Origin: a virus
Reading direction: 5' to 3' (one strand)
Virus record (IMG/VR): IMGVR_UViG_3300034068_000734
Location: 4,414-68,413 of that record
Length of the DNA stretch: 64,000 bases
Shown: one piece after another, positions 1 through 64,000 of the stretch
Numbering within the stretch: position 1 is the first letter of the stretch
Layout of the letters: each line of letters starts with the position of its first letter
Program-made: the position numbers and the translations under genes
Notes under the pieces: generated by a model
The model's database searches: none
What the model was told of the DNA's origin: nothing
The model's input: only the letters and a program-made list of their open reading frames with translations

Positions 1-890
1 AGGGACTCATCCCCAGCGAGGTCGAGCATGCAGTTCACGGCGAGCGAGTTGCCCATGCTCGCGGCAAGCAATGCCGCAGCTGCACCAGCGATCCGGGGAC
101 GCAAATCCACTGGCGCTGTGAGGGCGGCCTGCACGACGACATCAGTCAAAGCATCGATGTTGCCTTCGCTGCCTGCGATGCTCGCGATGACGAAGTCCCG
201 AACGCTAATGTCGCTCATCCCGATCTGAAGCATGACGGTGAGGATTGGGATGAACGACATTCGGTAATCCCGGCGGCCGTCAAGCAACTGAACTACATCC
301 CAGCACTGATGACACCGCTCAATGAGATCCTCGTGGAGGAGCGGTGCCGCTTCCGCAAGCCGCTCAGGGGATGCAGCGAGATCCGGGAGGGGGCGGTACC
401 GCTCGATGATGGCGTCCCGGTCCTCCGCCGTGGAAAGCAGTCCAGCGCCGATGCGCTCGGCCTCCAGCTCGTGGCCCTCTGGAATGAGGACGCCATCTGT
501 TGAGCAGCAGTCCTCATTCATGCACTCGTATGACCAGTACCGGCCTGCGTCGATGAAGAGTGAGCCCTTCACGCGTATGCCCTCGTCCTCAATCGCGACG
601 ATGAGGTCGTCAACGGCCATGTCATAGGGAAGCGGGCCTTCGCGCCGTTCGCAGTACAGCGCGATGACGACCTCGTCTGCACCGATCTGCTCGGCCGTCG
701 CCACGACATGCTCAGCGAACATGAGGATGCCGTCCAGGTCAATGCGGGACGTGAGCGTGACATTGCCTTCCATGAGGAACACTGCGACGACCGAGTCGCT
801 TGGGTTGAATCCCAGCAGCGCGGGGATCGTGGCGGCGACGTCCCCAGGGGACCTCAGCACAATCTTTGGGCGTTCGATATCAACGGACAT
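1..890 (-). CDS. DUF4192 domain protein (3' end runs off the window)
   Basis: Manual translation from ATG 890 gives MSVDIERPKIVLRSPGDVAATIPALLGFNPSDSVVAVF...RYWSYECMNEDCC, the typical actinobacterial DUF4192 N-terminus. The frame is open to position 1 and is absent from the ORF track. Confidence 0.8.
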   Translation of the reverse strand, partial: MSVDIERPKIVLRSPGDVAATIPALLGFNPSDSVVAVFLMEGNVTLTSRIDLDGILMFAEHVVATAEQIGADEVVIALYCERREGPLPYDMAVDDLIVAIEDEGIRVKGSLFIDAGRYWSYECMNEDCCSTDGVLIPEGHELEAERIGAGLLSTAEDRDAIIERYRPLPDLAASPERLAEAAPLLHEDLIERCHQCWDVVQLLDGRRDYRMSFIPILTVMLQIGMSDISVRDFVIASIAGSEGNIDALTDVVVQAALTAPVDLRPRIAGAAAALLAASMGNSLAVNCMLDLAGDES

Positions 891-1352
891 GGATGGTCTC
901 CTTCAGAAATAGGAAAAGCCCCGAAGCTGTATGCCTCAGGGCTGGTACTTCATCTCCTCTTCGCCTGCACTCTGGCGGGCTACTCGATGAGGGGAACGGG
1001 CTTGGATTTGGATAGTGCTCTTCCGTTGCTCGTGTAACTATTATGACGCAAAGTGACAGTAAATGCAAGTGGTTTCTGGTCTTTATCTATGAAATCAGCA
1101 AGGCCCCGGTCAATCATCATTCGCGGGGGCGAGATGCTCTCAATCGGGGCCAAGCAGTTCATATTCTCGCGCTTTTCAGGCTGCTGCGCAAGCATTTTGC
1201 CCGAAAACGGGAGCGGCCCCCGTACCCCACTCTGTCTGGAGGTACGAGGGCCGTTTACCCATTTCCGAATGGACACAGCATGTAGTGCAGCAACCACTAC
1301 AAATTGTATCAGTATGCGTCACTATGCACAACCCTGACGCGCTTTGTTGCGC

Positions 1353-1706
1353 CTAGCGAGGGTTCTTCCTCCACCGAGACTTAGTTGCACCGCAGCAGGG
1401 ACAACTGTGTGCTTCCCGAGTTTCGAGGGCAGAACTGATGAGCCCCCTTATTCGAGCTCGGTGAACGAGTTGCTTTGCGTTATCTTTCGTGACGCCGTAA
1501 TGCGCTGCAACAGCGCCAGTGCCACCGAATCTGGCACCCCCTTCCATGTACAGCTTCGAGACCAATTCGTAGTCGTAAATCAACACGGTTGCACCTCTCT
1601 TCGCGAACGTGATTCGAGTGCGATGGTGAGGGACACAGGATCGGAAAGCATCTACCCTTGGAACCGGATAGGACTGGTCTCCTTCCTGCGGCTGGGAGGG
1701 AGCCAC
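1353..1706 (-). CDS. Small HTH-like protein with C-terminal CPCC motif (true start probably downstream)
   Basis: AVAAHYGVTKDNAKQLVHRAR resembles an HTH; HSCPCCG follows. Confidence 0.45.
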   Translation of the reverse strand: MAPSQPQEGDQSYPVPRVDAFRSCVPHHRTRITFAKRGATVLIYDYELVSKLYMEGGARFGGTGAVAAHYGVTKDNAKQLVHRARIRGLISSALETREAHSCPCCGATKSRWRKNPR

Positions 1707-1726
1707 GCGCCCCCTCCCAGCCAGTC

Positions 1727-2707
1727 CTACATCCAGTGCCGAGCAGTGGCGAGCGCACGCGCCTTGTGCGGATGCTCGCCCAGCATGATCCGAGCAGTCC
1801 TTGTCTCAAGGCTGCGCGCAGGGAAGTAGTGGTCGCACGCCTCAACAGCAGCCTCCACCACCCCGTACAACGTCCCGGTGATTCCCTCGCAGGTCTCCGA
1901 GTTGTACGCGAGCCAGAACGCATCCCGCTTCGCCTTCACCATCGTCCTGGACTTGTCCGGGGCGTTCTCGGCAGGCATCGGGAGCCAGCGCTCCACGAAC
2001 ATCTCCACATCGAGACGATCCACCTGCTTGCGGATCATGTCCTTCGCCAGCTCCTTCTGCGCCTCGATGCCGCCGATCGACGCCGCGATCGCCCGCCGTG
2101 CGTCGTTCATCCGGTCGGCCCAGTTCGCCGTGTGCCGGATGTTGAACACGAAGCCGTTGCGGTCCATGATGGACTCCGACGCCCGCATCGTGTTCGCGCA
2201 GACGACCCGGAACGTTCCCGGGCCTCCCTTCATCCCACCCATGCCGTCATGCCGGGTCCATGCGTTGAAGAACCCGTACGTGGTGCTGGGATCGCCGGGG
2301 ATCTGGAACGGCTCCTTCATGAACAGGCTGACCGCGATGACCCGGCCCTTGCGCAGCACCGAGAGAGTCTCGTACTCGAATCCGGGCATGCCCGGCAGAT
2401 CGAGGCCCATGATGTACTCGATGACATTGCCGAACTCCGTGTTGGAGATGACGGCGTAGGAGTCCTCCTGGATGGACAGTGTGTCCCCCGTGTCGGAGCG
2501 CACGATCTGGTTCCAGCCCTCAATCTGCTCGTATGAGGACTGGAACGTTCCCGGGATCCGTGCGTAGATCGGCTGGGCTACTGGCTCCCAGTCGAGGTAT
2601 CCGGCGCGGGCCTCGTCCCACGTCTTCGGACGCTCGCCCTTGATATCTGCGAGGCCATGCCATGCGGCGGTGTGCGCCACCCATCCGTTCTCATATTCGT
2701 GAGCCAT
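1727..2707 (-). CDS. DUF932 / TIGR03299-like phage-plasmid protein
   Basis: AWHGL, IVRSDTGDTLS, HDGMGG and RVVCANTM motifs. Confidence 0.85.
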   Translation of the reverse strand: MAHEYENGWVAHTAAWHGLADIKGERPKTWDEARAGYLDWEPVAQPIYARIPGTFQSSYEQIEGWNQIVRSDTGDTLSIQEDSYAVISNTEFGNVIEYIMGLDLPGMPGFEYETLSVLRKGRVIAVSLFMKEPFQIPGDPSTTYGFFNAWTRHDGMGGMKGGPGTFRVVCANTMRASESIMDRNGFVFNIRHTANWADRMNDARRAIAASIGGIEAQKELAKDMIRKQVDRLDVEMFVERWLPMPAENAPDKSRTMVKAKRDAFWLAYNSETCEGITGTLYGVVEAAVEACDHYFPARSLETRTARIMLGEHPHKARALATARHWM

Positions 2708-2791
2708 AATGGTGTTGCCTTTCTGTTGTGGGAAATGGAACGAGGCAGGCACCCCATGGCCGGGGTGTCTGCCTCTCTTGCTCGACCGCGC

Positions 2792-3130
2792 CTATACGTG
2801 GTCGAGCGCCTCGGTGATTGCGAGATCACTGAGGAGAATGTGTGACGGTACGCCGCAACTGTCCGACCAGCAGTGGATGAGTGCCGCTGCGATGAGCGAC
2901 AACTGCTTGCCGATCATGACGGATTCCTCGTACTTGTCGAGGAGTTCTTCGACGTCCCGCAGGTTGGCTCGCCTGTCGGCTGCTACGCGCTCAGCGAGCC
3001 GGATCGCAGCGGGGGAGCGTTCGAATACCTCATTGGGGAACTGCTTCTCTTCAAGCACCCACGAGGAGATCATCGCCATGGCTTTCCCCCGCTGGTCAAC
3101 GCTGGGCTGATCAACACTGACTTTCGTCAT
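2792..3130 (-). CDS. Hypothetical protein
   Basis: ORF in operon context, overlapping xis. Confidence 0.55.
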   Translation of the reverse strand: MTKVSVDQPSVDQRGKAMAMISSWVLEEKQFPNEVFERSPAAIRLAERVAADRRANLRDVEELLDKYEESVMIGKQLSLIAAALIHCWSDSCGVPSHILLSDLAITEALDHV

Positions 3131-3386
3131 TCGGATCCCCTCCCAACGACTTCACGTATGCGTAGAGGTCCTCGGGGAGGATCCGAGTCTTGGTGCCGCC
3201 GCTGCCAGGAACGGAGATGTCGACGCTTCGCAGAGTCCCGGTGTTGATGAGCCGGTATACGTGGGTCTTGCTCGTCCCGAGCTGGTCGGCCGCCTGCTGG
3301 ATCGTGTAGACGACTGTTGTGGGCGGTTCCAGTATGAATGGTTCCAGTGTGGCTTCTGTTGTCATCTGTGTATCAAACCGCACCAT
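3111..3386 (-). CDS. xis: Excisionase / HTH_17 DNA-binding protein
   Basis: YTIQQAADQLGTSKTHVYRLINTGTL...TRI; divergent from the repressor and near attP/int. Confidence 0.75.
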   Translation of the reverse strand: MVRFDTQMTTEATLEPFILEPPTTVVYTIQQAADQLGTSKTHVYRLINTGTLRSVDISVPGSGGTKTRILPEDLYAYVKSLGGDPNDESQC

Positions 3387-3611
3387 GATGCGCTACGCAA
3401 GTGATTCGAGGACATTCAGCAACAGAATGTGACTGACAATGGAGTCTCTATTTAAACACTGAATGCTCATTCAGTAAATACCTCCGTTCTGGGCGGGAAT
3501 GCCTCACAAGCACCCGCGAAGATGCACCAAATTGATCCATGGTGCATTATGTGTCGTGTGAATACCCGTATCAGCTCGATCCGGGGCACGAGAGAGAACA
3601 GGTAGGTAACA

Positions 3612-3986
3612 ATGAGCGAGCGGAATATCGAACTCGGAGAAGAGTCCGCCAGAAGACTGGCAGACGCTCTCGTGCGCCGACGCACCGAACTCGGATGGCG
3701 CAGCGCCCGAGCGATGGGGATCGAGGCAGGCCTTGACTACCGAACGATCACGAACCTCGAAGCGTGCCGCCGCACCGAGGTGTCAAGGAACACCCTCGCC
3801 GTCCTTGAACTGAAACTCAAGTGGCCCGCTGGGTACCTCAACGCGCTGCTGGAGACACCGAACGCGAATAAGGAGGAGACGGTCGAGCTGACAGTCCCTG
3901 CTGGAACGACCCAGTCCGACATGCTGCGCGCACGCGCGATCGCCCAGGCAACGTTCAACGCGGCCATCAAGGGAATGTCAGAGTGA
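3612..3986 (+). CDS. XRE-like HTH repressor (immunity repressor candidate)
   Basis: LVRRRTELGWRSARAMGIEAGLDYRTITNLE...LELKLKWPAG; the only plus-strand gene in the left arm. Confidence 0.7.
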   Translation: MSERNIELGEESARRLADALVRRRTELGWRSARAMGIEAGLDYRTITNLEACRRTEVSRNTLAVLELKLKWPAGYLNALLETPNANKEETVELTVPAGTTQSDMLRARAIAQATFNAAIKGMSE

Positions 3987-4006
3987 TGCGGTGCGCACGT
4001 AATGCT

Positions 4007-4292
4007 GATCTAACAAGGATCTAACAGGTAGCCTGAGAAGCTATGAAACTCTATGCGTCACAATGCTTCACTCATGAGGGCTTAGGGGCTGCAAAAGAAA
4101 CACTATGACACACAGTGCGGTTCTATAACCGGACTGTTAATCGAAGGGTTTCTGGTTCGAGTCCAGATGGGGGAGCAAATGGCCCAGCACCGAAAGGTGT
4201 TGGGCCATAACGCTTTTCAGGGCCAAAACCCTTTCCTTAGCCGCTTCCCTGAAAATAGTCTCAGGGTCCCGATCTAACAAGGATCTAACAGG
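4007..4292. other. attP: attP region: tRNA-Asn 3'-half core flanked by 22-bp arm-type direct repeats
   Basis: GATCTAACAAGGATCTAACAGG occurs exactly at 4007-4028 and 4271-4292. Core 4133-4176 has the anticodon loop CTGTTAA, T-arm CTGGTTCGAGTCCAG and 3' acceptor GGGGGAGC. It lies immediately downstream of int. Confidence 0.85.
4181..4206 (+). terminator. Hairpin terminator following the tRNA-derived core
   Basis: GGCCCAGCACC-GAAA-GGTGTTGGGCC. Confidence 0.7.
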
Positions 4293-4296
4293 GGTG

Positions 4297-5424
4297 TTAT
4301 CCGCCGTCGCTCAGCAGCTTCGCCGCGAACACGTCCGCGGCCTGCCTGGACTGCTTCCTCGTCACCTGCGCGTACGTGTTCATCGTCACGACCGGGCTCG
4401 CATGCCCGAGCCGCTCCGCGACCACATGCGGTGAGACGCCCTCCTCCAGCAGCCACGTCGCATGCGTGTGGCGCAGCCCGTGCGGCTTGAGGTACTCGAC
4501 GCCCGCCTCCGCGCAGATCGCATGCCAGGTGACGTAGATCTTCGTCGGGTCCAGCCCGCCTCCGTTCGGGTTCGTGAACACCAGCCCGGAGTCGACCCAC
4601 CGCCGGGATGCCATCTTCTTCTCCAGGTGGCGCTTGTAGTGGACGGAGAGCACATGGAGCGTCGCGTCGTCGACGGCAACCTGCTTGCCCTTCCCCTCCT
4701 TGAGCGTCCCGGTGATGATCTTCCCGCCGACGACGGTCCGGTTCTCGATGAACGTCACGGTCTTGCCCTTGTAGTCGATGTCCTTCCACCGCAGCCCCAG
4801 AGCCTCGCCCCTGCGGCATCCGGTCGCCGCGAACAGCAGGTACAGCGCCCCGGCTGGATGCTTGACGAGCACCGCGTTGACCTTGTGCATCTCCTCCTCG
4901 CCCCACGTGCGCTTCGCGACACGCTTGGGGCGGGGGATGGGAACATGCTCGGCCGGGTTTGTCTCGATGAGCCGGTAGACGACGACGGCGTGCTTGAACG
5001 CCATCTTCAGGAGCGTCCCCGTGTACTCCACGGTCCTGCGCGACTGGGTCTCGCACAGCGTGGAGTACAGGTCGGAGACGGTCATGCTCGTGACGGCCTG
5101 CATCTTCATCCCGCCGATATGCGGCTTGACGTACAGCTCGATCTGCCGTTCGTAGGAGTATTCGGTGGAGGGCTTGAGCGGCTTGGTGAGCGCATGCGAG
5201 GGGAGCCACCTGTCGAGGTACTCGCTGACGGTGATCTTGTCCTTGCGGACGGCGTGCCCCCTGCGCAGTGCGACACGCCGCTCGTCCCTGAACGCCTTCG
5301 CCTCGTCCTCGCTGCGGAAACCGGAGTGCACCACGACCTTGGTCTTGCCCGTGGCCGGGTCCGGTTCCCGCAGCGTGACGTAGTAGAAGGACCCTTTCGA
5401 GGAGATCCCGTCTTTCATTGCCAT
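4297..5424 (-). CDS. int: Tyrosine integrase with N-terminal arm-binding domain
   Basis: TGCRRGE, HGLRHTHAT, LGHAS and TMNTY provide the catalytic R-H-R-H-Y set; SAM-like domain present. Confidence 0.97.
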   Translation of the reverse strand: MAMKDGISSKGSFYYVTLREPDPATGKTKVVVHSGFRSEDEAKAFRDERRVALRRGHAVRKDKITVSEYLDRWLPSHALTKPLKPSTEYSYERQIELYVKPHIGGMKMQAVTSMTVSDLYSTLCETQSRRTVEYTGTLLKMAFKHAVVVYRLIETNPAEHVPIPRPKRVAKRTWGEEEMHKVNAVLVKHPAGALYLLFAATGCRRGEALGLRWKDIDYKGKTVTFIENRTVVGGKIITGTLKEGKGKQVAVDDATLHVLSVHYKRHLEKKMASRRWVDSGLVFTNPNGGGLDPTKIYVTWHAICAEAGVEYLKPHGLRHTHATWLLEEGVSPHVVAERLGHASPVVTMNTYAQVTRKQSRQAADVFAAKLLSDGG

Positions 5425-5434
5425 GCGCCGGACG

Positions 5435-5731
5435 CTACTCCGGGCGCAGGGCGATGAGGAACTTCCCGTCTTGCGACATGCCCATCGGGCTGTCCGGGTC
5501 GATGAGGAGCAGTTGCTTGGCGAGCCATCCTGCGGTCCAGCGCCCGGTGGAGATGTTGTAGGCGACGGACATGCCCTCGGCGAGAATGCCGTTGCCTGCC
5601 TCCGGGATGATCCCCGGAGGCAGGAACGCTCTCGCTACCCGATCCTCGCAAGCACGGAGTTCGGGGCAGATGCAGATGAATGGTGGGTCAGGGACGCTTT
5701 CTGGCTGGCACTCCAGTAGATGCTCAGTCAT
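5435..5731 (-). CDS. Cys-rich mini-gene family member (MTEHLLEC...)
   Basis: Shares MTEHLxEC and CxCxxLRACExRV with its neighbours. Confidence 0.75.
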   Translation of the reverse strand: MTEHLLECQPESVPDPPFICICPELRACEDRVARAFLPPGIIPEAGNGILAEGMSVAYNISTGRWTAGWLAKQLLLIDPDSPMGMSQDGKFLIALRPE

Positions 5732-5864
5732 TCCTGAACTCCCTCGGGGTCGCTGCTAAGTATTCGCGTTCGCAGTCACGGCATTCGTAAACCATCTTCT
5801 CCGGGTTGTGCTTGCATCCTCCATCAGCGATAGCGGGGTGCAGGACCGATAATGGTTCTGTCAT
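5724..5864 (-). CDS. Small Cys-containing protein (MTEPLSVL...)
   Basis: ATGA-coupled start after GGAG; YECRDC. Confidence 0.6.
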   Translation of the reverse strand: MTEPLSVLHPAIADGGCKHNPEKMVYECRDCEREYLAATPREFRND

Positions 5865-6148
5865 TCCTGATCTCCCTTGATGGCGGCGATGACACCGGGG
5901 CCAAACCCCGCCAAGTCTGAGTAGCCCTCGCCATTGAGCGTTGCCCTCCAACCATTGTCGTCAAGCATGATGAGATGCGTCTCTACCCGATGCACGGCAG
6001 CAGCGATGGTGTCCCGCTTTCCTTTCTCCGAGACCGCTATCGCAGCAGCGATTACCCGCTTTTCGCAGGCACGTATCACGTCGCAGAAGCAATCAAGGCT
6101 GTGCGGCATGACACTCTTGTCCGCGCATTCCGGCAGATGCTCAGTCAT
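5861..6148 (-). CDS. Cys-rich mini-gene family member
   Basis: MTEHLPEC, CFCDVIRACEKRV, AAAVHRVE, VIAAIKGDQE. Confidence 0.75.
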   Translation of the reverse strand: MTEHLPECADKSVMPHSLDCFCDVIRACEKRVIAAAIAVSEKGKRDTIAAAVHRVETHLIMLDDNGWRATLNGEGYSDLAGFGPGVIAAIKGDQE

Positions 6149-6417
6149 GACTGATCTCCCTTGATAGCGGCGATGACCGCCGCCTTCGGGACAACTGACG
6201 ACAGCGTGACGCCAATGGTGCTGATGTATTCGTACGCCTCTACCCGCTGCACGGCAGCAGCAAGCACTTGGTCAATCAGGGCGCATTCGCAGTCAGCACC
6301 GCACATCCAGCAATAAATAGCGTCGGGCACTGACGGGTTCTCTGTGTCTCTGGAATGCTTCTGGTTCTCGCCGTGTATGCATGGTGTTGACCATTCGCAT
6401 AGCGGGTCGTGGGTCAT
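6145..6417 (-). CDS. Cys-rich mini-gene family member
   Basis: MTHDPLC, CEC, AAAVQRVEA, VIAAIKGDQS. Confidence 0.75.
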   Translation of the reverse strand: MTHDPLCEWSTPCIHGENQKHSRDTENPSVPDAIYCWMCGADCECALIDQVLAAAVQRVEAYEYISTIGVTLSSVVPKAAVIAAIKGDQS

Positions 6418-6728
6418 GGCTGATCTCCTTTGATAGCGTCAAGCGCATCGCCCCGCAGGCAGTTGCACGGACGCTTGTAGTTCGGATCGCGGGTCACGCA
6501 TTCGAGCGCGTGCGGCAGAGCCTCTACCCGCTGCGCGGCCTCGTCTAGAGCTGCCTTGATGTGGCCCGGTTCACCCCACCCGTCTTCCATCGCAGCGCCG
6601 TAGCCGATCAAGTAGCCACGGTGCTCAGCCTTTGTGAGAGATTCACACAGGCATACCAGTTTGCTGTGAAAGCAGTCCGGCGATTCGCACATATATAAAG
6701 CCGGGGACTCGGGCAGATGCTCGGTCAT
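6414..6728 (-). CDS. Cys-rich mini-gene family member
   Basis: MTEHLPES, CLC, AAQRVEA, CNCLRGDALDAIKGDQP; ATG at 6728. Confidence 0.75.
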   Translation of the reverse strand: MTEHLPESPALYMCESPDCFHSKLVCLCESLTKAEHRGYLIGYGAAMEDGWGEPGHIKAALDEAAQRVEALPHALECVTRDPNYKRPCNCLRGDALDAIKGDQP

Positions 6729-6952
6729 TGCTTCTCCTCGCTTAGTTCGTCGATGGCGTTGAGGGCCTCGAATCTGGAGCATTTGCAGTAATTTCTGATC
6801 GTCTCCCTGCAATGGTCTTCGTGGGCAAGCACTGCCGATACCGCTTTCCAAGCTTCGGCGTATGCCTCCGCCTTGATCGCTTCGATGGTCTTCGGGTGAA
6901 TCTTCAACAAGCGTTCCGCGTTGTCGGGGTCCACCATGAAGTTCCTCATCAC
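6725..6952 (-). CDS. Mini-gene family member (C-terminal module)
   Basis: HEDHC...CKCSRFEALNAI matches the C-terminal module of 6414-6728. Confidence 0.7.
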   Translation of the reverse strand: MMRNFMVDPDNAERLLKIHPKTIEAIKAEAYAEAWKAVSAVLAHEDHCRETIRNYCKCSRFEALNAIDELSEEKQ

Positions 6953-7179
6953 TCTCCCTTGGTTCCGGCGGAGTAGCCTGCTTCGAACTGGTCACGCGCG
7001 AACGTCTCCCACTCTTTTGCTATCCGCTGCGCGCAGGCACGGAGCGCGTCGCAGATGCATTCAGCCATGCAATGCAGGCAAGGACCACCCACGAAATTGC
7101 CGCAGAAGCCATGCTCTGGGAACTGCTCGTCATCGCAGCATGGCTTGAGCATGGGGCATTCTGGCAAATGCTCAGTCAT
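6949..7179 (-). CDS. Cys-rich mini-gene family member
   Basis: MTEHLPEC...CICDALRACAQRI; ATG at 7179. Confidence 0.75.
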   Translation of the reverse strand: MTEHLPECPMLKPCCDDEQFPEHGFCGNFVGGPCLHCMAECICDALRACAQRIAKEWETFARDQFEAGYSAGTKGE

Positions 7180-7180
7180 G

Positions 7181-7396
7181 TCAGTACCGATCGTCCGGGT
7201 CACGGCCGAACCGGTCCTCGGGGTCCTCGTGATGCTCGTGCTCGCATTCGGGGCACTCCCAAGTGAGGTTGTTGCCAGCGATGTAGCAGACAACGTCGCC
7301 CTCCCAGTCGCACCTATCGCACACTGCGTCCTTGAGGGTTTCCTCGTCAGCCTCTGGGGGAGACGCAAGTTTCCACGAGTCATATGTGGTGCTCAT
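7181..7396 (-). CDS. Small acidic zinc-ribbon protein
   Basis: YDSWKLASP, CDRC and CPEC. Confidence 0.65.
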   Translation of the reverse strand: MSTTYDSWKLASPPEADEETLKDAVCDRCDWEGDVVCYIAGNNLTWECPECEHEHHEDPEDRFGRDPDDRY

Positions 7397-7944
7397 GAGG
7401 TGGCCTGTGCCTTGCGCAGGTGCTGCTCGACGTTCTTAGACGCCCACCAAGGCGGTCCTGAATCAACCCATTCTTGGGCTTCGGTGATGGTCAAATAGAA
7501 CTTGACTTCAACGTACGTGGACGCCTCATAGTCCGGCGCGGTGGCTTCCGAGAAGAAGACCTTGGACTTCGAGGCCGCCCTCTGCTTATCTCCATTCCAT
7601 TTAGTGGGAAGGAATCCTCCTGCCGTCAACCAGTCGTCAAGTGATTGGAATGCGTCCATCATCTCGGTGACTGCGGATTCCTTGACCTCTTCGTCATTGG
7701 TCATGCACGCGACTGACATGGATTGCTTGGCTACCTTCAGTGCTTCGTTGGGATCCATTTCGGTCTCTTCGGCTTCCTCCTGCGCATCCCAGGCCTCGCT
7801 GGCTCTCCTCAAGTCCTCTTGATCGTCATCCACGGGCCATCCGCTTGCACGGCAGACGGCTTCCGCAAAATCCATTGCCTCCGCGCGACTCACCATGCGA
7901 ACTGGCTTCTTCTCTTCGTTCATTCCCATGATTGCTTCACCCAT
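7393..7944 (-). CDS. Hypothetical protein
   Basis: Operon-coupled ORF; LDDWLTAGGFLPTKW motif. Confidence 0.65.
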   Translation of the reverse strand: MGEAIMGMNEEKKPVRMVSRAEAMDFAEAVCRASGWPVDDDQEDLRRASEAWDAQEEAEETEMDPNEALKVAKQSMSVACMTNDEEVKESAVTEMMDAFQSLDDWLTAGGFLPTKWNGDKQRAASKSKVFFSEATAPDYEASTYVEVKFYLTITEAQEWVDSGPPWWASKNVEQHLRKAQATS

Positions 7945-8237
7945 CCTTCTTCTCTCGCCCGTTTCGGGTTGTCAGTGATGACCGTGTGGCACGGCCGGCA
8001 CAGGCAGGCGAGGTTCCCCTCGTCGTCCAAACTGCCGCCCCTGGCACGGGTCTTGATCTCATGCACGTCCACGGCCCGCTGCGAATGGCAGCGGGCACAG
8101 ACGGGGTTCTCATCCAGCAGTCGTTTCACCAGCGGAATGCGGACATTCCGGTAGTAGGCCTGTCGTTTCTTGCTACGTGCCTTCACGTGGCCCGCCGGGG
8201 AAGTACCGAACAACCTCCTTGTACGGGTGGATTTCAC
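7920..8237 (-). CDS. HNH endonuclease
   Basis: CARC...DVHEIKTRARGG...NLACLCRPCH. Confidence 0.85.
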   Translation of the reverse strand: MKSTRTRRLFGTSPAGHVKARSKKRQAYYRNVRIPLVKRLLDENPVCARCHSQRAVDVHEIKTRARGGSLDDEGNLACLCRPCHTVITDNPKRAREEGWVKQSWE

Positions 8238-8373
8238 GCGGTGTCACGCCGCATTCGTGGTATTTCGCTTGCGTCTGCGCGGCCCCAGCGGACCTGTGAG
8301 GCCCGAACATGCGCCCGCACGTCTGGCATTGGATGAAGATGGAATAGCCGTCGATCGCCACGAGGGCTCCTTC

Positions 8374-8721
8374 CTACGTGTACTGCCCGGTCGCCTCGGA
8401 TGCGAACTCCGCGCGACGGGCAGCAGAAATGGACCGAATGGCGTCGAACGCCACTTCGAGGTACTTGATGCGCGCTTTTGCGGCCCGGACCCTCATGTCG
8501 GCGAGTTCCCGTTCGAGGGTTAAGCCGCTCGTGTCGAGGATCGACTGCTGCTTGCGGATCTCCATGGATCCGTTCATGGACATGAACGCCTGGGCATACG
8601 CCTGGCGTTCCTTCCATTCGGCTCGTACCGCGAGTTCGTCAAGGTCGGCGAGTTCAGTCACGGTGGTTTTCAACTCGGTGGTGAGTTCGGTGAGTTGGGT
8701 GACTATTTCCTGAGCGTTCAA
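8374..8721 (-). CDS. Coiled-coil protein (possible UvsY-like recombination mediator)
   Basis: Helical heptads; TTG start after AGGAG. Confidence 0.45.
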   Translation of the reverse strand: MNAQEIVTQLTELTTELKTTVTELADLDELAVRAEWKERQAYAQAFMSMNGSMEIRKQQSILDTSGLTLERELADMRVRAAKARIKYLEVAFDAIRSISAARRAEFASEATGQYT

Positions 8722-8741
8722 CTGGTCTCCTTCTCTAGTTG

Positions 8742-9146
8742 TTACGTGCCGTAGCCGCAGTGCGTGCCCCGCCAGTTCAAGACGCCGCCTTCTTCGATGG
8801 AGTGCATGAACACGAGGTCTTGGATGTGGGCGGGTGCGTGGTTCGCGGCCTTGTACTTGGCGGCGACGTATACGCCTCGGTATTTCGTCCACTTCGCGTT
8901 GCCCTGCCACGTCCCGTCGAGGAACTGGTAGGCACCGGCTGCGGAACTGGTGGCGTTGTGCGCCTTGTAGTCGTGGCGGCTTTCGTGCTTCCTGATGCAG
9001 GTAGCGAGTTCGCGCACCCATTTTGGAGCGTTGCTCCAGGCGTCGTGCCCGGAGTCCTGGTACAGGTTCGGCATTGCTCTCAGTGCCTGCTGCGGGGTCT
9101 CCCTCGGGGTGAGGATGATGAGTGCCGCCGCCATCTGCTCGATCAT
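8742..9146 (-). CDS. Lysozyme-fold lytic transglycosylase (Rpf/SceD-like)
   Basis: CIRKHESRHDY...SSAAGAYQFLDGTW motif. Confidence 0.8.
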   Translation of the reverse strand: MIEQMAAALIILTPRETPQQALRAMPNLYQDSGHDAWSNAPKWVRELATCIRKHESRHDYKAHNATSSAAGAYQFLDGTWQGNAKWTKYRGVYVAAKYKAANHAPAHIQDLVFMHSIEEGGVLNWRGTHCGYGT

Positions 9147-9279
9147 GGGTGTCCTTTCACGAAGTCTGGCTCCCTCTCATCGGGAGCCTTGAATATTCAG
9201 TTGTAATCACCGTGCATCAAAACAACCTATAGCAGTGGTGCAGAATGTGTCAGCAGAACACGGTGATACCCCGGAAATG

Positions 9280-9318
9280 CGAAAGGCCCCGCCGGACCGA
9301 AGTCCGACAGGGCCTTTC
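9280..9318 (-). terminator. Strong hairpin with cUUCGg tetraloop
   Basis: Minus strand reads GAAAGGCCCTGTCGGAC-TTCG-GTCCGGCGGGGCCTTTC. Confidence 0.65.
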
Positions 9319-9655
9319 AACCGCATCATTGATGCGGGCATTTGTTACATCAGCGCCTAACTGATGACTCCCACTCGCCAGCGTCGTTACGGGCCCACCT
9401 GGGCGGTGGCCTCGGCTTACCCCAATACGGGTCGTGCTGGTGACGGCAGCTTTAGGGCAAGCCCTTGGCTATGACATTACGTTCCTATTTTATCGCGCGT
9501 CCGTCTTTGAGTTTCTCCAAATGCCGTCAGCGCCGAGGACGAGCGTGTCTCCTGCCTGCGGATCCACGATGACCACGTCAGCGAGGTCGTCAAGCCGGTG
9601 AACATGCCCACCGGTCGCCCCGGATGCCTGTATGAGTCCACGATTCATGTCCACG

Positions 9656-10720
9656 TCAGGCCACCGTGACCCGGATGTCGCCGATACGAGGCGACGTCCC
9701 ATACGGCATGTTCTTGCTCAACTGGTACCGCTCAGGCACGCCTCCCCATGCAACACCGTTGGCGAACGCCCCGATGATGAGCTGCGTCGCCCACTCGGTC
9801 GGCACCTCCACCCACGCGGACTCGCCACGCGACAGCGTCCCCGCATCGACTTGGCTGTTCGTGGGGAACGGCTCCCCGTCTGGCTTGCCCTGGTAGGTGT
9901 GCAATGCCAGCCGCGACAGGACAGGACCGGGGTCGCCGCCAGCGGAGTACCGGTCGATGAACACCTCGCACTTCGACACAACCGCGCCCCTCAGCATCCC
10001 GAACGGGTTGGGGGAGCCGTAGAAGAAGTACGTCGTCTGCACGCCGTTGTTGTCGTTCCACTCGTACCCGTCGCCATGGAACCAGTCGGATTGGGCGGGA
10101 ATCCAGTACGGATCCGTCGAACCGGGCCTCCCGGCCGCCCAGGTGTAGATCGATATGGGACTGAACGAGTACACCCCGGGGGTGATGGAGTCGGGTGGGA
10201 GAGTGAAGAAGGTGACAGGCGCGCTCCAGCGGGATGTCTCGGCGGCCAGTTTCGACCTGACCGAGTACGAGTAGCGCGCACTGGGCGTCAACCCACTCAC
10301 GGTCAGCGATGTATCCGGGCCGGAGTGGATGACCCGGTAGGAGTCGGTGACGTCGCACACCTCATACACGGACGTACCGGACTGCGCGTTCCACTTGAGC
10401 GTGACGGCGGTATCGCCGATCGATGCCACCTCCAGCCCGATCGGGGAAGGCAGGCTGGACGTGTACGTCATGATCGTCTTGTCGTACGTCGTCGCCCCCA
10501 CGGTCGTCTCGACCCGAAAGTCATACCTGCTGCTTGGTTCCCCGATGAACCCGAACTGTCGTTCGGTGCCCGTGTAGAGGGGTGTCGTCTCACCGACTCG
10601 GTACAGGCTCCACTCGGTGCCGGACCCATTCCATCTCAGGACGAGGTCAGTCCACGAGTCGGTTCCGTAGTAGGCGAGAAGGTACTTGATTGGTGGTGCC
10701 TCAGGTGCGGTGACGCTCAT
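9656..10720 (-). CDS. Fibronectin type III domain protein (minor-tail-like)
   Basis: PIGLEVASIGDTAVTLKW...SLTVSGLTPSARYSYSVRS is an FN3 repeat. Confidence 0.75.
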   Translation of the reverse strand: MSVTAPEAPPIKYLLAYYGTDSWTDLVLRWNGSGTEWSLYRVGETTPLYTGTERQFGFIGEPSSRYDFRVETTVGATTYDKTIMTYTSSLPSPIGLEVASIGDTAVTLKWNAQSGTSVYEVCDVTDSYRVIHSGPDTSLTVSGLTPSARYSYSVRSKLAAETSRWSAPVTFFTLPPDSITPGVYSFSPISIYTWAAGRPGSTDPYWIPAQSDWFHGDGYEWNDNNGVQTTYFFYGSPNPFGMLRGAVVSKCEVFIDRYSAGGDPGPVLSRLALHTYQGKPDGEPFPTNSQVDAGTLSRGESAWVEVPTEWATQLIIGAFANGVAWGGVPERYQLSKNMPYGTSPRIGDIRVTVA

Positions 10721-11190
10721 TTCCCCTCCACGATCTCTACCTGCACGGCCCGCAGGGCGGCGACGTACTCCACGGTGTTCCCGGGGACGACGATGGTGTT
10801 GTTCGTGACAGTCTGGCCGGCCGTGTTCTCCAGCCCGAGCAGTTTGGCCCGCTTGTCGATGATCTTCAGGCACGTGTCCACGGCACGGGTGTCGCCGCCA
10901 ATGGCGTCAGTCCACACGGCCTGCTGCAACTGGTCGAGCCGGTCGAGTTCGAGGGCGAGCAGGGTGCGCCGCTGCCCGATGTCGACGAGGCTCGCCGCGG
11001 TGGCGATCCTGTCGGACACGAGACCTGATGCGACATGCTCGCTTACGCCGAGAGCCTCGGCTATGTCCCACCATGCGACGCCGTCGCGGCGCATCCGGTA
11101 CGCGCGCAGCGACAGGTCATTGAACCGTGCCCGCTCCTCCGCGTCCGCGAGGGCCTGCCTTGTCCTGGACAGGTCTGTTGTCTTGGTCAT
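10717..11190 (-). CDS. HTH protein resembling actinophage terminase small subunit
   Basis: AYRMRRDGVAWWDIAEALGVS...LELDRLDQLQQAVW...AVDTCLKIIDKRAKLLGLE. Confidence 0.6.
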   Translation of the reverse strand: MTKTTDLSRTRQALADAEERARFNDLSLRAYRMRRDGVAWWDIAEALGVSEHVASGLVSDRIATAASLVDIGQRRTLLALELDRLDQLQQAVWTDAIGGDTRAVDTCLKIIDKRAKLLGLENTAGQTVTNNTIVVPGNTVEYVAALRAVQVEIVEGK

Positions 11191-11507
11191 GCGCTCAACC
11201 TTTCCGGCTGCTTGGCGAGCGCAGCCTGCGCTGCTTCCTGCCAGTTCCACTTGTGCTCCGACAGGAGCGCGTGCCGTTCCCGGTTCGTGATGCCAGCCCA
11301 TACCCCGTGCGGCTCCTTCGACTCGAAGGATGCGATGAGGCAGTCGGTGCGCACGGGGCAGGGGCCGCATATCTTGCGCGCCATGCCGATCTCCTTGCGG
11401 GTGATCGGCTCAGTGAGGGTTCCGTAGAAGATCTCGACAGGCATGCCGAGGCAGGCCGCGCTAGCCGTCCACTGGCTCCGTGGCGCTAAGCGCAAGGCAG
11501 GTGGCAT
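11187..11507 (-). CDS. whiB: WhiB family transcription factor
   Basis: WTASAAC...ICGPCPVRTDC...HGVWAG: four Cys plus the GVWxG turn. Confidence 0.92.
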   Translation of the reverse strand: MPPALRLAPRSQWTASAACLGMPVEIFYGTLTEPITRKEIGMARKICGPCPVRTDCLIASFESKEPHGVWAGITNRERHALLSEHKWNWQEAAQAALAKQPERLSA

Positions 11508-11931
11508 CAACGAGGTCTTGGGAGTGGGCTTCCGCACGAAGCTCTGGGTGTTCAGACTGTAGCCAGAGTGCGACTTGCTCCTTGTTCGCATTGCCATACC
11601 CGACGACCATCTTCTTCCATGAGGCGGGAGGCACGAGCTGGACGCTCGCACCGGCCTGCCTGGCTGCGACGCAGAGCGCTCCTGCGACCATCCCGAGCGA
11701 GATGCCTACCCGCACATTACGGCTCGCGCCCTGTATAGGCGACTCAACTACCACCACGTCGGCGTGTGTGCGCGTCACTGCGTTCCATAGCGTTTCGGCC
11801 AGTACGTCAAGCGCCCCGAGGTTATCCCCGGGGCGCAAAATGACTTCCTCGAAATGCATGATCGACGGGCCTGCGATGGCGATCCTCGCTGTGCCGTAGT
11901 CGACGCCGAGGACGATCTCACCGGCCGTCAT
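11461..11931 (-). CDS. ruvC: RuvC-like Holliday junction resolvase
   Basis: VLGVDYG, VVVES, WKKMVVGYGNANKEQV, DLVDA. Confidence 0.88.
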   Translation of the reverse strand: MTAGEIVLGVDYGTARIAIAGPSIMHFEEVILRPGDNLGALDVLAETLWNAVTRTHADVVVVESPIQGASRNVRVGISLGMVAGALCVAARQAGASVQLVPPASWKKMVVGYGNANKEQVALWLQSEHPELRAEAHSQDLVDATCLALSATEPVDG

Positions 11932-12133
11932 CGACGCTCCATTCGCTCGTGACGACGATGATGCAGAACTCGCAGAAGCACCGCCGTGAGCCTCTGGATC
12001 CGATGACGACGGCATCTGCTCTCTCACCGCATGTCGCGCACCTGTCCGACGGGTCGACGAAATGGTCTTCTTGCGTGAAGCCGGTCTTGTTTCTGCGGTG
12101 CCATGGCATCTTCACCTCCGTGAAGCCCTTCAT
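11918..12133 (-). CDS. Small zinc-finger protein
   Basis: CATC and CEFC; ATGA coupling. Confidence 0.5.
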   Translation of the reverse strand: MKGFTEVKMPWHRRNKTGFTQEDHFVDPSDRCATCGERADAVVIGSRGSRRCFCEFCIIVVTSEWSVDDGR

Positions 12134-12990
12134 GACTGCGCCGATGTGGGCATGCCAATCTGATGCACCTCGGGGAACGAGGCCCCGGCACACACTTCGT
12201 GGTAGTTGCACCAGTCGTGCTGCTTGGACCATTCCTTCACTTCAGCCTTGGTGCAGTCATCAATGACATCGCCCCGCATCACCCGCAGGCATCCGGGCAG
12301 GATGTCGGGGATCTTCTGGGAATTGATCAATGCGATCATCTCCTGAATGAAATGACTGAGCGAGGCCATGCGGTTCGTGTCGCGCAGCACCCTGAACTCG
12401 CGAAATGCCCCCGAATCACGGTTGATGTACACGAGTGATGCAGCGTGAGCCCCTGTGGCGTACATATAGGCATCGACCTGCCGCACGTGCTCCAATACCG
12501 GTTCGTCCCATTCGGACACGGGCTTTGTCCCCCGGCGGCCGTAGTACTTGTCGTTGCCGAGGGTCTTCGCCTCGAAGATGGAGCCGTCGGACATGATTCC
12601 GTCCACTGATCCGCGCAGTCCCCACTCCTGGATCTCTATCTGCACCTCGACCCCGGTCAGCCAGCCTGCGCTCAGTCCCTCCGCCTGCCACTTGTAGTGC
12701 AGCCAAGACCCGGCGTCCGCCATCTGCGTGTACACCTCGACGGATGCGCGCTGCGGGAACCCAAGATAGGACAGGACCTGAGCGCGCTGGCAGGGGTTGC
12801 CGATCATCGACGGACGGAACCTTCCGCTCCCATCCGAGCGCCTGTCGGACCCGAAGTCGGTCTTCATCACGTCGGTGACGGTGGCGATCGCCTCCGCAGT
12901 GATCCTTCCCTTCCCCGTGCGCCACGACTCCACCCATGCGGTGACGGGCAGTCCGACTGCCTGCTTTGTTGCGAGTTCTGCGAGGCTCAT
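12130..12990 (-). CDS. PD-(D/E)XK (Cas4/RecB-like) exonuclease
   Basis: RPSMIGNPC, GSVDG, FEAKT, QVDAYM and C-terminal Cys cluster. Confidence 0.85.
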   Translation of the reverse strand: MSLAELATKQAVGLPVTAWVESWRTGKGRITAEAIATVTDVMKTDFGSDRRSDGSGRFRPSMIGNPCQRAQVLSYLGFPQRASVEVYTQMADAGSWLHYKWQAEGLSAGWLTGVEVQIEIQEWGLRGSVDGIMSDGSIFEAKTLGNDKYYGRRGTKPVSEWDEPVLEHVRQVDAYMYATGAHAASLVYINRDSGAFREFRVLRDTNRMASLSHFIQEMIALINSQKIPDILPGCLRVMRGDVIDDCTKAEVKEWSKQHDWCNYHEVCAGASFPEVHQIGMPTSAQS

Positions 12991-13223
12991 TTGGCCATCT
13001 CCAATGCATACTCGGTGGCGAACCCGTGGACGCTGTTCTTGGCGTCCTCTATCTCGGCGTCGATCTTCTGTGATGACAGGAACCCCGCCACGGAATCCAG
13101 TCCCTCAAGCACGCCTGCGTAGAAGAACAGTCCCTCACGGGACTCGTGGTCATTCCCTTCTTCGGCAAGGTTGAGCATGGCCCTCTTTGCTGCGTAGGCG
13201 CGGTTGCCCTTGGTGTTCTTCAT
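12987..13223 (-). CDS. Hypothetical protein
   Basis: ATGA-coupled between dnaE and the nuclease. Confidence 0.55.
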   Translation of the reverse strand: MKNTKGNRAYAAKRAMLNLAEEGNDHESREGLFFYAGVLEGLDSVAGFLSSQKIDAEIEDAKNSVHGFATEYALEMAK

Positions 13224-15850
13224 GCTGGTATCCCTTCTAATGCCCCGGCTTCGCCGAGGGCTGCAATGACGCCGCCGCACGCGGATGGCGTGTGACCTGA
13301 CTTGAGACCTTTCGTGCCTGAAACGGACGCCTTATCGGCCAGTTGTGTGAGCGACTCGTATGGTGCGCTGTCGATGAGTTTGGAGGCGGCCTTCTCGCCG
13401 ACACCCTTCACTGACAGCAGCCCCTTGCGGATCGACTTGTTGCGGATGTCAGCCGAATAGCCCATGAGGGACCGGTTGACGTTCGGGGGCCTGATGCTGA
13501 TCCCCGCCTCGCGGGCAGCAGCGAGATACTTCGCCTCCTGCGGCGCGCCCGTGTACGCGTCGAGCATCGCCGCCCAGAACGCCACCGGATGGTGGACCTT
13601 GTACCAGGCAGTGACATAGGCGAGCGTCCCGTACGCCGTGGCATGTGCCCGGTTGAATCCGTACGAGGAGTACGCGTCCAACGCACGCTCAAGCCACAGC
13701 AAGTCGTCCTGCGACAACGGGATCGGCAACGCTTTGGAGTTCTCCTTGACCTTGCCGATGATGTCCCGCATGACGTCACGGGCACCGCCGATGTCGCCGT
13801 TGGAGGCCTTGATCGCCTTGCGTGCCCGTTCGATGTCCTCGATCGGCAGGCCGAACCTTCTCAGCACGCTGATCGCCTGCTCCTGGTACAGCAGGATCCC
13901 GTACGTCTCGGATGTCTCCTCCGAGATGATCGGATGCCGCTTAGGTACCTCTGCGTCGCCGTTCCTGCGCCGGATGTAGTCCTCGGTGGCTCCCGAGTCC
14001 ATGGTGGCCGGCCTGAACAGCGCCATCGCTGCGATGACATCACCGATCTTCGTCGGCTTGAGCCGCCTGACGCCTGAGCGTGTCGCGCCTCCTTCGAGCT
14101 GGAAGCAGCCGATGACATCGCCTTTGGACATGGCTGCGAACGTCCTCCTGTCCTTCAGGGGAATGTCCTGCCGGTCGATGCCCGTGTAGGTGTGCATCGC
14201 CTTCAGCGCCGTCATCGTCTTCAGCCCGAGGAGGTCCACTTTCAGCATCCCCATCGCCTCCACGTCGTCCTTGTCGAAGGCGGTCACCCACGTCTTGGAC
14301 GAAGCGACCCACTGCATCGGTATCGCGCTCATCGACGCCTCATCAGGGGCGACGACCAGACCTGCGGCATGCACCCCGTACCCGGAGTACGGGGCGTGCC
14401 TTGACAGGCTGGTGAGCGTGTCCCATTCAGCAGGCGGGATTGGCTCGTCGTAGGCGGCCCCAGTCTTGCGGGCGCGTGTCTTCCACCGGACGATGAGCGA
14501 CCCCTTCTGCTCGTCGCTGTCGTCGTTCACGCTCAGTTTCGTCCACGTGGAGATGCGGGCGGTCGTGTACGAGTCGGACAGCCAGGCGATGACCTCGTCT
14601 CGGCGCAGATGCTCGATGTCGATGTCGATGTCTGGCGGCTTCGTACGGTCCCGTGACAGGAACCGGTCGAAGCGCAGGCTCCACGCGATCGGATCGAACT
14701 CGGTGATGCCGATAAGCCAGCACAGCAGTGAACCCGACGCGGACCCGCGAACGGCGTGAATAATGCCCCGTTCCCTCATTCGCTCGGTGATGAGCGCCGT
14801 GAACAGCAGGTATCCGGAGAATCCGGCCTCAATGACGACATCAAGTTCCTCTTCGAGACGGTCCTCGTACTCTTTCCTGCGCTTCGCGCTCACAAACTTC
14901 TTCCCGATCGCGTCGCTCAACGCCCTGGCTGACCGGATGATGAGTTCGTCGTCTGGGTTTCCGGACTTCGACGTGTCGGGGACTTTGAGGGTGAAGTCGT
15001 CCAGTTCGGGGATCGACACCTTTGCCTTCGACAGCAGGTCCGTCAGCCCCTCCATGCCAGCGGCGTACACCTCCGGAGTGTGGTGTCCGGCCATCCACTC
15101 CGAGTCGACCATGTGGTACCCGTCGCCGGGGAATACGGCGTCGTCCACGTCATCCGACCAGGACATGAGGGTCTTGAGCGTCTCGTGGTCCTTGCGGTCC
15201 TCGTAGGCGACGTAGTGGCTGTCCTGAGTGATGATGACGGGCACGCCGCACGACTGGGCGATGGCGTGGAGGAACCCGGAGTTGAGTTCCTCCTCGTTGT
15301 CGGGCACGTTGTGGCGCTGGATCTCCACGTACACCCCGGACCCGAACCATGAGGACAGCGACGTGATGACGTTCCTCACGCTGCGCGGGCTGCCTTCGCG
15401 CAGCAGCGTCGGGATTACCCCGAACCAGCAGCCGGTCATTGCTGCGATGCCGTCGAGCATGCCGTCCTCGGAGAACTGGGCGAAGTCGGCGAAGTCGATG
15501 ACCGGCTTGTACCGGAACGACTCGTTCATGTGGTTGTTGAGGCCGACGAGGTTGCGGTAGCCCTTGGCGTTAGTGGCGAGCAGCCCCATGTGCCATGTCT
15601 TGAGTTGCCTGCCACCCGCTCCCCGGTCGAATGCGACGTATGCCTCCATGCCGGGCATGGGGAGGATGCCGGCCTTGCGGCAGGACTTGTACAACTGGAC
15701 TGACCCTGCCATCGTCCCGTGGTCGGTGAGCCCGAGCGCTGGGTACTGCAACTGCTGGGCCTTCATGACGATGTCCTGCACTGAGGGCAGGGCGTCCTTG
15801 GCCGAGAACCTTGAGTGTGTGTGGGCGCTGTAGAACGGTGCGTGTGCCAT
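13220..15850 (-). CDS. dnaE: DNA polymerase III alpha subunit (phage family C polymerase)
   Basis: PHP motifs HTHSRFS, LTDHG, QDSHY; RGSASGS; PDIDID; KVDLLGL; YGFNRAHA. Confidence 0.96.
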   Translation of the reverse strand: MAHAPFYSAHTHSRFSAKDALPSVQDIVMKAQQLQYPALGLTDHGTMAGSVQLYKSCRKAGILPMPGMEAYVAFDRGAGGRQLKTWHMGLLATNAKGYRNLVGLNNHMNESFRYKPVIDFADFAQFSEDGMLDGIAAMTGCWFGVIPTLLREGSPRSVRNVITSLSSWFGSGVYVEIQRHNVPDNEEELNSGFLHAIAQSCGVPVIITQDSHYVAYEDRKDHETLKTLMSWSDDVDDAVFPGDGYHMVDSEWMAGHHTPEVYAAGMEGLTDLLSKAKVSIPELDDFTLKVPDTSKSGNPDDELIIRSARALSDAIGKKFVSAKRRKEYEDRLEEELDVVIEAGFSGYLLFTALITERMRERGIIHAVRGSASGSLLCWLIGITEFDPIAWSLRFDRFLSRDRTKPPDIDIDIEHLRRDEVIAWLSDSYTTARISTWTKLSVNDDSDEQKGSLIVRWKTRARKTGAAYDEPIPPAEWDTLTSLSRHAPYSGYGVHAAGLVVAPDEASMSAIPMQWVASSKTWVTAFDKDDVEAMGMLKVDLLGLKTMTALKAMHTYTGIDRQDIPLKDRRTFAAMSKGDVIGCFQLEGGATRSGVRRLKPTKIGDVIAAMALFRPATMDSGATEDYIRRRNGDAEVPKRHPIISEETSETYGILLYQEQAISVLRRFGLPIEDIERARKAIKASNGDIGGARDVMRDIIGKVKENSKALPIPLSQDDLLWLERALDAYSSYGFNRAHATAYGTLAYVTAWYKVHHPVAFWAAMLDAYTGAPQEAKYLAAAREAGISIRPPNVNRSLMGYSADIRNKSIRKGLLSVKGVGEKAASKLIDSAPYESLTQLADKASVSGTKGLKSGHTPSACGGVIAALGEAGALEGIPA

Positions 15851-15876
15851 TGGTCTCCTTATGGGTAAAGACGGCT

Positions 15877-15906
15877 GAGGGGGCCGGGCCTAAGCCCGGC
15901 CCCCTC
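15877..15906. terminator. GC-rich intergenic hairpin
   Basis: GAGGGGGCCGGGC-CTAA-GCCCGGCCCCCTC. Confidence 0.6.
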
Positions 15907-15914
15907 GCATTCGG

Positions 15915-16859
15915 CTAGAGGTCCTCTGCCGTGAGGTGCAGCTTCCCGAGCTCGATCAGCTCGTCGTTGCGGATGCGCTGCGGCACGTTCACGCCGACGG
16001 CCACGAGCTTGCGCTTGAGCGCCGTCGGAGCGATCGACGTCCAGTCGATGACGCCGACACCCTGTGCGGTGACGTTCGCCTCGAACTGGTCGACGATCTC
16101 GTCGTCATCGCCGTAGAAGGACGTCGTGCCCTCCTCCTGTGATGCCGAGTCCAGCCCGAAAACGAACTTCTCGGCACTGGCACGCAGGTCGTTGACCCAC
16201 GCGACGGTGTCGATCGGGTCAGGCATGTCGACCGGCGGCTCACCGTTCGCACGAGTAACGATGAGGCGTGCAGTGGCACCCTTGCCTTCGATGACGAGGT
16301 CCCAGACAGCACCGATGGGGGTGAAGTTCGGGTCCGCGTTCTTGTAGATCGCGAACGCCTTCCTCAGGTCCCCGTAGCCCGTCTTGGACATCTTCAGCAG
16401 GATGAGCTGGCCCGGAGCCGGGTTGTACTGCGTGTTCTTCTCCAGGTCACCGCTCTCGTACACGGCGTTGCCGACGACACGATCGCGGGCGGACGCGTAG
16501 TTGCGACCGTCCTCCATGTCCCACTTGGACGGGCGTACCCGCTTGAGGAGGATGTCGGGCTTGCGGGTCTGCATGCGCCGCCCCGTCTCGGGGTCGGTGA
16601 GGAGCTCGAGGTCGTCCACAGGGAACTCCTTCAGACCGTTGGGCATCTCAGCCCCGCCGATGAGGCCGTTGAACGCGTTGACCTCGCGGTAGAAGCACCA
16701 TCCGAAGTCAGCGGACAGCGTTGCGGGGTCGGTGACGAACCGGACGCGGATCTTGCGCCCCGAGGGGATCGACCAGCAGACCTTGCGGCTCCCTGATGAC
16801 TTCATCCATTCGACCTCGCCGTTCATGAGGTCCTCGTCGACGTATCCGTAATTTGCCAT
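15915..16859 (-). CDS. Probable single-stranded DNA-binding protein
   Basis: Lies in the replication module; KIRVRFV start, acidic linker and short C-terminal helical domain. Confidence 0.55.
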   Translation of the reverse strand: MANYGYVDEDLMNGEVEWMKSSGSRKVCWSIPSGRKIRVRFVTDPATLSADFGWCFYREVNAFNGLIGGAEMPNGLKEFPVDDLELLTDPETGRRMQTRKPDILLKRVRPSKWDMEDGRNYASARDRVVGNAVYESGDLEKNTQYNPAPGQLILLKMSKTGYGDLRKAFAIYKNADPNFTPIGAVWDLVIEGKGATARLIVTRANGEPPVDMPDPIDTVAWVNDLRASAEKFVFGLDSASQEEGTTSFYGDDDEIVDQFEANVTAQGVGVIDWTSIAPTALKRKLVAVGVNVPQRIRNDELIELGKLHLTAEDL

Positions 16860-16896
16860 AGTTGTCTTTTCCTTCTTTTCTGTGTGGGTGTGGTGG

Positions 16897-17175
16897 TTAC
16901 TGGCTCTTTTTGGCATTGACCTGCTGCATGACGTACTTCGCGTTCTCCGCGATGGTGAACGCTCCGTCGAGGGTGACCTCGATGACGCGTGCCTGGAGGT
17001 CGGCTGCCGACTCGCCAGGCAGGGCGGTGTCGCCGAACTCGAACTTGGGCCAAGCGGTGCGCCCGTCCACGATGATCGTCATGCCGAGCGATGACGTGGC
17101 GTGGGCGTTCTCACTGACGGGCAGTGGAAGCGCTTCCTCGTCGTACTCCTCGGGCTCATGCGCGATGTCAGTCAT
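16897..17175 (-). CDS. Hypothetical protein
   Basis: Operon-coupled ORF with RBS. Confidence 0.6.
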   Translation of the reverse strand: MTDIAHEPEEYDEEALPLPVSENAHATSSLGMTIIVDGRTAWPKFEFGDTALPGESAADLQARVIEVTLDGAFTIAENAKYVMQQVNAKKSQ

Positions 17176-17590
17176 TGCTGTCGGTCTCCTTCTTCGGTTT
17201 CGCCGTGAACTTCACGTACGGCTTCTTGGGTGCGGTGATCACCGAACTGGCCTCGGCGCGACCGCCTGCGAAGAAGCCAAGGTTCTGGGCTTCCTTCAAA
17301 CGGGTGTTGTCGACGACCTGCTTGGTGATCTGCTCCGCGAGGTCGGGGTTGATCCCGCGGAGAACTTCGAGGTCCACTGAGGTGGACGCCCCGCGTACGA
17401 CGGATACGGTGACGATGGTGTCCCCGTCCTCGTATGCGTAGGACTTGCCGATGGACTTGGCGGCCCACTCGGTCAGGAACTCGATCTCCTGGTCGAGTGA
17501 GTCGCGGTCGCGCTTGAGGCGGGACAGGCGCTTGATGTCGTCAAGGTCCTGATCGCTGATGTCGATCGTTTCGATCTGTTCTGCCTGCAC
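17168..17590 (-). CDS. Hypothetical protein
   Basis: GTG start after AAGGAGGAG; coiled-coil N-terminus. Confidence 0.6.
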   Translation of the reverse strand: MQAEQIETIDISDQDLDDIKRLSRLKRDRDSLDQEIEFLTEWAAKSIGKSYAYEDGDTIVTVSVVRGASTSVDLEVLRGINPDLAEQITKQVVDNTRLKEAQNLGFFAGGRAEASSVITAPKKPYVKFTAKPKKETDSND

Positions 17591-17604
17591 TGCGGTCTCC
17601 TCCT

Positions 17605-18450
17605 TCATGCGAACTTGCGATAGGTGGTGCGTGAGATGGCATCGCCCAGTCCCCGTATCCGCGTTCCTGCGGGTACTTCTCCCGGGTCCTTGCCTCCGAT
17701 ACTGCCCCAGGGGTATGACATACAAGGGGCGATATTGGTCATGGATGCCTCGGCACGTTGCATTGCCGAGCGTCCTGCATCATCGTCATCGAAGGCGGCC
17801 ACGACCAGATACGGTGCGAGATCCTCGACGATGCGAGCCTGTGGGGAGTGGAGCCCAGCTCCGAAGCAGCCCAGGACTGTCCAATGGCCCGGAATGCCGT
17901 CCTGAGCGAGCGCCATGACGTCGGCCGCGCCCTCGACGAGGACGACGACCGGGTTGGGCTTGATATGCCCGTAGAGCGTCCGGGAGGTGCTCACCCCGAA
18001 CGGGTAGCGGTACTTCGGCTGCTCGTCCGACCTGACCACGACCCCCACCGGCCTGCCTGCGGTGTCACGGACCGGGTAGGTCGGCAGGCCGCTGACAGGG
18101 TGGGTGCCGCACCGGTACTCCGATGCGACGTCGTGCCCGAACCGGGACACCCAGTAGGGGCTGGGTTCATGCGCATCGAACAGGTCCAGCCACGACTCGG
18201 TCATGACCCGCTGCGGGCTGGTGCCCCTCATCACATCGAGGAGTTCCTTCGCCTCAGGGATGAGATCAAGGCCGTCGACAGCGCCATGGGCGGAGCAGGC
18301 GTAACACACCCACAGGCCCTTAATCACGTTGACGGACGCCGAGGCGTTGGTGTCGTCGTGGACGTGGCACTTGAAGGGCCGTTCCGTGCCTCTCCCTGTT
18401 GCGAGCGCCTCCGCGAGGGTGTGGGTGCTCACGTATGTTCTGCGATCCAC
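17605..18450 (-). CDS. dnaG: DNA primase (Zn-binding domain + TOPRIM)
   Basis: CHVHDDTNASAS...CYAC; LVEGAADV; FDDDDAG; KDPGE. Confidence 0.9.
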   Translation of the reverse strand: MDRRTYVSTHTLAEALATGRGTERPFKCHVHDDTNASASVNVIKGLWVCYACSAHGAVDGLDLIPEAKELLDVMRGTSPQRVMTESWLDLFDAHEPSPYWVSRFGHDVASEYRCGTHPVSGLPTYPVRDTAGRPVGVVVRSDEQPKYRYPFGVSTSRTLYGHIKPNPVVVLVEGAADVMALAQDGIPGHWTVLGCFGAGLHSPQARIVEDLAPYLVVAAFDDDDAGRSAMQRAEASMTNIAPCMSYPWGSIGGKDPGEVPAGTRIRGLGDAISRTTYRKFA

Positions 18451-18728
18451 GCGGCAACAAGCAGCGTTGCTCGTTCGGCTGGCAATTCGGCTTTGGAGAA
18501 GTCGCCGTCTTCGACCATGTCCGCATACAGCGAATAGACACTCTGGTACCGGACTTGAATCCCCTGAGAATGCAACTTCCCGATGGCTGTGCGCGTCACT
18601 GTCGCGCCGAAGGCCCGCGCTTCATCAGTTGGCGCTTCTGGCCAAAGTCTCCGGTGGTGGGTGATTTGGTGCATATGCCAGCGCGAAAGTATGGCTGCTC
18701 CATGCTGCCGATCGGTGTCGGTGCTCAC
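18429..18728 (-). CDS. Hypothetical protein
   Basis: Fills the gap between coupled genes. Confidence 0.4.
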   Translation of the reverse strand: MSTDTDRQHGAAILSRWHMHQITHHRRLWPEAPTDEARAFGATVTRTAIGKLHSQGIQVRYQSVYSLYADMVEDGDFSKAELPAERATLLVAAWIAEHT

Positions 18729-19027
18729 GTAGCCACCTCGTAAGGCTCCAGGACCGTCTCCCAGTCGGGGCACATGACCCCAGGCCAGAACACCAGCATG
18801 TAGTTGGGGCCCTGCGGTTCAATGATCGCGTCGCGGCCGAGCGTGTCGACGAGTTCGTCGCTGCCGATGACGCGGGCGATGGCGATTCCGAGTGCGACGA
18901 CCTTGTCCGTGTCGAGCATGATGCCGAAGCAGTGGCTGCGGTCCTCGTCGTAGCAGAGGGTGACGGCGTCCTTGCCGAGGCGCATCTCTTCGAGCAGTCC
19001 GTTGACGTGGTTGTTGCTGATGTTCAT
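18725..19027 (-). CDS. Hypothetical protein
   Basis: ATG after AAGGAG; normal codon usage. Confidence 0.6.
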   Translation of the reverse strand: MNISNNHVNGLLEEMRLGKDAVTLCYDEDRSHCFGIMLDTDKVVALGIAIARVIGSDELVDTLGRDAIIEPQGPNYMLVFWPGVMCPDWETVLEPYEVAT

Positions 19028-19145
19028 TGCTGGTCTCCTTGTTGTGGTGTTGTTGTGGTGTTGCGTTTGGTTCCGTGGGGACGGCGGCGCTTCCCTTCGC
19101 TTCAAGCCGCTCCGCTTCTGTCACGGCTTTCACCGCCCCCACGGG

Positions 19146-20429
19146 TCAGTGGGCCTCGGCGATCTCGCGGTCGGCTTCCATGAGGGACAGGGCGGTATCT
19201 GCGCCGATGTCCTCGAACCTGCGCAGCCCCGGCTCGAACCGGGCGTACCAGCGGGCCCCTGAGGTCCCGTGGCGGTTCTTCACGAGTGAGTACTCGTGGA
19301 CGCGGCTGACGTTCTTGTCCCGCTGGATGGTGACGAGGACGTCTGCGTCCTGCCCGAGTGCGTCTGACTGGGCGAGATGCTCAGGGGATGCGTCCCGGCT
19401 CCTTGCCCCTTCGCGGTTGACCTGCGCGGCCGACACGATGGGGATGGAATGCTCCAGGGCGACTTCCTTGAGCTGGTTGGAGATCATCGCCGCAGCCCGC
19501 CAGTCCTCGACTGCGCGCTGGCCGGTGGCCGAGCGCATGAGGCCTATGTAGTCAACGATTGCGATCGAGCCGTCCTCGTGGTTGGCCGCGATGACAGACG
19601 CATCAACGGGTCCACCTGTGGGGTCGGCTATGTCAACGCGACCGCACCTCCCAGCCCATTCGTCCATGAGCTCAGCGCGCTCCGACTTGCCGAGGTCCTC
19701 CCACACTCCGTGGTAGGCATCGCGCAGGGCAATCATGTGGAGCCGATCGACGACTTCCCTCGTGCTCATCTCCAGGCTGTAGAACTTCACGTTCCAGCCG
19801 GCCTCCGCTGCTGCGACGGCGATAGTGAGGAGCTTCCAGCTCTTCCCCACTCCGAGGCGTGCCGCGATATACCAGAGGTTGCCGGGGGCGATGCCTCCAG
19901 TGAGGCGGGTGAGGCGGCCATCACCACCGAGATCCACTGGTACCCGGGAGAGGCGTGCATCCACGTCGAGGATGTCGTAGTCGGTGATGGAACTGGACTT
20001 CGAAGTGCCGATCACGTACCTGCCAAGGCCTTGCATGAGCCGCTGGTAGGCCTCGTAGGTGTCGGCATCCGGATCACCGACTTCAGTGAGGTAGTCGCTG
20101 ACCTCCCTACGGGTTCCGCGGAAGTTCCATGCCCTGATGAGGTTCGCTGCTGCCCAGTACGGGTCCTGGTTGACCATGTAGGCGAATGCCGGGTACTTGC
20201 GGCGTACCAGCCCGAGGTCAGGTGCCCTGCCTGCGCGTGCCTGGTGGTCGAGGCAGAAGTTGTGGATCTGCCTGGTGGTCATGATGTGGTGGTCGAGGAC
20301 TTTGTATGTCTCCGGCGAGTACTGGCCGCAGTCGATGAGTGCCGAGATGAGGAGTGATTCCGGGATGAGGTGCTTGTCCCGCTCTTCCTTGATGTCGTAG
20401 ACGTTGTCGTCGTAGATTGAAAGTGTCAC
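19146..20429 (-). CDS. dnaB: DnaB-like replicative helicase
   Basis: ARLGVGKS, SLEMS, IVDYIGLM, AAQVNR, QDADV, KNRHG. Confidence 0.95.
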   Translation of the reverse strand: MTLSIYDDNVYDIKEERDKHLIPESLLISALIDCGQYSPETYKVLDHHIMTTRQIHNFCLDHQARAGRAPDLGLVRRKYPAFAYMVNQDPYWAAANLIRAWNFRGTRREVSDYLTEVGDPDADTYEAYQRLMQGLGRYVIGTSKSSSITDYDILDVDARLSRVPVDLGGDGRLTRLTGGIAPGNLWYIAARLGVGKSWKLLTIAVAAAEAGWNVKFYSLEMSTREVVDRLHMIALRDAYHGVWEDLGKSERAELMDEWAGRCGRVDIADPTGGPVDASVIAANHEDGSIAIVDYIGLMRSATGQRAVEDWRAAAMISNQLKEVALEHSIPIVSAAQVNREGARSRDASPEHLAQSDALGQDADVLVTIQRDKNVSRVHEYSLVKNRHGTSGARWYARFEPGLRRFEDIGADTALSLMEADREIAEAH

Positions 20430-20566
20430 GCAGGTCTCCGTTCGCCAGTGTGCATTCGGTGGTAGTGGGTGGGTTGATCAGTCTGTCTCATAACTGCTGT
20501 GAATGTCTCAAGGACATGCATTTTGATTGCTGATTTGCTGCACGCGATGCTGCCGGGGCATGAGAA

Positions 20567-20593
20567 AAGCCCCCGGAGGATCTCCGAGGGCTT
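20567..20593 (-). terminator. Hairpin with T-tract on the minus strand
   Basis: Minus strand AAGCCCTCGGAG-ATC-CTCCGGGGGCTT followed by TTCT. Confidence 0.5.
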
Positions 20594-20743
20594 GATCGGT
20601 TCGGCAAGACTCATATGCAAGCGGGCAGTATTGCCCTACCCACTAATGAGCATTCTACCGGGTGATGTTTCACTATGCAACGCTATGGTGCATTACCGTG
20701 CATATACCGGGGCAACAACAAGCATTGAAAGGCATTCAAGTGC

Positions 20744-20772
20744 TTGCGCTGCTTGACACAGGTGTGTAGACT
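20744..20772 (+). promoter_or_regulatory. SigA-type promoter at the arm divergence point
   Basis: TTGCGC-N17-TAGACT. Confidence 0.5.
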
Positions 20773-21134
20773 CAACACGTCACGTGGCGAAGTAGCAGGG
20801 CAATTTGCTCCTCGCCATGACGCAATCACACAGGGGAGAAGCACTCGTGTGCTCTTGAACCTGAGAGGCAGACCTTCCAGTAGCCAAGCGCCACCTGCCC
20901 TGGTGGTGAGGCGGGCAGTCTAAGGGGAAGCAGCTACAACTCCAGAAGCGTCAGACAGCAACATTCAACGCCTCCCGCGCAGAGCGCGTCCGGCGTCAAC
21001 AGCAACACTCGCATGCGTGATGGCGAACGACACCAACACGCATGCGACGAGCCACAGACACGCGCGCCACGCCCATGCCCTGACACACGCCAGAAACACC
21101 AAACGGCACCAAGAATGAATCACCGTGTGCCAGA

Positions 21135-21335
21135 ATGCAGCGCATGAGACTTACAAGTACATCGCTGCGCACGGAAAACAACGACCTCAGGCTCACCATC
21201 AAAAGCCTCGTCGCAGAAAACATCAACCTCACAGCCCGCAACGCCCGACTCGAACTCACCCTCGAATCAGGGCAGCGGGCTGCTTTTGCATTCCCGGCAA
21301 CCGTCAAGAAGAAGAAAGGGAAGACCAGCCCGTGA
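21135..21335 (+). CDS. Small coiled-coil protein
   Basis: Leucine heptads; GTGA-coupled to the next gene. Confidence 0.5.
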   Translation: MQRMRLTSTSLRTENNDLRLTIKSLVAENINLTARNARLELTLESGQRAAFAFPATVKKKKGKTSP

Positions 21336-21682
21336 CAACCAGACAGGCCCACACCCTTCACCGCATCAGCGACCCAGTCACCTCCCGGCAGGCAGCGCAC
21401 GCCCTCGACACCACCAGCATGCGCGCAGCACTCCTCGCCGTATTCGCATGCAGCGCCGCAGGACTCACCAGCGAGGAAGCATCCACCCTCGCCGGATACG
21501 GTGCAGGAGCAGGCCCCTGGAAGCGCGTGTCAGACCTCGAATACGAGCAGCTCATCGAACGCGCCAAGACATCAGACGGCAAAGACAAGGTCCGCACAGC
21601 CGCATCAGGAAGAGCACAACTCGTTCGGGTTATCACCAGCGCCGGCATGGCAGAACACGCCTACCTGGGCAAGGCCTGCTGA
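21332..21682 (+). CDS. Winged-HTH-like protein
   Basis: RISDPVTSRQAA...GLTSEEA...KRVSDL...SGRAQLV. Confidence 0.6.
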   Translation: MTTRQAHTLHRISDPVTSRQAAHALDTTSMRAALLAVFACSAAGLTSEEASTLAGYGAGAGPWKRVSDLEYEQLIERAKTSDGKDKVRTAASGRAQLVRVITSAGMAEHAYLGKAC

Positions 21683-22210
21683 TGGCTGTCATCGGCTCAG
21701 TCATCACCATCGACGGTGAACGCCTCATGCTGTGGTGCGAGGCACCAGCCCAAGGACAGTGGTGGGCACGCAGACAGGACGGGAAGACCACGGCACTCGT
21801 ACGCAAATCCAAGGCCAAAGACACCGCTGGATCATGGGTGTGGGCATGAAGCCGTGCGACTGCCAGGCGCAGAACCCCGTCTTGGGCAAGCCGTACCTCG
21901 TCGCGCACCTCATCGCCACACAGCTCCACAAGCAAGGAATGCGGCAAGTCAAATGCCCGAACTGCCACCTGTTCACTGTATGGACTGACAAGAAGACGAC
22001 ATGAGCTTCGACCCAAATGAGAAACGTCCAAAGCATTGCTGGGTGCTGCGCACAAATGGCATCCACATCATGTACGCGTGCGCTCACTGCAAGTTCAATC
22101 CCCGGCAACGGATGTGGCCATTCACGCCTGATGAGCATGTCAAAGTGGTCCAGTCGCTAGAGCAGCATTCGACGCACTGCTGGTTTGTGCGACACAAGGT
22201 GGCAATATGA
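21682..22210 (+). CDS. Three small coupled ORFs (21682-21849, 21846-22004, 22001-22210)
   Basis: ATGA-type overlaps; CxxC motifs in the last two. Confidence 0.5.
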
Positions 22211-23763
22211 CCGCGGAACTCACGAGGACCACACTCAGCCTCGACGACGACGGCAACCGCATCTACCCCAAGCTGCAACTGTCCCGGCCCCCAGCGAACC
22301 CTGAAGAACTCTGGTGGCTGGTCAAAGCACTATGGAACGTGGAGATCCCTCGGGTGAAAGTGTGCCCGGATCACGTCGCCCCATTCGACGCCTTCTCGGA
22401 AGGCTACTTCGGCAATGAGAACAACTTCTGCCTCTGGTACGGGTCACGCGGAACTGGCAAAAGTTACATGCTCGCGCTCCTCGCCGTCACCAAGAGCATG
22501 GTGCAGGAGACGAACACCGTCCTCCTCGGCGGATCAATGGCTCAGGCCGCGAACGTCCAAGAGCACATCGAGAACATGCTCCTCACCCCAGGCGCACCCA
22601 CATGGGCGGTCGCACGCCAGATCCAGACGGAGATCACGTTCAATGGCGGCAACTGGATCAGGCCACTTCCCGCATCGCAGAAGACCGTCCGAGGACCCCA
22701 CCCTTCGAATACGTTCCTGGACGAGATCGATGAGATGGACGAGAAGGTGTACGACGCCGCCATGGGGCAGGCGATGGCGAAGCCGAACGTACGCGGCATC
22801 GTCATCCCGGAGATGGTCGTTGCCTCCAGCACGTGGCAGAACCCGGTCGGGAACTTCTCACGGGTGCTCGGCATGTGCCGGGACAAGGGGCTGCCAGTCC
22901 GAACGTGGTGTTTTCAAGAAGTTTTGAGGACGGAGTCGAACCCGACTGGGTGGATGGACCCGGCCTTCATCGAGCGTAAGCGTGCCTCCGTCCCCGCCGA
23001 GCTGTTCCGCGTCGAATACGAACTGGGCGAGCCAGCAGGAGGATCGAGGGCATTCGACCTGGTCTTGTTGAACAAGGCCTTCACGCAGATGGACACTGTC
23101 AGCGAACGCCATAGTTCCGATGACGACGAATGGGTGTTCGAGGAGCCGCAGGCAACCGGCTGGTATGCGATCGGCGCTGACTGGGCGAAGGAGAAGGACA
23201 AGACGGTCATCGTCGTGGCCAGGGTGGACGAGAAGCCGTGGAGGATCGTGTACCTGCGGGCAGTGAACAGGAAGCCGTACCCGGAGATGGCGGCAATGTT
23301 CAACGACGCCCTCATGAAGTATCAGGCGGTCGCCGCCCATGACGGCACGGGTATCGGCAACGTCATCAACGACTACATCGATGAGCGGGCCCACAAGGTG
23401 CTGATGGTGGGCAGGGGCCGGACGGAACTGCTCGTGGACTACATCAACGCGGTGGAGAAGGGCGTGTACCGGCTTCCGGCGAACACCCCGGCATTCGACG
23501 CGCACAAGGGCACGACAGTGGATGAGGTGTACGCGCCGGGGAAGTGGAACAGCCACTTGTCGGATTTCGTGGCGGCGTTCTCGATCATGCACAACGCGGC
23601 AACGAAGCAGGCCCCTGCGGCTGCCGGTGAGGGCGTGAAGAAGACGGCGTACGTGTCCCGGTCGCAGCGTGACCTGGAGTACGGGCCACAGGAGACGGTG
23701 ATCGCAGTGATGGGTGACGTGCGGATGGTTGAGGGGGATTTCAACCCGTACTTGGTTACGTAG
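22207..23763 (+). CDS. terL: Terminase large subunit
   Basis: GSRGTGKS Walker A, FLDEIDE Walker B, IGADWAK nuclease motif, HDGTGIG. Confidence 0.93.
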   Translation: MTAELTRTTLSLDDDGNRIYPKLQLSRPPANPEELWWLVKALWNVEIPRVKVCPDHVAPFDAFSEGYFGNENNFCLWYGSRGTGKSYMLALLAVTKSMVQETNTVLLGGSMAQAANVQEHIENMLLTPGAPTWAVARQIQTEITFNGGNWIRPLPASQKTVRGPHPSNTFLDEIDEMDEKVYDAAMGQAMAKPNVRGIVIPEMVVASSTWQNPVGNFSRVLGMCRDKGLPVRTWCFQEVLRTESNPTGWMDPAFIERKRASVPAELFRVEYELGEPAGGSRAFDLVLLNKAFTQMDTVSERHSSDDDEWVFEEPQATGWYAIGADWAKEKDKTVIVVARVDEKPWRIVYLRAVNRKPYPEMAAMFNDALMKYQAVAAHDGTGIGNVINDYIDERAHKVLMVGRGRTELLVDYINAVEKGVYRLPANTPAFDAHKGTTVDEVYAPGKWNSHLSDFVAAFSIMHNAATKQAPAAAGEGVKKTAYVSRSQRDLEYGPQETVIAVMGDVRMVEGDFNPYLVT

Positions 23764-23831
23764 GCAGCGATGCCTGCATTGGCGCATTTTGGGGCATAGA
23801 CTCGGAGCATTCTGATCCAAGGAGTCTGTCA

Positions 23832-25421
23832 GTGAACCAGAAGATGAGTGCGGAGCAGGCAGCGACCAGTGGCACGCTGCTGGGCGAGCCGTACAAGCCA
23901 CCGGACCGCACGGGCACGTTCGACGTGCCGTCGTATGACGATGTCGCGGACTTGAACCAGTTGTTCAAGCGGTTCGCGAACACGGCGGTCGCCAATGGCG
24001 GCGACACGATGATCGGCGTCTACAACATTGCAGGGTCGTTGTACGTGAACGGCCAGCCGTTGAACCCGGCAGACGCGTACACACTGGTTGACAAGACGGC
24101 GTCATTCACGGTCGTGATCCAAGACGTTCTGGCTCAGTCACGCTTCATGTGCTCCTCGGCAACGGACATGGCCGTTGCGATGCCTGCGGACGGCACGACG
24201 TTGCCTGACGGCGCTCGGGTGACAATCGTCCAGGCGGGCAAGGGCAAGGTGACGGTCACCGGCTTAAACGTCATCGGCTCACAGAAGACCGGCGGCCAGT
24301 ATTCGACGCTTGAGGTGATGTGGCACGCAGGGAACTGGTGGTGCCTGTCTTCCGGCTCTGGTGGTGGCGGGGGCGGCACGGGAACCCCATCGGCTCCGAT
24401 CATCGCGTTCAACGAGGACTTCACCGAGGTGACGTGGGTGCCGGTGAACGACGGCACGGCTGGCGTAACGATCGGTTACGGGGTGCTGGCGAACCCGCCT
24501 GACATCAGGTATCGGATCCTGCAACCGACAACCGAAGGGTCGCCGGTCATCATGGAGATCGACCGGGTCACTGGTGGCACGGATGTCACGATCGAGGTGT
24601 GGGCGGTGAACTCGGCCGGGCGTGGCGAGTCATCGAACTCGCTGTCCCACACGTACCCGGCAGTCACGGCTACGGCGCTCACGGGTGCTTCCGGTGCCGG
24701 TTCGGTCACCTTGAACTGGAATGACGTGCCTGGCGTGACGGAATGGGATCTTGAATGGCGTGCGTCAGGCGACACGGTGTGGTCGTTGGTCCCCGACATC
24801 CCGAAGACGCTCTTCTCCTACACGGTAACTGAACTGCTGGAGAAGCCGTACCAGTTCAGGGTGTTCGCTGTGGTTGGATCGTCGTTCTCTGCTGCGTCGA
24901 ACATCGCGGTTGTCACCCCTGGGCCTGCTGTTCCTCCGGTGGGGCCTGTGCTGTCCCATGATCCTGACACCGTCGGTAAATGGACGATCACGAACTTTGA
25001 CGCGCAGCTCACGTACAGCGTGACTGTCGACGATGGGCCTGTGCCGATCTTGAGCGGCAACAAGATGACGGTGTACGACACGCAGCAGCAGTTCACTGTG
25101 TCTGTTCGACGTGGTGCCGGGTTGCCTGCGAACACGACGGCGCAATGCACGCCGTACACGTACCCGTACACAGGTGGCTACTACCAGTGCACGAATCAGA
25201 CGTATGACGAATGCGATGGCAATTCAGGGTACTGCCCGTGTGGGACTTGGCACCAGAGCGAGGGGTCATGCGCTGGCTGGGTGTGTCATGCCGGGTATGA
25301 CGTGCCCGGCTATTACTCGATCGGCGGTGGTGGTGCCGGTTGGACTGCTTCCTCTAATTCCGGTGCGACGTTCGGTTCACCCCCGAGCCCTCCGCCCGGG
25401 GAATGGTACCGGGTGCTGTGA
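23832..25421 (+). CDS. FN3-containing virion fibre/structural protein with Cys-rich tip
   Basis: IVQAGKGKVTV fibre motif, two FN3 repeats, Cys/Gly/Tyr-rich C-terminus. Confidence 0.7.
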   Translation: MNQKMSAEQAATSGTLLGEPYKPPDRTGTFDVPSYDDVADLNQLFKRFANTAVANGGDTMIGVYNIAGSLYVNGQPLNPADAYTLVDKTASFTVVIQDVLAQSRFMCSSATDMAVAMPADGTTLPDGARVTIVQAGKGKVTVTGLNVIGSQKTGGQYSTLEVMWHAGNWWCLSSGSGGGGGGTGTPSAPIIAFNEDFTEVTWVPVNDGTAGVTIGYGVLANPPDIRYRILQPTTEGSPVIMEIDRVTGGTDVTIEVWAVNSAGRGESSNSLSHTYPAVTATALTGASGAGSVTLNWNDVPGVTEWDLEWRASGDTVWSLVPDIPKTLFSYTVTELLEKPYQFRVFAVVGSSFSAASNIAVVTPGPAVPPVGPVLSHDPDTVGKWTITNFDAQLTYSVTVDDGPVPILSGNKMTVYDTQQQFTVSVRRGAGLPANTTAQCTPYTYPYTGGYYQCTNQTYDECDGNSGYCPCGTWHQSEGSCAGWVCHAGYDVPGYYSIGGGGAGWTASSNSGATFGSPPSPPPGEWYRVL

Positions 25422-26050
25422 TGGAGTACGAGGTTGAGCAGGGCAATGCGATCGACATCGTCTGGGAACTTCCGGGTGTCGAGGATCTCCCGGACGGGAA
25501 CATCACCCTCGATACAGTGAAGTCTTCGTTGACGCTCGCGTTTCCTGATGGGTCAGTGCGGGTATTGAGGCTGATGCGCGATGTCGTCATTCAGAGGGAA
25601 CTTCCGTCGATGAAGGTCACGGCGCTCCTTCGTAAGGACGACACATCCGACTGGCCGATTGGCGACATCGGGTACGTGGCGGATTTTCTGCTCAAGGACG
25701 GGGCCGTGAGCAATCATGATGTCGGCACGATTTCGGTACTGCCATTGACGGGGAAGTTGAAAGCCAAGCCCGTGCGGCCGTGGAATCTGCTGAATCCATT
25801 GGAGATGCGGGTGTCCGCGGAGGAGCAGGCAGAGCGTCTTGCCGTGTGCAAGGGATGCCCAAGTTTGAAGAAGGGCGTCTGCGTTGAGTGCGGTTGCGTG
25901 ATGAAATTGAAGTCGAAACTGGCCCGCGCCGCGTGCCCGAAGGGCTTGTGGGGTATGAGCGACAGCCCTATCCCGAATGAGGATGTCGGATCATTCAATG
26001 CGGAGCGTGAGCGAATCTTCGCGGAGCGGTTCCCTGACGACACGCCCTGA
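25421..26050 (+). CDS. Protein with C-terminal DUF6171-like Cys cluster
   Basis: ERLAVCKGCP...CVECGCVMKLKSKL...CPKGLW. Confidence 0.65.
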   Translation: MEYEVEQGNAIDIVWELPGVEDLPDGNITLDTVKSSLTLAFPDGSVRVLRLMRDVVIQRELPSMKVTALLRKDDTSDWPIGDIGYVADFLLKDGAVSNHDVGTISVLPLTGKLKAKPVRPWNLLNPLEMRVSAEEQAERLAVCKGCPSLKKGVCVECGCVMKLKSKLARAACPKGLWGMSDSPIPNEDVGSFNAERERIFAERFPDDTP

Positions 26051-26146
26051 ATCTGATGCCTCATAGTGTGGTGCGTGGGGCATTATGAGGCGTTAGTGTA
26101 GGTGGAGAGCAGCCTTCTGCTGCATCTAGCCTCAAAGGAGCCCCAC

Positions 26147-27151
26147 ATGAGCATCGGCATGGGCATCACAAGCCTTGAAGGCCAGTGGCCGTACAACGTC
26201 ACCTGGTCGCGTATCTGGGATATCGGCTGCCATTGGGGTGCGATCAACACCGCGAAGGGCGTGTACGACTGGACGAAACTTGATGCCGTCGTGGATCGCA
26301 TGATCGGTCAGGGCATGCGCATTATCTACACGATCGGTGGCGCACCGCAATGGAACTCGTCGAACCCGAACTCGACAACGTACGCCCCATGGCTGGGCAA
26401 GGGATCAAATGGCCTGCCAGCGGATCAGAATGAGTTCAACGCGTTCTGCTACGCCCTTGTCACCCGGTACAAGGGATGGATTAGCGCGTACGAGATGTGG
26501 AATGAGCCGCAGCTCATCGAGTTCCTTGACCCGTACACGCCTGCGAACACGGACATTCTCGCGCAGATGACGAAGCGGTTCTACACGAACGCGAAACTGT
26601 GGGACCCGGATTGCCTGGTGCTTGGCGCACCGATCCTGCCTAGGCCGACGTCCGGTGGGATGAAGAAGGCAACGACGTACCTGACATCCATGCAGACGAA
26701 GGGCTGGAACGTCGATTACATGACGTGCCACATCTACCCGAAGACGGGTGAGGGTGATCAGTGGACACCGTATTTGAATGATGTACGGGCGAAACTGGTG
26801 GAGATGGGCGCACCGAAGCCTCGTGTGCCGTGGGTGACGGAGACGATGTTCAACCTCCTCGGGGATGACCCGGGCGATGCGGCGATCGCGGCGTGGACGA
26901 AGGCCGCGTATGACGGGGCGAAGACCGCTGGCGTGTCGGTGATCGTCTGGTATGCGTGGAACCGCCCTGACTTGAAGGGGCCGTGGATCTTCACTGGCAC
27001 CCAGCAGTGGGATGACATTCAACGGTATGGCCCAACTCTCGCAGAATTCGATGACGACCTGTCGTTCATCGACGACGCGTGGGCTGCTGTTGTGGAGTGG
27101 GCGCAGGACGCGTGGAGCGCGACGGGACGTTGGCTGCGCCGCATCTTTTGA
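26147..27151 (+). CDS. Clan GH-A glycoside hydrolase (GH5/GH39-like)
   Basis: RIWDIGCHW, YDWTKLD, YEMWNEP (acid/base) and WVTE (nucleophile). Confidence 0.85.
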   Translation: MSIGMGITSLEGQWPYNVTWSRIWDIGCHWGAINTAKGVYDWTKLDAVVDRMIGQGMRIIYTIGGAPQWNSSNPNSTTYAPWLGKGSNGLPADQNEFNAFCYALVTRYKGWISAYEMWNEPQLIEFLDPYTPANTDILAQMTKRFYTNAKLWDPDCLVLGAPILPRPTSGGMKKATTYLTSMQTKGWNVDYMTCHIYPKTGEGDQWTPYLNDVRAKLVEMGAPKPRVPWVTETMFNLLGDDPGDAAIAAWTKAAYDGAKTAGVSVIVWYAWNRPDLKGPWIFTGTQQWDDIQRYGPTLAEFDDDLSFIDDAWAAVVEWAQDAWSATGRWLRRIF

Positions 27152-27261
27152 TGCATCAATATGCGCATTGTTAGGCATCCTGAGGCATTAGGCTGTTCAC
27201 CGGAGACCAATCCCCCTGTCGCTTGTTCACGACGCCCACGGGCCCTCTGGAGGAATCTGCC

Positions 27262-28998
27262 ATGCACAACCTTGAAACGATTGTCGGGGCCGAGCGAGTC
27301 TTGCAGGACATCTCCGGCGCGTACACGCTGGCCAACTATGACAACAACAAGTACATGCAGGCCACCGCTGAAACGGTGATCACGGTTCCGAACGGGACCG
27401 TTGACTGGCGGGGCAGCAGCGGGACGACGTATTACGTGTTCGCGGTCGGCGGTTCGGTGACGTGGGTGTTTGACCCCAGTCAGTCGTTCGTTGCTGCTCA
27501 AGGCTTGACCTGTACGCAGGGCGGATACACGACGGCCTACAACTATGCACCGAACATGTGGATGGTGTTCCAGCCGTCGCAGGTCGGTTCCGGCAAGCCG
27601 GGCCCTGATGGTCCCGTTGGTCCGGTCGGCCCTGGTGGCCCTGCCGGTAAGGATGGCACGCCGGGTACGCCTGGCACTCCAGGTCGTGATGGGCAGCAGG
27701 GCCCGACTGGGCCCCAAGGCTCCGTTGGTCCAGCGGGCGTTGCAGGCAAGGATGGGAAGAGCTTCGAGATCAAGGGCTTCTACGACACGCTGGCACAGTT
27801 GAAGGCTGCCCGGCCGGTGGGTGTGGCTGGCGACTGCTACCTCGTCGGTTCGCCGGGGCATTTGTTCACATGGGATCTCACTGACACCCAGTGGCAGGAT
27901 TCTGGCGTTGTCGAGGGTCCTGCCGGGCCTACCGGTCCTCTTGGTCCGCAGGGGCCGATTGGTTCGCAGGGCGATCAGGGCATTCAGGGCGTGAAGGGCG
28001 ATACCGGCCCGGTTGGCCCTCCCGGTCCCGGCGGTGGCGGTTCGAGCCTCATCACTGTTGTGGTGAAGTCCGGCGACTACACAGTGAAGTCTGATGACCT
28101 CGCGACGTTGTTCGTGGCCCACGAGAAGCCGCTTACGGTGTGGCTGCCGTCTTCTGCTGAGTCGGCGATGCCGGTCGGCACGTGGGTTGAGATCACTGAC
28201 GAGGATGTCGTTGACGACCAGACGGTTGCCCGGTTCTATCCGACGGCGAACGCACGGATCATCGCACCGTTGGGGAACGTGGCGGGCGCGTCCGGTCAGT
28301 CGATTCGTGCGATCAAGGTCGATGAAGACTCGTGGCTCATCAATGGCTTGACGAAGATCGACGCGAACCCGCCTGCCCCGAGGCCGTTCGCTCATTTCGG
28401 CGGAGGCACTGGCGTTGGGCCCGACGGCAAGCCGCTTCCGGATGTGCTGCAACTGGACTGGACGATTGACCAGCTCGGTGTGGTGTCCCAGTTCTTGGAG
28501 GTGTTCCTTCCTGACCAGACTCCTGTGTGGTCCGGGAGTGCCGCCCCTGGCGTATCCCAGTTTGTGAGCACGCAGTACCAGTTCCCAGCGTGGACGAAGT
28601 TCTTGGCTCGGGTGACGGTCACCGATAAGCAGGGCCGGGTGTCGCAGCGTGTGTCGAGCGCGTTCTACGCAATGGGGAAGCCGACGATGGCGACTCCTGA
28701 TCAGCCGTACGGGTACAAGTCGACGGTGAATCAGTTCCAGTCGTACTCAGTTCCTGCGAATGGGGCGATCAAGGAGCAGATGCCTGATCGCGGGTTCTTC
28801 GAGAGCCACGCGGAAGTGAAGATGGATGGTTTCGATTCGTGGGTGTCGTCCAACACGGAGACGGGCCGGTATTACGCCACTCCACTGATCGTGAATTACC
28901 CGAATCCTGTGTCGAAGGGCACGGCCCGTGAAGCCCGGTATGTCGCCAAGAACGATTTCGGCACGACGATCTCGACGTTCTTCATCACCCCGGCGTGA
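27262..28998 (+). CDS. Collagen-like fibre protein
   Basis: Two G-X-Y tracts separated by the IKGFYDTLAQL...GDCYLV knob motif. Confidence 0.85.
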   Translation: MHNLETIVGAERVLQDISGAYTLANYDNNKYMQATAETVITVPNGTVDWRGSSGTTYYVFAVGGSVTWVFDPSQSFVAAQGLTCTQGGYTTAYNYAPNMWMVFQPSQVGSGKPGPDGPVGPVGPGGPAGKDGTPGTPGTPGRDGQQGPTGPQGSVGPAGVAGKDGKSFEIKGFYDTLAQLKAARPVGVAGDCYLVGSPGHLFTWDLTDTQWQDSGVVEGPAGPTGPLGPQGPIGSQGDQGIQGVKGDTGPVGPPGPGGGGSSLITVVVKSGDYTVKSDDLATLFVAHEKPLTVWLPSSAESAMPVGTWVEITDEDVVDDQTVARFYPTANARIIAPLGNVAGASGQSIRAIKVDEDSWLINGLTKIDANPPAPRPFAHFGGGTGVGPDGKPLPDVLQLDWTIDQLGVVSQFLEVFLPDQTPVWSGSAAPGVSQFVSTQYQFPAWTKFLARVTVTDKQGRVSQRVSSAFYAMGKPTMATPDQPYGYKSTVNQFQSYSVPANGAIKEQMPDRGFFESHAEVKMDGFDSWVSSNTETGRYYATPLIVNYPNPVSKGTAREARYVAKNDFGTTISTFFITPA

Positions 28999-29384
28999 TG
29001 ACGATGAACAGGTTTCTGGACTACTTCGCGCTGTGGCTGGCGATGAACATGATCGCCTGGTCGACGCTGTGGTGGACGTACGACAAGACGGTCACGTGGG
29101 ATCAGGAAGGACAGCTCCTCGTTCAAACGAGCCTCGGGTCGCTGGCGGCCACGCTGGCAATTTGGGGTGTGGCGAGGGCAACCCGTTCCGGTTCGTTCGT
29201 GCCTGGGAAGTACTCGAAGGTCGTTGAGGACAGCCTGGACAAGACGATGCGCGTGAACACGCAGGAGACGCAGGTGATCGCGCCCTCCTACGACGAGACC
29301 AGATCGCTGCTGGCGTATCGGGTCCATGGCGTGCAGGAGATCGATCCGATTGTGGAGGTGCCTGATGTCGACGCCAACGCATGA
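28995..29384 (+). CDS. Putative holin
   Basis: Two hydrophobic segments; directly upstream of the endolysin. Confidence 0.55.
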   Translation: MMTMNRFLDYFALWLAMNMIAWSTLWWTYDKTVTWDQEGQLLVQTSLGSLAATLAIWGVARATRSGSFVPGKYSKVVEDSLDKTMRVNTQETQVIAPSYDETRSLLAYRVHGVQEIDPIVEVPDVDANA

Positions 29385-29784
29385 TGTGACGCAGGCGAGG
29401 GTGTACGCCCTCGGCCAGATTCATGCCCCTAGCCAGTCGTGGGCGGGTTTGTGCCAGTCGTTCGTGAGGCATTGCCACGGTGTGCCTGCGTGGTCCCCGA
29501 CGGCGTATGACGCGTGGTTGAAGATCCCTGCGATCCGCAGGAGCTACGTGGGCGACGCGCCGCTTGGCGCGGCGGTGTACTTCGAACGGAACCATGCGGG
29601 CGCTGAGCGTCCAGGGCATGTGGTGTTCTCTCTCGGCGACGGCATGTGCGTGTCGAATGACATCTACCGGCACGGAATGGTGGACAAGGCCCCGATCAGC
29701 GTGTTCGCCCCGCATTGGAACATGCGGATGCTGGGCTGGTCATTTTGGACGCCGTACGGCTACATGCCGAAGGCGGCGTCATGA
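29365..29784 (+). CDS. Endolysin, CHAP/NlpC-P60-like cysteine peptidase
   Basis: GLCQSFV (Cys) and PGHVVFSLGDG (His). Confidence 0.75.
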   Translation: MSTPTHDVTQARVYALGQIHAPSQSWAGLCQSFVRHCHGVPAWSPTAYDAWLKIPAIRRSYVGDAPLGAAVYFERNHAGAERPGHVVFSLGDGMCVSNDIYRHGMVDKAPISVFAPHWNMRMLGWSFWTPYGYMPKAAS

Positions 29785-30010
29785 GGGCGATGGTCGCGGC
29801 TCGTTCCGCCGGGGCAGCGGCGGGGGCGGTGGCGCTGGTGTTGGTGCCGTTCGCGCTGGGGTTGCTGACCGCGCGCTGGTTGGGCGGGCAGTCATGAGGG
29901 AGCCGGTAGCAGTTCGGGCTGTCATCGTGGGGCTTACGTCCTTGCTGGTCGCGTCGTATGTCGCACTGTGGGCGCTGAGTTCGCACTGGCCGATCGGGCA
30001 GCAACCGTGA
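29781..30010 (+). CDS. Two tiny membrane proteins (29781-29897, 29894-30010)
   Basis: One hydrophobic helix each; ATGA-coupled after the endolysin. Confidence 0.5.
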
Positions 30011-30594
30011 GGCGGGTAGCGGCTTCTCTCCTGTGCGCTGCTGCCGTGATGCTCGGGGTAGGCGTGAGCACGCCTGCGCATTCGGTTGATCTGGGCACTT
30101 TCGGCTTTGGCTGCACTGCCAGCCCTGCTGATCTGGTTATCACCGCTGCCGTGGGCGACACCTTCACGGTGGATTTCCCTGGCTGCAAGATCACTTCGTA
30201 TTCCTCGTATTTCACTGCGTCGTCTGATTTCCCTGCATTCACATACCTATGGGTAGGACCAAGGGTCATCACTATGGCTGGTCCCGCTACGTACGCACTC
30301 CAGGTCGTTAACCCTGCGATCCCCGGGGTCACATACTCGGTCGGGTTTGCCGTAAGCGCTCCTGCTCCTGCTCCTGCTCCTGCGGCAGCCGATGCGGTCG
30401 TCGCGCCAGCGCCGCCGCAGCACCTCCAGCAGGTACCGGTTCCGGGTGGCGGGTGCGGAGCGGTCGTCGATGATCCGTTCGCGTGGGACACGGGCCTGTC
30501 TGGCGGCTGGTCGATGTCGTGGGCTGAGTGGAACAACGGACCGGTGTGCTCACGCTCACTCGCGCTTGTCGGTGGGTCGTGGCAACTCCGTTAA
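30007..30594 (+). CDS. Secreted protein with AP-rich linker
   Basis: Signal-peptide-like N-terminus, APAPAPAPA linker, Trp/Cys C-terminal domain. Confidence 0.55.
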   Translation: MRRVAASLLCAAAVMLGVGVSTPAHSVDLGTFGFGCTASPADLVITAAVGDTFTVDFPGCKITSYSSYFTASSDFPAFTYLWVGPRVITMAGPATYALQVVNPAIPGVTYSVGFAVSAPAPAPAPAAADAVVAPAPPQHLQQVPVPGGGCGAVVDDPFAWDTGLSGGWSMSWAEWNNGPVCSRSLALVGGSWQLR

Positions 30595-30693
30595 TGTTTC
30601 ACGAGGAACCAAGACGCTTCGGGTTATGAAATTGTTATGCGTTGTGACGCAACGCTCTGCATTGTGAGGCGTTAGGCTGGGCGTATCAGCCCC

Positions 30694-31179
30694 ATGGAGG
30701 TACACGTGACCGCGCTCTCCCACCTCGCTGCCGAGGTCCGAAAGGACGAGTTCGGCTACCCTCCGAAGTCGCGAGCCCCCGAGGGGGTGATCGCTGGCGG
30801 TGCGCTTGTCGGCGGATTTGGCGCTCTGGGCGTGAACAACGCCGTGCAACTGCCGAGACGGTCGAGGGACGCGGTGGTCTACCACCAGAGGCGCTTGAAC
30901 GATTCGAAGCAGAAGGCGACAGAGACGAAGGCCCGCGCCGCCTCCGCCAGCAGGCTCAACCCGAAGAGGGGCTCGTTCGAGCGTGCAGCGTTGAACGCCC
31001 GCGCGGACGCAGTGAGGGACGTGAACAACCTTCGAGCAAACAAGCACATCATCCGCAACATGCGCTCCCACCAGCTTCGCATGGGCATGTCGGGTGGAGC
31101 GCTGCTCACTGCTGGTGCAGGACTGGCAGCGCTCGGTACGCGGATGCGCGGGAGGCGTGATGACTACTCAGCAGCCTAG
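30694..31179 (+). CDS. Basic glycine-zipper protein (putative internal head protein)
   Basis: Two Gly/Ala hydrophobic segments; EVRK near the N-terminus. Confidence 0.6.
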   Translation: MEVHVTALSHLAAEVRKDEFGYPPKSRAPEGVIAGGALVGGFGALGVNNAVQLPRRSRDAVVYHQRRLNDSKQKATETKARAASASRLNPKRGSFERAALNARADAVRDVNNLRANKHIIRNMRSHQLRMGMSGGALLTAGAGLAALGTRMRGRRDDYSAA

Positions 31180-31840
31180 GTTCGGCAGCCCCAACGACTC
31201 TGGCAGGCGTGAACGCGGAGCGGCGTACACGGGGATGGGCACGGCGTTGGCCGGTGGCGGCGCGTACGCGTATGGACGCGGGCAGCGGCGCATGGGGCTT
31301 TCCGCGCAGGACGCGGGATCGGAACGGCATGCCGCGGGGGTCGCCGGGGCGAAGAAGATCATCGATGAGGCTCAACGCGCGTCTTCGACGGGGAAGATCG
31401 ATGGCCGTTCGAGGGCTGGACGGCAGTTGAAGGGCTTCAAGGTCGAGGTGGAGGCCGGGCGCGACCAGTACTGGTCTGGGAAGAAGATGGTGTCCCGTTC
31501 GAAGCCGTACCGTATCGGCGGCCTTGCTGCGCTCGCTGCGGGCGCTGGACTGCTGGGCGCTGGCGTTATCGGCAATGACCGCGCGCGCGCTACGTCGCTG
31601 CGGCCGAGGAAGTCGAACGTGACGAGCATGGACGAGTACCGGCACAAAGCCGCGCAGGCGGACGGCGGCTTCGTCGCGCAGGCAGACGGCAAGGCGCGTC
31701 AGGGCTACCACGACCCGGCCCCGAAGCCGGTGGACCCCAAGAAGCGGGCTTACTTCGAGCGCAACGGGATGGTCGCCGATGGCGCGTCCGAGGCGGATGT
31801 CCAGGCTTTGGCACGGAGGATGCGCGCGAATGGCCGTTGA
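31160..31840 (+). CDS. Basic glycine-zipper protein
   Basis: GMGTALAGGGAYAY and GGLAALAAGAGLLGAG segments. Confidence 0.6.
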   Translation: MTTQQPRFGSPNDSGRRERGAAYTGMGTALAGGGAYAYGRGQRRMGLSAQDAGSERHAAGVAGAKKIIDEAQRASSTGKIDGRSRAGRQLKGFKVEVEAGRDQYWSGKKMVSRSKPYRIGGLAALAAGAGLLGAGVIGNDRARATSLRPRKSNVTSMDEYRHKAAQADGGFVAQADGKARQGYHDPAPKPVDPKKRAYFERNGMVADGASEADVQALARRMRANGR

Positions 31841-33383
31841 CCCGAACTACGCGAATGTCGGGCAGAACATCGGCGCGTTGAAGACCGTGGACGTGAACCC
31901 GGTCGATGAGGCGGCGATGGTCGAGAATGAGCGCCTGAGCCCGTTCATGGAACTGGGCACGACTGGTTTGAAGCGTGCCGCCGGGTACATCGATGAGGAG
32001 TTCCTGCCGCAGCTGCGGGGCCGCAAGTCGGTGCAGGTCTTCAAGGAGATGAGCGAGAACGACCCACTGGTGGGAGCGTTGCTGTTCTCCATCGACCGGC
32101 TGCTGCGCAACGTGGAGTGGACGGTGAAGCCGGGCGGGAAGACCGCCGAGGATGCCCGCGCCGCTGAGTTCGTCGAGCAGTGCATGGGGGACATGTCGGA
32201 GCCGTGGAGCAACTTCATCGGTGAGGTTCTCACGATGCTGCCATTCGGATGGTCGTGGCATGAGGTCGTGTACAAGCGCCGCGGCGGCCAATGGAACCGC
32301 AACCCGAAGACGCGCAGCAAGTTCAACGACAACCTCATCGGATGGCGCAAGATGCCGATCCGGTCGCAGGAGACGCTGATGCGCTGGGTGTTCGATGACT
32401 CGGGCGACACGAAGGCAATGGTGCAGTTGGCCCCGCCGTTCTACAAGACGACTGTCCTGCCGATGGAGCGGAGCCTGCTGTTCCGGTACAAGTCGAACAA
32501 GGGGAACCCTGAAGGCATTTCGATGCTCCGGAACGCCTACCGGCCGTGGTACATGAAGAAGCGCCTTGAGGAGTTCGAGGCTGTTGGTGTGGAGCGTGAT
32601 CTCGCGGGCCTGCCGGTGGTGAAGGTTCCTGCGGAGATGCTGCGGGCGAAGCCGGGCACGGAGCAGGCGAAGGCTGTGGAGTCGTTCAAGCGGATGGTGA
32701 AGAGCGTCCGCAGGGATGAGCAGGAGGGCATCGTGTTCCCGATGGCCTACGACCAGGACACGAAGCAGCCGCTGTACAGCTTCGAGCTGATGGGCGGCGG
32801 CGGGGGCAGGCAGTTCAACACGGACGAGATCATCAAGCGGTATGAGGAGCGCATCCTCATGACGGTCCTCGCGGACTTCATCCTGGTGGGCCATCAGTCG
32901 GTGGGGTCGTATTCCTTGCACACGGATAAGACGGGCATTTTCCGGACGAGCCTGAACTCGATCGCAGAGACGATCGCTGACGTGCTGAACCGCTATGCGC
33001 TGCCTCGCCTGTTCATGGTGAATGGCTGGCGTCCTGAGCACCTTCCGGAGATCGTCCCGACGGACGTGGATTCGCCGGATATCGCGCAACTGGGCCAGTT
33101 CATGCAGGCGATGGCGGGTACTGGGGTGGCGTGGTTCCCGGATGGGGAACTGGAGAACTTCGTCAGGTCGGCGGCACGGCTGCCGAAACTGGACAAGGAC
33201 CAGGTGGAGATCCGGCGGAAGATGCAGATGCGCAGCGATGCGACGGCATTCGCGGACGCGAACACGGCGTACGTGCAGTCGGAGCAGGCGTCCGAGATGG
33301 CCGAGTCGGGGCAGTTGCCGTTGCCGGGCATGGAGGGCATGGATTCGCAGGGGAAGCCGCAGCAGGAGAAGGGTGCGCCGTGA
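31830..33383 (+). CDS. Portal protein (DUF935/Mu gp29-like)
   Basis: MLPFGWSWHEVVYK, NPEGISMLR, ERDLAGLPV, GSYSL. Confidence 0.9.
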   Translation: MAVDPNYANVGQNIGALKTVDVNPVDEAAMVENERLSPFMELGTTGLKRAAGYIDEEFLPQLRGRKSVQVFKEMSENDPLVGALLFSIDRLLRNVEWTVKPGGKTAEDARAAEFVEQCMGDMSEPWSNFIGEVLTMLPFGWSWHEVVYKRRGGQWNRNPKTRSKFNDNLIGWRKMPIRSQETLMRWVFDDSGDTKAMVQLAPPFYKTTVLPMERSLLFRYKSNKGNPEGISMLRNAYRPWYMKKRLEEFEAVGVERDLAGLPVVKVPAEMLRAKPGTEQAKAVESFKRMVKSVRRDEQEGIVFPMAYDQDTKQPLYSFELMGGGGGRQFNTDEIIKRYEERILMTVLADFILVGHQSVGSYSLHTDKTGIFRTSLNSIAETIADVLNRYALPRLFMVNGWRPEHLPEIVPTDVDSPDIAQLGQFMQAMAGTGVAWFPDGELENFVRSAARLPKLDKDQVEIRRKMQMRSDATAFADANTAYVQSEQASEMAESGQLPLPGMEGMDSQGKPQQEKGAP

Positions 33384-33637
33384 TGCTTCAGGAGTTGGCA
33401 CGGAGGTACGCAGTGGGGATCTGCGTGCTGGCTGCGTCTGGTGACGGTGCTGCCGCGCAGGAGGCGACTCGTGTGTTCCTGTCGGAGGCGATGGCATCCG
33501 GTCATACGGCGCTTGAGGCGATGTTCGCGTTGTTCCAGTCGTCGGTGGGGTGCGCGATCGCCGCTGCTGACAGTGTTCCGGGCGGTGCGACGGAGTATTT
33601 CTCCGGGTGCGCGCTGGGCTTGGCAGTGAAGTCGTGA
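33383..33637 (+). CDS. Small hypothetical protein
   Basis: Coupled on both sides. Confidence 0.5.
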   Translation: MLQELARRYAVGICVLAASGDGAAAQEATRVFLSEAMASGHTALEAMFALFQSSVGCAIAAADSVPGGATEYFSGCALGLAVKS

Positions 33638-36513
33638 CGGTCTCTGACCGGGTGGAGTCGTATGCGAATCCGCGTGAGGCGGAGGATCGCAGACGGGCGC
33701 TTAAGCACATCGCGGTGGGCGGCTTGATCACGGGCAGTGCTGCGGCTGCGGAGTATGGGCTTGATCGCCGGTTGAAGGCGGCTGGCGTGAAGGGCCCGCT
33801 GGTGTCGGCAGTGAAGCGCAAGTTCAAGCCGAAGACTCATGGCCCTCATATTGCGGGACGCCTCGGGACCCGTGCGCTGTCGGCGACTGGCCTGCCGGTC
33901 ATGGCGTACGGGTTGTGGAATATCGCGAACCCGAAGGACGAGGTCGAGGACCTTGATTTCAAGCGTCATGTGGTGCGCCCGGCGGTGGATCACGTGACGT
34001 TGCGCGATCAGCGGAACAAGCTGAAGTCGATCCGCAAGTCGCTGACGCTGGAGGAGCAGGACACGCTGGTGCATCGCAAGGAGCGCGGCACCCGGATCAG
34101 CCATGCGGCCGGCGGGCTTGGCGTTGCGGCGTTGGCGTTGCGCGTCCCGCAGGCAGCGAAGTTCGCGGTGCAGCGGTCTGCTCGGGCGGGGTCGCTTCGC
34201 CCGGTGCTGCGTGCGGCCATGTCGGAGCCGAAGGCAACGGCGGCGTCGAACACTCTTGGCGTGGCGTCGATCGGCACTGGGTCTATTGGGTCGTTCAATT
34301 ACGCGGCGCAGCAGAAGCTTGAGGCGAAGCAGGTGAAGAAGTCCCTGTATGACGGCATGGTGAAGGGCATCGGCCGGGTTCGCGTGGTGGAGCGTTCGAA
34401 GCCGGGGTACGTGACGGTGGTCGATTCTCGGGATACGCGCCGGTTCATGCCGGAGTCGCGGGTGACGCCCGTGCGCAAGCCGCGACCGGTCGAGGTTGAT
34501 AAGCCGTCGATGGCGCAGGACGAGCAGTTGACGCTGTTCAAGGCCGACCGGTTCCTGCGCGACTATGGCGACCGGATCAGCCCGAAGGCCGAGGCGGGAT
34601 ACAAGTACTTGAAGGACGGCCGCGACCAGCGCCGGGTCAACGCAGGGATCGGCGCTACGGTGTCGGGCTTGTCTGGTGCGATGGCGTATTCGGCGGCTCG
34701 TGGCCGTCGTTTCGGCTGGGCTGGTGGCCATGGCGCGCTCGCGGGCCTGTCTGCTGTGAGCGCGGTGAGAAGTGCCCGTGAGTCGGGACGCTGGGATGCG
34801 CGGATGGGGAAGATCAAGGCGAAGGCGATGGAGCGTGCCGCTGCCGGTGAGTATGGCCGCGACCGGGTGGTGGCGAAGGCTGATGAGCGCAGGAAGGACG
34901 ACAAGCGCGGTGCGTTCGCTGCGGGTGCCGGTCTGGGCGCTGCGGCGATCGCCGGGGTTCCGCTGCCGATGCGTCTGCCTATTAATAGGGAAGCGTCGAG
35001 GGGGATCGCGGGCAGGCTGGATGGCGCTGACTCCGGTCGCGCCTCAGTGAGGGACGTGCGCGGCGTGGCGACTGGCGAGGGAACTCGCTGGGCTGCAAGC
35101 AGGAACCAGGACCGTCTCGCGGCGTCAATGGCTGCCCGTCGTGAGGCTGGCAGCCCTGCGCAGGACCCGGGACGTCCAGTGCGCCTACGCCGTGCCCCTG
35201 ACGGGAGCATGCGGGTGATTGACGGCCATCACCGGATCAAGGCGCTGATGGACTTGGGCGAGAAGGACGTGGACGTGAGGGTGGAGCATTCGGGCCGCCC
35301 GCATCGGACGTGGGTTCCGCTCGCGCAGCGGGCGAAGTACTTGAGGGACGTGGGCAGTGCCCGCGAGTTCACTGGCCAGCGTGACCTCGGGGAGATACGG
35401 GCGAATGCGGCCCGCCCCATCCCGCGTGCGGCACGAGTGGGGAACCGTGTGCGATCTCGCGTGGAGCGTGGGGCGCTGGCGTTGCGCCGTCCTGCCGGGG
35501 TGGCTGGCCTTGCTGCGGCTGCCGGTTTGGCGACGGGCGGCGTGGTGGCGCATCGGATGACGAACCGGAGGGTCGAGAAGTCGTTCACCTATGACAGCAA
35601 GGGGCGGCCGAATGGTGCGACCCCGGTGTCGCAGATGTCGGTCGATCAGCGCGGGTCGTTGCGGGAGCAGGTCGAGCGGATGGCCCGTACCCGCAAGGAG
35701 AAGGGCGCGAAGTTCCCGGGGTTGAAGCCGTTGGTGGAGCGTGGGGTTCGGGCGCAGCGCCCGGCGACGTCACGTGCAGAGCAGTCGGCGAAGTACCGGG
35801 CGACGCGTATCGAGCGCCGTCATGGGGAGGCTCTCGCGGAGAACGCGTCCCGGTCTACGAATGCGTTGAAGCGGCGCAGCCTCGTCTCGGGGAGCCAACT
35901 GGGCAAGTGGGGCACTGGGCTGGCGATCGCTGGTGGTGGCGCGGCGATGCTGGCTGCGCGCAGCAATGACAAGGACCGTAGCGGGGGCAGGGCAGCGGAT
36001 GCGGTGATCGCCGCCGGGGCCGGGCTGGGCGCTCGGGAGGCGGTGATGGGCGCTGGCGGCTGGGCGACGAAGCGCAGCATCGAACGGTACCGGGAACGCA
36101 AACTGCGTAACCCTGAGGCGAAGGCCGCATACAACCGGGACTGGAAGGCGTTCCAGGAGCGCGAGGGGTTCAAGCAGTTCGGGGTGAAGCATCCGGGGGA
36201 CCGCATCGACATGACGAACCATGACACGCAGGTCCGGGTGGGCCGCCGATATCCGACGTCTATCCCTGGCGGTCGTGCGGCCCGGGCACTGGCGTTCAAG
36301 AACTCCCGTCAGGTGTCGTGGGGGTCGAAGGTGGCGGTGCCGCTTACGGCGGCGTCACTGATGCTGTCGGGGAAGCGCGATGACGTCGGCAAGGCCCTCA
36401 TCCCGAGGTTGCCGAGACTGGGCGGCCGGATCGCGAGGCCTGCGATTCGCAGGAGCTACGTGGGCACAAGCTCCCGCGGCAGGAAGTTCACCGTTCGTGG
36501 AACGGTCAGGTAG
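33634..36513 (+). CDS. Modular basic polyprotein with glycine-zipper modules and a ParB/Srx-like domain
   Basis: VIDGHHRIKAL ParB motif near 35215; many Gly/Ala hydrophobic helices; hydrophobic-x-K boundaries. Confidence 0.7.
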   Translation: MTVSDRVESYANPREAEDRRRALKHIAVGGLITGSAAAAEYGLDRRLKAAGVKGPLVSAVKRKFKPKTHGPHIAGRLGTRALSATGLPVMAYGLWNIANPKDEVEDLDFKRHVVRPAVDHVTLRDQRNKLKSIRKSLTLEEQDTLVHRKERGTRISHAAGGLGVAALALRVPQAAKFAVQRSARAGSLRPVLRAAMSEPKATAASNTLGVASIGTGSIGSFNYAAQQKLEAKQVKKSLYDGMVKGIGRVRVVERSKPGYVTVVDSRDTRRFMPESRVTPVRKPRPVEVDKPSMAQDEQLTLFKADRFLRDYGDRISPKAEAGYKYLKDGRDQRRVNAGIGATVSGLSGAMAYSAARGRRFGWAGGHGALAGLSAVSAVRSARESGRWDARMGKIKAKAMERAAAGEYGRDRVVAKADERRKDDKRGAFAAGAGLGAAAIAGVPLPMRLPINREASRGIAGRLDGADSGRASVRDVRGVATGEGTRWAASRNQDRLAASMAARREAGSPAQDPGRPVRLRRAPDGSMRVIDGHHRIKALMDLGEKDVDVRVEHSGRPHRTWVPLAQRAKYLRDVGSAREFTGQRDLGEIRANAARPIPRAARVGNRVRSRVERGALALRRPAGVAGLAAAAGLATGGVVAHRMTNRRVEKSFTYDSKGRPNGATPVSQMSVDQRGSLREQVERMARTRKEKGAKFPGLKPLVERGVRAQRPATSRAEQSAKYRATRIERRHGEALAENASRSTNALKRRSLVSGSQLGKWGTGLAIAGGGAAMLAARSNDKDRSGGRAADAVIAAGAGLGAREAVMGAGGWATKRSIERYRERKLRNPEAKAAYNRDWKAFQEREGFKQFGVKHPGDRIDMTNHDTQVRVGRRYPTSIPGGRAARALAFKNSRQVSWGSKVAVPLTAASLMLSGKRDDVGKALIPRLPRLGGRIARPAIRRSYVGTSSRGRKFTVRGTVR

Positions 36514-36521
36514 GAGATGAC

Positions 36522-39500
36522 ATGGCAGTGATGAGCGTGCTGGAGACGATCACCAAGAATGATGAGGCGGCTGGCTGCTTCCTCATCGATACGGTCGTGT
36601 ACGACTACCTGGCTGACGTTGCGAAGGCGCATGAGGATGACTTGCGGGAGGTGTACTCGCTGTGGTCGCTGGACCGGGTGCAGGTCGCGAAGCGGGCGTT
36701 GGGCCGCAGGTACGTGTCGGACATGGTGTCTGGGGAGTACCCGGGCGATGACGTGCTGGGCATGTCGGGCTGGCTGTCGGGCATCGAGCGTTTCGTGTCC
36801 GCTGCATCCGTGTCGAAGGGCTTCGAGATGTTCGACATCGATGGCCGCAAGGTGCGCCGCGATGTGAACCGTGATTCGCGCGGCCAGTTCGCCCGTGGCG
36901 TGAACCAGAACAAGTCGACGAAGCTGCGTGACGTGGCGGGCCAGCCGGATCGGATCAGCCCGACGTTGAAGGGGTATTTCGACGGGAACCTGGTACCCCA
37001 TGCTGGTCTTGACGCCGATGAGCAGAAGGGTGCGGAGCGTCATCAGGGCCAGTGGGATCAGGTGAGCCGGATCGTGTCGGGGTTCTCCCGTGACTTCAAG
37101 GGCTCGGAGAAGTCGGTGGACGTGCTGCTGACGGTGCAGGATTCGGAGTCGGGTGATATTCGCGAGGTCGGGTTCCCGCTGTCCCGGTTCAACCGGAAGG
37201 ACGGTGACTCCCCGGAGAACTCGCTTCCTGACCTGCGGGATTTGAAGCCGTTGACGAACGAGTCGATCATGTCGGTTCGGATAGAGCCGAACAGGGGCGC
37301 GTCTGACACGGACGTGGCTCGGCTGGCCGCGTACAACTCGCTTGGCTCTGTCGGTGGCCAGGCGCTGGCATCGCTGGCGAACGCGGACCCGGCCCGGCTT
37401 GAGAGCTTGCGCGATGCGCTGCGGATGCCGGGGTCTGGTGATGCTGCTCCGAAGCCGGGGCTGTCCCGCTTGTTCGGGCTGCTGGGTTCTGGCGCGAAGG
37501 TGCTGGAGGAGGGCTTCGGCTCGAACAAGGTGACGCAGATGGCGCGGTTCGTGGGCGCAGTGGGGCCGCAGGCTGAGGAAGTGCTGAGCCCGTACGTGCG
37601 CCGCGCCGCCTACCGATATCGGGGCACGGAGGTGAAGCCATCAACGGCGTTGAACCCCGCGACGATGGATCCGAACATCATGACTTCGCTGTCCGAGACG
37701 CAGACAGTGGACCGAAATGGCGGGACTCGTACGACGGGCAGCGGCCTTACTGGGGATGCGCTCACGCAGCAGGCCATTGCCGACAATGCGAGCCTGTACT
37801 TGGCGACGACACTGCCGAAGAACCCGATCCTTGCGCGCCTGTCGGAGAAGTCGGGGCAGGTGCTGCCAAGCCGTGGAGCGATCTTCGACTCGCAGGGCAA
37901 GCCGGTGACGGAGGCCGTCGGGTTCACGGATGATCACTATCTGCCGTTCGACTTGAAGAACCTTGCGTCGCTGCGGGGAGGCCAGTACGTGCGGACGCGG
38001 GTGACGGGCGGGCTGACTGGCGAGGACGTGTACACGGCGGTGATGACGGGCACGAGGAACGTGCAGGTGGTGAGCGAGTCCGGGGTATTCACGCTGGAGT
38101 TCCAGCCAGATTTCCGTGGTGCGCGTGCGAACTCAGACAAGGCGAGGTCGATGTACGACCGGTACTTGAAGATCCTCGATGCTGTCGACAGGTCGGGCTT
38201 GTATTTGCTGGACCTGCCTACGCAGAAGGTCCGTGAGATCAACCGGATGGCGAGGGATCAGGCGAAGTACGGCGGCGACGAGGATGCGATCCGCGATGAG
38301 CTGACGCAGGCGGCGCGGGACGAGATGGATGATGTCAACGACACGGAGTTGAAGTCTCTCGCGGCGCAGGCGTTCAAGATCGCGACGGGTAAGGAAGTCG
38401 ATCCTGAGAATGCGCTGGCGGAGGGCGCTGCACTGCCGAGCCGTCAGCGTCAGACGTTCAACGAGTCGCTGGAGGATGCCGAGGCGATGGCCCGGTCGTC
38501 GAAGGTGAATCGGCTTCGGCTGAACGGTGAGGGCTATGCGACGGCGTTGAAGACGTTGGAGGCGCAGTTCCCGCAGTTCATCCGACGGACGGAGCGCCGC
38601 GACCTGTCGGCACTGGGCCGGGAGGCTGGCAGGGACATGCCGAAGACCCGCAGGTTGCAGCAGGACCGCGGATACGTGTCTCCGGGTGGCTTGCGGGCCG
38701 ACAAGGTGCAGAGCGGGTTCTACGCCAGTGGAGCCGTCAACCAGTCGCCCAAGTCTCAGAGTGCCAGAAATGGTTCAAATCCCGCCAGCGTTCCTCCCTC
38801 GGCCTCTGAAGGCCAGTCTGCTGGGACAACTGGGGAGAAAACGACCCCGAAGACTGGTGGGGATGCGGATTCACGCCCGGAAGCGCCGGACCCGGCGACG
38901 GCACGCGGAGCCGAGCAGCGCTTCATCGCCCGGCAGAAGCAGGCAGACACGACGTTCAAGAAGAAGGCCGCTGAACTCGGCGGCGACCTGTCGCTCATCG
39001 TCTCCGACATCGACCCCGAAACCGCCGACTCCTACCAGACGAGCGACTTCGCGTCGATGACGACGCCGCAGCGCCGGGCAATGTGGCTCATCGCGAACAT
39101 CGAGGGCGACCGGACGGTCCAGGCGCTCACCGACCGGGGCACCCGTTCGGACGCGATCGGCGCGCTGACAACACCGAAAGTCATCAAGGCGGCATTCACC
39201 CAGCTGATGAAGATCACCGAGGCAAGCGCAGGCGGGGTGGTGGACATCGGCGGGGAGCAGATGAGCATCGACGACGCCGTCGATGCGCTGTCGGAACGTG
39301 CAGGCGAACTCGCCGAACTGTCCGCGATGGCAGAGCCGTTCGCCGCGTTCCAGACAGACCAGGCGAAAGCCGCGTTCCACACCGGGCTGTCGCCGATGAG
39401 ACTCCCGGAGATCTCGGGCATCGGCAGCGTCGATCAACTGGAGGCCTACGCCGCGAAGAACCCGACTGTCGCGAGTGCGGCTGCGGCCATGGGCAAGGAG

Positions 39501-39914
39501 AGCATGTCCAAACTCGGTGGACTCGTCACGAAGCAGATCGCAGCGATGGCGAAGGTGTCCGCCGCGAAGGCATCCGGGGTGAAGGGAACGGACCCGTCTG
39601 CCTACGTGACCAATGACGAGTTCGCTGCCGCGTACCCGGGCCAGGAGTTCACGATCCAGTCGCTGCGCGCAGTAGACCCGCAAAAGAATGCGATGGACAT
39701 CCAACGCGCATGGTCACTCGCCGTCACAGTGAAAGTGCTGCAATCTTTGGGGGATGATCTCCCAAAAGATGGAGCGGCCAACAGGCCGCTGTCGAAGGCG
39801 GCAACCGGAGTGAGGGTTCTGTCCCCGACGGACCCGCTGTCGGTCGCAGTGGCGGACAGGGTGATGAAGGGCCTGCCCTTCGTTCCGAGGATGGTATCGA
39901 CTGGCCTGCGGTAG
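36522..39914 (+). CDS. Large polyvalent head-module protein (degenerate JAB-like domain; frameshift extension)
   Basis: 1130-aa ORF; RDSRGQF motif; slippery site at 39761-39767. Confidence 0.7.
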   Translation: MAVMSVLETITKNDEAAGCFLIDTVVYDYLADVAKAHEDDLREVYSLWSLDRVQVAKRALGRRYVSDMVSGEYPGDDVLGMSGWLSGIERFVSAASVSKGFEMFDIDGRKVRRDVNRDSRGQFARGVNQNKSTKLRDVAGQPDRISPTLKGYFDGNLVPHAGLDADEQKGAERHQGQWDQVSRIVSGFSRDFKGSEKSVDVLLTVQDSESGDIREVGFPLSRFNRKDGDSPENSLPDLRDLKPLTNESIMSVRIEPNRGASDTDVARLAAYNSLGSVGGQALASLANADPARLESLRDALRMPGSGDAAPKPGLSRLFGLLGSGAKVLEEGFGSNKVTQMARFVGAVGPQAEEVLSPYVRRAAYRYRGTEVKPSTALNPATMDPNIMTSLSETQTVDRNGGTRTTGSGLTGDALTQQAIADNASLYLATTLPKNPILARLSEKSGQVLPSRGAIFDSQGKPVTEAVGFTDDHYLPFDLKNLASLRGGQYVRTRVTGGLTGEDVYTAVMTGTRNVQVVSESGVFTLEFQPDFRGARANSDKARSMYDRYLKILDAVDRSGLYLLDLPTQKVREINRMARDQAKYGGDEDAIRDELTQAARDEMDDVNDTELKSLAAQAFKIATGKEVDPENALAEGAALPSRQRQTFNESLEDAEAMARSSKVNRLRLNGEGYATALKTLEAQFPQFIRRTERRDLSALGREAGRDMPKTRRLQQDRGYVSPGGLRADKVQSGFYASGAVNQSPKSQSARNGSNPASVPPSASEGQSAGTTGEKTTPKTGGDADSRPEAPDPATARGAEQRFIARQKQADTTFKKKAAELGGDLSLIVSDIDPETADSYQTSDFASMTTPQRRAMWLIANIEGDRTVQALTDRGTRSDAIGALTTPKVIKAAFTQLMKITEASAGGVVDIGGEQMSIDDAVDALSERAGELAELSAMAEPFAAFQTDQAKAAFHTGLSPMRLPEISGIGSVDQLEAYAAKNPTVASAAAAMGKESMSKLGGLVTKQIAAMAKVSAAKASGVKGTDPSAYVTNDEFAAAYPGQEFTIQSLRAVDPQKNAMDIQRAWSLAVTVKVLQSLGDDLPKDGAANRPLSKAATGVRVLSPTDPLSVAVADRVMKGLPFVPRMVSTGLR

Positions 39915-40798
39915 ACAAGGTCAAGGCGCGCCTGAACAAGCTGACTGGCATGGACACGGTCGCGACCCAGATCGACGATCTCATCAACGACGTTCGGCTC
40001 AACCGGGAACGCGAGGAGGCGGGCCTTCCCGTGTCTGACACGGGACCGGCGAACCTCATCTTCTCCGGGCCTTCAGGGACGGGCAAGACGACGATCGCGA
40101 ATCTCGTTGCCCCGCTGTATCACGCGCTCGGTATCACGCCGTCGTCGAAGATCGTCTCGGTGAACCCAGCAGACCTGTACGGATCGTTCCTTGGCGTGAC
40201 GCAGGAGAAGGTCCAGCAGGCGTTCAAGGACGCGAAGGGCGGTGTCCTGTTCATCGACGAGGCGTACGGACTCGTCACCCAGGATCGCGGTAATCGCGAC
40301 ATATACGGATTGCAGGCGCTGGCAGTCATGGCGTCGGAGATGACGAAGAACCCTGACACGGTTGTGATCCTCGCCGGGTACGAGAAGAACCTGAAGGAAA
40401 TGCTGTCGAACAATGAGGGCATGCCTCGCCGGTTCCAGCGGGTCATCAACTTCAAGAGGTTCGACCAGGACGAACGGTTCGACATCCTTCTTGGCGCTCT
40501 CGATGAGGGCAAGTACAAGCTCGCGTCCCCTGATCTCATGGATGCCCTTGAGGACTCAGTGCTCGACACGGGCGGAGGCAATGCCGGTGACGTGCAGAAC
40601 CTCGCCCTTGAGATCCTGTCCGCGCAGAAGCAGCGGCTGTCCGTAGAGAAGCCGGCGGAGGATCGAAAGGCACAGCTCGCGACGATCACTGCTGCGGATA
40701 TCAAGACGGGCTCGAAGCGGTACCGAGAGATGGGGTCGGTGACTGATCCGCTGCGTGGCGCTCTCGTGCCGACGAGCCGGAAGCGCAAGGTCGCATGA
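39761..40798 (+). CDS. CbbX/SpoVK/EccA-type AAA+ ATPase, probably expressed as a -1 frameshift fusion
   Basis: GPSGTGKTT, GGVLFIDEAY, VILAGY, RRF; the frame is open upstream of ATG 39950 back to 39758. Confidence 0.85.
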   Translation, partial: PKRWSGQQAAVEGGNRSEGSVPDGPAVGRSGGQGDEGPALRSEDGIDWPAVDKVKARLNKLTGMDTVATQIDDLINDVRLNREREEAGLPVSDTGPANLIFSGPSGTGKTTIANLVAPLYHALGITPSSKIVSVNPADLYGSFLGVTQEKVQQAFKDAKGGVLFIDEAYGLVTQDRGNRDIYGLQALAVMASEMTKNPDTVVILAGYEKNLKEMLSNNEGMPRRFQRVINFKRFDQDERFDILLGALDEGKYKLASPDLMDALEDSVLDTGGGNAGDVQNLALEILSAQKQRLSVEKPAEDRKAQLATITAADIKTGSKRYREMGSVTDPLRGALVPTSRKRKVA

Positions 40799-43449
40799 AG
40801 CGCTGGTGGGATGACGCAGGCGAGTCACTCGGCATCCTCGACCGTGTCGACGACTCGGACGTGGTGCAGGGGGTGGGGACGGCGCTGCTCGGATACCACG
40901 GCCTCGGCACTGGCGTCTTGAGGCCGCTAGCGCAGGCGACGCTCGTGGACGAGCAGGCCGTGTGCGATGCGCTGGCCCGTATCGACCTGGTGCCGGTGGC
41001 GAAGGCGCTGGCTGCGGCGACCCGACCGGTGATGGGTGATGCGTCGGACAGGTATGGGGAGTTGCTCGCATGCGACATGCATGAGCAGGCGGTGGATTCG
41101 ACGACCCGGTTTGTCAGGGCGCTGACGGCGACAGGGGTGGACTGGCCGAGTGCGCTTTCGCGTGCGGCAGACGTTCATGGGGTTCCGGCTGACCGGATGG
41201 GCATTGCCGGTGAGCGGCTTCGAGCCCAGCGGCTTCCTGTCGCGGCGCAGCAGGATTGGGCGGACCGCGCACTCGTCGGGTATGCGGCACATGTGGGCAA
41301 GCGCGAAGCCGATGGGGTGGTGTCGAAGTCCATCCGGGTCCGGACGGCTGAATGGGATGAGGGCAGCCATCCTCGGGACGATGATGGGCAGTTCGCGGAG
41401 AAGACCCGCGCTTCCACCAGTGATGTGGATGACGGCATTGGCAGTCTTCGGAGCGCTGGCCAGTCGAGGAAGGCCCGCTTGGAGAGCCGCAGGCGACGGA
41501 TGTCACGCGGCGGCAAGGCTTCCCCTTCTCATGGAGTGGTCTTCGCCGGGTCTTCGACTGGTGGCGTGACGTTCGCGGGGTCTGGGGGAGATGATCCGTC
41601 GCCGGGGGCGCGGAGCCGTCCGGCATCCGTCCGTGAACAGCAGCCGTCTGCGCGGGAGCGCATCGCCGAACGTCGACGGATGCGGATACGGGACCGCAGG
41701 AGCGCCGCCCGCAGGGAGCGCATCAATGCTTTGCTCACTACGACGCCGCCGGAGTCGCCGGATACCTTCACCGGCCTGCTCGGGGATCCGTTCCCGAACG
41801 AGCCACGCGACGGGAACGGAAAGTACTTTGGTCACCGCATGTTGCAGCGTAGGGACCTGTACACGCTCATCCCCGGTCATCTTGCGGAGGAGATTGCCAA
41901 AGACGGCGCGTTCAACATCGCCCGTGTCACCGAGACGCGCTGGCCGGGTGAGATGTCGGCGCTGACTGCCAAGCAACTGAAAGTGGAGATCGCCGAACTC
42001 CAGGAGCGGGACAAGGCGATGCGGGCGGCAGGCGAGCACGTTCACAACGCAGTCGGATCACAGGTCATCATTCGGTTCGTCGGCAGGGAGATGGCGTGGG
42101 CACCCGATTCGTCCTCGCACAAGGATGACGAGTCGGAGATCGCTACTGGTGCGACATTCAAGGTTCGTAGGGATAACGCTGACCTGCATAGTCCGGAATG
42201 GCTTGAGGTTAATGCGACGGATTTCACGTGGCGGGCGACCGCAGCATCGCCGAGTAAGAAATTCCGGTCGATGTCGGTGATGCTTGACAATCCGAACGAG
42301 TTCACGACTCAAGGCTCTGACAACGACGGCTACGGGGATGACGAAGATGACGACGACGAAACCCCGCCGCTGCCGTATGACACTCTCCACCTCTTCAATA
42401 AGGAAGATGACTGGAAAGAGAGCCTGCATCCTCGTGACACGGACGGAACGTTTCGCGCGAAGGGGTCAGGGCTGAGCGGGGTGGCATCGGACAGGGATGA
42501 GCAGTGGGCGGCGTACCGGAAGGCACGCAAGGAGCGCCGGGCCAAGCGTCTGAAGCGCGAGGCACGCCGGGCACCTGACCGGGTCGGCGTGCAGTTCGCC
42601 GGGTCCGAGCGGCTTGCTGATGTCGCAGGTACCAGGCCTGCTGCGGCTGTCTCCGAGGACCGTGCGACGTCTACTCCTACGCGCGCGCAGGGGAGCAGGG
42701 AACGTATCCGTCAGCGCATCAGGGACCGTCGCAGGGAGCGGATGCACGAGCGCCGCAGGGCCCTGCGCGACACCGGGTATAAGGGCGACCCGGCGAATGA
42801 CTTGACCGGACTTAGGTCGGTGTTTCCTAGTGATGAGGAAGCCGAGTTCCTTCTGCGCGTCGGAGAGGACGGCGGCACCGTTGATGACGAGGAGCCTTTC
42901 AAGAAGGTCATGGACGTGCTGATGCTCAGGAGGCGCGCTGCAAAGAAGGCTATTGCGTACATTGATAATGACGCTGTTCTGGGCGAAGAAATGGTTGCGA
43001 TGCCGAATTACGAGTCGGATGTCCCGGTGTTTGACACCGCGAACGAGGCAGACGTGTTCGCAGTGAAGTACATCTCCGATGTCTACGCGGCGTGGGACGC
43101 AGACGAGAAACTGCCCCCACGGTTGTTGGCGTTCTTGCAGGATGCTGAGCAGACTGGCGAGTACGTGTATTCAAAGGCGGCCCCGCACGACACATTGAAG
43201 GGCAAGTGGGTGCCGATGATGTTCTGGTCGCATCATCGAAATGACGATGCGCATCAGATCATCGTCGCGACGGAAGCGCAGTGGGATCGGGCTGCCGCGG
43301 GTGAAATCCCGAAGTTTGTCGCAAGCGACCCGGTGCCGATGTCGGAGATGCTTGCCGCGAATGGATATGGTGCAGAACGCATCGAAATGACGAATGATGC
43401 CTTGGTACAGGCAATTCGGATGGATTTCATGGACAATGTGAGGCATTAG
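40795..43449 (+). CDS. Large polyvalent head-module protein with duplicated WxExxHPRDxDGxF module
   Basis: Motifs near 41353 and 42412, each followed by Arg-rich tracts. Confidence 0.7.
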   Translation: MKRWWDDAGESLGILDRVDDSDVVQGVGTALLGYHGLGTGVLRPLAQATLVDEQAVCDALARIDLVPVAKALAAATRPVMGDASDRYGELLACDMHEQAVDSTTRFVRALTATGVDWPSALSRAADVHGVPADRMGIAGERLRAQRLPVAAQQDWADRALVGYAAHVGKREADGVVSKSIRVRTAEWDEGSHPRDDDGQFAEKTRASTSDVDDGIGSLRSAGQSRKARLESRRRRMSRGGKASPSHGVVFAGSSTGGVTFAGSGGDDPSPGARSRPASVREQQPSARERIAERRRMRIRDRRSAARRERINALLTTTPPESPDTFTGLLGDPFPNEPRDGNGKYFGHRMLQRRDLYTLIPGHLAEEIAKDGAFNIARVTETRWPGEMSALTAKQLKVEIAELQERDKAMRAAGEHVHNAVGSQVIIRFVGREMAWAPDSSSHKDDESEIATGATFKVRRDNADLHSPEWLEVNATDFTWRATAASPSKKFRSMSVMLDNPNEFTTQGSDNDGYGDDEDDDDETPPLPYDTLHLFNKEDDWKESLHPRDTDGTFRAKGSGLSGVASDRDEQWAAYRKARKERRAKRLKREARRAPDRVGVQFAGSERLADVAGTRPAAAVSEDRATSTPTRAQGSRERIRQRIRDRRRERMHERRRALRDTGYKGDPANDLTGLRSVFPSDEEAEFLLRVGEDGGTVDDEEPFKKVMDVLMLRRRAAKKAIAYIDNDAVLGEEMVAMPNYESDVPVFDTANEADVFAVKYISDVYAAWDADEKLPPRLLAFLQDAEQTGEYVYSKAAPHDTLKGKWVPMMFWSHHRNDDAHQIIVATEAQWDRAAAGEIPKFVASDPVPMSEMLAANGYGAERIEMTNDALVQAIRMDFMDNVRH

Positions 43450-43457
43450 GAGGATTC

Positions 43458-44267
43458 ATGGATTCGCGTACTGCTGTAGACGTGCTGCTCGATGTGGACC
43501 CGGGTTTCGTTGAGCTGTGCAAGTCGCTGCTCGGGGACGCTGTTGACCCTGCCGATGTGTGGGAGTTCATGTACGCGACCGGCCCGGTGGTGAAGATGTC
43601 GCCGGATTCCGCTGACGTGGCGGTCCGTCGCGGCCTTGGTGCTGCGCGTGGCGCGCTGCGCAAGGTGACGGGGTCCCGGAAGGCGAAGACGGGCGCGCTG
43701 ATGCTCGTGAGCGGTGCGGCGGGTGCTTCGGCGTCTGACGCGATCCGGTCGAAGGGCGGCGACTCGTCCCGGCAGTACGGCTACTCCATCACCCGTGAGG
43801 AGCCTGCCATGAGCGGCGGTGTCGGGAAGGCTGACGACGATGACACGTTCGGCGTGACGTGGTCGGGTGAGTTCTCGAAGACCGATGACGACAAGCGGCA
43901 GGTGTTCGGGTGGGCATCCGTCGTGGAGATCGACGGCCAGCCGGTGGTGGACCGCCAAGGCGACTGGATCACCCCTGACGAGATTGAGAAGGCCGCGTAC
44001 CAGTATGTGGTGAAGTCTCGTAAGGGCGGCCATCAGCACAAGCGTGACGGGGAGAACCCGTTCCATGCGTCGGACATGATCGAGAGCATCGTGTTCACAC
44101 CGGAGAAGATCTCGAAGATGGGGCTTCCGGATGACTTCCCGGTCGGCTGGTGGGTCGGCTACAAAGTGAATGACGATGACACGTGGGCGAAGGTGAAGCA
44201 GGGCGACGTGACGGGCTTCTCGATCCATGGGAAGGGCAAACGGAGTGCTGTGGGGAGTGATCTGTGA
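43458..44267 (+). CDS. XkdF-like prohead serine protease
   Basis: KRQVFGWASV, DRQGDWI, EIEKAAY, HQH, GWWVGYKV, GFSIHG. Confidence 0.88.
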   Translation: MDSRTAVDVLLDVDPGFVELCKSLLGDAVDPADVWEFMYATGPVVKMSPDSADVAVRRGLGAARGALRKVTGSRKAKTGALMLVSGAAGASASDAIRSKGGDSSRQYGYSITREEPAMSGGVGKADDDDTFGVTWSGEFSKTDDDKRQVFGWASVVEIDGQPVVDRQGDWITPDEIEKAAYQYVVKSRKGGHQHKRDGENPFHASDMIESIVFTPEKISKMGLPDDFPVGWWVGYKVNDDDTWAKVKQGDVTGFSIHGKGKRSAVGSDL

Positions 44268-44545
44268 TGCCGGAGATGCCGAATGCGAAGTCACTGGCCG
44301 TGGGTCAGGCCGAGGAGCTGCCGATCCCGGTTTGGGCGCGGGTGCCGTTCTCGCTTCCTCGTGTGGTAGCGAACCCGCTGGACATGGCGGCGGGCAGCCG
44401 GATGACGGCATTGAACACCAGGCGCGTGCTGGCGATCCCTACGTGGCCGTGGAATGAGGGACGCGTCGGGCGCGCTGGTCTTGGTGTCGCCCGGGGCGCT
44501 GCGGCCACGTTCAACCCCATTGGATACGGACAGAGGTACTCATGA
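44264..44545 (+). CDS. Hypothetical protein
   Basis: Coupled overlaps on both sides. Confidence 0.5.
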   Translation: MMPEMPNAKSLAVGQAEELPIPVWARVPFSLPRVVANPLDMAAGSRMTALNTRRVLAIPTWPWNEGRVGRAGLGVARGAAATFNPIGYGQRYS

Positions 44546-45651
44546 TTGTGTCGAAGCGTCAGATGACTGAGGAGCAGCGCCGTCAGCGCACGGAGGCTCG
44601 GGTGGGCTTGGCGAGCAACGTGCTTGGGATCGCTGCTGGTGGTGCTGCCCTTGCGGGCGCGGCGAGGAACCCGGCACTGCGCGGCCCGACTGCTCAAAAC
44701 GCCGGTCCAGTGACGGGCAAGCTCGTGCATCGCGGCGGTGTCTTGAACGGCCGGGGTAGGACGCTTGTGCGGGCTGGTGCTGGTGCGGCGATCGGATTGC
44801 AGACGGCGAATCTTGTCGGTGATCTCGTGACGAACAGGGTGTTGTCGCGTGAGGCGAAGAAGGGCGATTCAGTGGCGAAGAGCGTGGAGCAGTCGATCGT
44901 GAGCAAGTCCTCGCAGGTGCGGGTGACGGGCCGTGGCGTGAACATTGAGAAAGCGGGGAAGTTCACGGACAAGGAGCACGCTTGGTATGGCGAGCAGGCG
45001 CGTAAAACCCGTGATCTGAATCGGCGCAAGGGGCAAGTTTCGGGCGCTGTCAGTGGCGCGACGGTCGGTGGCCTCAGCGGTTATAGCTTGGGGGCGATTG
45101 CGCACAACGCGAAGGCCCGGCGGTACAACGAAAATCTGTGGGGTTCACTCATTCGCCCCGAGGATGGTCGAAATATCATGAGGAAGCCCAAGAAGGCCGT
45201 GGTTGGTCTGATCACCGGGGCTGCGGGCGTTGGCGGTGCGGCCCTTGGCAGCGTGCTCACCGGTCGGCTTGCGGATACCAGGGCGAAGCGGGTCATGGAC
45301 AACCCGAACGTGAAGTACTTGGCAATGTCTGGCAAGCGTGAACTGGATCGCCGGGAGAAGGCCATTGAGAAGCGCTACTACGACCCGGAGATGGACCGCC
45401 AGCGGCGTCTTGGCATGTACGCGGGCGCTGGCATCGGGGGTGGCGCTGGCCTGATCGCCATGGGTGCCAGTGGGGTGAAGCCGTCGTCACGTGAGGTCGA
45501 AGGGGGCCGGGTGGTGCGCGGCCTGTCGATGCCGAAGGGCAAGAAGGCTCGCGGGAAACTGGCGCTCCTCGCTGCGGGGCTTGCGTCTACTGGTGGCGGT
45601 ATCGCCGCGTACAAGCATTCGAACAGCCGGGAGAACGACCCTTGGGACTGA
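44542..45651 (+). CDS. Three-module basic glycine-zipper polyprotein
   Basis: Paired Gly/Ala helices separated by IVSK, VAK, IVSK, IEK, IEK. Confidence 0.7.
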   Translation: MIVSKRQMTEEQRRQRTEARVGLASNVLGIAAGGAALAGAARNPALRGPTAQNAGPVTGKLVHRGGVLNGRGRTLVRAGAGAAIGLQTANLVGDLVTNRVLSREAKKGDSVAKSVEQSIVSKSSQVRVTGRGVNIEKAGKFTDKEHAWYGEQARKTRDLNRRKGQVSGAVSGATVGGLSGYSLGAIAHNAKARRYNENLWGSLIRPEDGRNIMRKPKKAVVGLITGAAGVGGAALGSVLTGRLADTRAKRVMDNPNVKYLAMSGKRELDRREKAIEKRYYDPEMDRQRRLGMYAGAGIGGGAGLIAMGASGVKPSSREVEGGRVVRGLSMPKGKKARGKLALLAAGLASTGGGIAAYKHSNSRENDPWD

Positions 45652-45672
45652 GTCCTGGTCGTTCCACTCGTT

Positions 45673-45699
45673 AAGGGGTCGCCTTCGGGCGGCCCTTTT
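45673..45699 (+). terminator. Intrinsic terminator
   Basis: AAGGGGTCGCC-TTCG-GGCGGCCCTTTT. Confidence 0.8.
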
Positions 45700-45797
45700 G
45701 CGTTGCCATGAATCGGTATGCATCAGAACACCGAAAAGATCACAAATTGGTAACAGAAATGCATCAATATGGCGTGCGTGAGGCATTGTGATACCCC

Positions 45798-46724
45798 ATG
45801 ATTGGGCTCATGGGACGCACCGTGAGCAAGTTGATCGACCTCGACATAGACGAGGTGTCGCTCGTTGACCGAGCGGCAAATCAGCACTCACTGGTCGCGT
45901 TCTCCAAAAGCCTCCAGGAGGGGGCTTCCAACCATCTGGAGGAATCCGTGAGTGCTGATCTCTCAGTGTTCAGCGATACCGGCGAGGAAGTGGACGCCGA
46001 CGAACTTGAGCATGGTGACACCGTCTTCGACGCCGCTGGAAACGAGTACGTGTTCGTCGAGGACGGCGAGGAGGACGAGGTAGGCAAGGCAGACCTCATC
46101 CGTACCGCGCGCGTGATGGGACGCCGCAAGGGGCGTCAGGCCAAGGACATGTTCAACCGGGTCCCGACTGGCGCAAAGTACGGCGCTGCTGCGGGTGCAG
46201 GACTCGGCGCTGGCATGGCCGCAGGATCGCAGTTCGGCAAGTCGCTGTCAGAGGAGATCCTTGAGGACTTCTCCAAGGCCGTCACCGACCGCGACCGCGA
46301 CTACGTCATCGCAAAGGCCATGGACGAGGTGTCCAAGGCACAGGAGATCGCCCAGGAGGCGATGGAGTGGGCCGAGTACGAGCATGACACGCGCATGACT
46401 GAGGCGTTCATCTCCAAGGCTGCGGAGTACAACCTCCCGGTCGCGCCCGACATCCTCGGACCGATCCTCAAGTCGCTCGCCGAGGCCCTCACCGACGAGC
46501 AGCTCGACGTGCTTGACGAGATCTTCAACGCCGTCGGGGACAGCCTCTACGACGAGATCGGCTACGTGGGCGGAGGCTCCAACAGCTCGGTCTTCGACCA
46601 GGTCGATGCGTTCGCTTCCGAGTACGTCGGCAAGTCCGACCTCTCCCGCGAGCAGGCAACCACGCTCATGTTCGAGGCCAATCCTGCGGCCTACGACGCA
46701 TACATCTCCGAGTTGGGACGGTAA
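45798..46724 (+). CDS. Scaffolding protein with N-terminal protease-like strand
   Basis: LIDLDIDEVSLVDRAAN; acidic helical body; precedes the capsid genes. Confidence 0.75.
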   Translation: MIGLMGRTVSKLIDLDIDEVSLVDRAANQHSLVAFSKSLQEGASNHLEESVSADLSVFSDTGEEVDADELEHGDTVFDAAGNEYVFVEDGEEDEVGKADLIRTARVMGRRKGRQAKDMFNRVPTGAKYGAAAGAGLGAGMAAGSQFGKSLSEEILEDFSKAVTDRDRDYVIAKAMDEVSKAQEIAQEAMEWAEYEHDTRMTEAFISKAAEYNLPVAPDILGPILKSLAEALTDEQLDVLDEIFNAVGDSLYDEIGYVGGGSNSSVFDQVDAFASEYVGKSDLSREQATTLMFEANPAAYDAYISELGR

Positions 46725-46729
46725 CGGCA

Positions 46730-47137
46730 ATGGCTTTTGAAGAGAACATCTATAGCGCCTCCTTCGCGGCTGACGCATCTCTCGCGAAGTACACGGGTGT
46801 CCCCGGCCAGCCGGGATCGGCTGTCCCGAACAGCGGCTTCCAGTACCGCTTCGTGAAGGTCACCGGCAAGGCCCAGGTGGGGCTTGCCACTGACTCTGGT
46901 GACCGGCTCATCGGGGTCATGCAGTCGAAGCCCCAGGTCGTCGGCCAGGCAGCGACCATCGGAATCTGGGGTATCAGCCTCGTCAGCGCCGGTGGCGTTG
47001 TCGCAGCAGGCGATGAAATCACAACGAACACGGTGGGTCAGGCCATTAAGTCAGTGGACCCGGCGACATCCCGTGGGGTCGCAATCACATCTTCAGCGAA
47101 CGCAGGCGAGCTCATCTCCGTCCTGCTCCAGAACTAG
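46730..47137 (+). CDS. Capsid decoration/cement protein (DUF2190-like)
   Basis: YRFVKV, IGVMQ, VAAGDEITTNTVGQA, AGELISVLL. Confidence 0.75.
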   Translation: MAFEENIYSASFAADASLAKYTGVPGQPGSAVPNSGFQYRFVKVTGKAQVGLATDSGDRLIGVMQSKPQVVGQAATIGIWGISLVSAGGVVAAGDEITTNTVGQAIKSVDPATSRGVAITSSANAGELISVLLQN

Positions 47138-47157
47138 GAACAGGAAGGTAGAGACAA

Positions 47158-48138
47158 ATGCCTAGCCCCTCGCAATCCGATCTTCACGTCAACGTACCGC
47201 TGACGAACGTCAGCATCGCGTACATGCAGTCTTCGGACGCCTACATCGCGGACAAGATCTTCCCGAAGGTCCCCGTGAAGAAGCAGTCTGACCTGTACTG
47301 GAAGTACAGCAAGTCCGACTGGCGTCGTACCGATGTCGCCCGCCGTGCCCCCTCGACTGAGTCGAAGGGTGTCGGCTGGAATATGGACACCGACCAGTAC
47401 TTCGCGCATGTCTACGCCGTCCACAAGGACGTCGACGACCAGTTGCGGTCGAACGCTGACTCCAACTTCAACCTGGACCGCGACGCTACGGAGTTCATCA
47501 CGAACCAGCTCCTGCTCAAGCGGGACATCGACTGGAACGCTTCGTACTTCCAGCCGGGTATCTGGGCGACGGACCTCGCTGGCGGGACGGACTTCACTAA
47601 GTGGAGCGACGCCGGTTCTGACCCGATCGGTGACGTCGCGGACTGGATCCTTGAGTTCCGCAAGCTCACGGGCTTCGCCCCGAACAAGATGATCCTTGGC
47701 GCTCAGGTCATGAAGGCCCTCAAGCAGCATCCGGACATCATCGACCGCATCAAGTACACGCAGAAGGGCATCGTCACGGAGGATCTCATCGCGACCCTCT
47801 TCAATGTCGATCAGCTCTTCACGTCGTACGCAACGGTCGCGACTGGACCTCAGCTCGATGACGCCCGCACTCAGGACGCGGCGTCGACGTTCGACTTCAT
47901 CAGCAACGCGAAGTCGGTCCTCCTCGCCTACGCCCCGGGCGCTCCGTCGCTCATGACCCCGTCTGCCGGGTACACGTTCACGTGGAACGGATACCTGGGC
48001 GGGAATGGCGAGGGCGTGAAGATCAAGCGGTTCCGCATGGAGCAGATTGCATCTGACCGCGTGGAAGCGGAAATGACGTACGACATGAAGGTCGTCGCCA
48101 AGGACCTTGGTTCCTTCGCAAAAGAGGTCGTCGCCTGA
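47158..48138 (+). CDS. Major capsid protein
   Basis: LTNVSIAY, IADKIFPKVPV, WSDAGSDPIGD, PNKMILG, PSAGYTF. Confidence 0.9.
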   Translation: MPSPSQSDLHVNVPLTNVSIAYMQSSDAYIADKIFPKVPVKKQSDLYWKYSKSDWRRTDVARRAPSTESKGVGWNMDTDQYFAHVYAVHKDVDDQLRSNADSNFNLDRDATEFITNQLLLKRDIDWNASYFQPGIWATDLAGGTDFTKWSDAGSDPIGDVADWILEFRKLTGFAPNKMILGAQVMKALKQHPDIIDRIKYTQKGIVTEDLIATLFNVDQLFTSYATVATGPQLDDARTQDAASTFDFISNAKSVLLAYAPGAPSLMTPSAGYTFTWNGYLGGNGEGVKIKRFRMEQIASDRVEAEMTYDMKVVAKDLGSFAKEVVA

Positions 48139-48635
48139 TGTTTCAGATGCCGAACAGCGTTGTCGTCCGTCGGCCCATCACCCTTGACGGGGTGCTGGTG
48201 CCGGCGGGCACTTCGCTTTCCAAAGGTCAGGTCATCGATCTGGGCCGGGAGTTGAACGCGCTGCTGGACTCTGGCTTCGTGGTTGCCCTCCCGGACCCGT
48301 ATGAGCGGCCCGGTAGGCCTCCTCGCCCGACGAGCCTGCCCCCGGTTATCCGCAACGCGATGCTGGGGAAGATGAGCGCGCCACTGGCCGTGTCTGCGAC
48401 GGTCGCCGGGGATGCGATCAGCGCGGTGGTGACGGGCGGCGTGCCGCAGTTCACTGTCACGATCAACAGTGCGCTACCGCAGTCGAAGTCGTCCCGGACG
48501 TTCGCGTTCACGGGCGTGGTTCCCGGGGATCACCGGATCGAGGTCACGGACGGCGCGGGTTCAACGAGTGCGTTCACGGCTCGTGTGACCGTTGCCGATG
48601 AGGCTAAGCGGCCTGTGCGCAAGAAGGCGGAGTAG
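48138..48635 (+). CDS. Ig-like structural protein
   Basis: VTGGVPQFTV...PGDHRIEVTDGAG. Confidence 0.55.
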   Translation: MFQMPNSVVVRRPITLDGVLVPAGTSLSKGQVIDLGRELNALLDSGFVVALPDPYERPGRPPRPTSLPPVIRNAMLGKMSAPLAVSATVAGDAISAVVTGGVPQFTVTINSALPQSKSSRTFAFTGVVPGDHRIEVTDGAGSTSAFTARVTVADEAKRPVRKKAE

Positions 48636-48638
48636 CCG

Positions 48639-48854
48639 ATGACTACTGAGGCGTTCGAGGTTGTTACCTCAGACCGGGTGCGTCCCAGGGAGGTCGCGAA
48701 GAAGCGCCCTGCCGGTCCTCGTTACGTGGCGCGCAAGCCCATGGTTATCGGCGAGAAGAAGATCAAGATCGGGGACTTGGTTCCCGAGGCGAGTAAGTGG
48801 CCGCGCGTCGAGGCGTGGGTGCGCAGCGGTTACATCGACATCGTGGAGGGCTAG
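48639..48854 (+). CDS. Small head-associated protein
   Basis: YVARKP...GDLVPEA...AWVRSGYI. Confidence 0.55.
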   Translation: MTTEAFEVVTSDRVRPREVAKKRPAGPRYVARKPMVIGEKKIKIGDLVPEASKWPRVEAWVRSGYIDIVEG

Positions 48855-48856
48855 TC

Positions 48857-49537
48857 ATGTTTGATGCTCGTGAGGTTGCCGTGTCGAAGACGGTGCTGTC
48901 CCGCAGGATCGCGGAGGTTACTGGCGAGGCGACGATGGCGGCGGCAACGCGGTCGGGTCGCAGGGCGGCGTTTGCTGCTGATGATGCATCCGTGCAGGTG
49001 GCACACGCTGGTCGTGGCGGCATGTCGTCGCGTAAGAAGGCGCTGATTGCTACTGGTGTGGCTGTTCCGGTTGTTGGTGGGGCGCTCATCGCGACACGGC
49101 GCGGTAAGGGCGTGGAGAAGGCCTTGAACGCCGGGCAACTGGCGGGGCATTTCTCGAACAAGATTGCTGGTACGACGGTGCGCCGAGGCGGGATGCTCAA
49201 GCCGAAGCGCGTGAAGTCGACCGGGGCGCTGATGCTCGATTCCCGGTCGTCTGCGGTCGCTGGCCGCAAGGTGCGTCCGGAAGGCACTGCGCCGAAGGGC
49301 ATGGTCGAGACGCTTCCTGGTCGTCGTGCTGGCGGTGCGAATCGAGCGATCGCCTCGCAGGGATATCGGGCGAATCTTGAGTCCATCGCTGGGACGGCAC
49401 CTGCGAAACTTGAGGGCTACTCGGCCCGCAGCCAGTTGGAACGCTGGCATCAGGGTGCGCTGCGCGCTGAACGTAAGCGAGTCGGCACGGAGCCGCGCCG
49501 GGTGGCGCTGCGCTCGAAGCGCGACCCCTGGTCGTAG
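48857..49537 (+). CDS. Basic protein with one hydrophobic helix (cargo-like)
   Basis: VSK and VEK motifs flank ALIATGVAVPVVGGALIA. Confidence 0.55.
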   Translation: MFDAREVAVSKTVLSRRIAEVTGEATMAAATRSGRRAAFAADDASVQVAHAGRGGMSSRKKALIATGVAVPVVGGALIATRRGKGVEKALNAGQLAGHFSNKIAGTTVRRGGMLKPKRVKSTGALMLDSRSSAVAGRKVRPEGTAPKGMVETLPGRRAGGANRAIASQGYRANLESIAGTAPAKLEGYSARSQLERWHQGALRAERKRVGTEPRRVALRSKRDPWS

Positions 49538-49543
49538 GTAGCC

Positions 49544-50074
49544 GTGACGTGGACGTACAGCGGCAGCCCGGCGTCGAGCCATCGTGACGCGATCCGGTTC
49601 TACGTGGGGGACATCGATCCTTCGCTGCCGTTGCTCCAGGACGAGGACATCGACTTTCTGCTCGACAAGTGGCTGGACCTGTACGGGTCTGACTTGATGG
49701 TGGCGGCTGGTGCTGCGGAGATCATCTCGAATCATTTCGGGCGCGAGGTGTCGGTGTCTGCCGATGGCGTGTCGGTTGGGTCGAGCGAGTTGCAGCAGAA
49801 GTACAACGACATCGCGATGAACCTGCGGGATATGTACAAGATCGAACAGATCGGCACACCGATCATCCCTGGCTTGTGGGACACGTCATGGGATCCGTCG
49901 ATCAAGGTGCTGCGGTTCGGTATCGGGTTCACGGACAACTACTTGGCCGGCCGTCAGGACTATGGGGATTACGACCCGGACGGCTATCCGAACACTGGCG
50001 GTGGCGGGGACTGGAACCAGTTGACCGGTGGTGCGGGCGGCGGCAGCGACGTGGCTGCGGATGGCGCTACCTGA
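49544..50074 (+). CDS. Head-to-tail adaptor
   Basis: WTYSGSP...DAIRFYVGD...LLQDEDIDFLL; gene position. Confidence 0.75.
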   Translation: MTWTYSGSPASSHRDAIRFYVGDIDPSLPLLQDEDIDFLLDKWLDLYGSDLMVAAGAAEIISNHFGREVSVSADGVSVGSSELQQKYNDIAMNLRDMYKIEQIGTPIIPGLWDTSWDPSIKVLRFGIGFTDNYLAGRQDYGDYDPDGYPNTGGGGDWNQLTGGAGGGSDVAADGAT

Positions 50075-50586
50075 TGTGGCAGTGGAGCGCGGTGACGCCG
50101 CGCTTCTCGACGAATGCGAGCGCCTACATCGCGCGGGTGTACGCGGAGCGGAACATGGATTCGATGGTGCGGATCTGGCGTCCTGACAGTCCGGGGTTCG
50201 TCCCGCAGTCGGGGACGCTGCTGGCCGAGGAGATGTTCGAGGTGTACTTGGGCAAGGCCCGGGTGTACACGGTGTCAGGGCCGATCACGATGGGCATTGG
50301 AGATGAGCCGACGTACTACTCGTCTACGTTCGTGAGCATCCCGCTGACGACGGAGGACCCGTTCGCGTCTCCGGCTGTGGAGCCGGTCGCACAGTCCCCT
50401 CGGGTGGACGACATCGTGCAGGTGGACAGGCATCGTGACCCGTTGATGGTGGACAGGTATTTCCGGGTGGTGGACGTGGAGGCTGGTTCCCAGTTCCCGG
50501 TGTCCCGCCGGTTGCAGTGCGTGGGCATTCAGGCGTCGAAGCAGTGGGGTAGTTCGCAGATCCCGACGGAATGGATCATCAGGTGA
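50074..50586 (+). CDS. Head closure/stopper (DUF6093-like)
   Basis: MDSMVRIWRP, VYLGKARV, PRVDDIVQV; gene position. Confidence 0.65.
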   Translation: MWQWSAVTPRFSTNASAYIARVYAERNMDSMVRIWRPDSPGFVPQSGTLLAEEMFEVYLGKARVYTVSGPITMGIGDEPTYYSSTFVSIPLTTEDPFASPAVEPVAQSPRVDDIVQVDRHRDPLMVDRYFRVVDVEAGSQFPVSRRLQCVGIQASKQWGSSQIPTEWIIR

Positions 50587-50825
50587 AGCCTGATGAGCTG
50601 ATTACCCGCCTTGAGGGTTTGAGGGATGTGGCGGGGCGCGCTGACGCGGCTGCCATCGCGGGTGCTCGTGACGCGATTAAGGGCGTGAGGGTGCCTGGTC
50701 ACCGGGTGTCGATGTCGGGGTCGCGCATCCGGGTGACGGGGCCGGTCGCGCCGAAGGTCGCGGAGCGTCTGGCCCGTGAGGCTGGCAAGGGCGCGCAGGC
50801 GTCCGTGAGGGGACTGCTGCCATGA
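50583..50825 (+). CDS. Neck-region hypothetical protein
   Basis: Coupled ORF in the neck module. Confidence 0.5.
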   Translation: MKPDELITRLEGLRDVAGRADAAAIAGARDAIKGVRVPGHRVSMSGSRIRVTGPVAPKVAERLAREAGKGAQASVRGLLP

Positions 50826-51259
50826 TCGACATCGGACAGTTGACGACGCAGGTGGTGACGGCACTGTCGGAGTCGTCTGGGCAGAGGATCGGCGACGGGA
50901 TCGCCCCTCAGGGGGTCGGATGGCTGTCCGGTCAGCCGAACGTGTCCGCGTTCATCCCGTACTCGGTGGTGGCGTTCCAGGGCGGGCAGTTGGCTGAGAC
51001 GGCATGGTCGTACAGCGAGCAGGTTCGGGCGTGGACGACGTCGTGGCGGGTGTCTTCCTACGGGGGTTCTCGGGAGCAGTGCGACTGGATGGCGACGGCC
51101 GCACGCGATGGCGTGTACCACTGCATCGGCCGGCTGTTCGGCTCATATCGGGTGAGCATGGCCTCGTGGGGGTCGTTGGGGCCGATGACGCGCAACGATT
51201 CGGTCGATCCGCCCATGTGGAGCGTCACCGATATGTTCACGTTGCGCTGCGATGCTTAA
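50822..51259 (+). CDS. Tail terminator
   Basis: IGDGIAP, PYSVV, GGSREQCDWMA; precedes the tail tube gene. Confidence 0.7.
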   Translation: MIDIGQLTTQVVTALSESSGQRIGDGIAPQGVGWLSGQPNVSAFIPYSVVAFQGGQLAETAWSYSEQVRAWTTSWRVSSYGGSREQCDWMATAARDGVYHCIGRLFGSYRVSMASWGSLGPMTRNDSVDPPMWSVTDMFTLRCDA

Positions 51260-51333
51260 CGACAAGACGCCTTGAGGCATCTAGACTCATTCATAGTCAC
51301 TCTCGCGAGTACCGACAACCGAAAGGCACCACC

Positions 51334-51846
51334 ATGAGAATCATCCCGAATGAGAACTCCTGGATCGGATTCACGAAGGTCCGTCCGGCGAACGTCAAGG
51401 CACCGTCTGCTGCGGAGATCGCCGCCGCGGAGGACCTGACAAGTTTCATCATCAGCATCACTGCGCAGTCGCAGGGCAATACGGTTCCGACCCCGAACAT
51501 CGACTCGCTGTTTGAGACATCAGTCCCGGGTACGAGCCAGGCATCGTTCATGGCGGACATGTACCGAGACGACGCCTTGGACACCGCGTGGGAGACCCTT
51601 CCTAGGGGCACCGTCGGCTACTTCTACATCTCCCGCTTCGGCGGCACTGGCCCGGGCTTCACCCCCGTGATCGGTGAGTCTGTCGAGGTGTGGCCGGTTC
51701 GTATCGTGTCGCGCACCGCTTCGGCAATGGCGAGCAACACGGCGCAGACGTTCTCATGCACCGCATCGGTGCCTGAGGAGCCCTCTGAGAACGCGAAGGT
51801 AGCGGCGACATTCGCCAGCAATCCGGTTGCGAAGCCCTCAGCATGA
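51334..51846 (+). CDS. Major tail (tube) protein
   Basis: APSAAEIAAAEDLT, ETSVPG, VEVWPV. Confidence 0.85.
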   Translation: MRIIPNENSWIGFTKVRPANVKAPSAAEIAAAEDLTSFIISITAQSQGNTVPTPNIDSLFETSVPGTSQASFMADMYRDDALDTAWETLPRGTVGYFYISRFGGTGPGFTPVIGESVEVWPVRIVSRTASAMASNTAQTFSCTASVPEEPSENAKVAATFASNPVAKPSA

Positions 51847-51947
51847 GCTATTCGCAGGAGCCACTGGACGGCTTGGCCGCCGAACCGGTGGCTCCTGCGA
51901 CGCACGAATCACCGGGCCCTAGGGCACAGACCAGTCGGAGGAAGAAG

Positions 51948-52690
51948 ATGAGCACCGCAACGGAGACTCGCCGTCAGGCGACATTGAAGGACCTGCTGAA
52001 CAAGCCCGCCCGTGTGAAGGACGTCGTCCTGACGGTCCCGGACGAGGACGGCACGATGATCGAGTACGTGTTCTCGATGCGCGCGATCGGGTCGAAGGCG
52101 TATGACGTCCTCGTGGGGATGCACCCGCCGACGCCGGACCAAAAGCGCGAGGGCTCGACGTACAACCCTGACTCGTTCGGCCCGGCACTGATCTCGATGT
52201 GCTCGGCGAATCCCCGGATGACGCCGAATGAGGCGAAGGAACTGTGGGAGTCCGACGAGTGGAGCCGCGGGGAGGTCATGGAGATCTTCATGGCGTCTGT
52301 CGAGGTGAACAGCCGGGGGCTTGATGTCCCTTTTACCGCAGCCGACTCCGGTACGACCCGGCGTTCCAGTTAGAGGTCGGCTGGTGCTCGGATCACGGGC
52401 TCTCCCATTCGGCGCTGCTGGACTGGGAGCCGGAGGACAGGGCGAAGCTGGTCGCGTACCTGCTGGAGTCCAGTAGCAAGTGCCAGCAGTGCGGCACCGC
52501 CGCATGGGAGTGGGAGGAGGACCGTTTTGCGTACGAGCCGACGGTCACCCAATGCTGGGGCTGCTACCTCAAGGATCTCGTGCACAGCGAGGCTGACATG
52601 CCTGGTTCGCGGATCACGCTGCTGCCGAAGGAGTCGGCGCGCCTGCTGCGGGAGTCGCCGCCTGAGCCTCCGACGAGGAGGCGCACATGA
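51948..52690 (+). CDS. Tail assembly chaperone G (51948-52373) / GT via -1 frameshift
   Basis: C CCT TTT at 52328-52334; the -1 frame is open to TGA 52690, overlapping the tape measure ATG. Confidence 0.85.
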
Positions 52691-55600
52691 GTGAGTACAT
52701 GGTCGATGTCGGCCTGAACGTCAACGCCGGGTCGTACATGACGTCGATGGGCCAAGCCGTCGCGGTGACCCGCCAGTACTCGGAGGTCGTTGACGGTATT
52801 CCGGCCGTTGCGACGAAGATGACGAGCGCCCTCGTGGGTGCGGCGAACAAGATGACCGGGTTCAACGCGGTGAACACCCTCGCGGTGGACACTGCCGCGT
52901 CGTACCAGAAGGCGCTGAGCGGGATCGAGGCTGGCGCTTCCGCTTCTGGCCGGTCGTTCACGGCGCTGGAGAAGACGACGAAGCAGTTCGGCAGGAACTT
53001 CTCTGGCGGTATGGGTCAGGCCATTCAGGTCGTGGAGACCTTGCAGAAGCAGGGCATCAAGTCCGAGAAGCAGATCGACTCGCTGGGTAAGGCGTGGATC
53101 AAGATGGGCGCGGCGACTGGGTCGAACGCTGCGCAGATCGGCGCTGATTTCACGCAACTGTCCCGGTCGATGGGCAATGGGGTCAGCCAGTTCACGAAAC
53201 TGTCGGATTCGCTGGTGACGACGACGGCGAAGATCGGCGGGTCCGCTGAGTCAGTGGTGTCGTTCTCGAAGGCGCTCGCGCCGGTTGCGGCGACGATCGG
53301 GATCAACCAGACGGCGGTGATGGGCCTGTCGGCGGCGATGTCGAGCCTCGGTGAGGACGGGTACCGGTCAGCGAACGTGCTGAACAAGGTCATGCTGGAC
53401 ATGAACAGGGCGGTCCGCGATGGCGGCCCTGAGTTGAAGGCGTACGCCGACGTGATGGGGACGACGTCGGAGAAGCTGCGCGACTTGATGAAGCAGGACC
53501 CGACGGAGTTCATGACTCGGTTCGCGGAGTCGCTGGGCAAGGCTGGCCCGCAGATGTCCCGACAGTTGGAGATGCTCGGGTTCGACTCGGTGCGGGACAC
53601 AAGGTCGCTGGCGGCGCTCACCCGGTCAGGGAACATGCGCGAGGCGATCGATACGGCGCAGAAGTCGTACGGTGATGGTTCGACGGAGCGTGCGGCATCG
53701 AAGGCCCTTGAGGGGGTCACGGACCAAGCGGACAAGTTGAAGGAGTCGATGACGCAGGTCGTCGTGAACATGGGTCGCCCCTTGCTCGGCGTGGCGGCGA
53801 ACCAGTTGGGCGTGGCAAACGCGATCGCTGGCGGCGTTGCGGGCGCGACGGAGGGGAAAGTCCCCCAGGTTCTTACCGGAGTCGCGGGTGCTGCTGGCGC
53901 AGTGGGAAGCATCGGCATGAATGCGCTGACGCTGGCGTCGTTCTACGCGCTGGCAAAAATCGGCGGGAAGAAACTCGGGGAGTCGGACACGGTCCAGGAG
54001 GGCAAGCGGGCACTCGTCCAGCGGTCCCAAGGCCTGCCGGTGGCGACTTCGACCACGACCATGGGACGGTTCGGCCAGGTGATCGGCAGCGCGGTCGGGT
54101 CCACACTCATGACCCCGTCCGGGATACCGATGACGGCCGGTGAGCGCTTCGCGTCGGCTAGTAGGACGGCGATTCGCACGGGTGCTGGAGTGGCGGCGTT
54201 CGGACTGAACTCGACGTACGGGAATTTGTTCCGCAACGCTCAGGGATTGGACCCGATTCGGGGTGTTGCGTACAACAATTTCAGGGATTCGGTGAAGTCC
54301 GCCGGGGCGCAGTTCAAGACCGGTGATATGCGCGGCGCGTTGCAGACGGTCGCGATGTCCGGCGGGAGAAGCCTGGGGTCGCTTGCGGATCCGACTCAGC
54401 GCGTGACGCTCCCTCAGGCGATCGGCAGCACGGCAGTGGGCGCGACGAAGATGATCGGCGGCGGGCTCGGGCTCGCGGCGTCAAGCGTTGGCAGGGTTGC
54501 GACATCCATCATGAACCCCTACATGATGGGCATCATGGCTGCGGCCGGTACCGGCATGTACGCGGCTGGGCAGATCAAGGAGTCGGACTCCCGTGTGCAA
54601 CAGGTCGCTACTGCCGGGCAGGACTTGAACTCGACATTCAACTCGTTCGCGGCAGCGATGGGGATGGCGTCTCGGGGACTTGAGTCGTTCAGTGCGACGG
54701 CGTTGAAGTCGGCTGGCGACGTGGCGAAGACGAACACGTCGAATCGCGAGGCGACGACGATCGATCCGAACGAAGCCGCCGCATCGAACGCGGCCGGGTA
54801 CGTTCCCCAGAAGCGGTCAGACCGGGCGGAGGGCACGAATCTTGCTGCCGGTACGGCGATCGCGACGCTCGGGTTCTCAGCGAAGCCTGAGGAGATCGCC
54901 GCCTACGTGAACGATCTCGCGTCGTCGAAGTCCATGGGCAAGTTTGAGGCGCAGAATGTCGCCGATGTCCTGAAAGAGGTGTACGGCGACGGGAACACCC
55001 GGCCGAACAGCGAGATGGGCTACACGCTCATGCAGGACGCAGTCCGGGCGAACGGCGGCACGGTGCTGGGTTTGACCGGCCGGGTCACTGAGTCTCAGGC
55101 AGAGATCGGCGTCGGGATGACGCAGGCTGCCCAGGCGCAGGCGAATAACGCCGGGAAACTGTTCGGCGGCGAAGTGTCGGTCTACTCGCCGAAGGACGGA
55201 TCGAAGCTGTCGGCTACGTATGGGGATGTCGTGGCCGGTTCGGAGGCGAAGCAGATCTACGACGCCGCATACGCGCAACAGTTGGACGGTGAAGGCGATA
55301 AGAGCGCCGCTGCAATCACCGGTCAGACAGTGAGTGACCTCATTGGAATTAATGAGGTGGACGCGTACAACGCGGGTCTTCCGACTCAGGCAACGTCCCG
55401 AGGGGCGGCGTACGGATTGTTGAAAGAGGACAAGCAGACGTTCGAGGAGATGCTGGCACGTGCTGCGGAGGGCGGAAATACGAATGCCGCACGTACCCTC
55501 GCATTGATCAACGAGGGGTACATCACTGAGTCTGGGGCGAACTACAGCAAGTTCAGCCCGACGACGCCGGACAATGAGAAGGCCGCACGTTCGCTGGACA

Positions 55601-58600
55601 AGTCGTTCGTGCTGACGAGCAAGGCCGCGGGGAAACTGTCGGACTCCCTGTATGAGGCTGAGGCCGCTGGTCGTGCGCTGAAGAAGCCGATGGAAGAGCT
55701 GACGGCCCTCGACACGAAGGGGATGTCCGCTGCCGGGCGGGACATCAACGCCTACCGCATGGATCGCACGGAGACATCGAGGAGGGATGCTGGACTGAGT
55801 GTCCTGGGTTCGGCCTTGACGAACTCCGGCGGCAGCCAGGGCGAGGCTGCGGTGTCGATCAGGCTTCAGCAGGCGATGGCGACGAATGACGACTTGAAGA
55901 ACGTACTGGGCAGCGCACTGTCATTGCAGGAGCCGCGCAGGTCCGCGCAGGAGGCTGGACGCACCCAGATGCAGTCCCTGCGGTCGAGCGCAGCGTCCGC
56001 GTATTCCACGTACGGCATGCAGTACACGCCGAGCAACACTGAACTGAACGACATTCTTGCCGCGCAGGAGGCCGGCCGATACCAGTGGCAGGAGGCGACG
56101 AGGGCTGACGCTATTGGAATGAACCGGTCGTCGGGCTCGATGCAGACGTCGATCAACGCGATGCAGCGCTCCACTGGGGTAACGATCGGGATGATCAACC
56201 GGGACACTGCGACGGGCGAACGGTACGGGCGTGAGGACTTCGCCCGCCAGCAGGACCTGTCGAGGTTCGAGCGGGACAAGACGATCAAGCGTTCGAACAG
56301 GGATTTCGGGACACAGCGCACTCGTGCGACCGTCGAGTACGGCAAGCAGGAGCAGTACTCGACCGAGGACAAGGGGCTTCAGGAGTCCCGGGCGAACCGT
56401 GACTTCACCCGGCAGATGACCCAGTCCGATGACGACTACCGCAAGAGCAAGTACCGCGCCGATGAGGATTTCAGCACGCAGAAGCTTCGCGCGCAGCGCG
56501 ACTTCGATAAGCAGATGTCACGTGGGCAACGAGACTTCGATAAGGGGTCGCTGCGCGGACAGGAGGACTTCGACCGTGCGCGGGTGCGTGCAACTGAGGA
56601 CTTCAACAAGCAGATCGCCCGCATGGTGGAGGATTCCGCGAAGCAGATGTATGACCCGTGGAAGCGGATCAGCGCCCAAATGGTGATGGATGCCGGGCAA
56701 CTGGTGACGAACTTGAAGGATCAGACGGCGGCCGTTGACAAGCAGGTGTCGAATCTTGCGGAGGCACGGGGGATGGGCCTGTCGGATGCGGCGATCAAGG
56801 CGTTGAACCTGTCGGATGCGTCGAACGCCCAGCAGTTGTCCCGGGTCGTTGACGACATTCGCGGGAACTCCTCGTACGCGGGGCAGATCAATGACGCGGT
56901 GGGCGCGAAGGCGGCGAGTTCTCAGGTACTGGTGCAGGACCAGGGGAACACGTCGTTTGCGCGGGCGCAGGAGGACTTCTCAACGCAGATGCAGCGCGGC
57001 GGCGACGACTTCGCGATTTCGAAGTCTCGTGCGCTCGCGGACTTCGACCAGTCGAAGGCGGACACGAAAGAGGACTTCAAGAAGTCACTGGACGACTCGC
57101 AGGCCGACTTCGACAAGAACATGGTCCGGATGGACACGGATTTCGCGGTGAGCGTCGTGCGAGCGAATCTGGCGTTCGACACGTCGATGGCCGACATGCA
57201 GCAGTCGTTCGACATCTCACGGGCGCGCGCGAAGGAGATGTTCGTCCAGCAGCTTGCCTACTCGAAGGCCGACCACGATCTGGCGATGTCGGACTTGAAC
57301 GCGGACTTCGACCATGCGAGCAAGGTCGCAGCGGACAGCCTCGAACTGTCTGTGAAGCGGATGTGGGAGCGGGCACGCACGTCGATCTCGGATGCGGGCG
57401 CTGCGGCATCAGCGCAGATCAAGTCGATGATGGAGCAGTTCTACCAGGTCGGCCAGTCGTCTGCGGCGGGCGATGGCGGCGTGACGCAGATGCTTTCCGA
57501 TGCGATGAAGAACGGGATCGACCCGAAGACGATGGGCGAGGACTGGCAGGCCCGTATCCAGAACTCGCTGGACTACATCAAGACGAACGGCATCAAGGTG
57601 CCGAAAGCGCTGACGGACTTCTATGCGGGCAAGGGGTTCACGGGCGAGGACTTGAAGCCAGCATCACCGACTGTGAGGGAAGCAGAGGGGCTTACCCCAG
57701 CGAAGCCGATCAATGTCCGCGATGAGCACGGTAATCGCCGTCCCGGCATTCCTGACGACGGGATCGACTGGAGCATTGGCGCTCTACAGAAGCAGCACGC
57801 CTTGCTCTTGGAAAAGGCCGGGAACGGGGATTTCAAGGAGATCGGCACGGCCATGTGGGATGGAGTGAAGGAGGGGTGGGAGACCGCTAACCACAACATC
57901 TTCGCCGCCCCGTTCACTATCGCGATCGAAATGGTGAAGAACCTCCTCGGCATCAAGTCCCCTTCGACGGTGTTCAAGGAGATCGGCGAGAACGTCGTCC
58001 AAGGGCTGAAGGATGGCATCACGGGCACGATCGGCGGGGTGTGGGAGAAGATCACGGACCCGATCAAGGACTTGGACATCGGCGGGAAGGTGACCGGGGC
58101 GTTCAAGACCGCGATGGAGTACTTGAAGAAGCTCGGCACCACGATCGGGACGTGGGTGACGGGCGCGTGGGATTCGATCGCCAGTCCCCTGACATCCATT
58201 GACATCGAGGCGTCGGTGAAGACGGCGTTCTCGAAGGCGAAGGAATGGATCGGCGGCCTGGGGGACAAGACCGGGGGCGCGGCGGACTCGGTGTCGAAGT
58301 GGATCGGGACTGCCTGGGAGAGCATCATGTCAGGCATCCCAACGATCGAGAAGGTCATGGGGAAGGTGCAGGCGGCATTCGGCCTTGGGGATGCGAATGG
58401 CGGCGGCATCGCCCAGTGGCTTCAAGGGCTGAAGGACGCTGAGAAAGACGGCAAGGACACGGTCATGGGCTGGATTGGTGACGCGTGGGGGATGATCCTC
58501 ACCGGTATTCCTGGGCTGGAGATGGTCAAGGAAGCGTTCCGTCCGATGGGCGACGGGATCGTAAAGGTGGTGAACGCGTTGATCGACGCGTGGAACAGTC

Positions 58601-59043
58601 TCCAGATCACGATCCCCATACCGGACTGGGCGAAGGTCCTTCCGGGGCCTCAAAACGGACAAGACTCGATCTCATTCGGCACGAAGAAGATAAAGAATGT
58701 TGAGCTGAACCTCGCTGAGGGTGGTATCGCGACCCGTCAGATGCATGCACTCATCGGTGAGGCCGGATACCCGGAGGCTGTCATCCCGCTCAACCAGCGG
58801 GGCGCGGAAGTACTCGCAGCGACGATGGCCCGATACGTGGACCGCACATCAGTGCAGGGCGCGATGGTGTCCCAGTATGCGACCCCGGTCGTGAACAACT
58901 ACTCCAGCCAGTCATTCGACCAGTCGACGCAGTTCAACGGCCCGATCACGGTGAAGGCCCAGAGCCCCGACGACATGGCGCAGGCGTTGCAGGCACGCGC
59001 GAGGCGCAGGGCGCTGTCGCAGCCGATCCAAGGGAGACGTTGA
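52687..59043 (+). CDS. Tape measure protein
   Basis: 2118 aa, Ala-rich; 11-residue RAxEDF periodicity near 56230-57330; Trp repeats; LIGEAGYPEAVIPL. Confidence 0.93.
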   Translation: MSEYMVDVGLNVNAGSYMTSMGQAVAVTRQYSEVVDGIPAVATKMTSALVGAANKMTGFNAVNTLAVDTAASYQKALSGIEAGASASGRSFTALEKTTKQFGRNFSGGMGQAIQVVETLQKQGIKSEKQIDSLGKAWIKMGAATGSNAAQIGADFTQLSRSMGNGVSQFTKLSDSLVTTTAKIGGSAESVVSFSKALAPVAATIGINQTAVMGLSAAMSSLGEDGYRSANVLNKVMLDMNRAVRDGGPELKAYADVMGTTSEKLRDLMKQDPTEFMTRFAESLGKAGPQMSRQLEMLGFDSVRDTRSLAALTRSGNMREAIDTAQKSYGDGSTERAASKALEGVTDQADKLKESMTQVVVNMGRPLLGVAANQLGVANAIAGGVAGATEGKVPQVLTGVAGAAGAVGSIGMNALTLASFYALAKIGGKKLGESDTVQEGKRALVQRSQGLPVATSTTTMGRFGQVIGSAVGSTLMTPSGIPMTAGERFASASRTAIRTGAGVAAFGLNSTYGNLFRNAQGLDPIRGVAYNNFRDSVKSAGAQFKTGDMRGALQTVAMSGGRSLGSLADPTQRVTLPQAIGSTAVGATKMIGGGLGLAASSVGRVATSIMNPYMMGIMAAAGTGMYAAGQIKESDSRVQQVATAGQDLNSTFNSFAAAMGMASRGLESFSATALKSAGDVAKTNTSNREATTIDPNEAAASNAAGYVPQKRSDRAEGTNLAAGTAIATLGFSAKPEEIAAYVNDLASSKSMGKFEAQNVADVLKEVYGDGNTRPNSEMGYTLMQDAVRANGGTVLGLTGRVTESQAEIGVGMTQAAQAQANNAGKLFGGEVSVYSPKDGSKLSATYGDVVAGSEAKQIYDAAYAQQLDGEGDKSAAAITGQTVSDLIGINEVDAYNAGLPTQATSRGAAYGLLKEDKQTFEEMLARAAEGGNTNAARTLALINEGYITESGANYSKFSPTTPDNEKAARSLDKSFVLTSKAAGKLSDSLYEAEAAGRALKKPMEELTALDTKGMSAAGRDINAYRMDRTETSRRDAGLSVLGSALTNSGGSQGEAAVSIRLQQAMATNDDLKNVLGSALSLQEPRRSAQEAGRTQMQSLRSSAASAYSTYGMQYTPSNTELNDILAAQEAGRYQWQEATRADAIGMNRSSGSMQTSINAMQRSTGVTIGMINRDTATGERYGREDFARQQDLSRFERDKTIKRSNRDFGTQRTRATVEYGKQEQYSTEDKGLQESRANRDFTRQMTQSDDDYRKSKYRADEDFSTQKLRAQRDFDKQMSRGQRDFDKGSLRGQEDFDRARVRATEDFNKQIARMVEDSAKQMYDPWKRISAQMVMDAGQLVTNLKDQTAAVDKQVSNLAEARGMGLSDAAIKALNLSDASNAQQLSRVVDDIRGNSSYAGQINDAVGAKAASSQVLVQDQGNTSFARAQEDFSTQMQRGGDDFAISKSRALADFDQSKADTKEDFKKSLDDSQADFDKNMVRMDTDFAVSVVRANLAFDTSMADMQQSFDISRARAKEMFVQQLAYSKADHDLAMSDLNADFDHASKVAADSLELSVKRMWERARTSISDAGAAASAQIKSMMEQFYQVGQSSAAGDGGVTQMLSDAMKNGIDPKTMGEDWQARIQNSLDYIKTNGIKVPKALTDFYAGKGFTGEDLKPASPTVREAEGLTPAKPINVRDEHGNRRPGIPDDGIDWSIGALQKQHALLLEKAGNGDFKEIGTAMWDGVKEGWETANHNIFAAPFTIAIEMVKNLLGIKSPSTVFKEIGENVVQGLKDGITGTIGGVWEKITDPIKDLDIGGKVTGAFKTAMEYLKKLGTTIGTWVTGAWDSIASPLTSIDIEASVKTAFSKAKEWIGGLGDKTGGAADSVSKWIGTAWESIMSGIPTIEKVMGKVQAAFGLGDANGGGIAQWLQGLKDAEKDGKDTVMGWIGDAWGMILTGIPGLEMVKEAFRPMGDGIVKVVNALIDAWNSLQITIPIPDWAKVLPGPQNGQDSISFGTKKIKNVELNLAEGGIATRQMHALIGEAGYPEAVIPLNQRGAEVLAATMARYVDRTSVQGAMVSQYATPVVNNYSSQSFDQSTQFNGPITVKAQSPDDMAQALQARARRRALSQPIQGRR

Positions 59044-59477
59044 TGGACATCCTTCCGGTGACATGCCGGTTGACGACCCCTGGCGGATGGCTGGTCCTCA
59101 CGGACGGCCCGTACCGGCTGAGTTCGACAGCGTTCGGTGAGCAGGCAACGACATTCAGGCGGTCTGAGGTGAGCAACCCGTTCACTGAAGGATCGTGGAC
59201 GGTGAATGCGCAGCGTGAGAACGTCACAGAGTCCTTGGACGTGTATGTGCGAGCTGACACGCCTGCGGGCGTGCAAGGGGCGGTGTCGGGGCTGCTGGAG
59301 GCATTGCGGCAGGTGAACTTCGGGATGGAGGTCACGTTCGACGGTATCCAGACGTTCTACCAGTGCTACTGCGCGGACGTGTCGGTGAAGACCCCTCGCG
59401 AGTTCCGGTTCTCCCGGATGGCGCAGGTGTCTGCGCAGGTCCCTCGACATCCGGGCACTGAATGGAAGGCTGTCTGA
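59043..59477 (+). CDS. Distal-tail-like minor tail protein
   Basis: Position directly after the tape measure; beta-rich. Confidence 0.6.
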   Translation: MDILPVTCRLTTPGGWLVLTDGPYRLSSTAFGEQATTFRRSEVSNPFTEGSWTVNAQRENVTESLDVYVRADTPAGVQGAVSGLLEALRQVNFGMEVTFDGIQTFYQCYCADVSVKTPREFRFSRMAQVSAQVPRHPGTEWKAV

Positions 59478-59887
59478 TGGGCTCACTTTCGACTTGGGGC
59501 CGGTCTGTGGTCGTGAACTCGACGTTTCGACCTGAGGCTGCCCCAGCACTGGGCACGATCTGGCTGGCGTTGACGACACAGGTCCCGGTGTCAACGGATT
59601 CAGGGGACACCCTGCTGGAGCCTGCGGCATCAAGCTACGAGCGGTCCCCTTATGGGGTGGGTTCCTACTTCTGGAACCTGTCCGGGCCGGGGCTGCTCAT
59701 CAATGCGCGGGCTGTCGACTGGCGGCAGCCCGATGACAACTGGGGTCAGGTGACGGGATGGGCGTTCTGTACCGAGTCGACGTCGGGGATGGTGCTGGCG
59801 TTCGGAGCACTGCCACGACCTACGACGGTTTCGAGTGGGTCCCGGCTTCGGGTACCACCGGGGGCGATACGCCTCAACCTACTTTAG
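59477..59887 (+). CDS. Minor tail protein
   Basis: IWLALTTQVP...SYER...NWGQVTGWA; similar to 63619-63987. Confidence 0.7.
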   Translation: MGSLSTWGRSVVVNSTFRPEAAPALGTIWLALTTQVPVSTDSGDTLLEPAASSYERSPYGVGSYFWNLSGPGLLINARAVDWRQPDDNWGQVTGWAFCTESTSGMVLAFGALPRPTTVSSGSRLRVPPGAIRLNLL

Positions 59888-61146
59888 ACAGGCTGGACGC
59901 CTTCGCATCCATCATCAACGCGTTTGCCCCGTTCAATGTGAAGGAACTGTGCGACGCGCAGGTGGTGGCCCATGGCATGGGAGAGATCTACGGCAACAAG
60001 TACGCGGACGTGTTCGACCTGGGGATGCTGTACGTCGGTGAACTGATCGGCGAATGGGGCGCGCATCCCATCGAGTTCCTCCTCATGGACGAGGTCAGGT
60101 CCTCGATGGGCGTTGATATCGTCCTCACGTCTGACCCTCCGGTGACCCGCCGTGAGGAACTGATCCCGGCCCGTGTCGTCGGATTCGAGGTCGATGACTA
60201 CTTCCCGGTGGCGGGGCTGCCGCAGCAGGTCACGGGGCTAGTGGTCGATGCCCGCCCAGTGATCGGCGTGGGACCGCTCACCCAGTTGCAGACGTTCCCT
60301 GAGCCGAGGAACGTGAGCCTGCTCGCATCGAGCCGGTGGCTTCCGTTGAACTGGGCGCTGGACCCGTGGTGCACGGTGTGGGAGCCGTTCTCCGGGTTTG
60401 ACCCTGACCCGATCGAGGCGCTGACAGTGCGGGAACTGTGCGACCTGCCGGAATGCCGCGACGGCGTCCCCTACTTGGTACGCGATTTCCTGCAAGGCGG
60501 CCGCTACCGCATCAGACCGGATGACGTCCGGTACCTGCGGTCGCAGCCTGGCACGAACCCGCAGTACCGGCCCCGCTACACCTACTACCGGGATGGCGGG
60601 TTCGTGAGGAACGCATCAGTGTCGATGTCCGGTGGCCGGCACATGTGGTGCGACGACATCAACTGGAACGCCCAGGAGGTGACGGTGTTCGTCGTGGCGA
60701 CACTGCACGAGCCTGCCGGTGAGTGGTTCGGGGTGCTGGAGACGGAAGCCCCGAACTTGCAGGGGCTGGATCCGTTCTTCGGGATCAGGTATCACAAGAG
60801 CGGCATGCTGGCGTTGTGGGCTGATTCGATGCTCCTGTCGACGCCGCTATCGAGCGGGATGGCCCGCCCGGCGCAGCCGGTGATCATCGGGCTGAACATC
60901 GACATGGCGAACAACACGGTGACGATGCTGAGCGCGGACTCGGGGGTGAAGGCCCTGACGACGTCGCTGCCCCGCCGCTACGACAACCGGTCACGGCTGT
61001 GGCTGGGCCGTTCCCCTCAGGGGCAGAACGCGACGGCATCGATGGACATCTTGGAAGTGTCGTACTGGGAGCGACGGTTTGGCCCCGGCGATCTCGCCGC
61101 AGTCATGGGTGAATACGACCGCATGTATGGGGTGACGACGTCATGA
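59758..61146 (+). CDS. Minor tail protein with probable lectin-like C-terminal domain
   Basis: VTVFVVA, LWLGR, DILEVSYWERRF pattern resembles ConA/LamG folds. Confidence 0.6.
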   Translation: MGVLYRVDVGDGAGVRSTATTYDGFEWVPASGTTGGDTPQPTLDRLDAFASIINAFAPFNVKELCDAQVVAHGMGEIYGNKYADVFDLGMLYVGELIGEWGAHPIEFLLMDEVRSSMGVDIVLTSDPPVTRREELIPARVVGFEVDDYFPVAGLPQQVTGLVVDARPVIGVGPLTQLQTFPEPRNVSLLASSRWLPLNWALDPWCTVWEPFSGFDPDPIEALTVRELCDLPECRDGVPYLVRDFLQGGRYRIRPDDVRYLRSQPGTNPQYRPRYTYYRDGGFVRNASVSMSGGRHMWCDDINWNAQEVTVFVVATLHEPAGEWFGVLETEAPNLQGLDPFFGIRYHKSGMLALWADSMLLSTPLSSGMARPAQPVIIGLNIDMANNTVTMLSADSGVKALTTSLPRRYDNRSRLWLGRSPQGQNATASMDILEVSYWERRFGPGDLAAVMGEYDRMYGVTTS

Positions 61147-61364
61147 CGACGTTTACGAAGGCAGGCGCGAAGGACTTCAAGTACCTGGTGGGTCGTTTGG
61201 AGCGTGCAGGGCACAAGGTGCAGATGCGCGGCAGCGGCCACTACTTGGTGAAGCACCGGGATGGGATCGGCATGGTGACACTCCCGTCGTCCCCGGGGGA
61301 TTACCGCGGCTGGCAGAACGCGAAGTCGCAGCTGCGCCGCGCCGGGTTCGGTGATGACGTATGA
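61143..61364 (+). CDS. hicA: HicA-like toxin (mRNA interferase fold)
   Basis: LERAGHKVQMRGSGHYLVKH...VTLPSSPGD...KSQLRRAG. Confidence 0.7.
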   Translation: MTTFTKAGAKDFKYLVGRLERAGHKVQMRGSGHYLVKHRDGIGMVTLPSSPGDYRGWQNAKSQLRRAGFGDDV

Positions 61365-61432
61365 CGCTCACGTCACCTGTTCCCACCTGTTCCCACCTGT
61401 TCCCGGGAACAGGTGATGACGTATGACGCTCA
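61350..61432. repeat. 21-bp direct repeat enclosing 3 x CACCTGTTCC and an inverted repeat
   Basis: GGTGATGACGTATGACGCTCA at 61350-61370 and 61412-61432. Confidence 0.9.
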
Positions 61433-63609
61433 TGGCCCCAGTTCCGCGCCTCATGGACAACAGCATGTCGGGCAGTTGGCGAGTGTGGGTGTACCCGTCT
61501 GGCGTGCGGTCGCTGGAGTCGGCAGTTGACGTGTCGTTCGTCCGCGGGGCACCGACGATGGTTGAGTCGTTGGCGACCGCAGACCCGTTTGGGCCGACGA
61601 CGGCGTCGATCAGGTTCCCGGCAGTGACCCTCATGGACGCGATCGGTGCGTCGGATTTGTGGTGGCTCCAACCTGAGATGGACGTAGACATCGTGTGGGT
61701 GCTGGCGGATGGGGATAAACCTTCGTACCGCTGGGAGGGCTACATGGCCTCATTCGAGTACAGCCCGACCGAGGCGGCGAGTGAACTGTCGGTGACGTTG
61801 CGCGGGGCGATGTTCCAGATGGACAACTACTTGGCGAAGCCGGAGTACGTGTACCAGCCGATCCCGTACGAGGTGGCGATCTCACGACAGTTCACGGGGC
61901 GACCGGACATGAGGATCGCGCCGCTGCGCACGGAATGGCCGTCGTGGTGGTCAACAAAGTTCAGGCTCGCCGACTATTCAAGCAGGCCCCTATACATGCG
62001 CCCGGTCGGACTGGAGGACGGCTCGAACTGGTCTGGGTCAGTGACGCGCTCCACGGGTTCGTTTGACCAGGTCCTCACCTCCTATGTGCAGGGCCTGCTG
62101 GCGAACATGTACACGGCGAGGGGCCAGTTCACGCTGGCGTTGGACGAGGGCCGCAGGCCGGTGCTGCGGCACCGCGACCGCATCACTGCCCCAGACGACC
62201 GCACCCTCGTCGTGGATTTGCTTACGCCGGGCGTGTCGATGTCGGCGACGAAGGACTACACGCAGCGCTTGAACGCCGTCTACGGGCAGGGCAAGAGCCT
62301 GAACGGTTCGACGTTCTCCGGGATGCAGGTGTCTGCTGACGGTCAGACGATCACGTACGCGCCATATGCCGCGAGGCGTCAGGTGGATCCGATAGACGAG
62401 AACGACTGGTTTGACCGTTCGGTGATGCGCAAGGAGGTGAACCTGTCGTTCTATGAGGGATTGAGCGAGGTGGAGGCCGCCGACATCGCGAAGGGACATC
62501 TGGCACGGTTCTCCGATCCGGGGGTGACGGGGACGATCACGCTGACTGCCGACCCAGTGCGCGGCGGCGCGTTCTTCTCCCGCTACTTGGTGACAGCTGG
62601 GATGAGCATTCAGGTGAGGGGCCTGTTCGGGAACCCTGACGGGGTCATGTTCCATGTGACGGAGTCGAATGTCGGCCCTGAGGCGACGGAGTTGACGGTT
62701 GACGGGAAGTACCGCGACCAGTTGACGGTGCAGGAGGTGACGGCCCGCACCCGTGATTCCCTCGCCCCGATCCGGCTGCTCACGGTCGGCCAGTACAAGC
62801 CGAACATCCCCGACATGCTGTTCCCCTGGTCGTACGCGGACGGGTCTGGGTTCGTGCCGAAGGGCAGCCAGAACCTGTTCGCCGGAATGCCCAGCCAGGT
62901 GACGTTCCCGTGGGTGGACTGGACGAGGCAGCGCCCGCCGAGGGACCCGCAGTGGGCGGCGAACTACATCAGGATTTCCCCAGCATCGGGGAACGCTGAC
63001 GGGAACTGGGCGAACAAGCGCCAGTCGAGGCAGGATTTCGCCGCGTACCCGGTGCGCCTGTCGCAGGCTGGGGAGGCGAGCCTGTTCCAGATCTCCGCCT
63101 ACGACCAGTACGGGTCGGTGCTGAAGGTGCCGTTCCATGTGTCGCTGTACCGGACGAATGGCGTGTCCTATTCGAGCATGCCGTCGTTGGGTATCAGTGA
63201 CGAGCCGGACAACCGGCCGTACAAGGCGGGGCAGCATTACCCGTTCTTCAAGCGTGCATGGGAGGAGTACGCGGAGGATGGCACCCAGTTGAATCCGGAT
63301 CTCGTGGGAGCGGTGTCGACGGCGCAGATCATCATCGGATACGGCAACTTCTATGAGAAGGCCGGGTTTTGGCCGGGGACATCTGCGGTGGCAGGCGCGG
63401 AGCCCACTGGGCTGCTGTCAGATTCTGGCGGGTTCTCGTGGGACTTGACGGACGCCGTGTACGGGGTGGACCCGCAGCGGTCCGCTGACGAGAACCTGCG
63501 CTACCCGAACAGGGCTGACGTGTACGTGATGGTCTATTGCGACGCCCAGTTGACGCAGGACGTGTACTTCCTGGGGCGGATCTACCGCAAGGAACCGGGA
63601 ACGGCTTAG
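61423..63609 (+). CDS. Tail tip/hub protein
   Basis: 728 aa; RWEGYM, NAVYGQG, GTITL; tail-module position. Confidence 0.75.
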   Translation: MTLMAPVPRLMDNSMSGSWRVWVYPSGVRSLESAVDVSFVRGAPTMVESLATADPFGPTTASIRFPAVTLMDAIGASDLWWLQPEMDVDIVWVLADGDKPSYRWEGYMASFEYSPTEAASELSVTLRGAMFQMDNYLAKPEYVYQPIPYEVAISRQFTGRPDMRIAPLRTEWPSWWSTKFRLADYSSRPLYMRPVGLEDGSNWSGSVTRSTGSFDQVLTSYVQGLLANMYTARGQFTLALDEGRRPVLRHRDRITAPDDRTLVVDLLTPGVSMSATKDYTQRLNAVYGQGKSLNGSTFSGMQVSADGQTITYAPYAARRQVDPIDENDWFDRSVMRKEVNLSFYEGLSEVEAADIAKGHLARFSDPGVTGTITLTADPVRGGAFFSRYLVTAGMSIQVRGLFGNPDGVMFHVTESNVGPEATELTVDGKYRDQLTVQEVTARTRDSLAPIRLLTVGQYKPNIPDMLFPWSYADGSGFVPKGSQNLFAGMPSQVTFPWVDWTRQRPPRDPQWAANYIRISPASGNADGNWANKRQSRQDFAAYPVRLSQAGEASLFQISAYDQYGSVLKVPFHVSLYRTNGVSYSSMPSLGISDEPDNRPYKAGQHYPFFKRAWEEYAEDGTQLNPDLVGAVSTAQIIIGYGNFYEKAGFWPGTSAVAGAEPTGLLSDSGGFSWDLTDAVYGVDPQRSADENLRYPNRADVYVMVYCDAQLTQDVYFLGRIYRKEPGTA

Positions 63610-63618
63610 GAGGAACGC

Positions 63619-63987
63619 ATGGCATCAGTGATCTACGACCCGCTTGCCCGTCCGTGGCTTGAGTACTTGATCGGCATCAAATGCTTCGCGAGCCTGCACT
63701 ATGAGGCTCCGGATCCGGCTGATCCTGCCGCGAGCGAGATCAGCAGCCCGACGTATGCCCGGTCGCCGTTGACGTGGGATTTCGCGAAGGACACGTCTCG
63801 GACGGCGTGGAACGTGCAGGACTTGTCATGGCTGAATCTGGACGCGGTGACGATCGTGGGCGTGGGGGCGTGGACTGATCCGACGAAGGGTGAGTTCCTG
63901 CTGTTCGCTCAGCTCGACGACCCGTACCCAGTTCCTGCTCGCGGCTCGTACACGCTGGCCGCGAATGGCCTGTTCATGCACGTGTGA
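63619..63987 (+). CDS. Minor tail protein
   Basis: ASLHYEAP...EISSPTYAR...GAWTDPTKGEFL. Confidence 0.65.
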   Translation: MASVIYDPLARPWLEYLIGIKCFASLHYEAPDPADPAASEISSPTYARSPLTWDFAKDTSRTAWNVQDLSWLNLDAVTIVGVGAWTDPTKGEFLLFAQLDDPYPVPARGSYTLAANGLFMHV

Positions 63988-64000
63988 CGGCTGGTTTTGG

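Follow-up and report, generated by a model that had tools for sequence, protein, structure and literature searches.

A predicted dnaX-type -1 frameshift cassette that would join a CbbX/SpoVK/EccA-subfamily AAA+ ATPase to a large head-module protein in an uncultured phage

Introduction

Among tailed phages, most known conserved -1 frameshifts are those of the tail chaperone gene, with a few more in capsid genes. In the tail assembly chaperones of the G/GT type, as is predicted for the locus described here, a conserved -1 programmed ribosomal frameshift in the structural module of a phage gives a C-terminally extended minor product. However, the gene and module concerned are different, and the chaperone shift adds a tape-measure-binding domain, whereas the shift proposed here would add a complete enzyme. 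The heptamer used by Lactobacillus phage A2 is reportedly identical to ours, CCCAAAA. Phage A2 has two -1 frameshifts, for its major head and tail proteins, so that, as proposed for our locus, a shift in a head gene leads to a second product (PMC5009743). In A2 a small domain is added to the major capsid protein, whereas in the present case a large non-capsid head-module protein would gain an AAA+ motor. The signals found here resemble those of E. coli dnaX (tau/gamma), which combine three parts: an SD-like element on the 5' side, a heptamer of the form X XXY YYZ whose last codon is one for Lys, and, a few nucleotides to the 3' side, a stem-loop. The spacer between the SD-like element and the heptamer is 10 nt in dnaX and shorter here, about 7 nt. 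The dnaX shift truncates its protein, whereas the shift proposed here would add a 343-residue ATPase arm. General features of dnaX-type -1 frameshifting are given in PMC5009743.

Other likenesses concern the proteins. The MuF polymorphic toxins of temperate phages also join a head-module protein to variable C-terminal cargo, a likeness by analogy only (PMC5576092). Their cargo is a toxin, whereas here it is an ATPase, the attachment would depend on recoding and there is no Phage_Mu_F match. The nearest relatives of the ATPase in sequence and fold are CbbX (the red-type Rubisco activase), SpoVK and EccA, from which it differs in its phage context and its predicted tether to a structural-module protein, and in the case of EccA also in having no TPR domain. 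Homologues fused in frame (P0158 and 50 others of the 120 best-listed) consist of the same N-terminal core followed by the same CbbX-type ATPase, and their overall length is similar, 1434 aa compared with 1425 aa predicted here. A literature search turned up no account of a phage head gene in which frameshifting leads to an AAA+ ATPase. An earlier note on this DNA had claimed a hidden -1 frameshift at CCCAAAA with two products, and this proposal is now strongly supported at the sequence level by relatives, in-frame fusions, dual coding, a motif in the -1 frame and indel-free contigs.

Results

The DNA is that of an uncultured lake-water phage, and the window (the whole 64-kb stretch analysed) is part of a metagenome-assembled contig. 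Its features are listed in Table 1. The heptamer site, its phase, the frame opening, the absence of start codons, GGGGGA and the product lengths had all been put forward before, and every coordinate agrees with the sequence. The -1 frame is open from 39758, and between the TGA and 39950 it contains no ATG, GTG or TTG; the only near-cognate codons in that stretch are ATC 39896, CTG 39932 and CTG 39941. The two predicted products have 1130 aa and 1082+343 = 1425 aa, the latter with the junction ...GDDLPK-RWSGQQAAVE. In the AF2 model the linker has a pLDDT below 50 at residues 1-40.

Table 1. Features of the locus, in positions of the window
Feature	Position	Strand	Remarks
Portal gene	31779-33383		
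Zero-frame ORF	36522..39914	+	1130 aa, P0002; between portal gene and prohead protease/major head genes
Candidate 5' stimulator GGGGGAUGAUC	39749..39759	+	complementary to 16S 3' tail; includes GGGGGA (39749-54) and -1-frame TGA (39755-57)
Slippery heptamer C CCA AAA	39761..39767	+	X XXY YYZ in phase of the 36522 ORF
Linker, -1 frame	39767..39901	+	RWSGQQ...SEDGI; Gly/Ser-rich, ~45 residues; overlaps final 48 zero-frame codons; zero-frame third-position change at 3/57 sites vs 56/195 upstream
Candidate 3' stimulator hairpin	39773..39790	+	7 bp, GC; AGCGGCC-AACA-GGCCGCU; 5-nt spacer after heptamer
ATPase N-terminal helix	39902..39940	+	DWPAVDKVKARLN...; 5' of annotated ATG, partly within the 'intergenic' gap
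Zero-frame stop	39912..39914	+	TAG
ATPase ORF as gene callers would annotate it	39950..40798	+	282 aa; ATG start; -1 frame relative to 36522 ORF
Walker A	40067-40090		GPSGTGKT
Walker B	40247-40261		LFIDE
Disordered C-terminal tail GALVPTSRKRKVA	40757..40795	+	bears GxLVPT[GS]; pLDDT <50 at residues 335-345
Peptidase_S78_2 (prohead protease)	43458-44267		
Major head protein	47158-48138		

The + strand of the 64-kb window contains CCCAAAA a single time, and the 1130-aa gene makes little use of the codons within it, CCA being 3 of its 48 Pro codons and AAA 4 of its 51 Lys codons. The placement of the heptamer exceeds chance; NNC-CCA-AAA in 14 lineages has a joint probability of about 1e-34, given x-P-K and the codon usage of each gene. 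The base after the heptamer is G in all 14 lineages, the -1 frame opens no more than 6 nt before the heptamer in eight of them, and another in-phase CCCAAAA further upstream is present in none of the 14 ORFs. The duplex of GGGGGAUGAUC with the anti-SD sequence was calculated at -10.0 kcal/mol, in the top 5.5% of windows of its own ORF. A value at or below 0.055 was obtained for the SD-like element in 14/14 lineages, with a Fisher p-value of 2e-18 that is overstated because related lineages are treated as independent, and the element may partly reflect a conserved Gly-Gly. The 32-nt hairpin segment has a folding energy of -14.6 kcal/mol, where the background is -7.3 +/- 2.8 (fraction 0.014). 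The fold of the +3 segment beats at least 94.8% of own-ORF windows in 12 of the 14 lineages, while in the other two the hairpin is ordinary (fractions 0.143 and 0.172); the Fisher p-value over all 14 (1.7e-10) is overstated for the same reason. The hairpin sequences differ among relatives, and RNAalifold gave no consensus structure on the ungapped cassette alignment. A second slip site in the overlap was rejected, there being no other in-phase X XXY YYZ. Transcriptional slippage was also rejected because the A run is just four long.

The overlap bears the mark of a second coding frame. Four close pairs, independent of one another, show a suppression of synonymous change there (p = 7.7e-5 to 0.008), with zero-frame third-position change falling from its upstream to its overlap value as in Table 1 for one pair and, for the others, from 27/194 to 1/56, from 78/195 to 11/57 and from 39/195 to 2/78. 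Suppression in a fifth close pair is non-significant (p = 0.23). Between the zero-frame stop and the annotated ATG (39915-39949), all three substitutions relative to L002 are synonymous in the ATPase frame. In the overlap, all six substitutions relative to a close relative are non-synonymous in the -1 frame and three are synonymous in the zero frame, which suggests that the linker sequence is weakly constrained in this clade. The motif GxLVPT[GS], found in the C-terminal tail of the ATPase in this phage, lies in the trans-frame linker in other lineages. As GxLVPTG it stands in the -1 overlap ahead of the first ATG, GTG or TTG in L184, L186, L172, L168, L179, L187 and L188; it is also found in L176, and L180 has the variant LAPTG. 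Some lineages have possible -1-frame starts near the site (L165, ATG 8195; L169, GTG 8129; L166, TTG 8333).

Scanning viral contigs with a family profile yielded 80 loci, and the ATPase follows the homologue in 22, with proteins 30-40% identical. In 20 of the 22, the ATPase is in the -1 frame, which overlaps the upstream gene by 115-526 nt, and an in-phase CCCAAAA falls within the open part of that frame, accompanied by the SD-like element and by a hairpin of different sequence. By contrast, only 2 of 39 complete ATPase-less homologues taken as a control have an in-phase CCCAAAA at most 900 nt from the stop. In the remaining two loci, the near-identical contigs L241 and L242, a single ORF of 1434 aa covers both parts, and CCCAAAA does not occur at all. 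In-frame fusions with PF00004, about 1240-1500 aa long, account for 51 of the 120 best-listed homologues by hand count; having one frame and no heptamer, they would make only the fused form. Some of them are named 'stage V sporulation protein K' at source. Heptamer conservation and in-frame fusions in homologues, both of which the earlier note had proposed looking for, are thus present. Such comparison shows the cassette, the frame arrangement, the dual coding of the overlap and the occurrence of in-frame fused homologues. The same cassette stands directly before the contig end in L170, and L189 suggests that it is able to bear other cargo. Neither megablast of 38800-40900 nor tblastn of the 1130-aa core matched anything in the phage collection, and metagenome and genome scans with generic AAA motifs returned no close relatives, just CbbX/SpoVK-like genes of 30-40% identity.

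The ATPase matches Pfam AAA (PF00004; 2.1e-15, 57.8 bits) and AAA_lid_6 (PF17866; 26.2 bits), both above cut-offs, and retains the aromatic pore-loop position. Its closest solved relatives are CbbX (3zuh, 7e-30) and EccA1 (1.3e-29), and Foldseek matches it to CbbX at 1e-18 with a TM of 0.70-0.75. These results identify it as an AAA+ module of the CbbX/SpoVK/EccA subfamily. It is not an orthologue of CbbX, SpoVK or EccA, because its NCBIfam scores are far below every equivalog cut-off (151 vs 467, 144 vs 423 and 119 vs 459 bits). The description 'CbbX/EccA-type' given earlier therefore holds for the subfamily, while 'EccA-type' is too specific. Family matches begin before Met65 of the extended frame, at residues 48-59 by tblastn, mostly at 42-63 in the library scan, and at 61 for CbbX, 54 for EccA1 and 55-56 for the TIGR models. 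The AF2 model has a confident helix at residues 48-60 (block pLDDT 78-93). ATG 39950 had been placed inside the N-terminal AAA helix; a start there does cut off that helix, but the Met itself is modelled in the turn before the next one.

The 1130-aa protein has no match in Pfam, PHROG or NCBIfam. No Phage_Mu_F hit was found in it with Pfam, and PF04233 is absent from the whole record. Its core was modelled with a pLDDT of 86.9 and matched no PDB structure at E 1e-3 or better, while 'Minor capsid protein' entries in BFVD matched it weakly (E 1.7e-4 to 7.4e-4, TM no more than 0.21). A PDB profile search with the core returned only E > 0.6, the ESM Atlas gave no usable match, and a Pfam scan of 57 aligned family members gave nothing consistent. 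By these searches it is a large head-module protein of no known family. The locus encodes giant neighbouring proteins, of 968, 1130 and 884 aa.

Discussion

We consider it highly probable that the 1130-aa gene carries near its end a -1 programmed ribosomal frameshift cassette of the dnaX type, which would yield both the 1130-aa protein and a 1425-aa ATPase fusion. Ribosomes on this gene would arrive at the heptamer with the upstream mRNA element paired to the 16S 3' tail, and the GC hairpin 5 nt downstream would resist unwinding. A fraction of ribosomes would slip back one base, tRNA-Pro exchanging CCA for CCC and tRNA-Lys one AAA for another, and would then read AGA UGG... into a protein in which 1082 head-module residues are joined to a complete AAA+ ATPase by a disordered Gly/Ser linker some 45 residues long. 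The remaining ribosomes would terminate 48 codons later and give the 1130-aa form. That ribosomes slip here, and with what efficiency, we infer from the sequence. The phage also has a likely internal analogue in its tail-chaperone gene, GGGGG-N8-C CCU UUU at 52328, where the 120-aa -1 extension ends at the tape-measure start.

The same arrangement could be read without any frameshift, with the ATPase made separately, either as 282 aa from ATG 39950 (through re-initiation, for instance, the TAG being 36 nt upstream) or as about 300 aa from the rare start ATC 39896 behind GAGGA, and with the heptamer conserved for another reason. Gene callers do call the ORF from the ATG, P0042 begins at the corresponding position, an ATG, GTG or TTG is present some 29-53 nt past the zero-frame stop in several lineages, and ATC 39896 has a moderate SD (GAGGA 4 nt upstream, -5.9 kcal/mol). 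However, the SD complementarity of ATG 39950 is the weakest of 19 sites (-1.6 kcal/mol), a protein begun there would lose its helix, and the ATC start is conserved only in the closest relative. A separate ATPase would also leave unexplained a rare-codon heptamer present in 20/22 loci but in 2/39 controls, as well as the SD-like element, the hairpin, the suppression of synonymous change throughout the overlap and the -1 motif ahead of any start, and it sits poorly with three 'intergenic' substitutions that are all synonymous in the ATPase frame. We therefore regard a separate ATPase in place of the fusion as very improbable. An assembly or sequencing indel that has split a true in-frame fusion gene is close to refuted. 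In-frame fusions occur in relatives and the window comes from a metagenome assembly, but contigs from four other runs, a comparison that the earlier note had called for, span 39400-40200 with 0 gaps and 0-1 mismatches, the two-frame layout recurs in 20 loci from many samples, and P0155 has a zero-frame tail of conserved length and sequence.

Production of both the frameshift fusion and a free ATPase from ATG 39950 would add to our reading and is no true rival of it. A Met, Leu or Val codon is common at the G[ML] position of the family motif, and in many lineages the zero-frame stop lies close upstream of this position. On the other hand, the weak SD of ATG 39950, the loss of the N-terminal helix from the free form and the in-frame fusion lineages, in which the tethered form suffices, make such an additional product rather unlikely, although less so than a separate ATPase alone.

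If the frameshift operates as proposed, tethering would presumably fix the ratio of the two forms, and the fused subunits may be a minority and packaged in the virion, as the earlier note had also supposed. As the capsid assembles, the head-module part would bring the ATPase into it, and there the ATPase may act as a substrate-threading remodeller. We further speculate, with a good deal of doubt, that the fusion is a delivery device, in which a frameshift, or an in-frame join in sister lineages, takes a CbbX-type unfoldase, in a set ratio, into the procapsid and an XkdF-type prohead protease cuts the disordered GxLVPT[GS] motifs on either side of the ATPase to free it. The motor would then thread the giant neighbours (968, 1130 and 884 aa) in capsid loading or ejection, or would be injected to remodel host proteins.

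The cassette would represent a further class of conserved frameshift, located in a head-module gene, and its product would be an entire AAA+ motor joined to a structural-module protein. Since the ATPase start has been miscalled and the fusion missed, this reading would change annotations for a broad group of uncultured lake-water phages. It also draws attention to a family of large head proteins, so far uncharacterised, whose fold is modelled with confidence but unmatched. The frameshifted, in-frame fused and ATPase-less lineages offer a natural three-way comparison, which may help to explain why a fixed ratio of motor-bearing subunits would be useful to these phages.

Results

The window covers nearly the whole of a 68.4-kb IMG/VR viral record with an estimated completeness of 97%, and near-identical DNA is present in lake-water metagenome runs. 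Examination of the sequence bears out the arrangement described in the earlier note, in which a -1 programmed frameshift was proposed to join P0002, the 1130-aa head-module protein, to a AAA+ ATPase. The ATPase is encoded between P0002 and an 884-aa ORF. The P0002 ORF encodes 1130 aa and stops at TAG 39912-39914; the ATPase ORF from ATG 39950 is shifted by -1 with respect to it, and the -1 frame is open back to a TGA at 39755-39757 with no ATG, GTG or TTG before 39950. The heptamer C CCA AAA is found at 39761-39767 in the X XXY YYZ phase of P0002, and a -1 slip there is computed to give 1082 + 343 = 1425 aa with the junction ...GDDLPK-RWSGQQ. The P0002 gene sits within the head module, and the virion location of its product is putative. 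Searches of Pfam, PHROGs and NCBIfam assign P0002 to no family. A confident fold is predicted for the conserved core, residues 331-760 (pLDDT 86.9, pTM 0.82); this fold has no match in PDB at E <= 1e-3 and only weak matches in BFVD, to entries named 'minor capsid protein'; the Phage_Mu_F domain is absent from the whole record. An unusually placed 591-aa ORF with collagen-like tail-fibre matches (27223-28998) lies between terminase and portal.

Coordinates of structural genes in the window and of GxLVPT[GS] motifs in the window and related viral loci
Feature	Sequence	Coordinates	Position
Terminase	window	22207-23763	head module
Portal	window	31779-33383	head module
Very large ORF, no known family, 968 aa	window	33607-36513	between portal and prohead protease
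P0002, very large ORF, no known family, 1130 aa	window	36522-39914	between portal and prohead protease
Very large ORF, no known family, 884 aa	window	40795-43449	between portal and prohead protease
Prohead protease, Peptidase_S78_2 (XkdF-type)	window	43458-44267	
Major head protein	window	47158-48138	
Major tail protein	window	51004-51846	
GxLVPT[GS] motif	window	40757-40795	
GxLVPT[GS] motif	L184	8213	
GxLVPT[GS] motif	L186	2591	
GxLVPT[GS] motif	L172	8378	
GxLVPT[GS] motif	L168	8294	
GxLVPT[GS] motif	L179	8375	
GxLVPT[GS] motif	L187	8393, 8438	
GxLVPT[GS] motif	L176	8246	
GxLVPT[GS] motif	L188	8519, 9449	
GxLVPT[GS] motif	L165	9311	
GxLVPT[GS] motif	L166	9356	

Both the heptamer conservation and the in-frame fusions that the earlier note had suggested looking for are present among relatives. 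A profile built from five database homologues of P0002 (1116-1188 aa each, none of them fused) detects 80 viral loci, of which 19 have the gene running off the contig end, 39 have a complete gene with no ATPase in 170-4000 nt of downstream sequence, and 22 have an ATPase directly after the P0002 homologue. In 20 of these 22, whose proteins share only 30-40% identity with those of the window, the ATPase is encoded in the -1 frame, overlapping the upstream gene by 115-526 nt, and the open stretch of this frame contains an identical, in-phase CCCAAAA. The same combination of SD-like element, heptamer and downstream hairpin (the cassette) occurs immediately before the contig end at L170. The other two of the 22 are the near-identical contigs L241 and L242, from two samples, which encode a P0002-like core and the ATPase in a single 1434-aa ORF and lack CCCAAAA altogether. 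A protein search with this fused form as query gave 436 homologues (E <= 1e-5) from 8000 scored candidates, and among the best 120 of the 436, 51 carry AAA and AAA_lid_6 in frame by hand count. The family occurs without the ATPase, with the ATPase fused in frame, or with the ATPase reached by a frameshift. As a control, the 39 homologues that lack the ATPase were examined for an in-phase CCCAAAA no more than 900 nt from the stop, and only two have one: L228, with a -1 frame open for just 28 aa, and L189, with one of 193 aa. L189 (7103-7690) retains the context GGCGGUGAG...C CCA AAA 205 nt 5' of the stop with no ATPase; its -1 frame, with an ATGA overlap start at 7307, encodes a helical domain without a family (weak Abi_C match, E 0.018). 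The same cassette may carry a different cargo.

The 21 cassettes (20 loci and the window) comprise 17 distinct sequences, and leaving out L163, L175 and L181 as near-copies of the window, L166 and L187, respectively, gives 14 lineages. CCA and AAA are rare in GC-rich members (in the window, CCA accounts for 3 of 48 Pro codons and AAA for 4 of 51 Lys codons), and over the 14 lineages together NNC-CCA-AAA has a joint probability of ~1e-34, conditioned on the conserved x-P-K and the codon usage of each gene itself. In none of the 14 ORFs does CCCAAAA occur in phase again further upstream, and a G directly follows the heptamer in all of them. The hairpin starts 4-7 nt 3' of the heptamer in most lineages, and its sequence differs by lineage (e.g. 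AGCGGCC/GGCCGCU, GGCUCC/GGAGCC, GCCCCU/AGGGGC). In 12 lineages the 32 nt from +3 fold better than 94.8% or more of the windows of equal length in the ORF concerned, the fractions in the other two being 0.143 and 0.172. For the 18 nt upstream, pairing with the 16S 3' tail is stronger than for at least 94.5% of windows in 14/14 lineages, and than for at least 97.7% in 13/14. Combining lineages gives Fisher p-values of 1.7e-10 (hairpin) and 2e-18 (SD-like element), both too small because related lineages are counted as independent. RNAalifold finds no consensus structure in the ungapped cassette alignment, because the hairpins are offset between lineages. A -1-frame TGA lies within 6 nt 5' of the heptamer in eight lineages (the window, at 39755-39757, L164, L166, L168, L172, L179, L186 and L187); because this TGA is part of a GGUGA-like SD element, the beginning of the -1 ORF all but coincides with the slip site.

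Substitution patterns indicate that both frames of the overlap are translated. Between the window and a close relative there are 66 substitutions in 447 nt upstream, 6 in the 168 nt of 39747-39914 (none in 39747-39803), and a rise again beyond; the 35-nt 'intergenic' gap has three changes, each of them synonymous and at a third codon position in the ATPase frame. Zero-frame third-position change falls from upstream to overlap in four mutually independent close pairs (56/195 to 3/57, p 7.7e-5; 27/194 to 1/56, p 0.008; 78/195 to 11/57, p 0.004; 39/195 to 2/78, p 1e-4); in a fifth, far more divergent pair the drop has p = 0.23. All six overlap substitutions between the window and its relative are non-synonymous in the -1 frame, suggesting that the linker sequence is loosely constrained in this clade.

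GxLVPT[GS] motifs, each with basic residues after it, flank the ATPase. In lower-GC lineages they lie in the trans-frame linker: eight lineages (L184, L186, L172, L168, L179, L187, L176 and L188) have GxLVPTG and then a basic residue 12-40 residues past the slip site, twice in L187, with the variant LAPTG in L180, and the motif precedes the first ATG/GTG/TTG of the -1 frame in 7/7 lineages with starts listed. The linker of the window's own clade is without GxLVPTG. At the disordered C-terminus of the ATPase the motif is found in the window, L165, L166 and the database homologue P0042, L188 having both placements, and it is almost missing from other long ORFs at these loci. These disordered motifs could be protease cleavage or docking sites.

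Discussion

A 1-nt assembly error, which the earlier note had raised, is ruled out by Logan contigs that span 39400-40200 with no gaps and 0-1 mismatches and come from four further runs, coded as four studies though they may belong to a single campaign; the identical cassette is also on a contig 90-92% identical to the window. Alternatively, the ATPase could initiate independently at ATG 39950, but this looks weak: the 18 nt 5' of it have an anti-SD complementarity of -1.6 kcal/mol, the poorest of 19 window start sites tested (-2.7 to -11.4 kcal/mol for the rest). As the earlier note had argued, family homology begins N-terminal to this Met (position 65 in the extended -1 frame): at residues 48-59 by tblastn, 42-63 for most matches of an exhaustive scan, 61 for CbbX, 54 for EccA1 and 55-56 for TIGR models. 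In an AF2 model derived from 16 members of the family, residues 1-40 are disordered, 48-60 form a confident helix, and the Met falls in a turn before the AAA core. The best alternative start, ATC 39896 preceded by GAGGA (-5.9 kcal/mol), is conserved no further than the closest relative. Re-initiation may yield additional free ATPase.

The ATPase is a member of the CbbX/SpoVK/EccA subfamily, with Walker A, Walker B, AAA_lid_6 and an aromatic pore-loop position aligning with that of CbbX; in structure it is matched best by CbbX chains (E ~1e-18, TM 0.70-0.75), and its scores fall far short of the equivalog cut-offs for CbbX, SpoVK and EccA.

It is well established that tandem slippage takes place at X XXY YYZ sites accompanied by an SD-like element and a hairpin. 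Because such signals are present here, we infer that tandem slippage would join the ATPase to P0002. Frameshifting in Lactobacillus phage A2 reportedly uses this exact heptamer, CCCAAAA. Phage A2 has two -1 frameshifts, one in a tail gene and one in a head gene, and C_CCA_AAG is listed as shift-prone in E. coli (PMC5009743). A full-text search of a literature collection with few subscription journals returned no report of a frameshift such as that proposed here. In the phage of the window, a putative tail-chaperone ORF (51843-52373, 176 aa) has an in-phase C CCU UUU at 52328, near its end, with GGGGG 8 nt 5' of it and a 120-aa -1 frame (52328-52688) terminating at the tape-measure start. This is probably a classical tail-chaperone frameshift; it resembles the G/GT arrangement and has a signal style in common with the ATPase cassette.

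The three states of the family argue that tethering the motor to P0002 is functional and that both forms, free and fused P0002, would be needed in the frameshift lineages. We infer that P0002 would target the ATPase motor to the assembling head.
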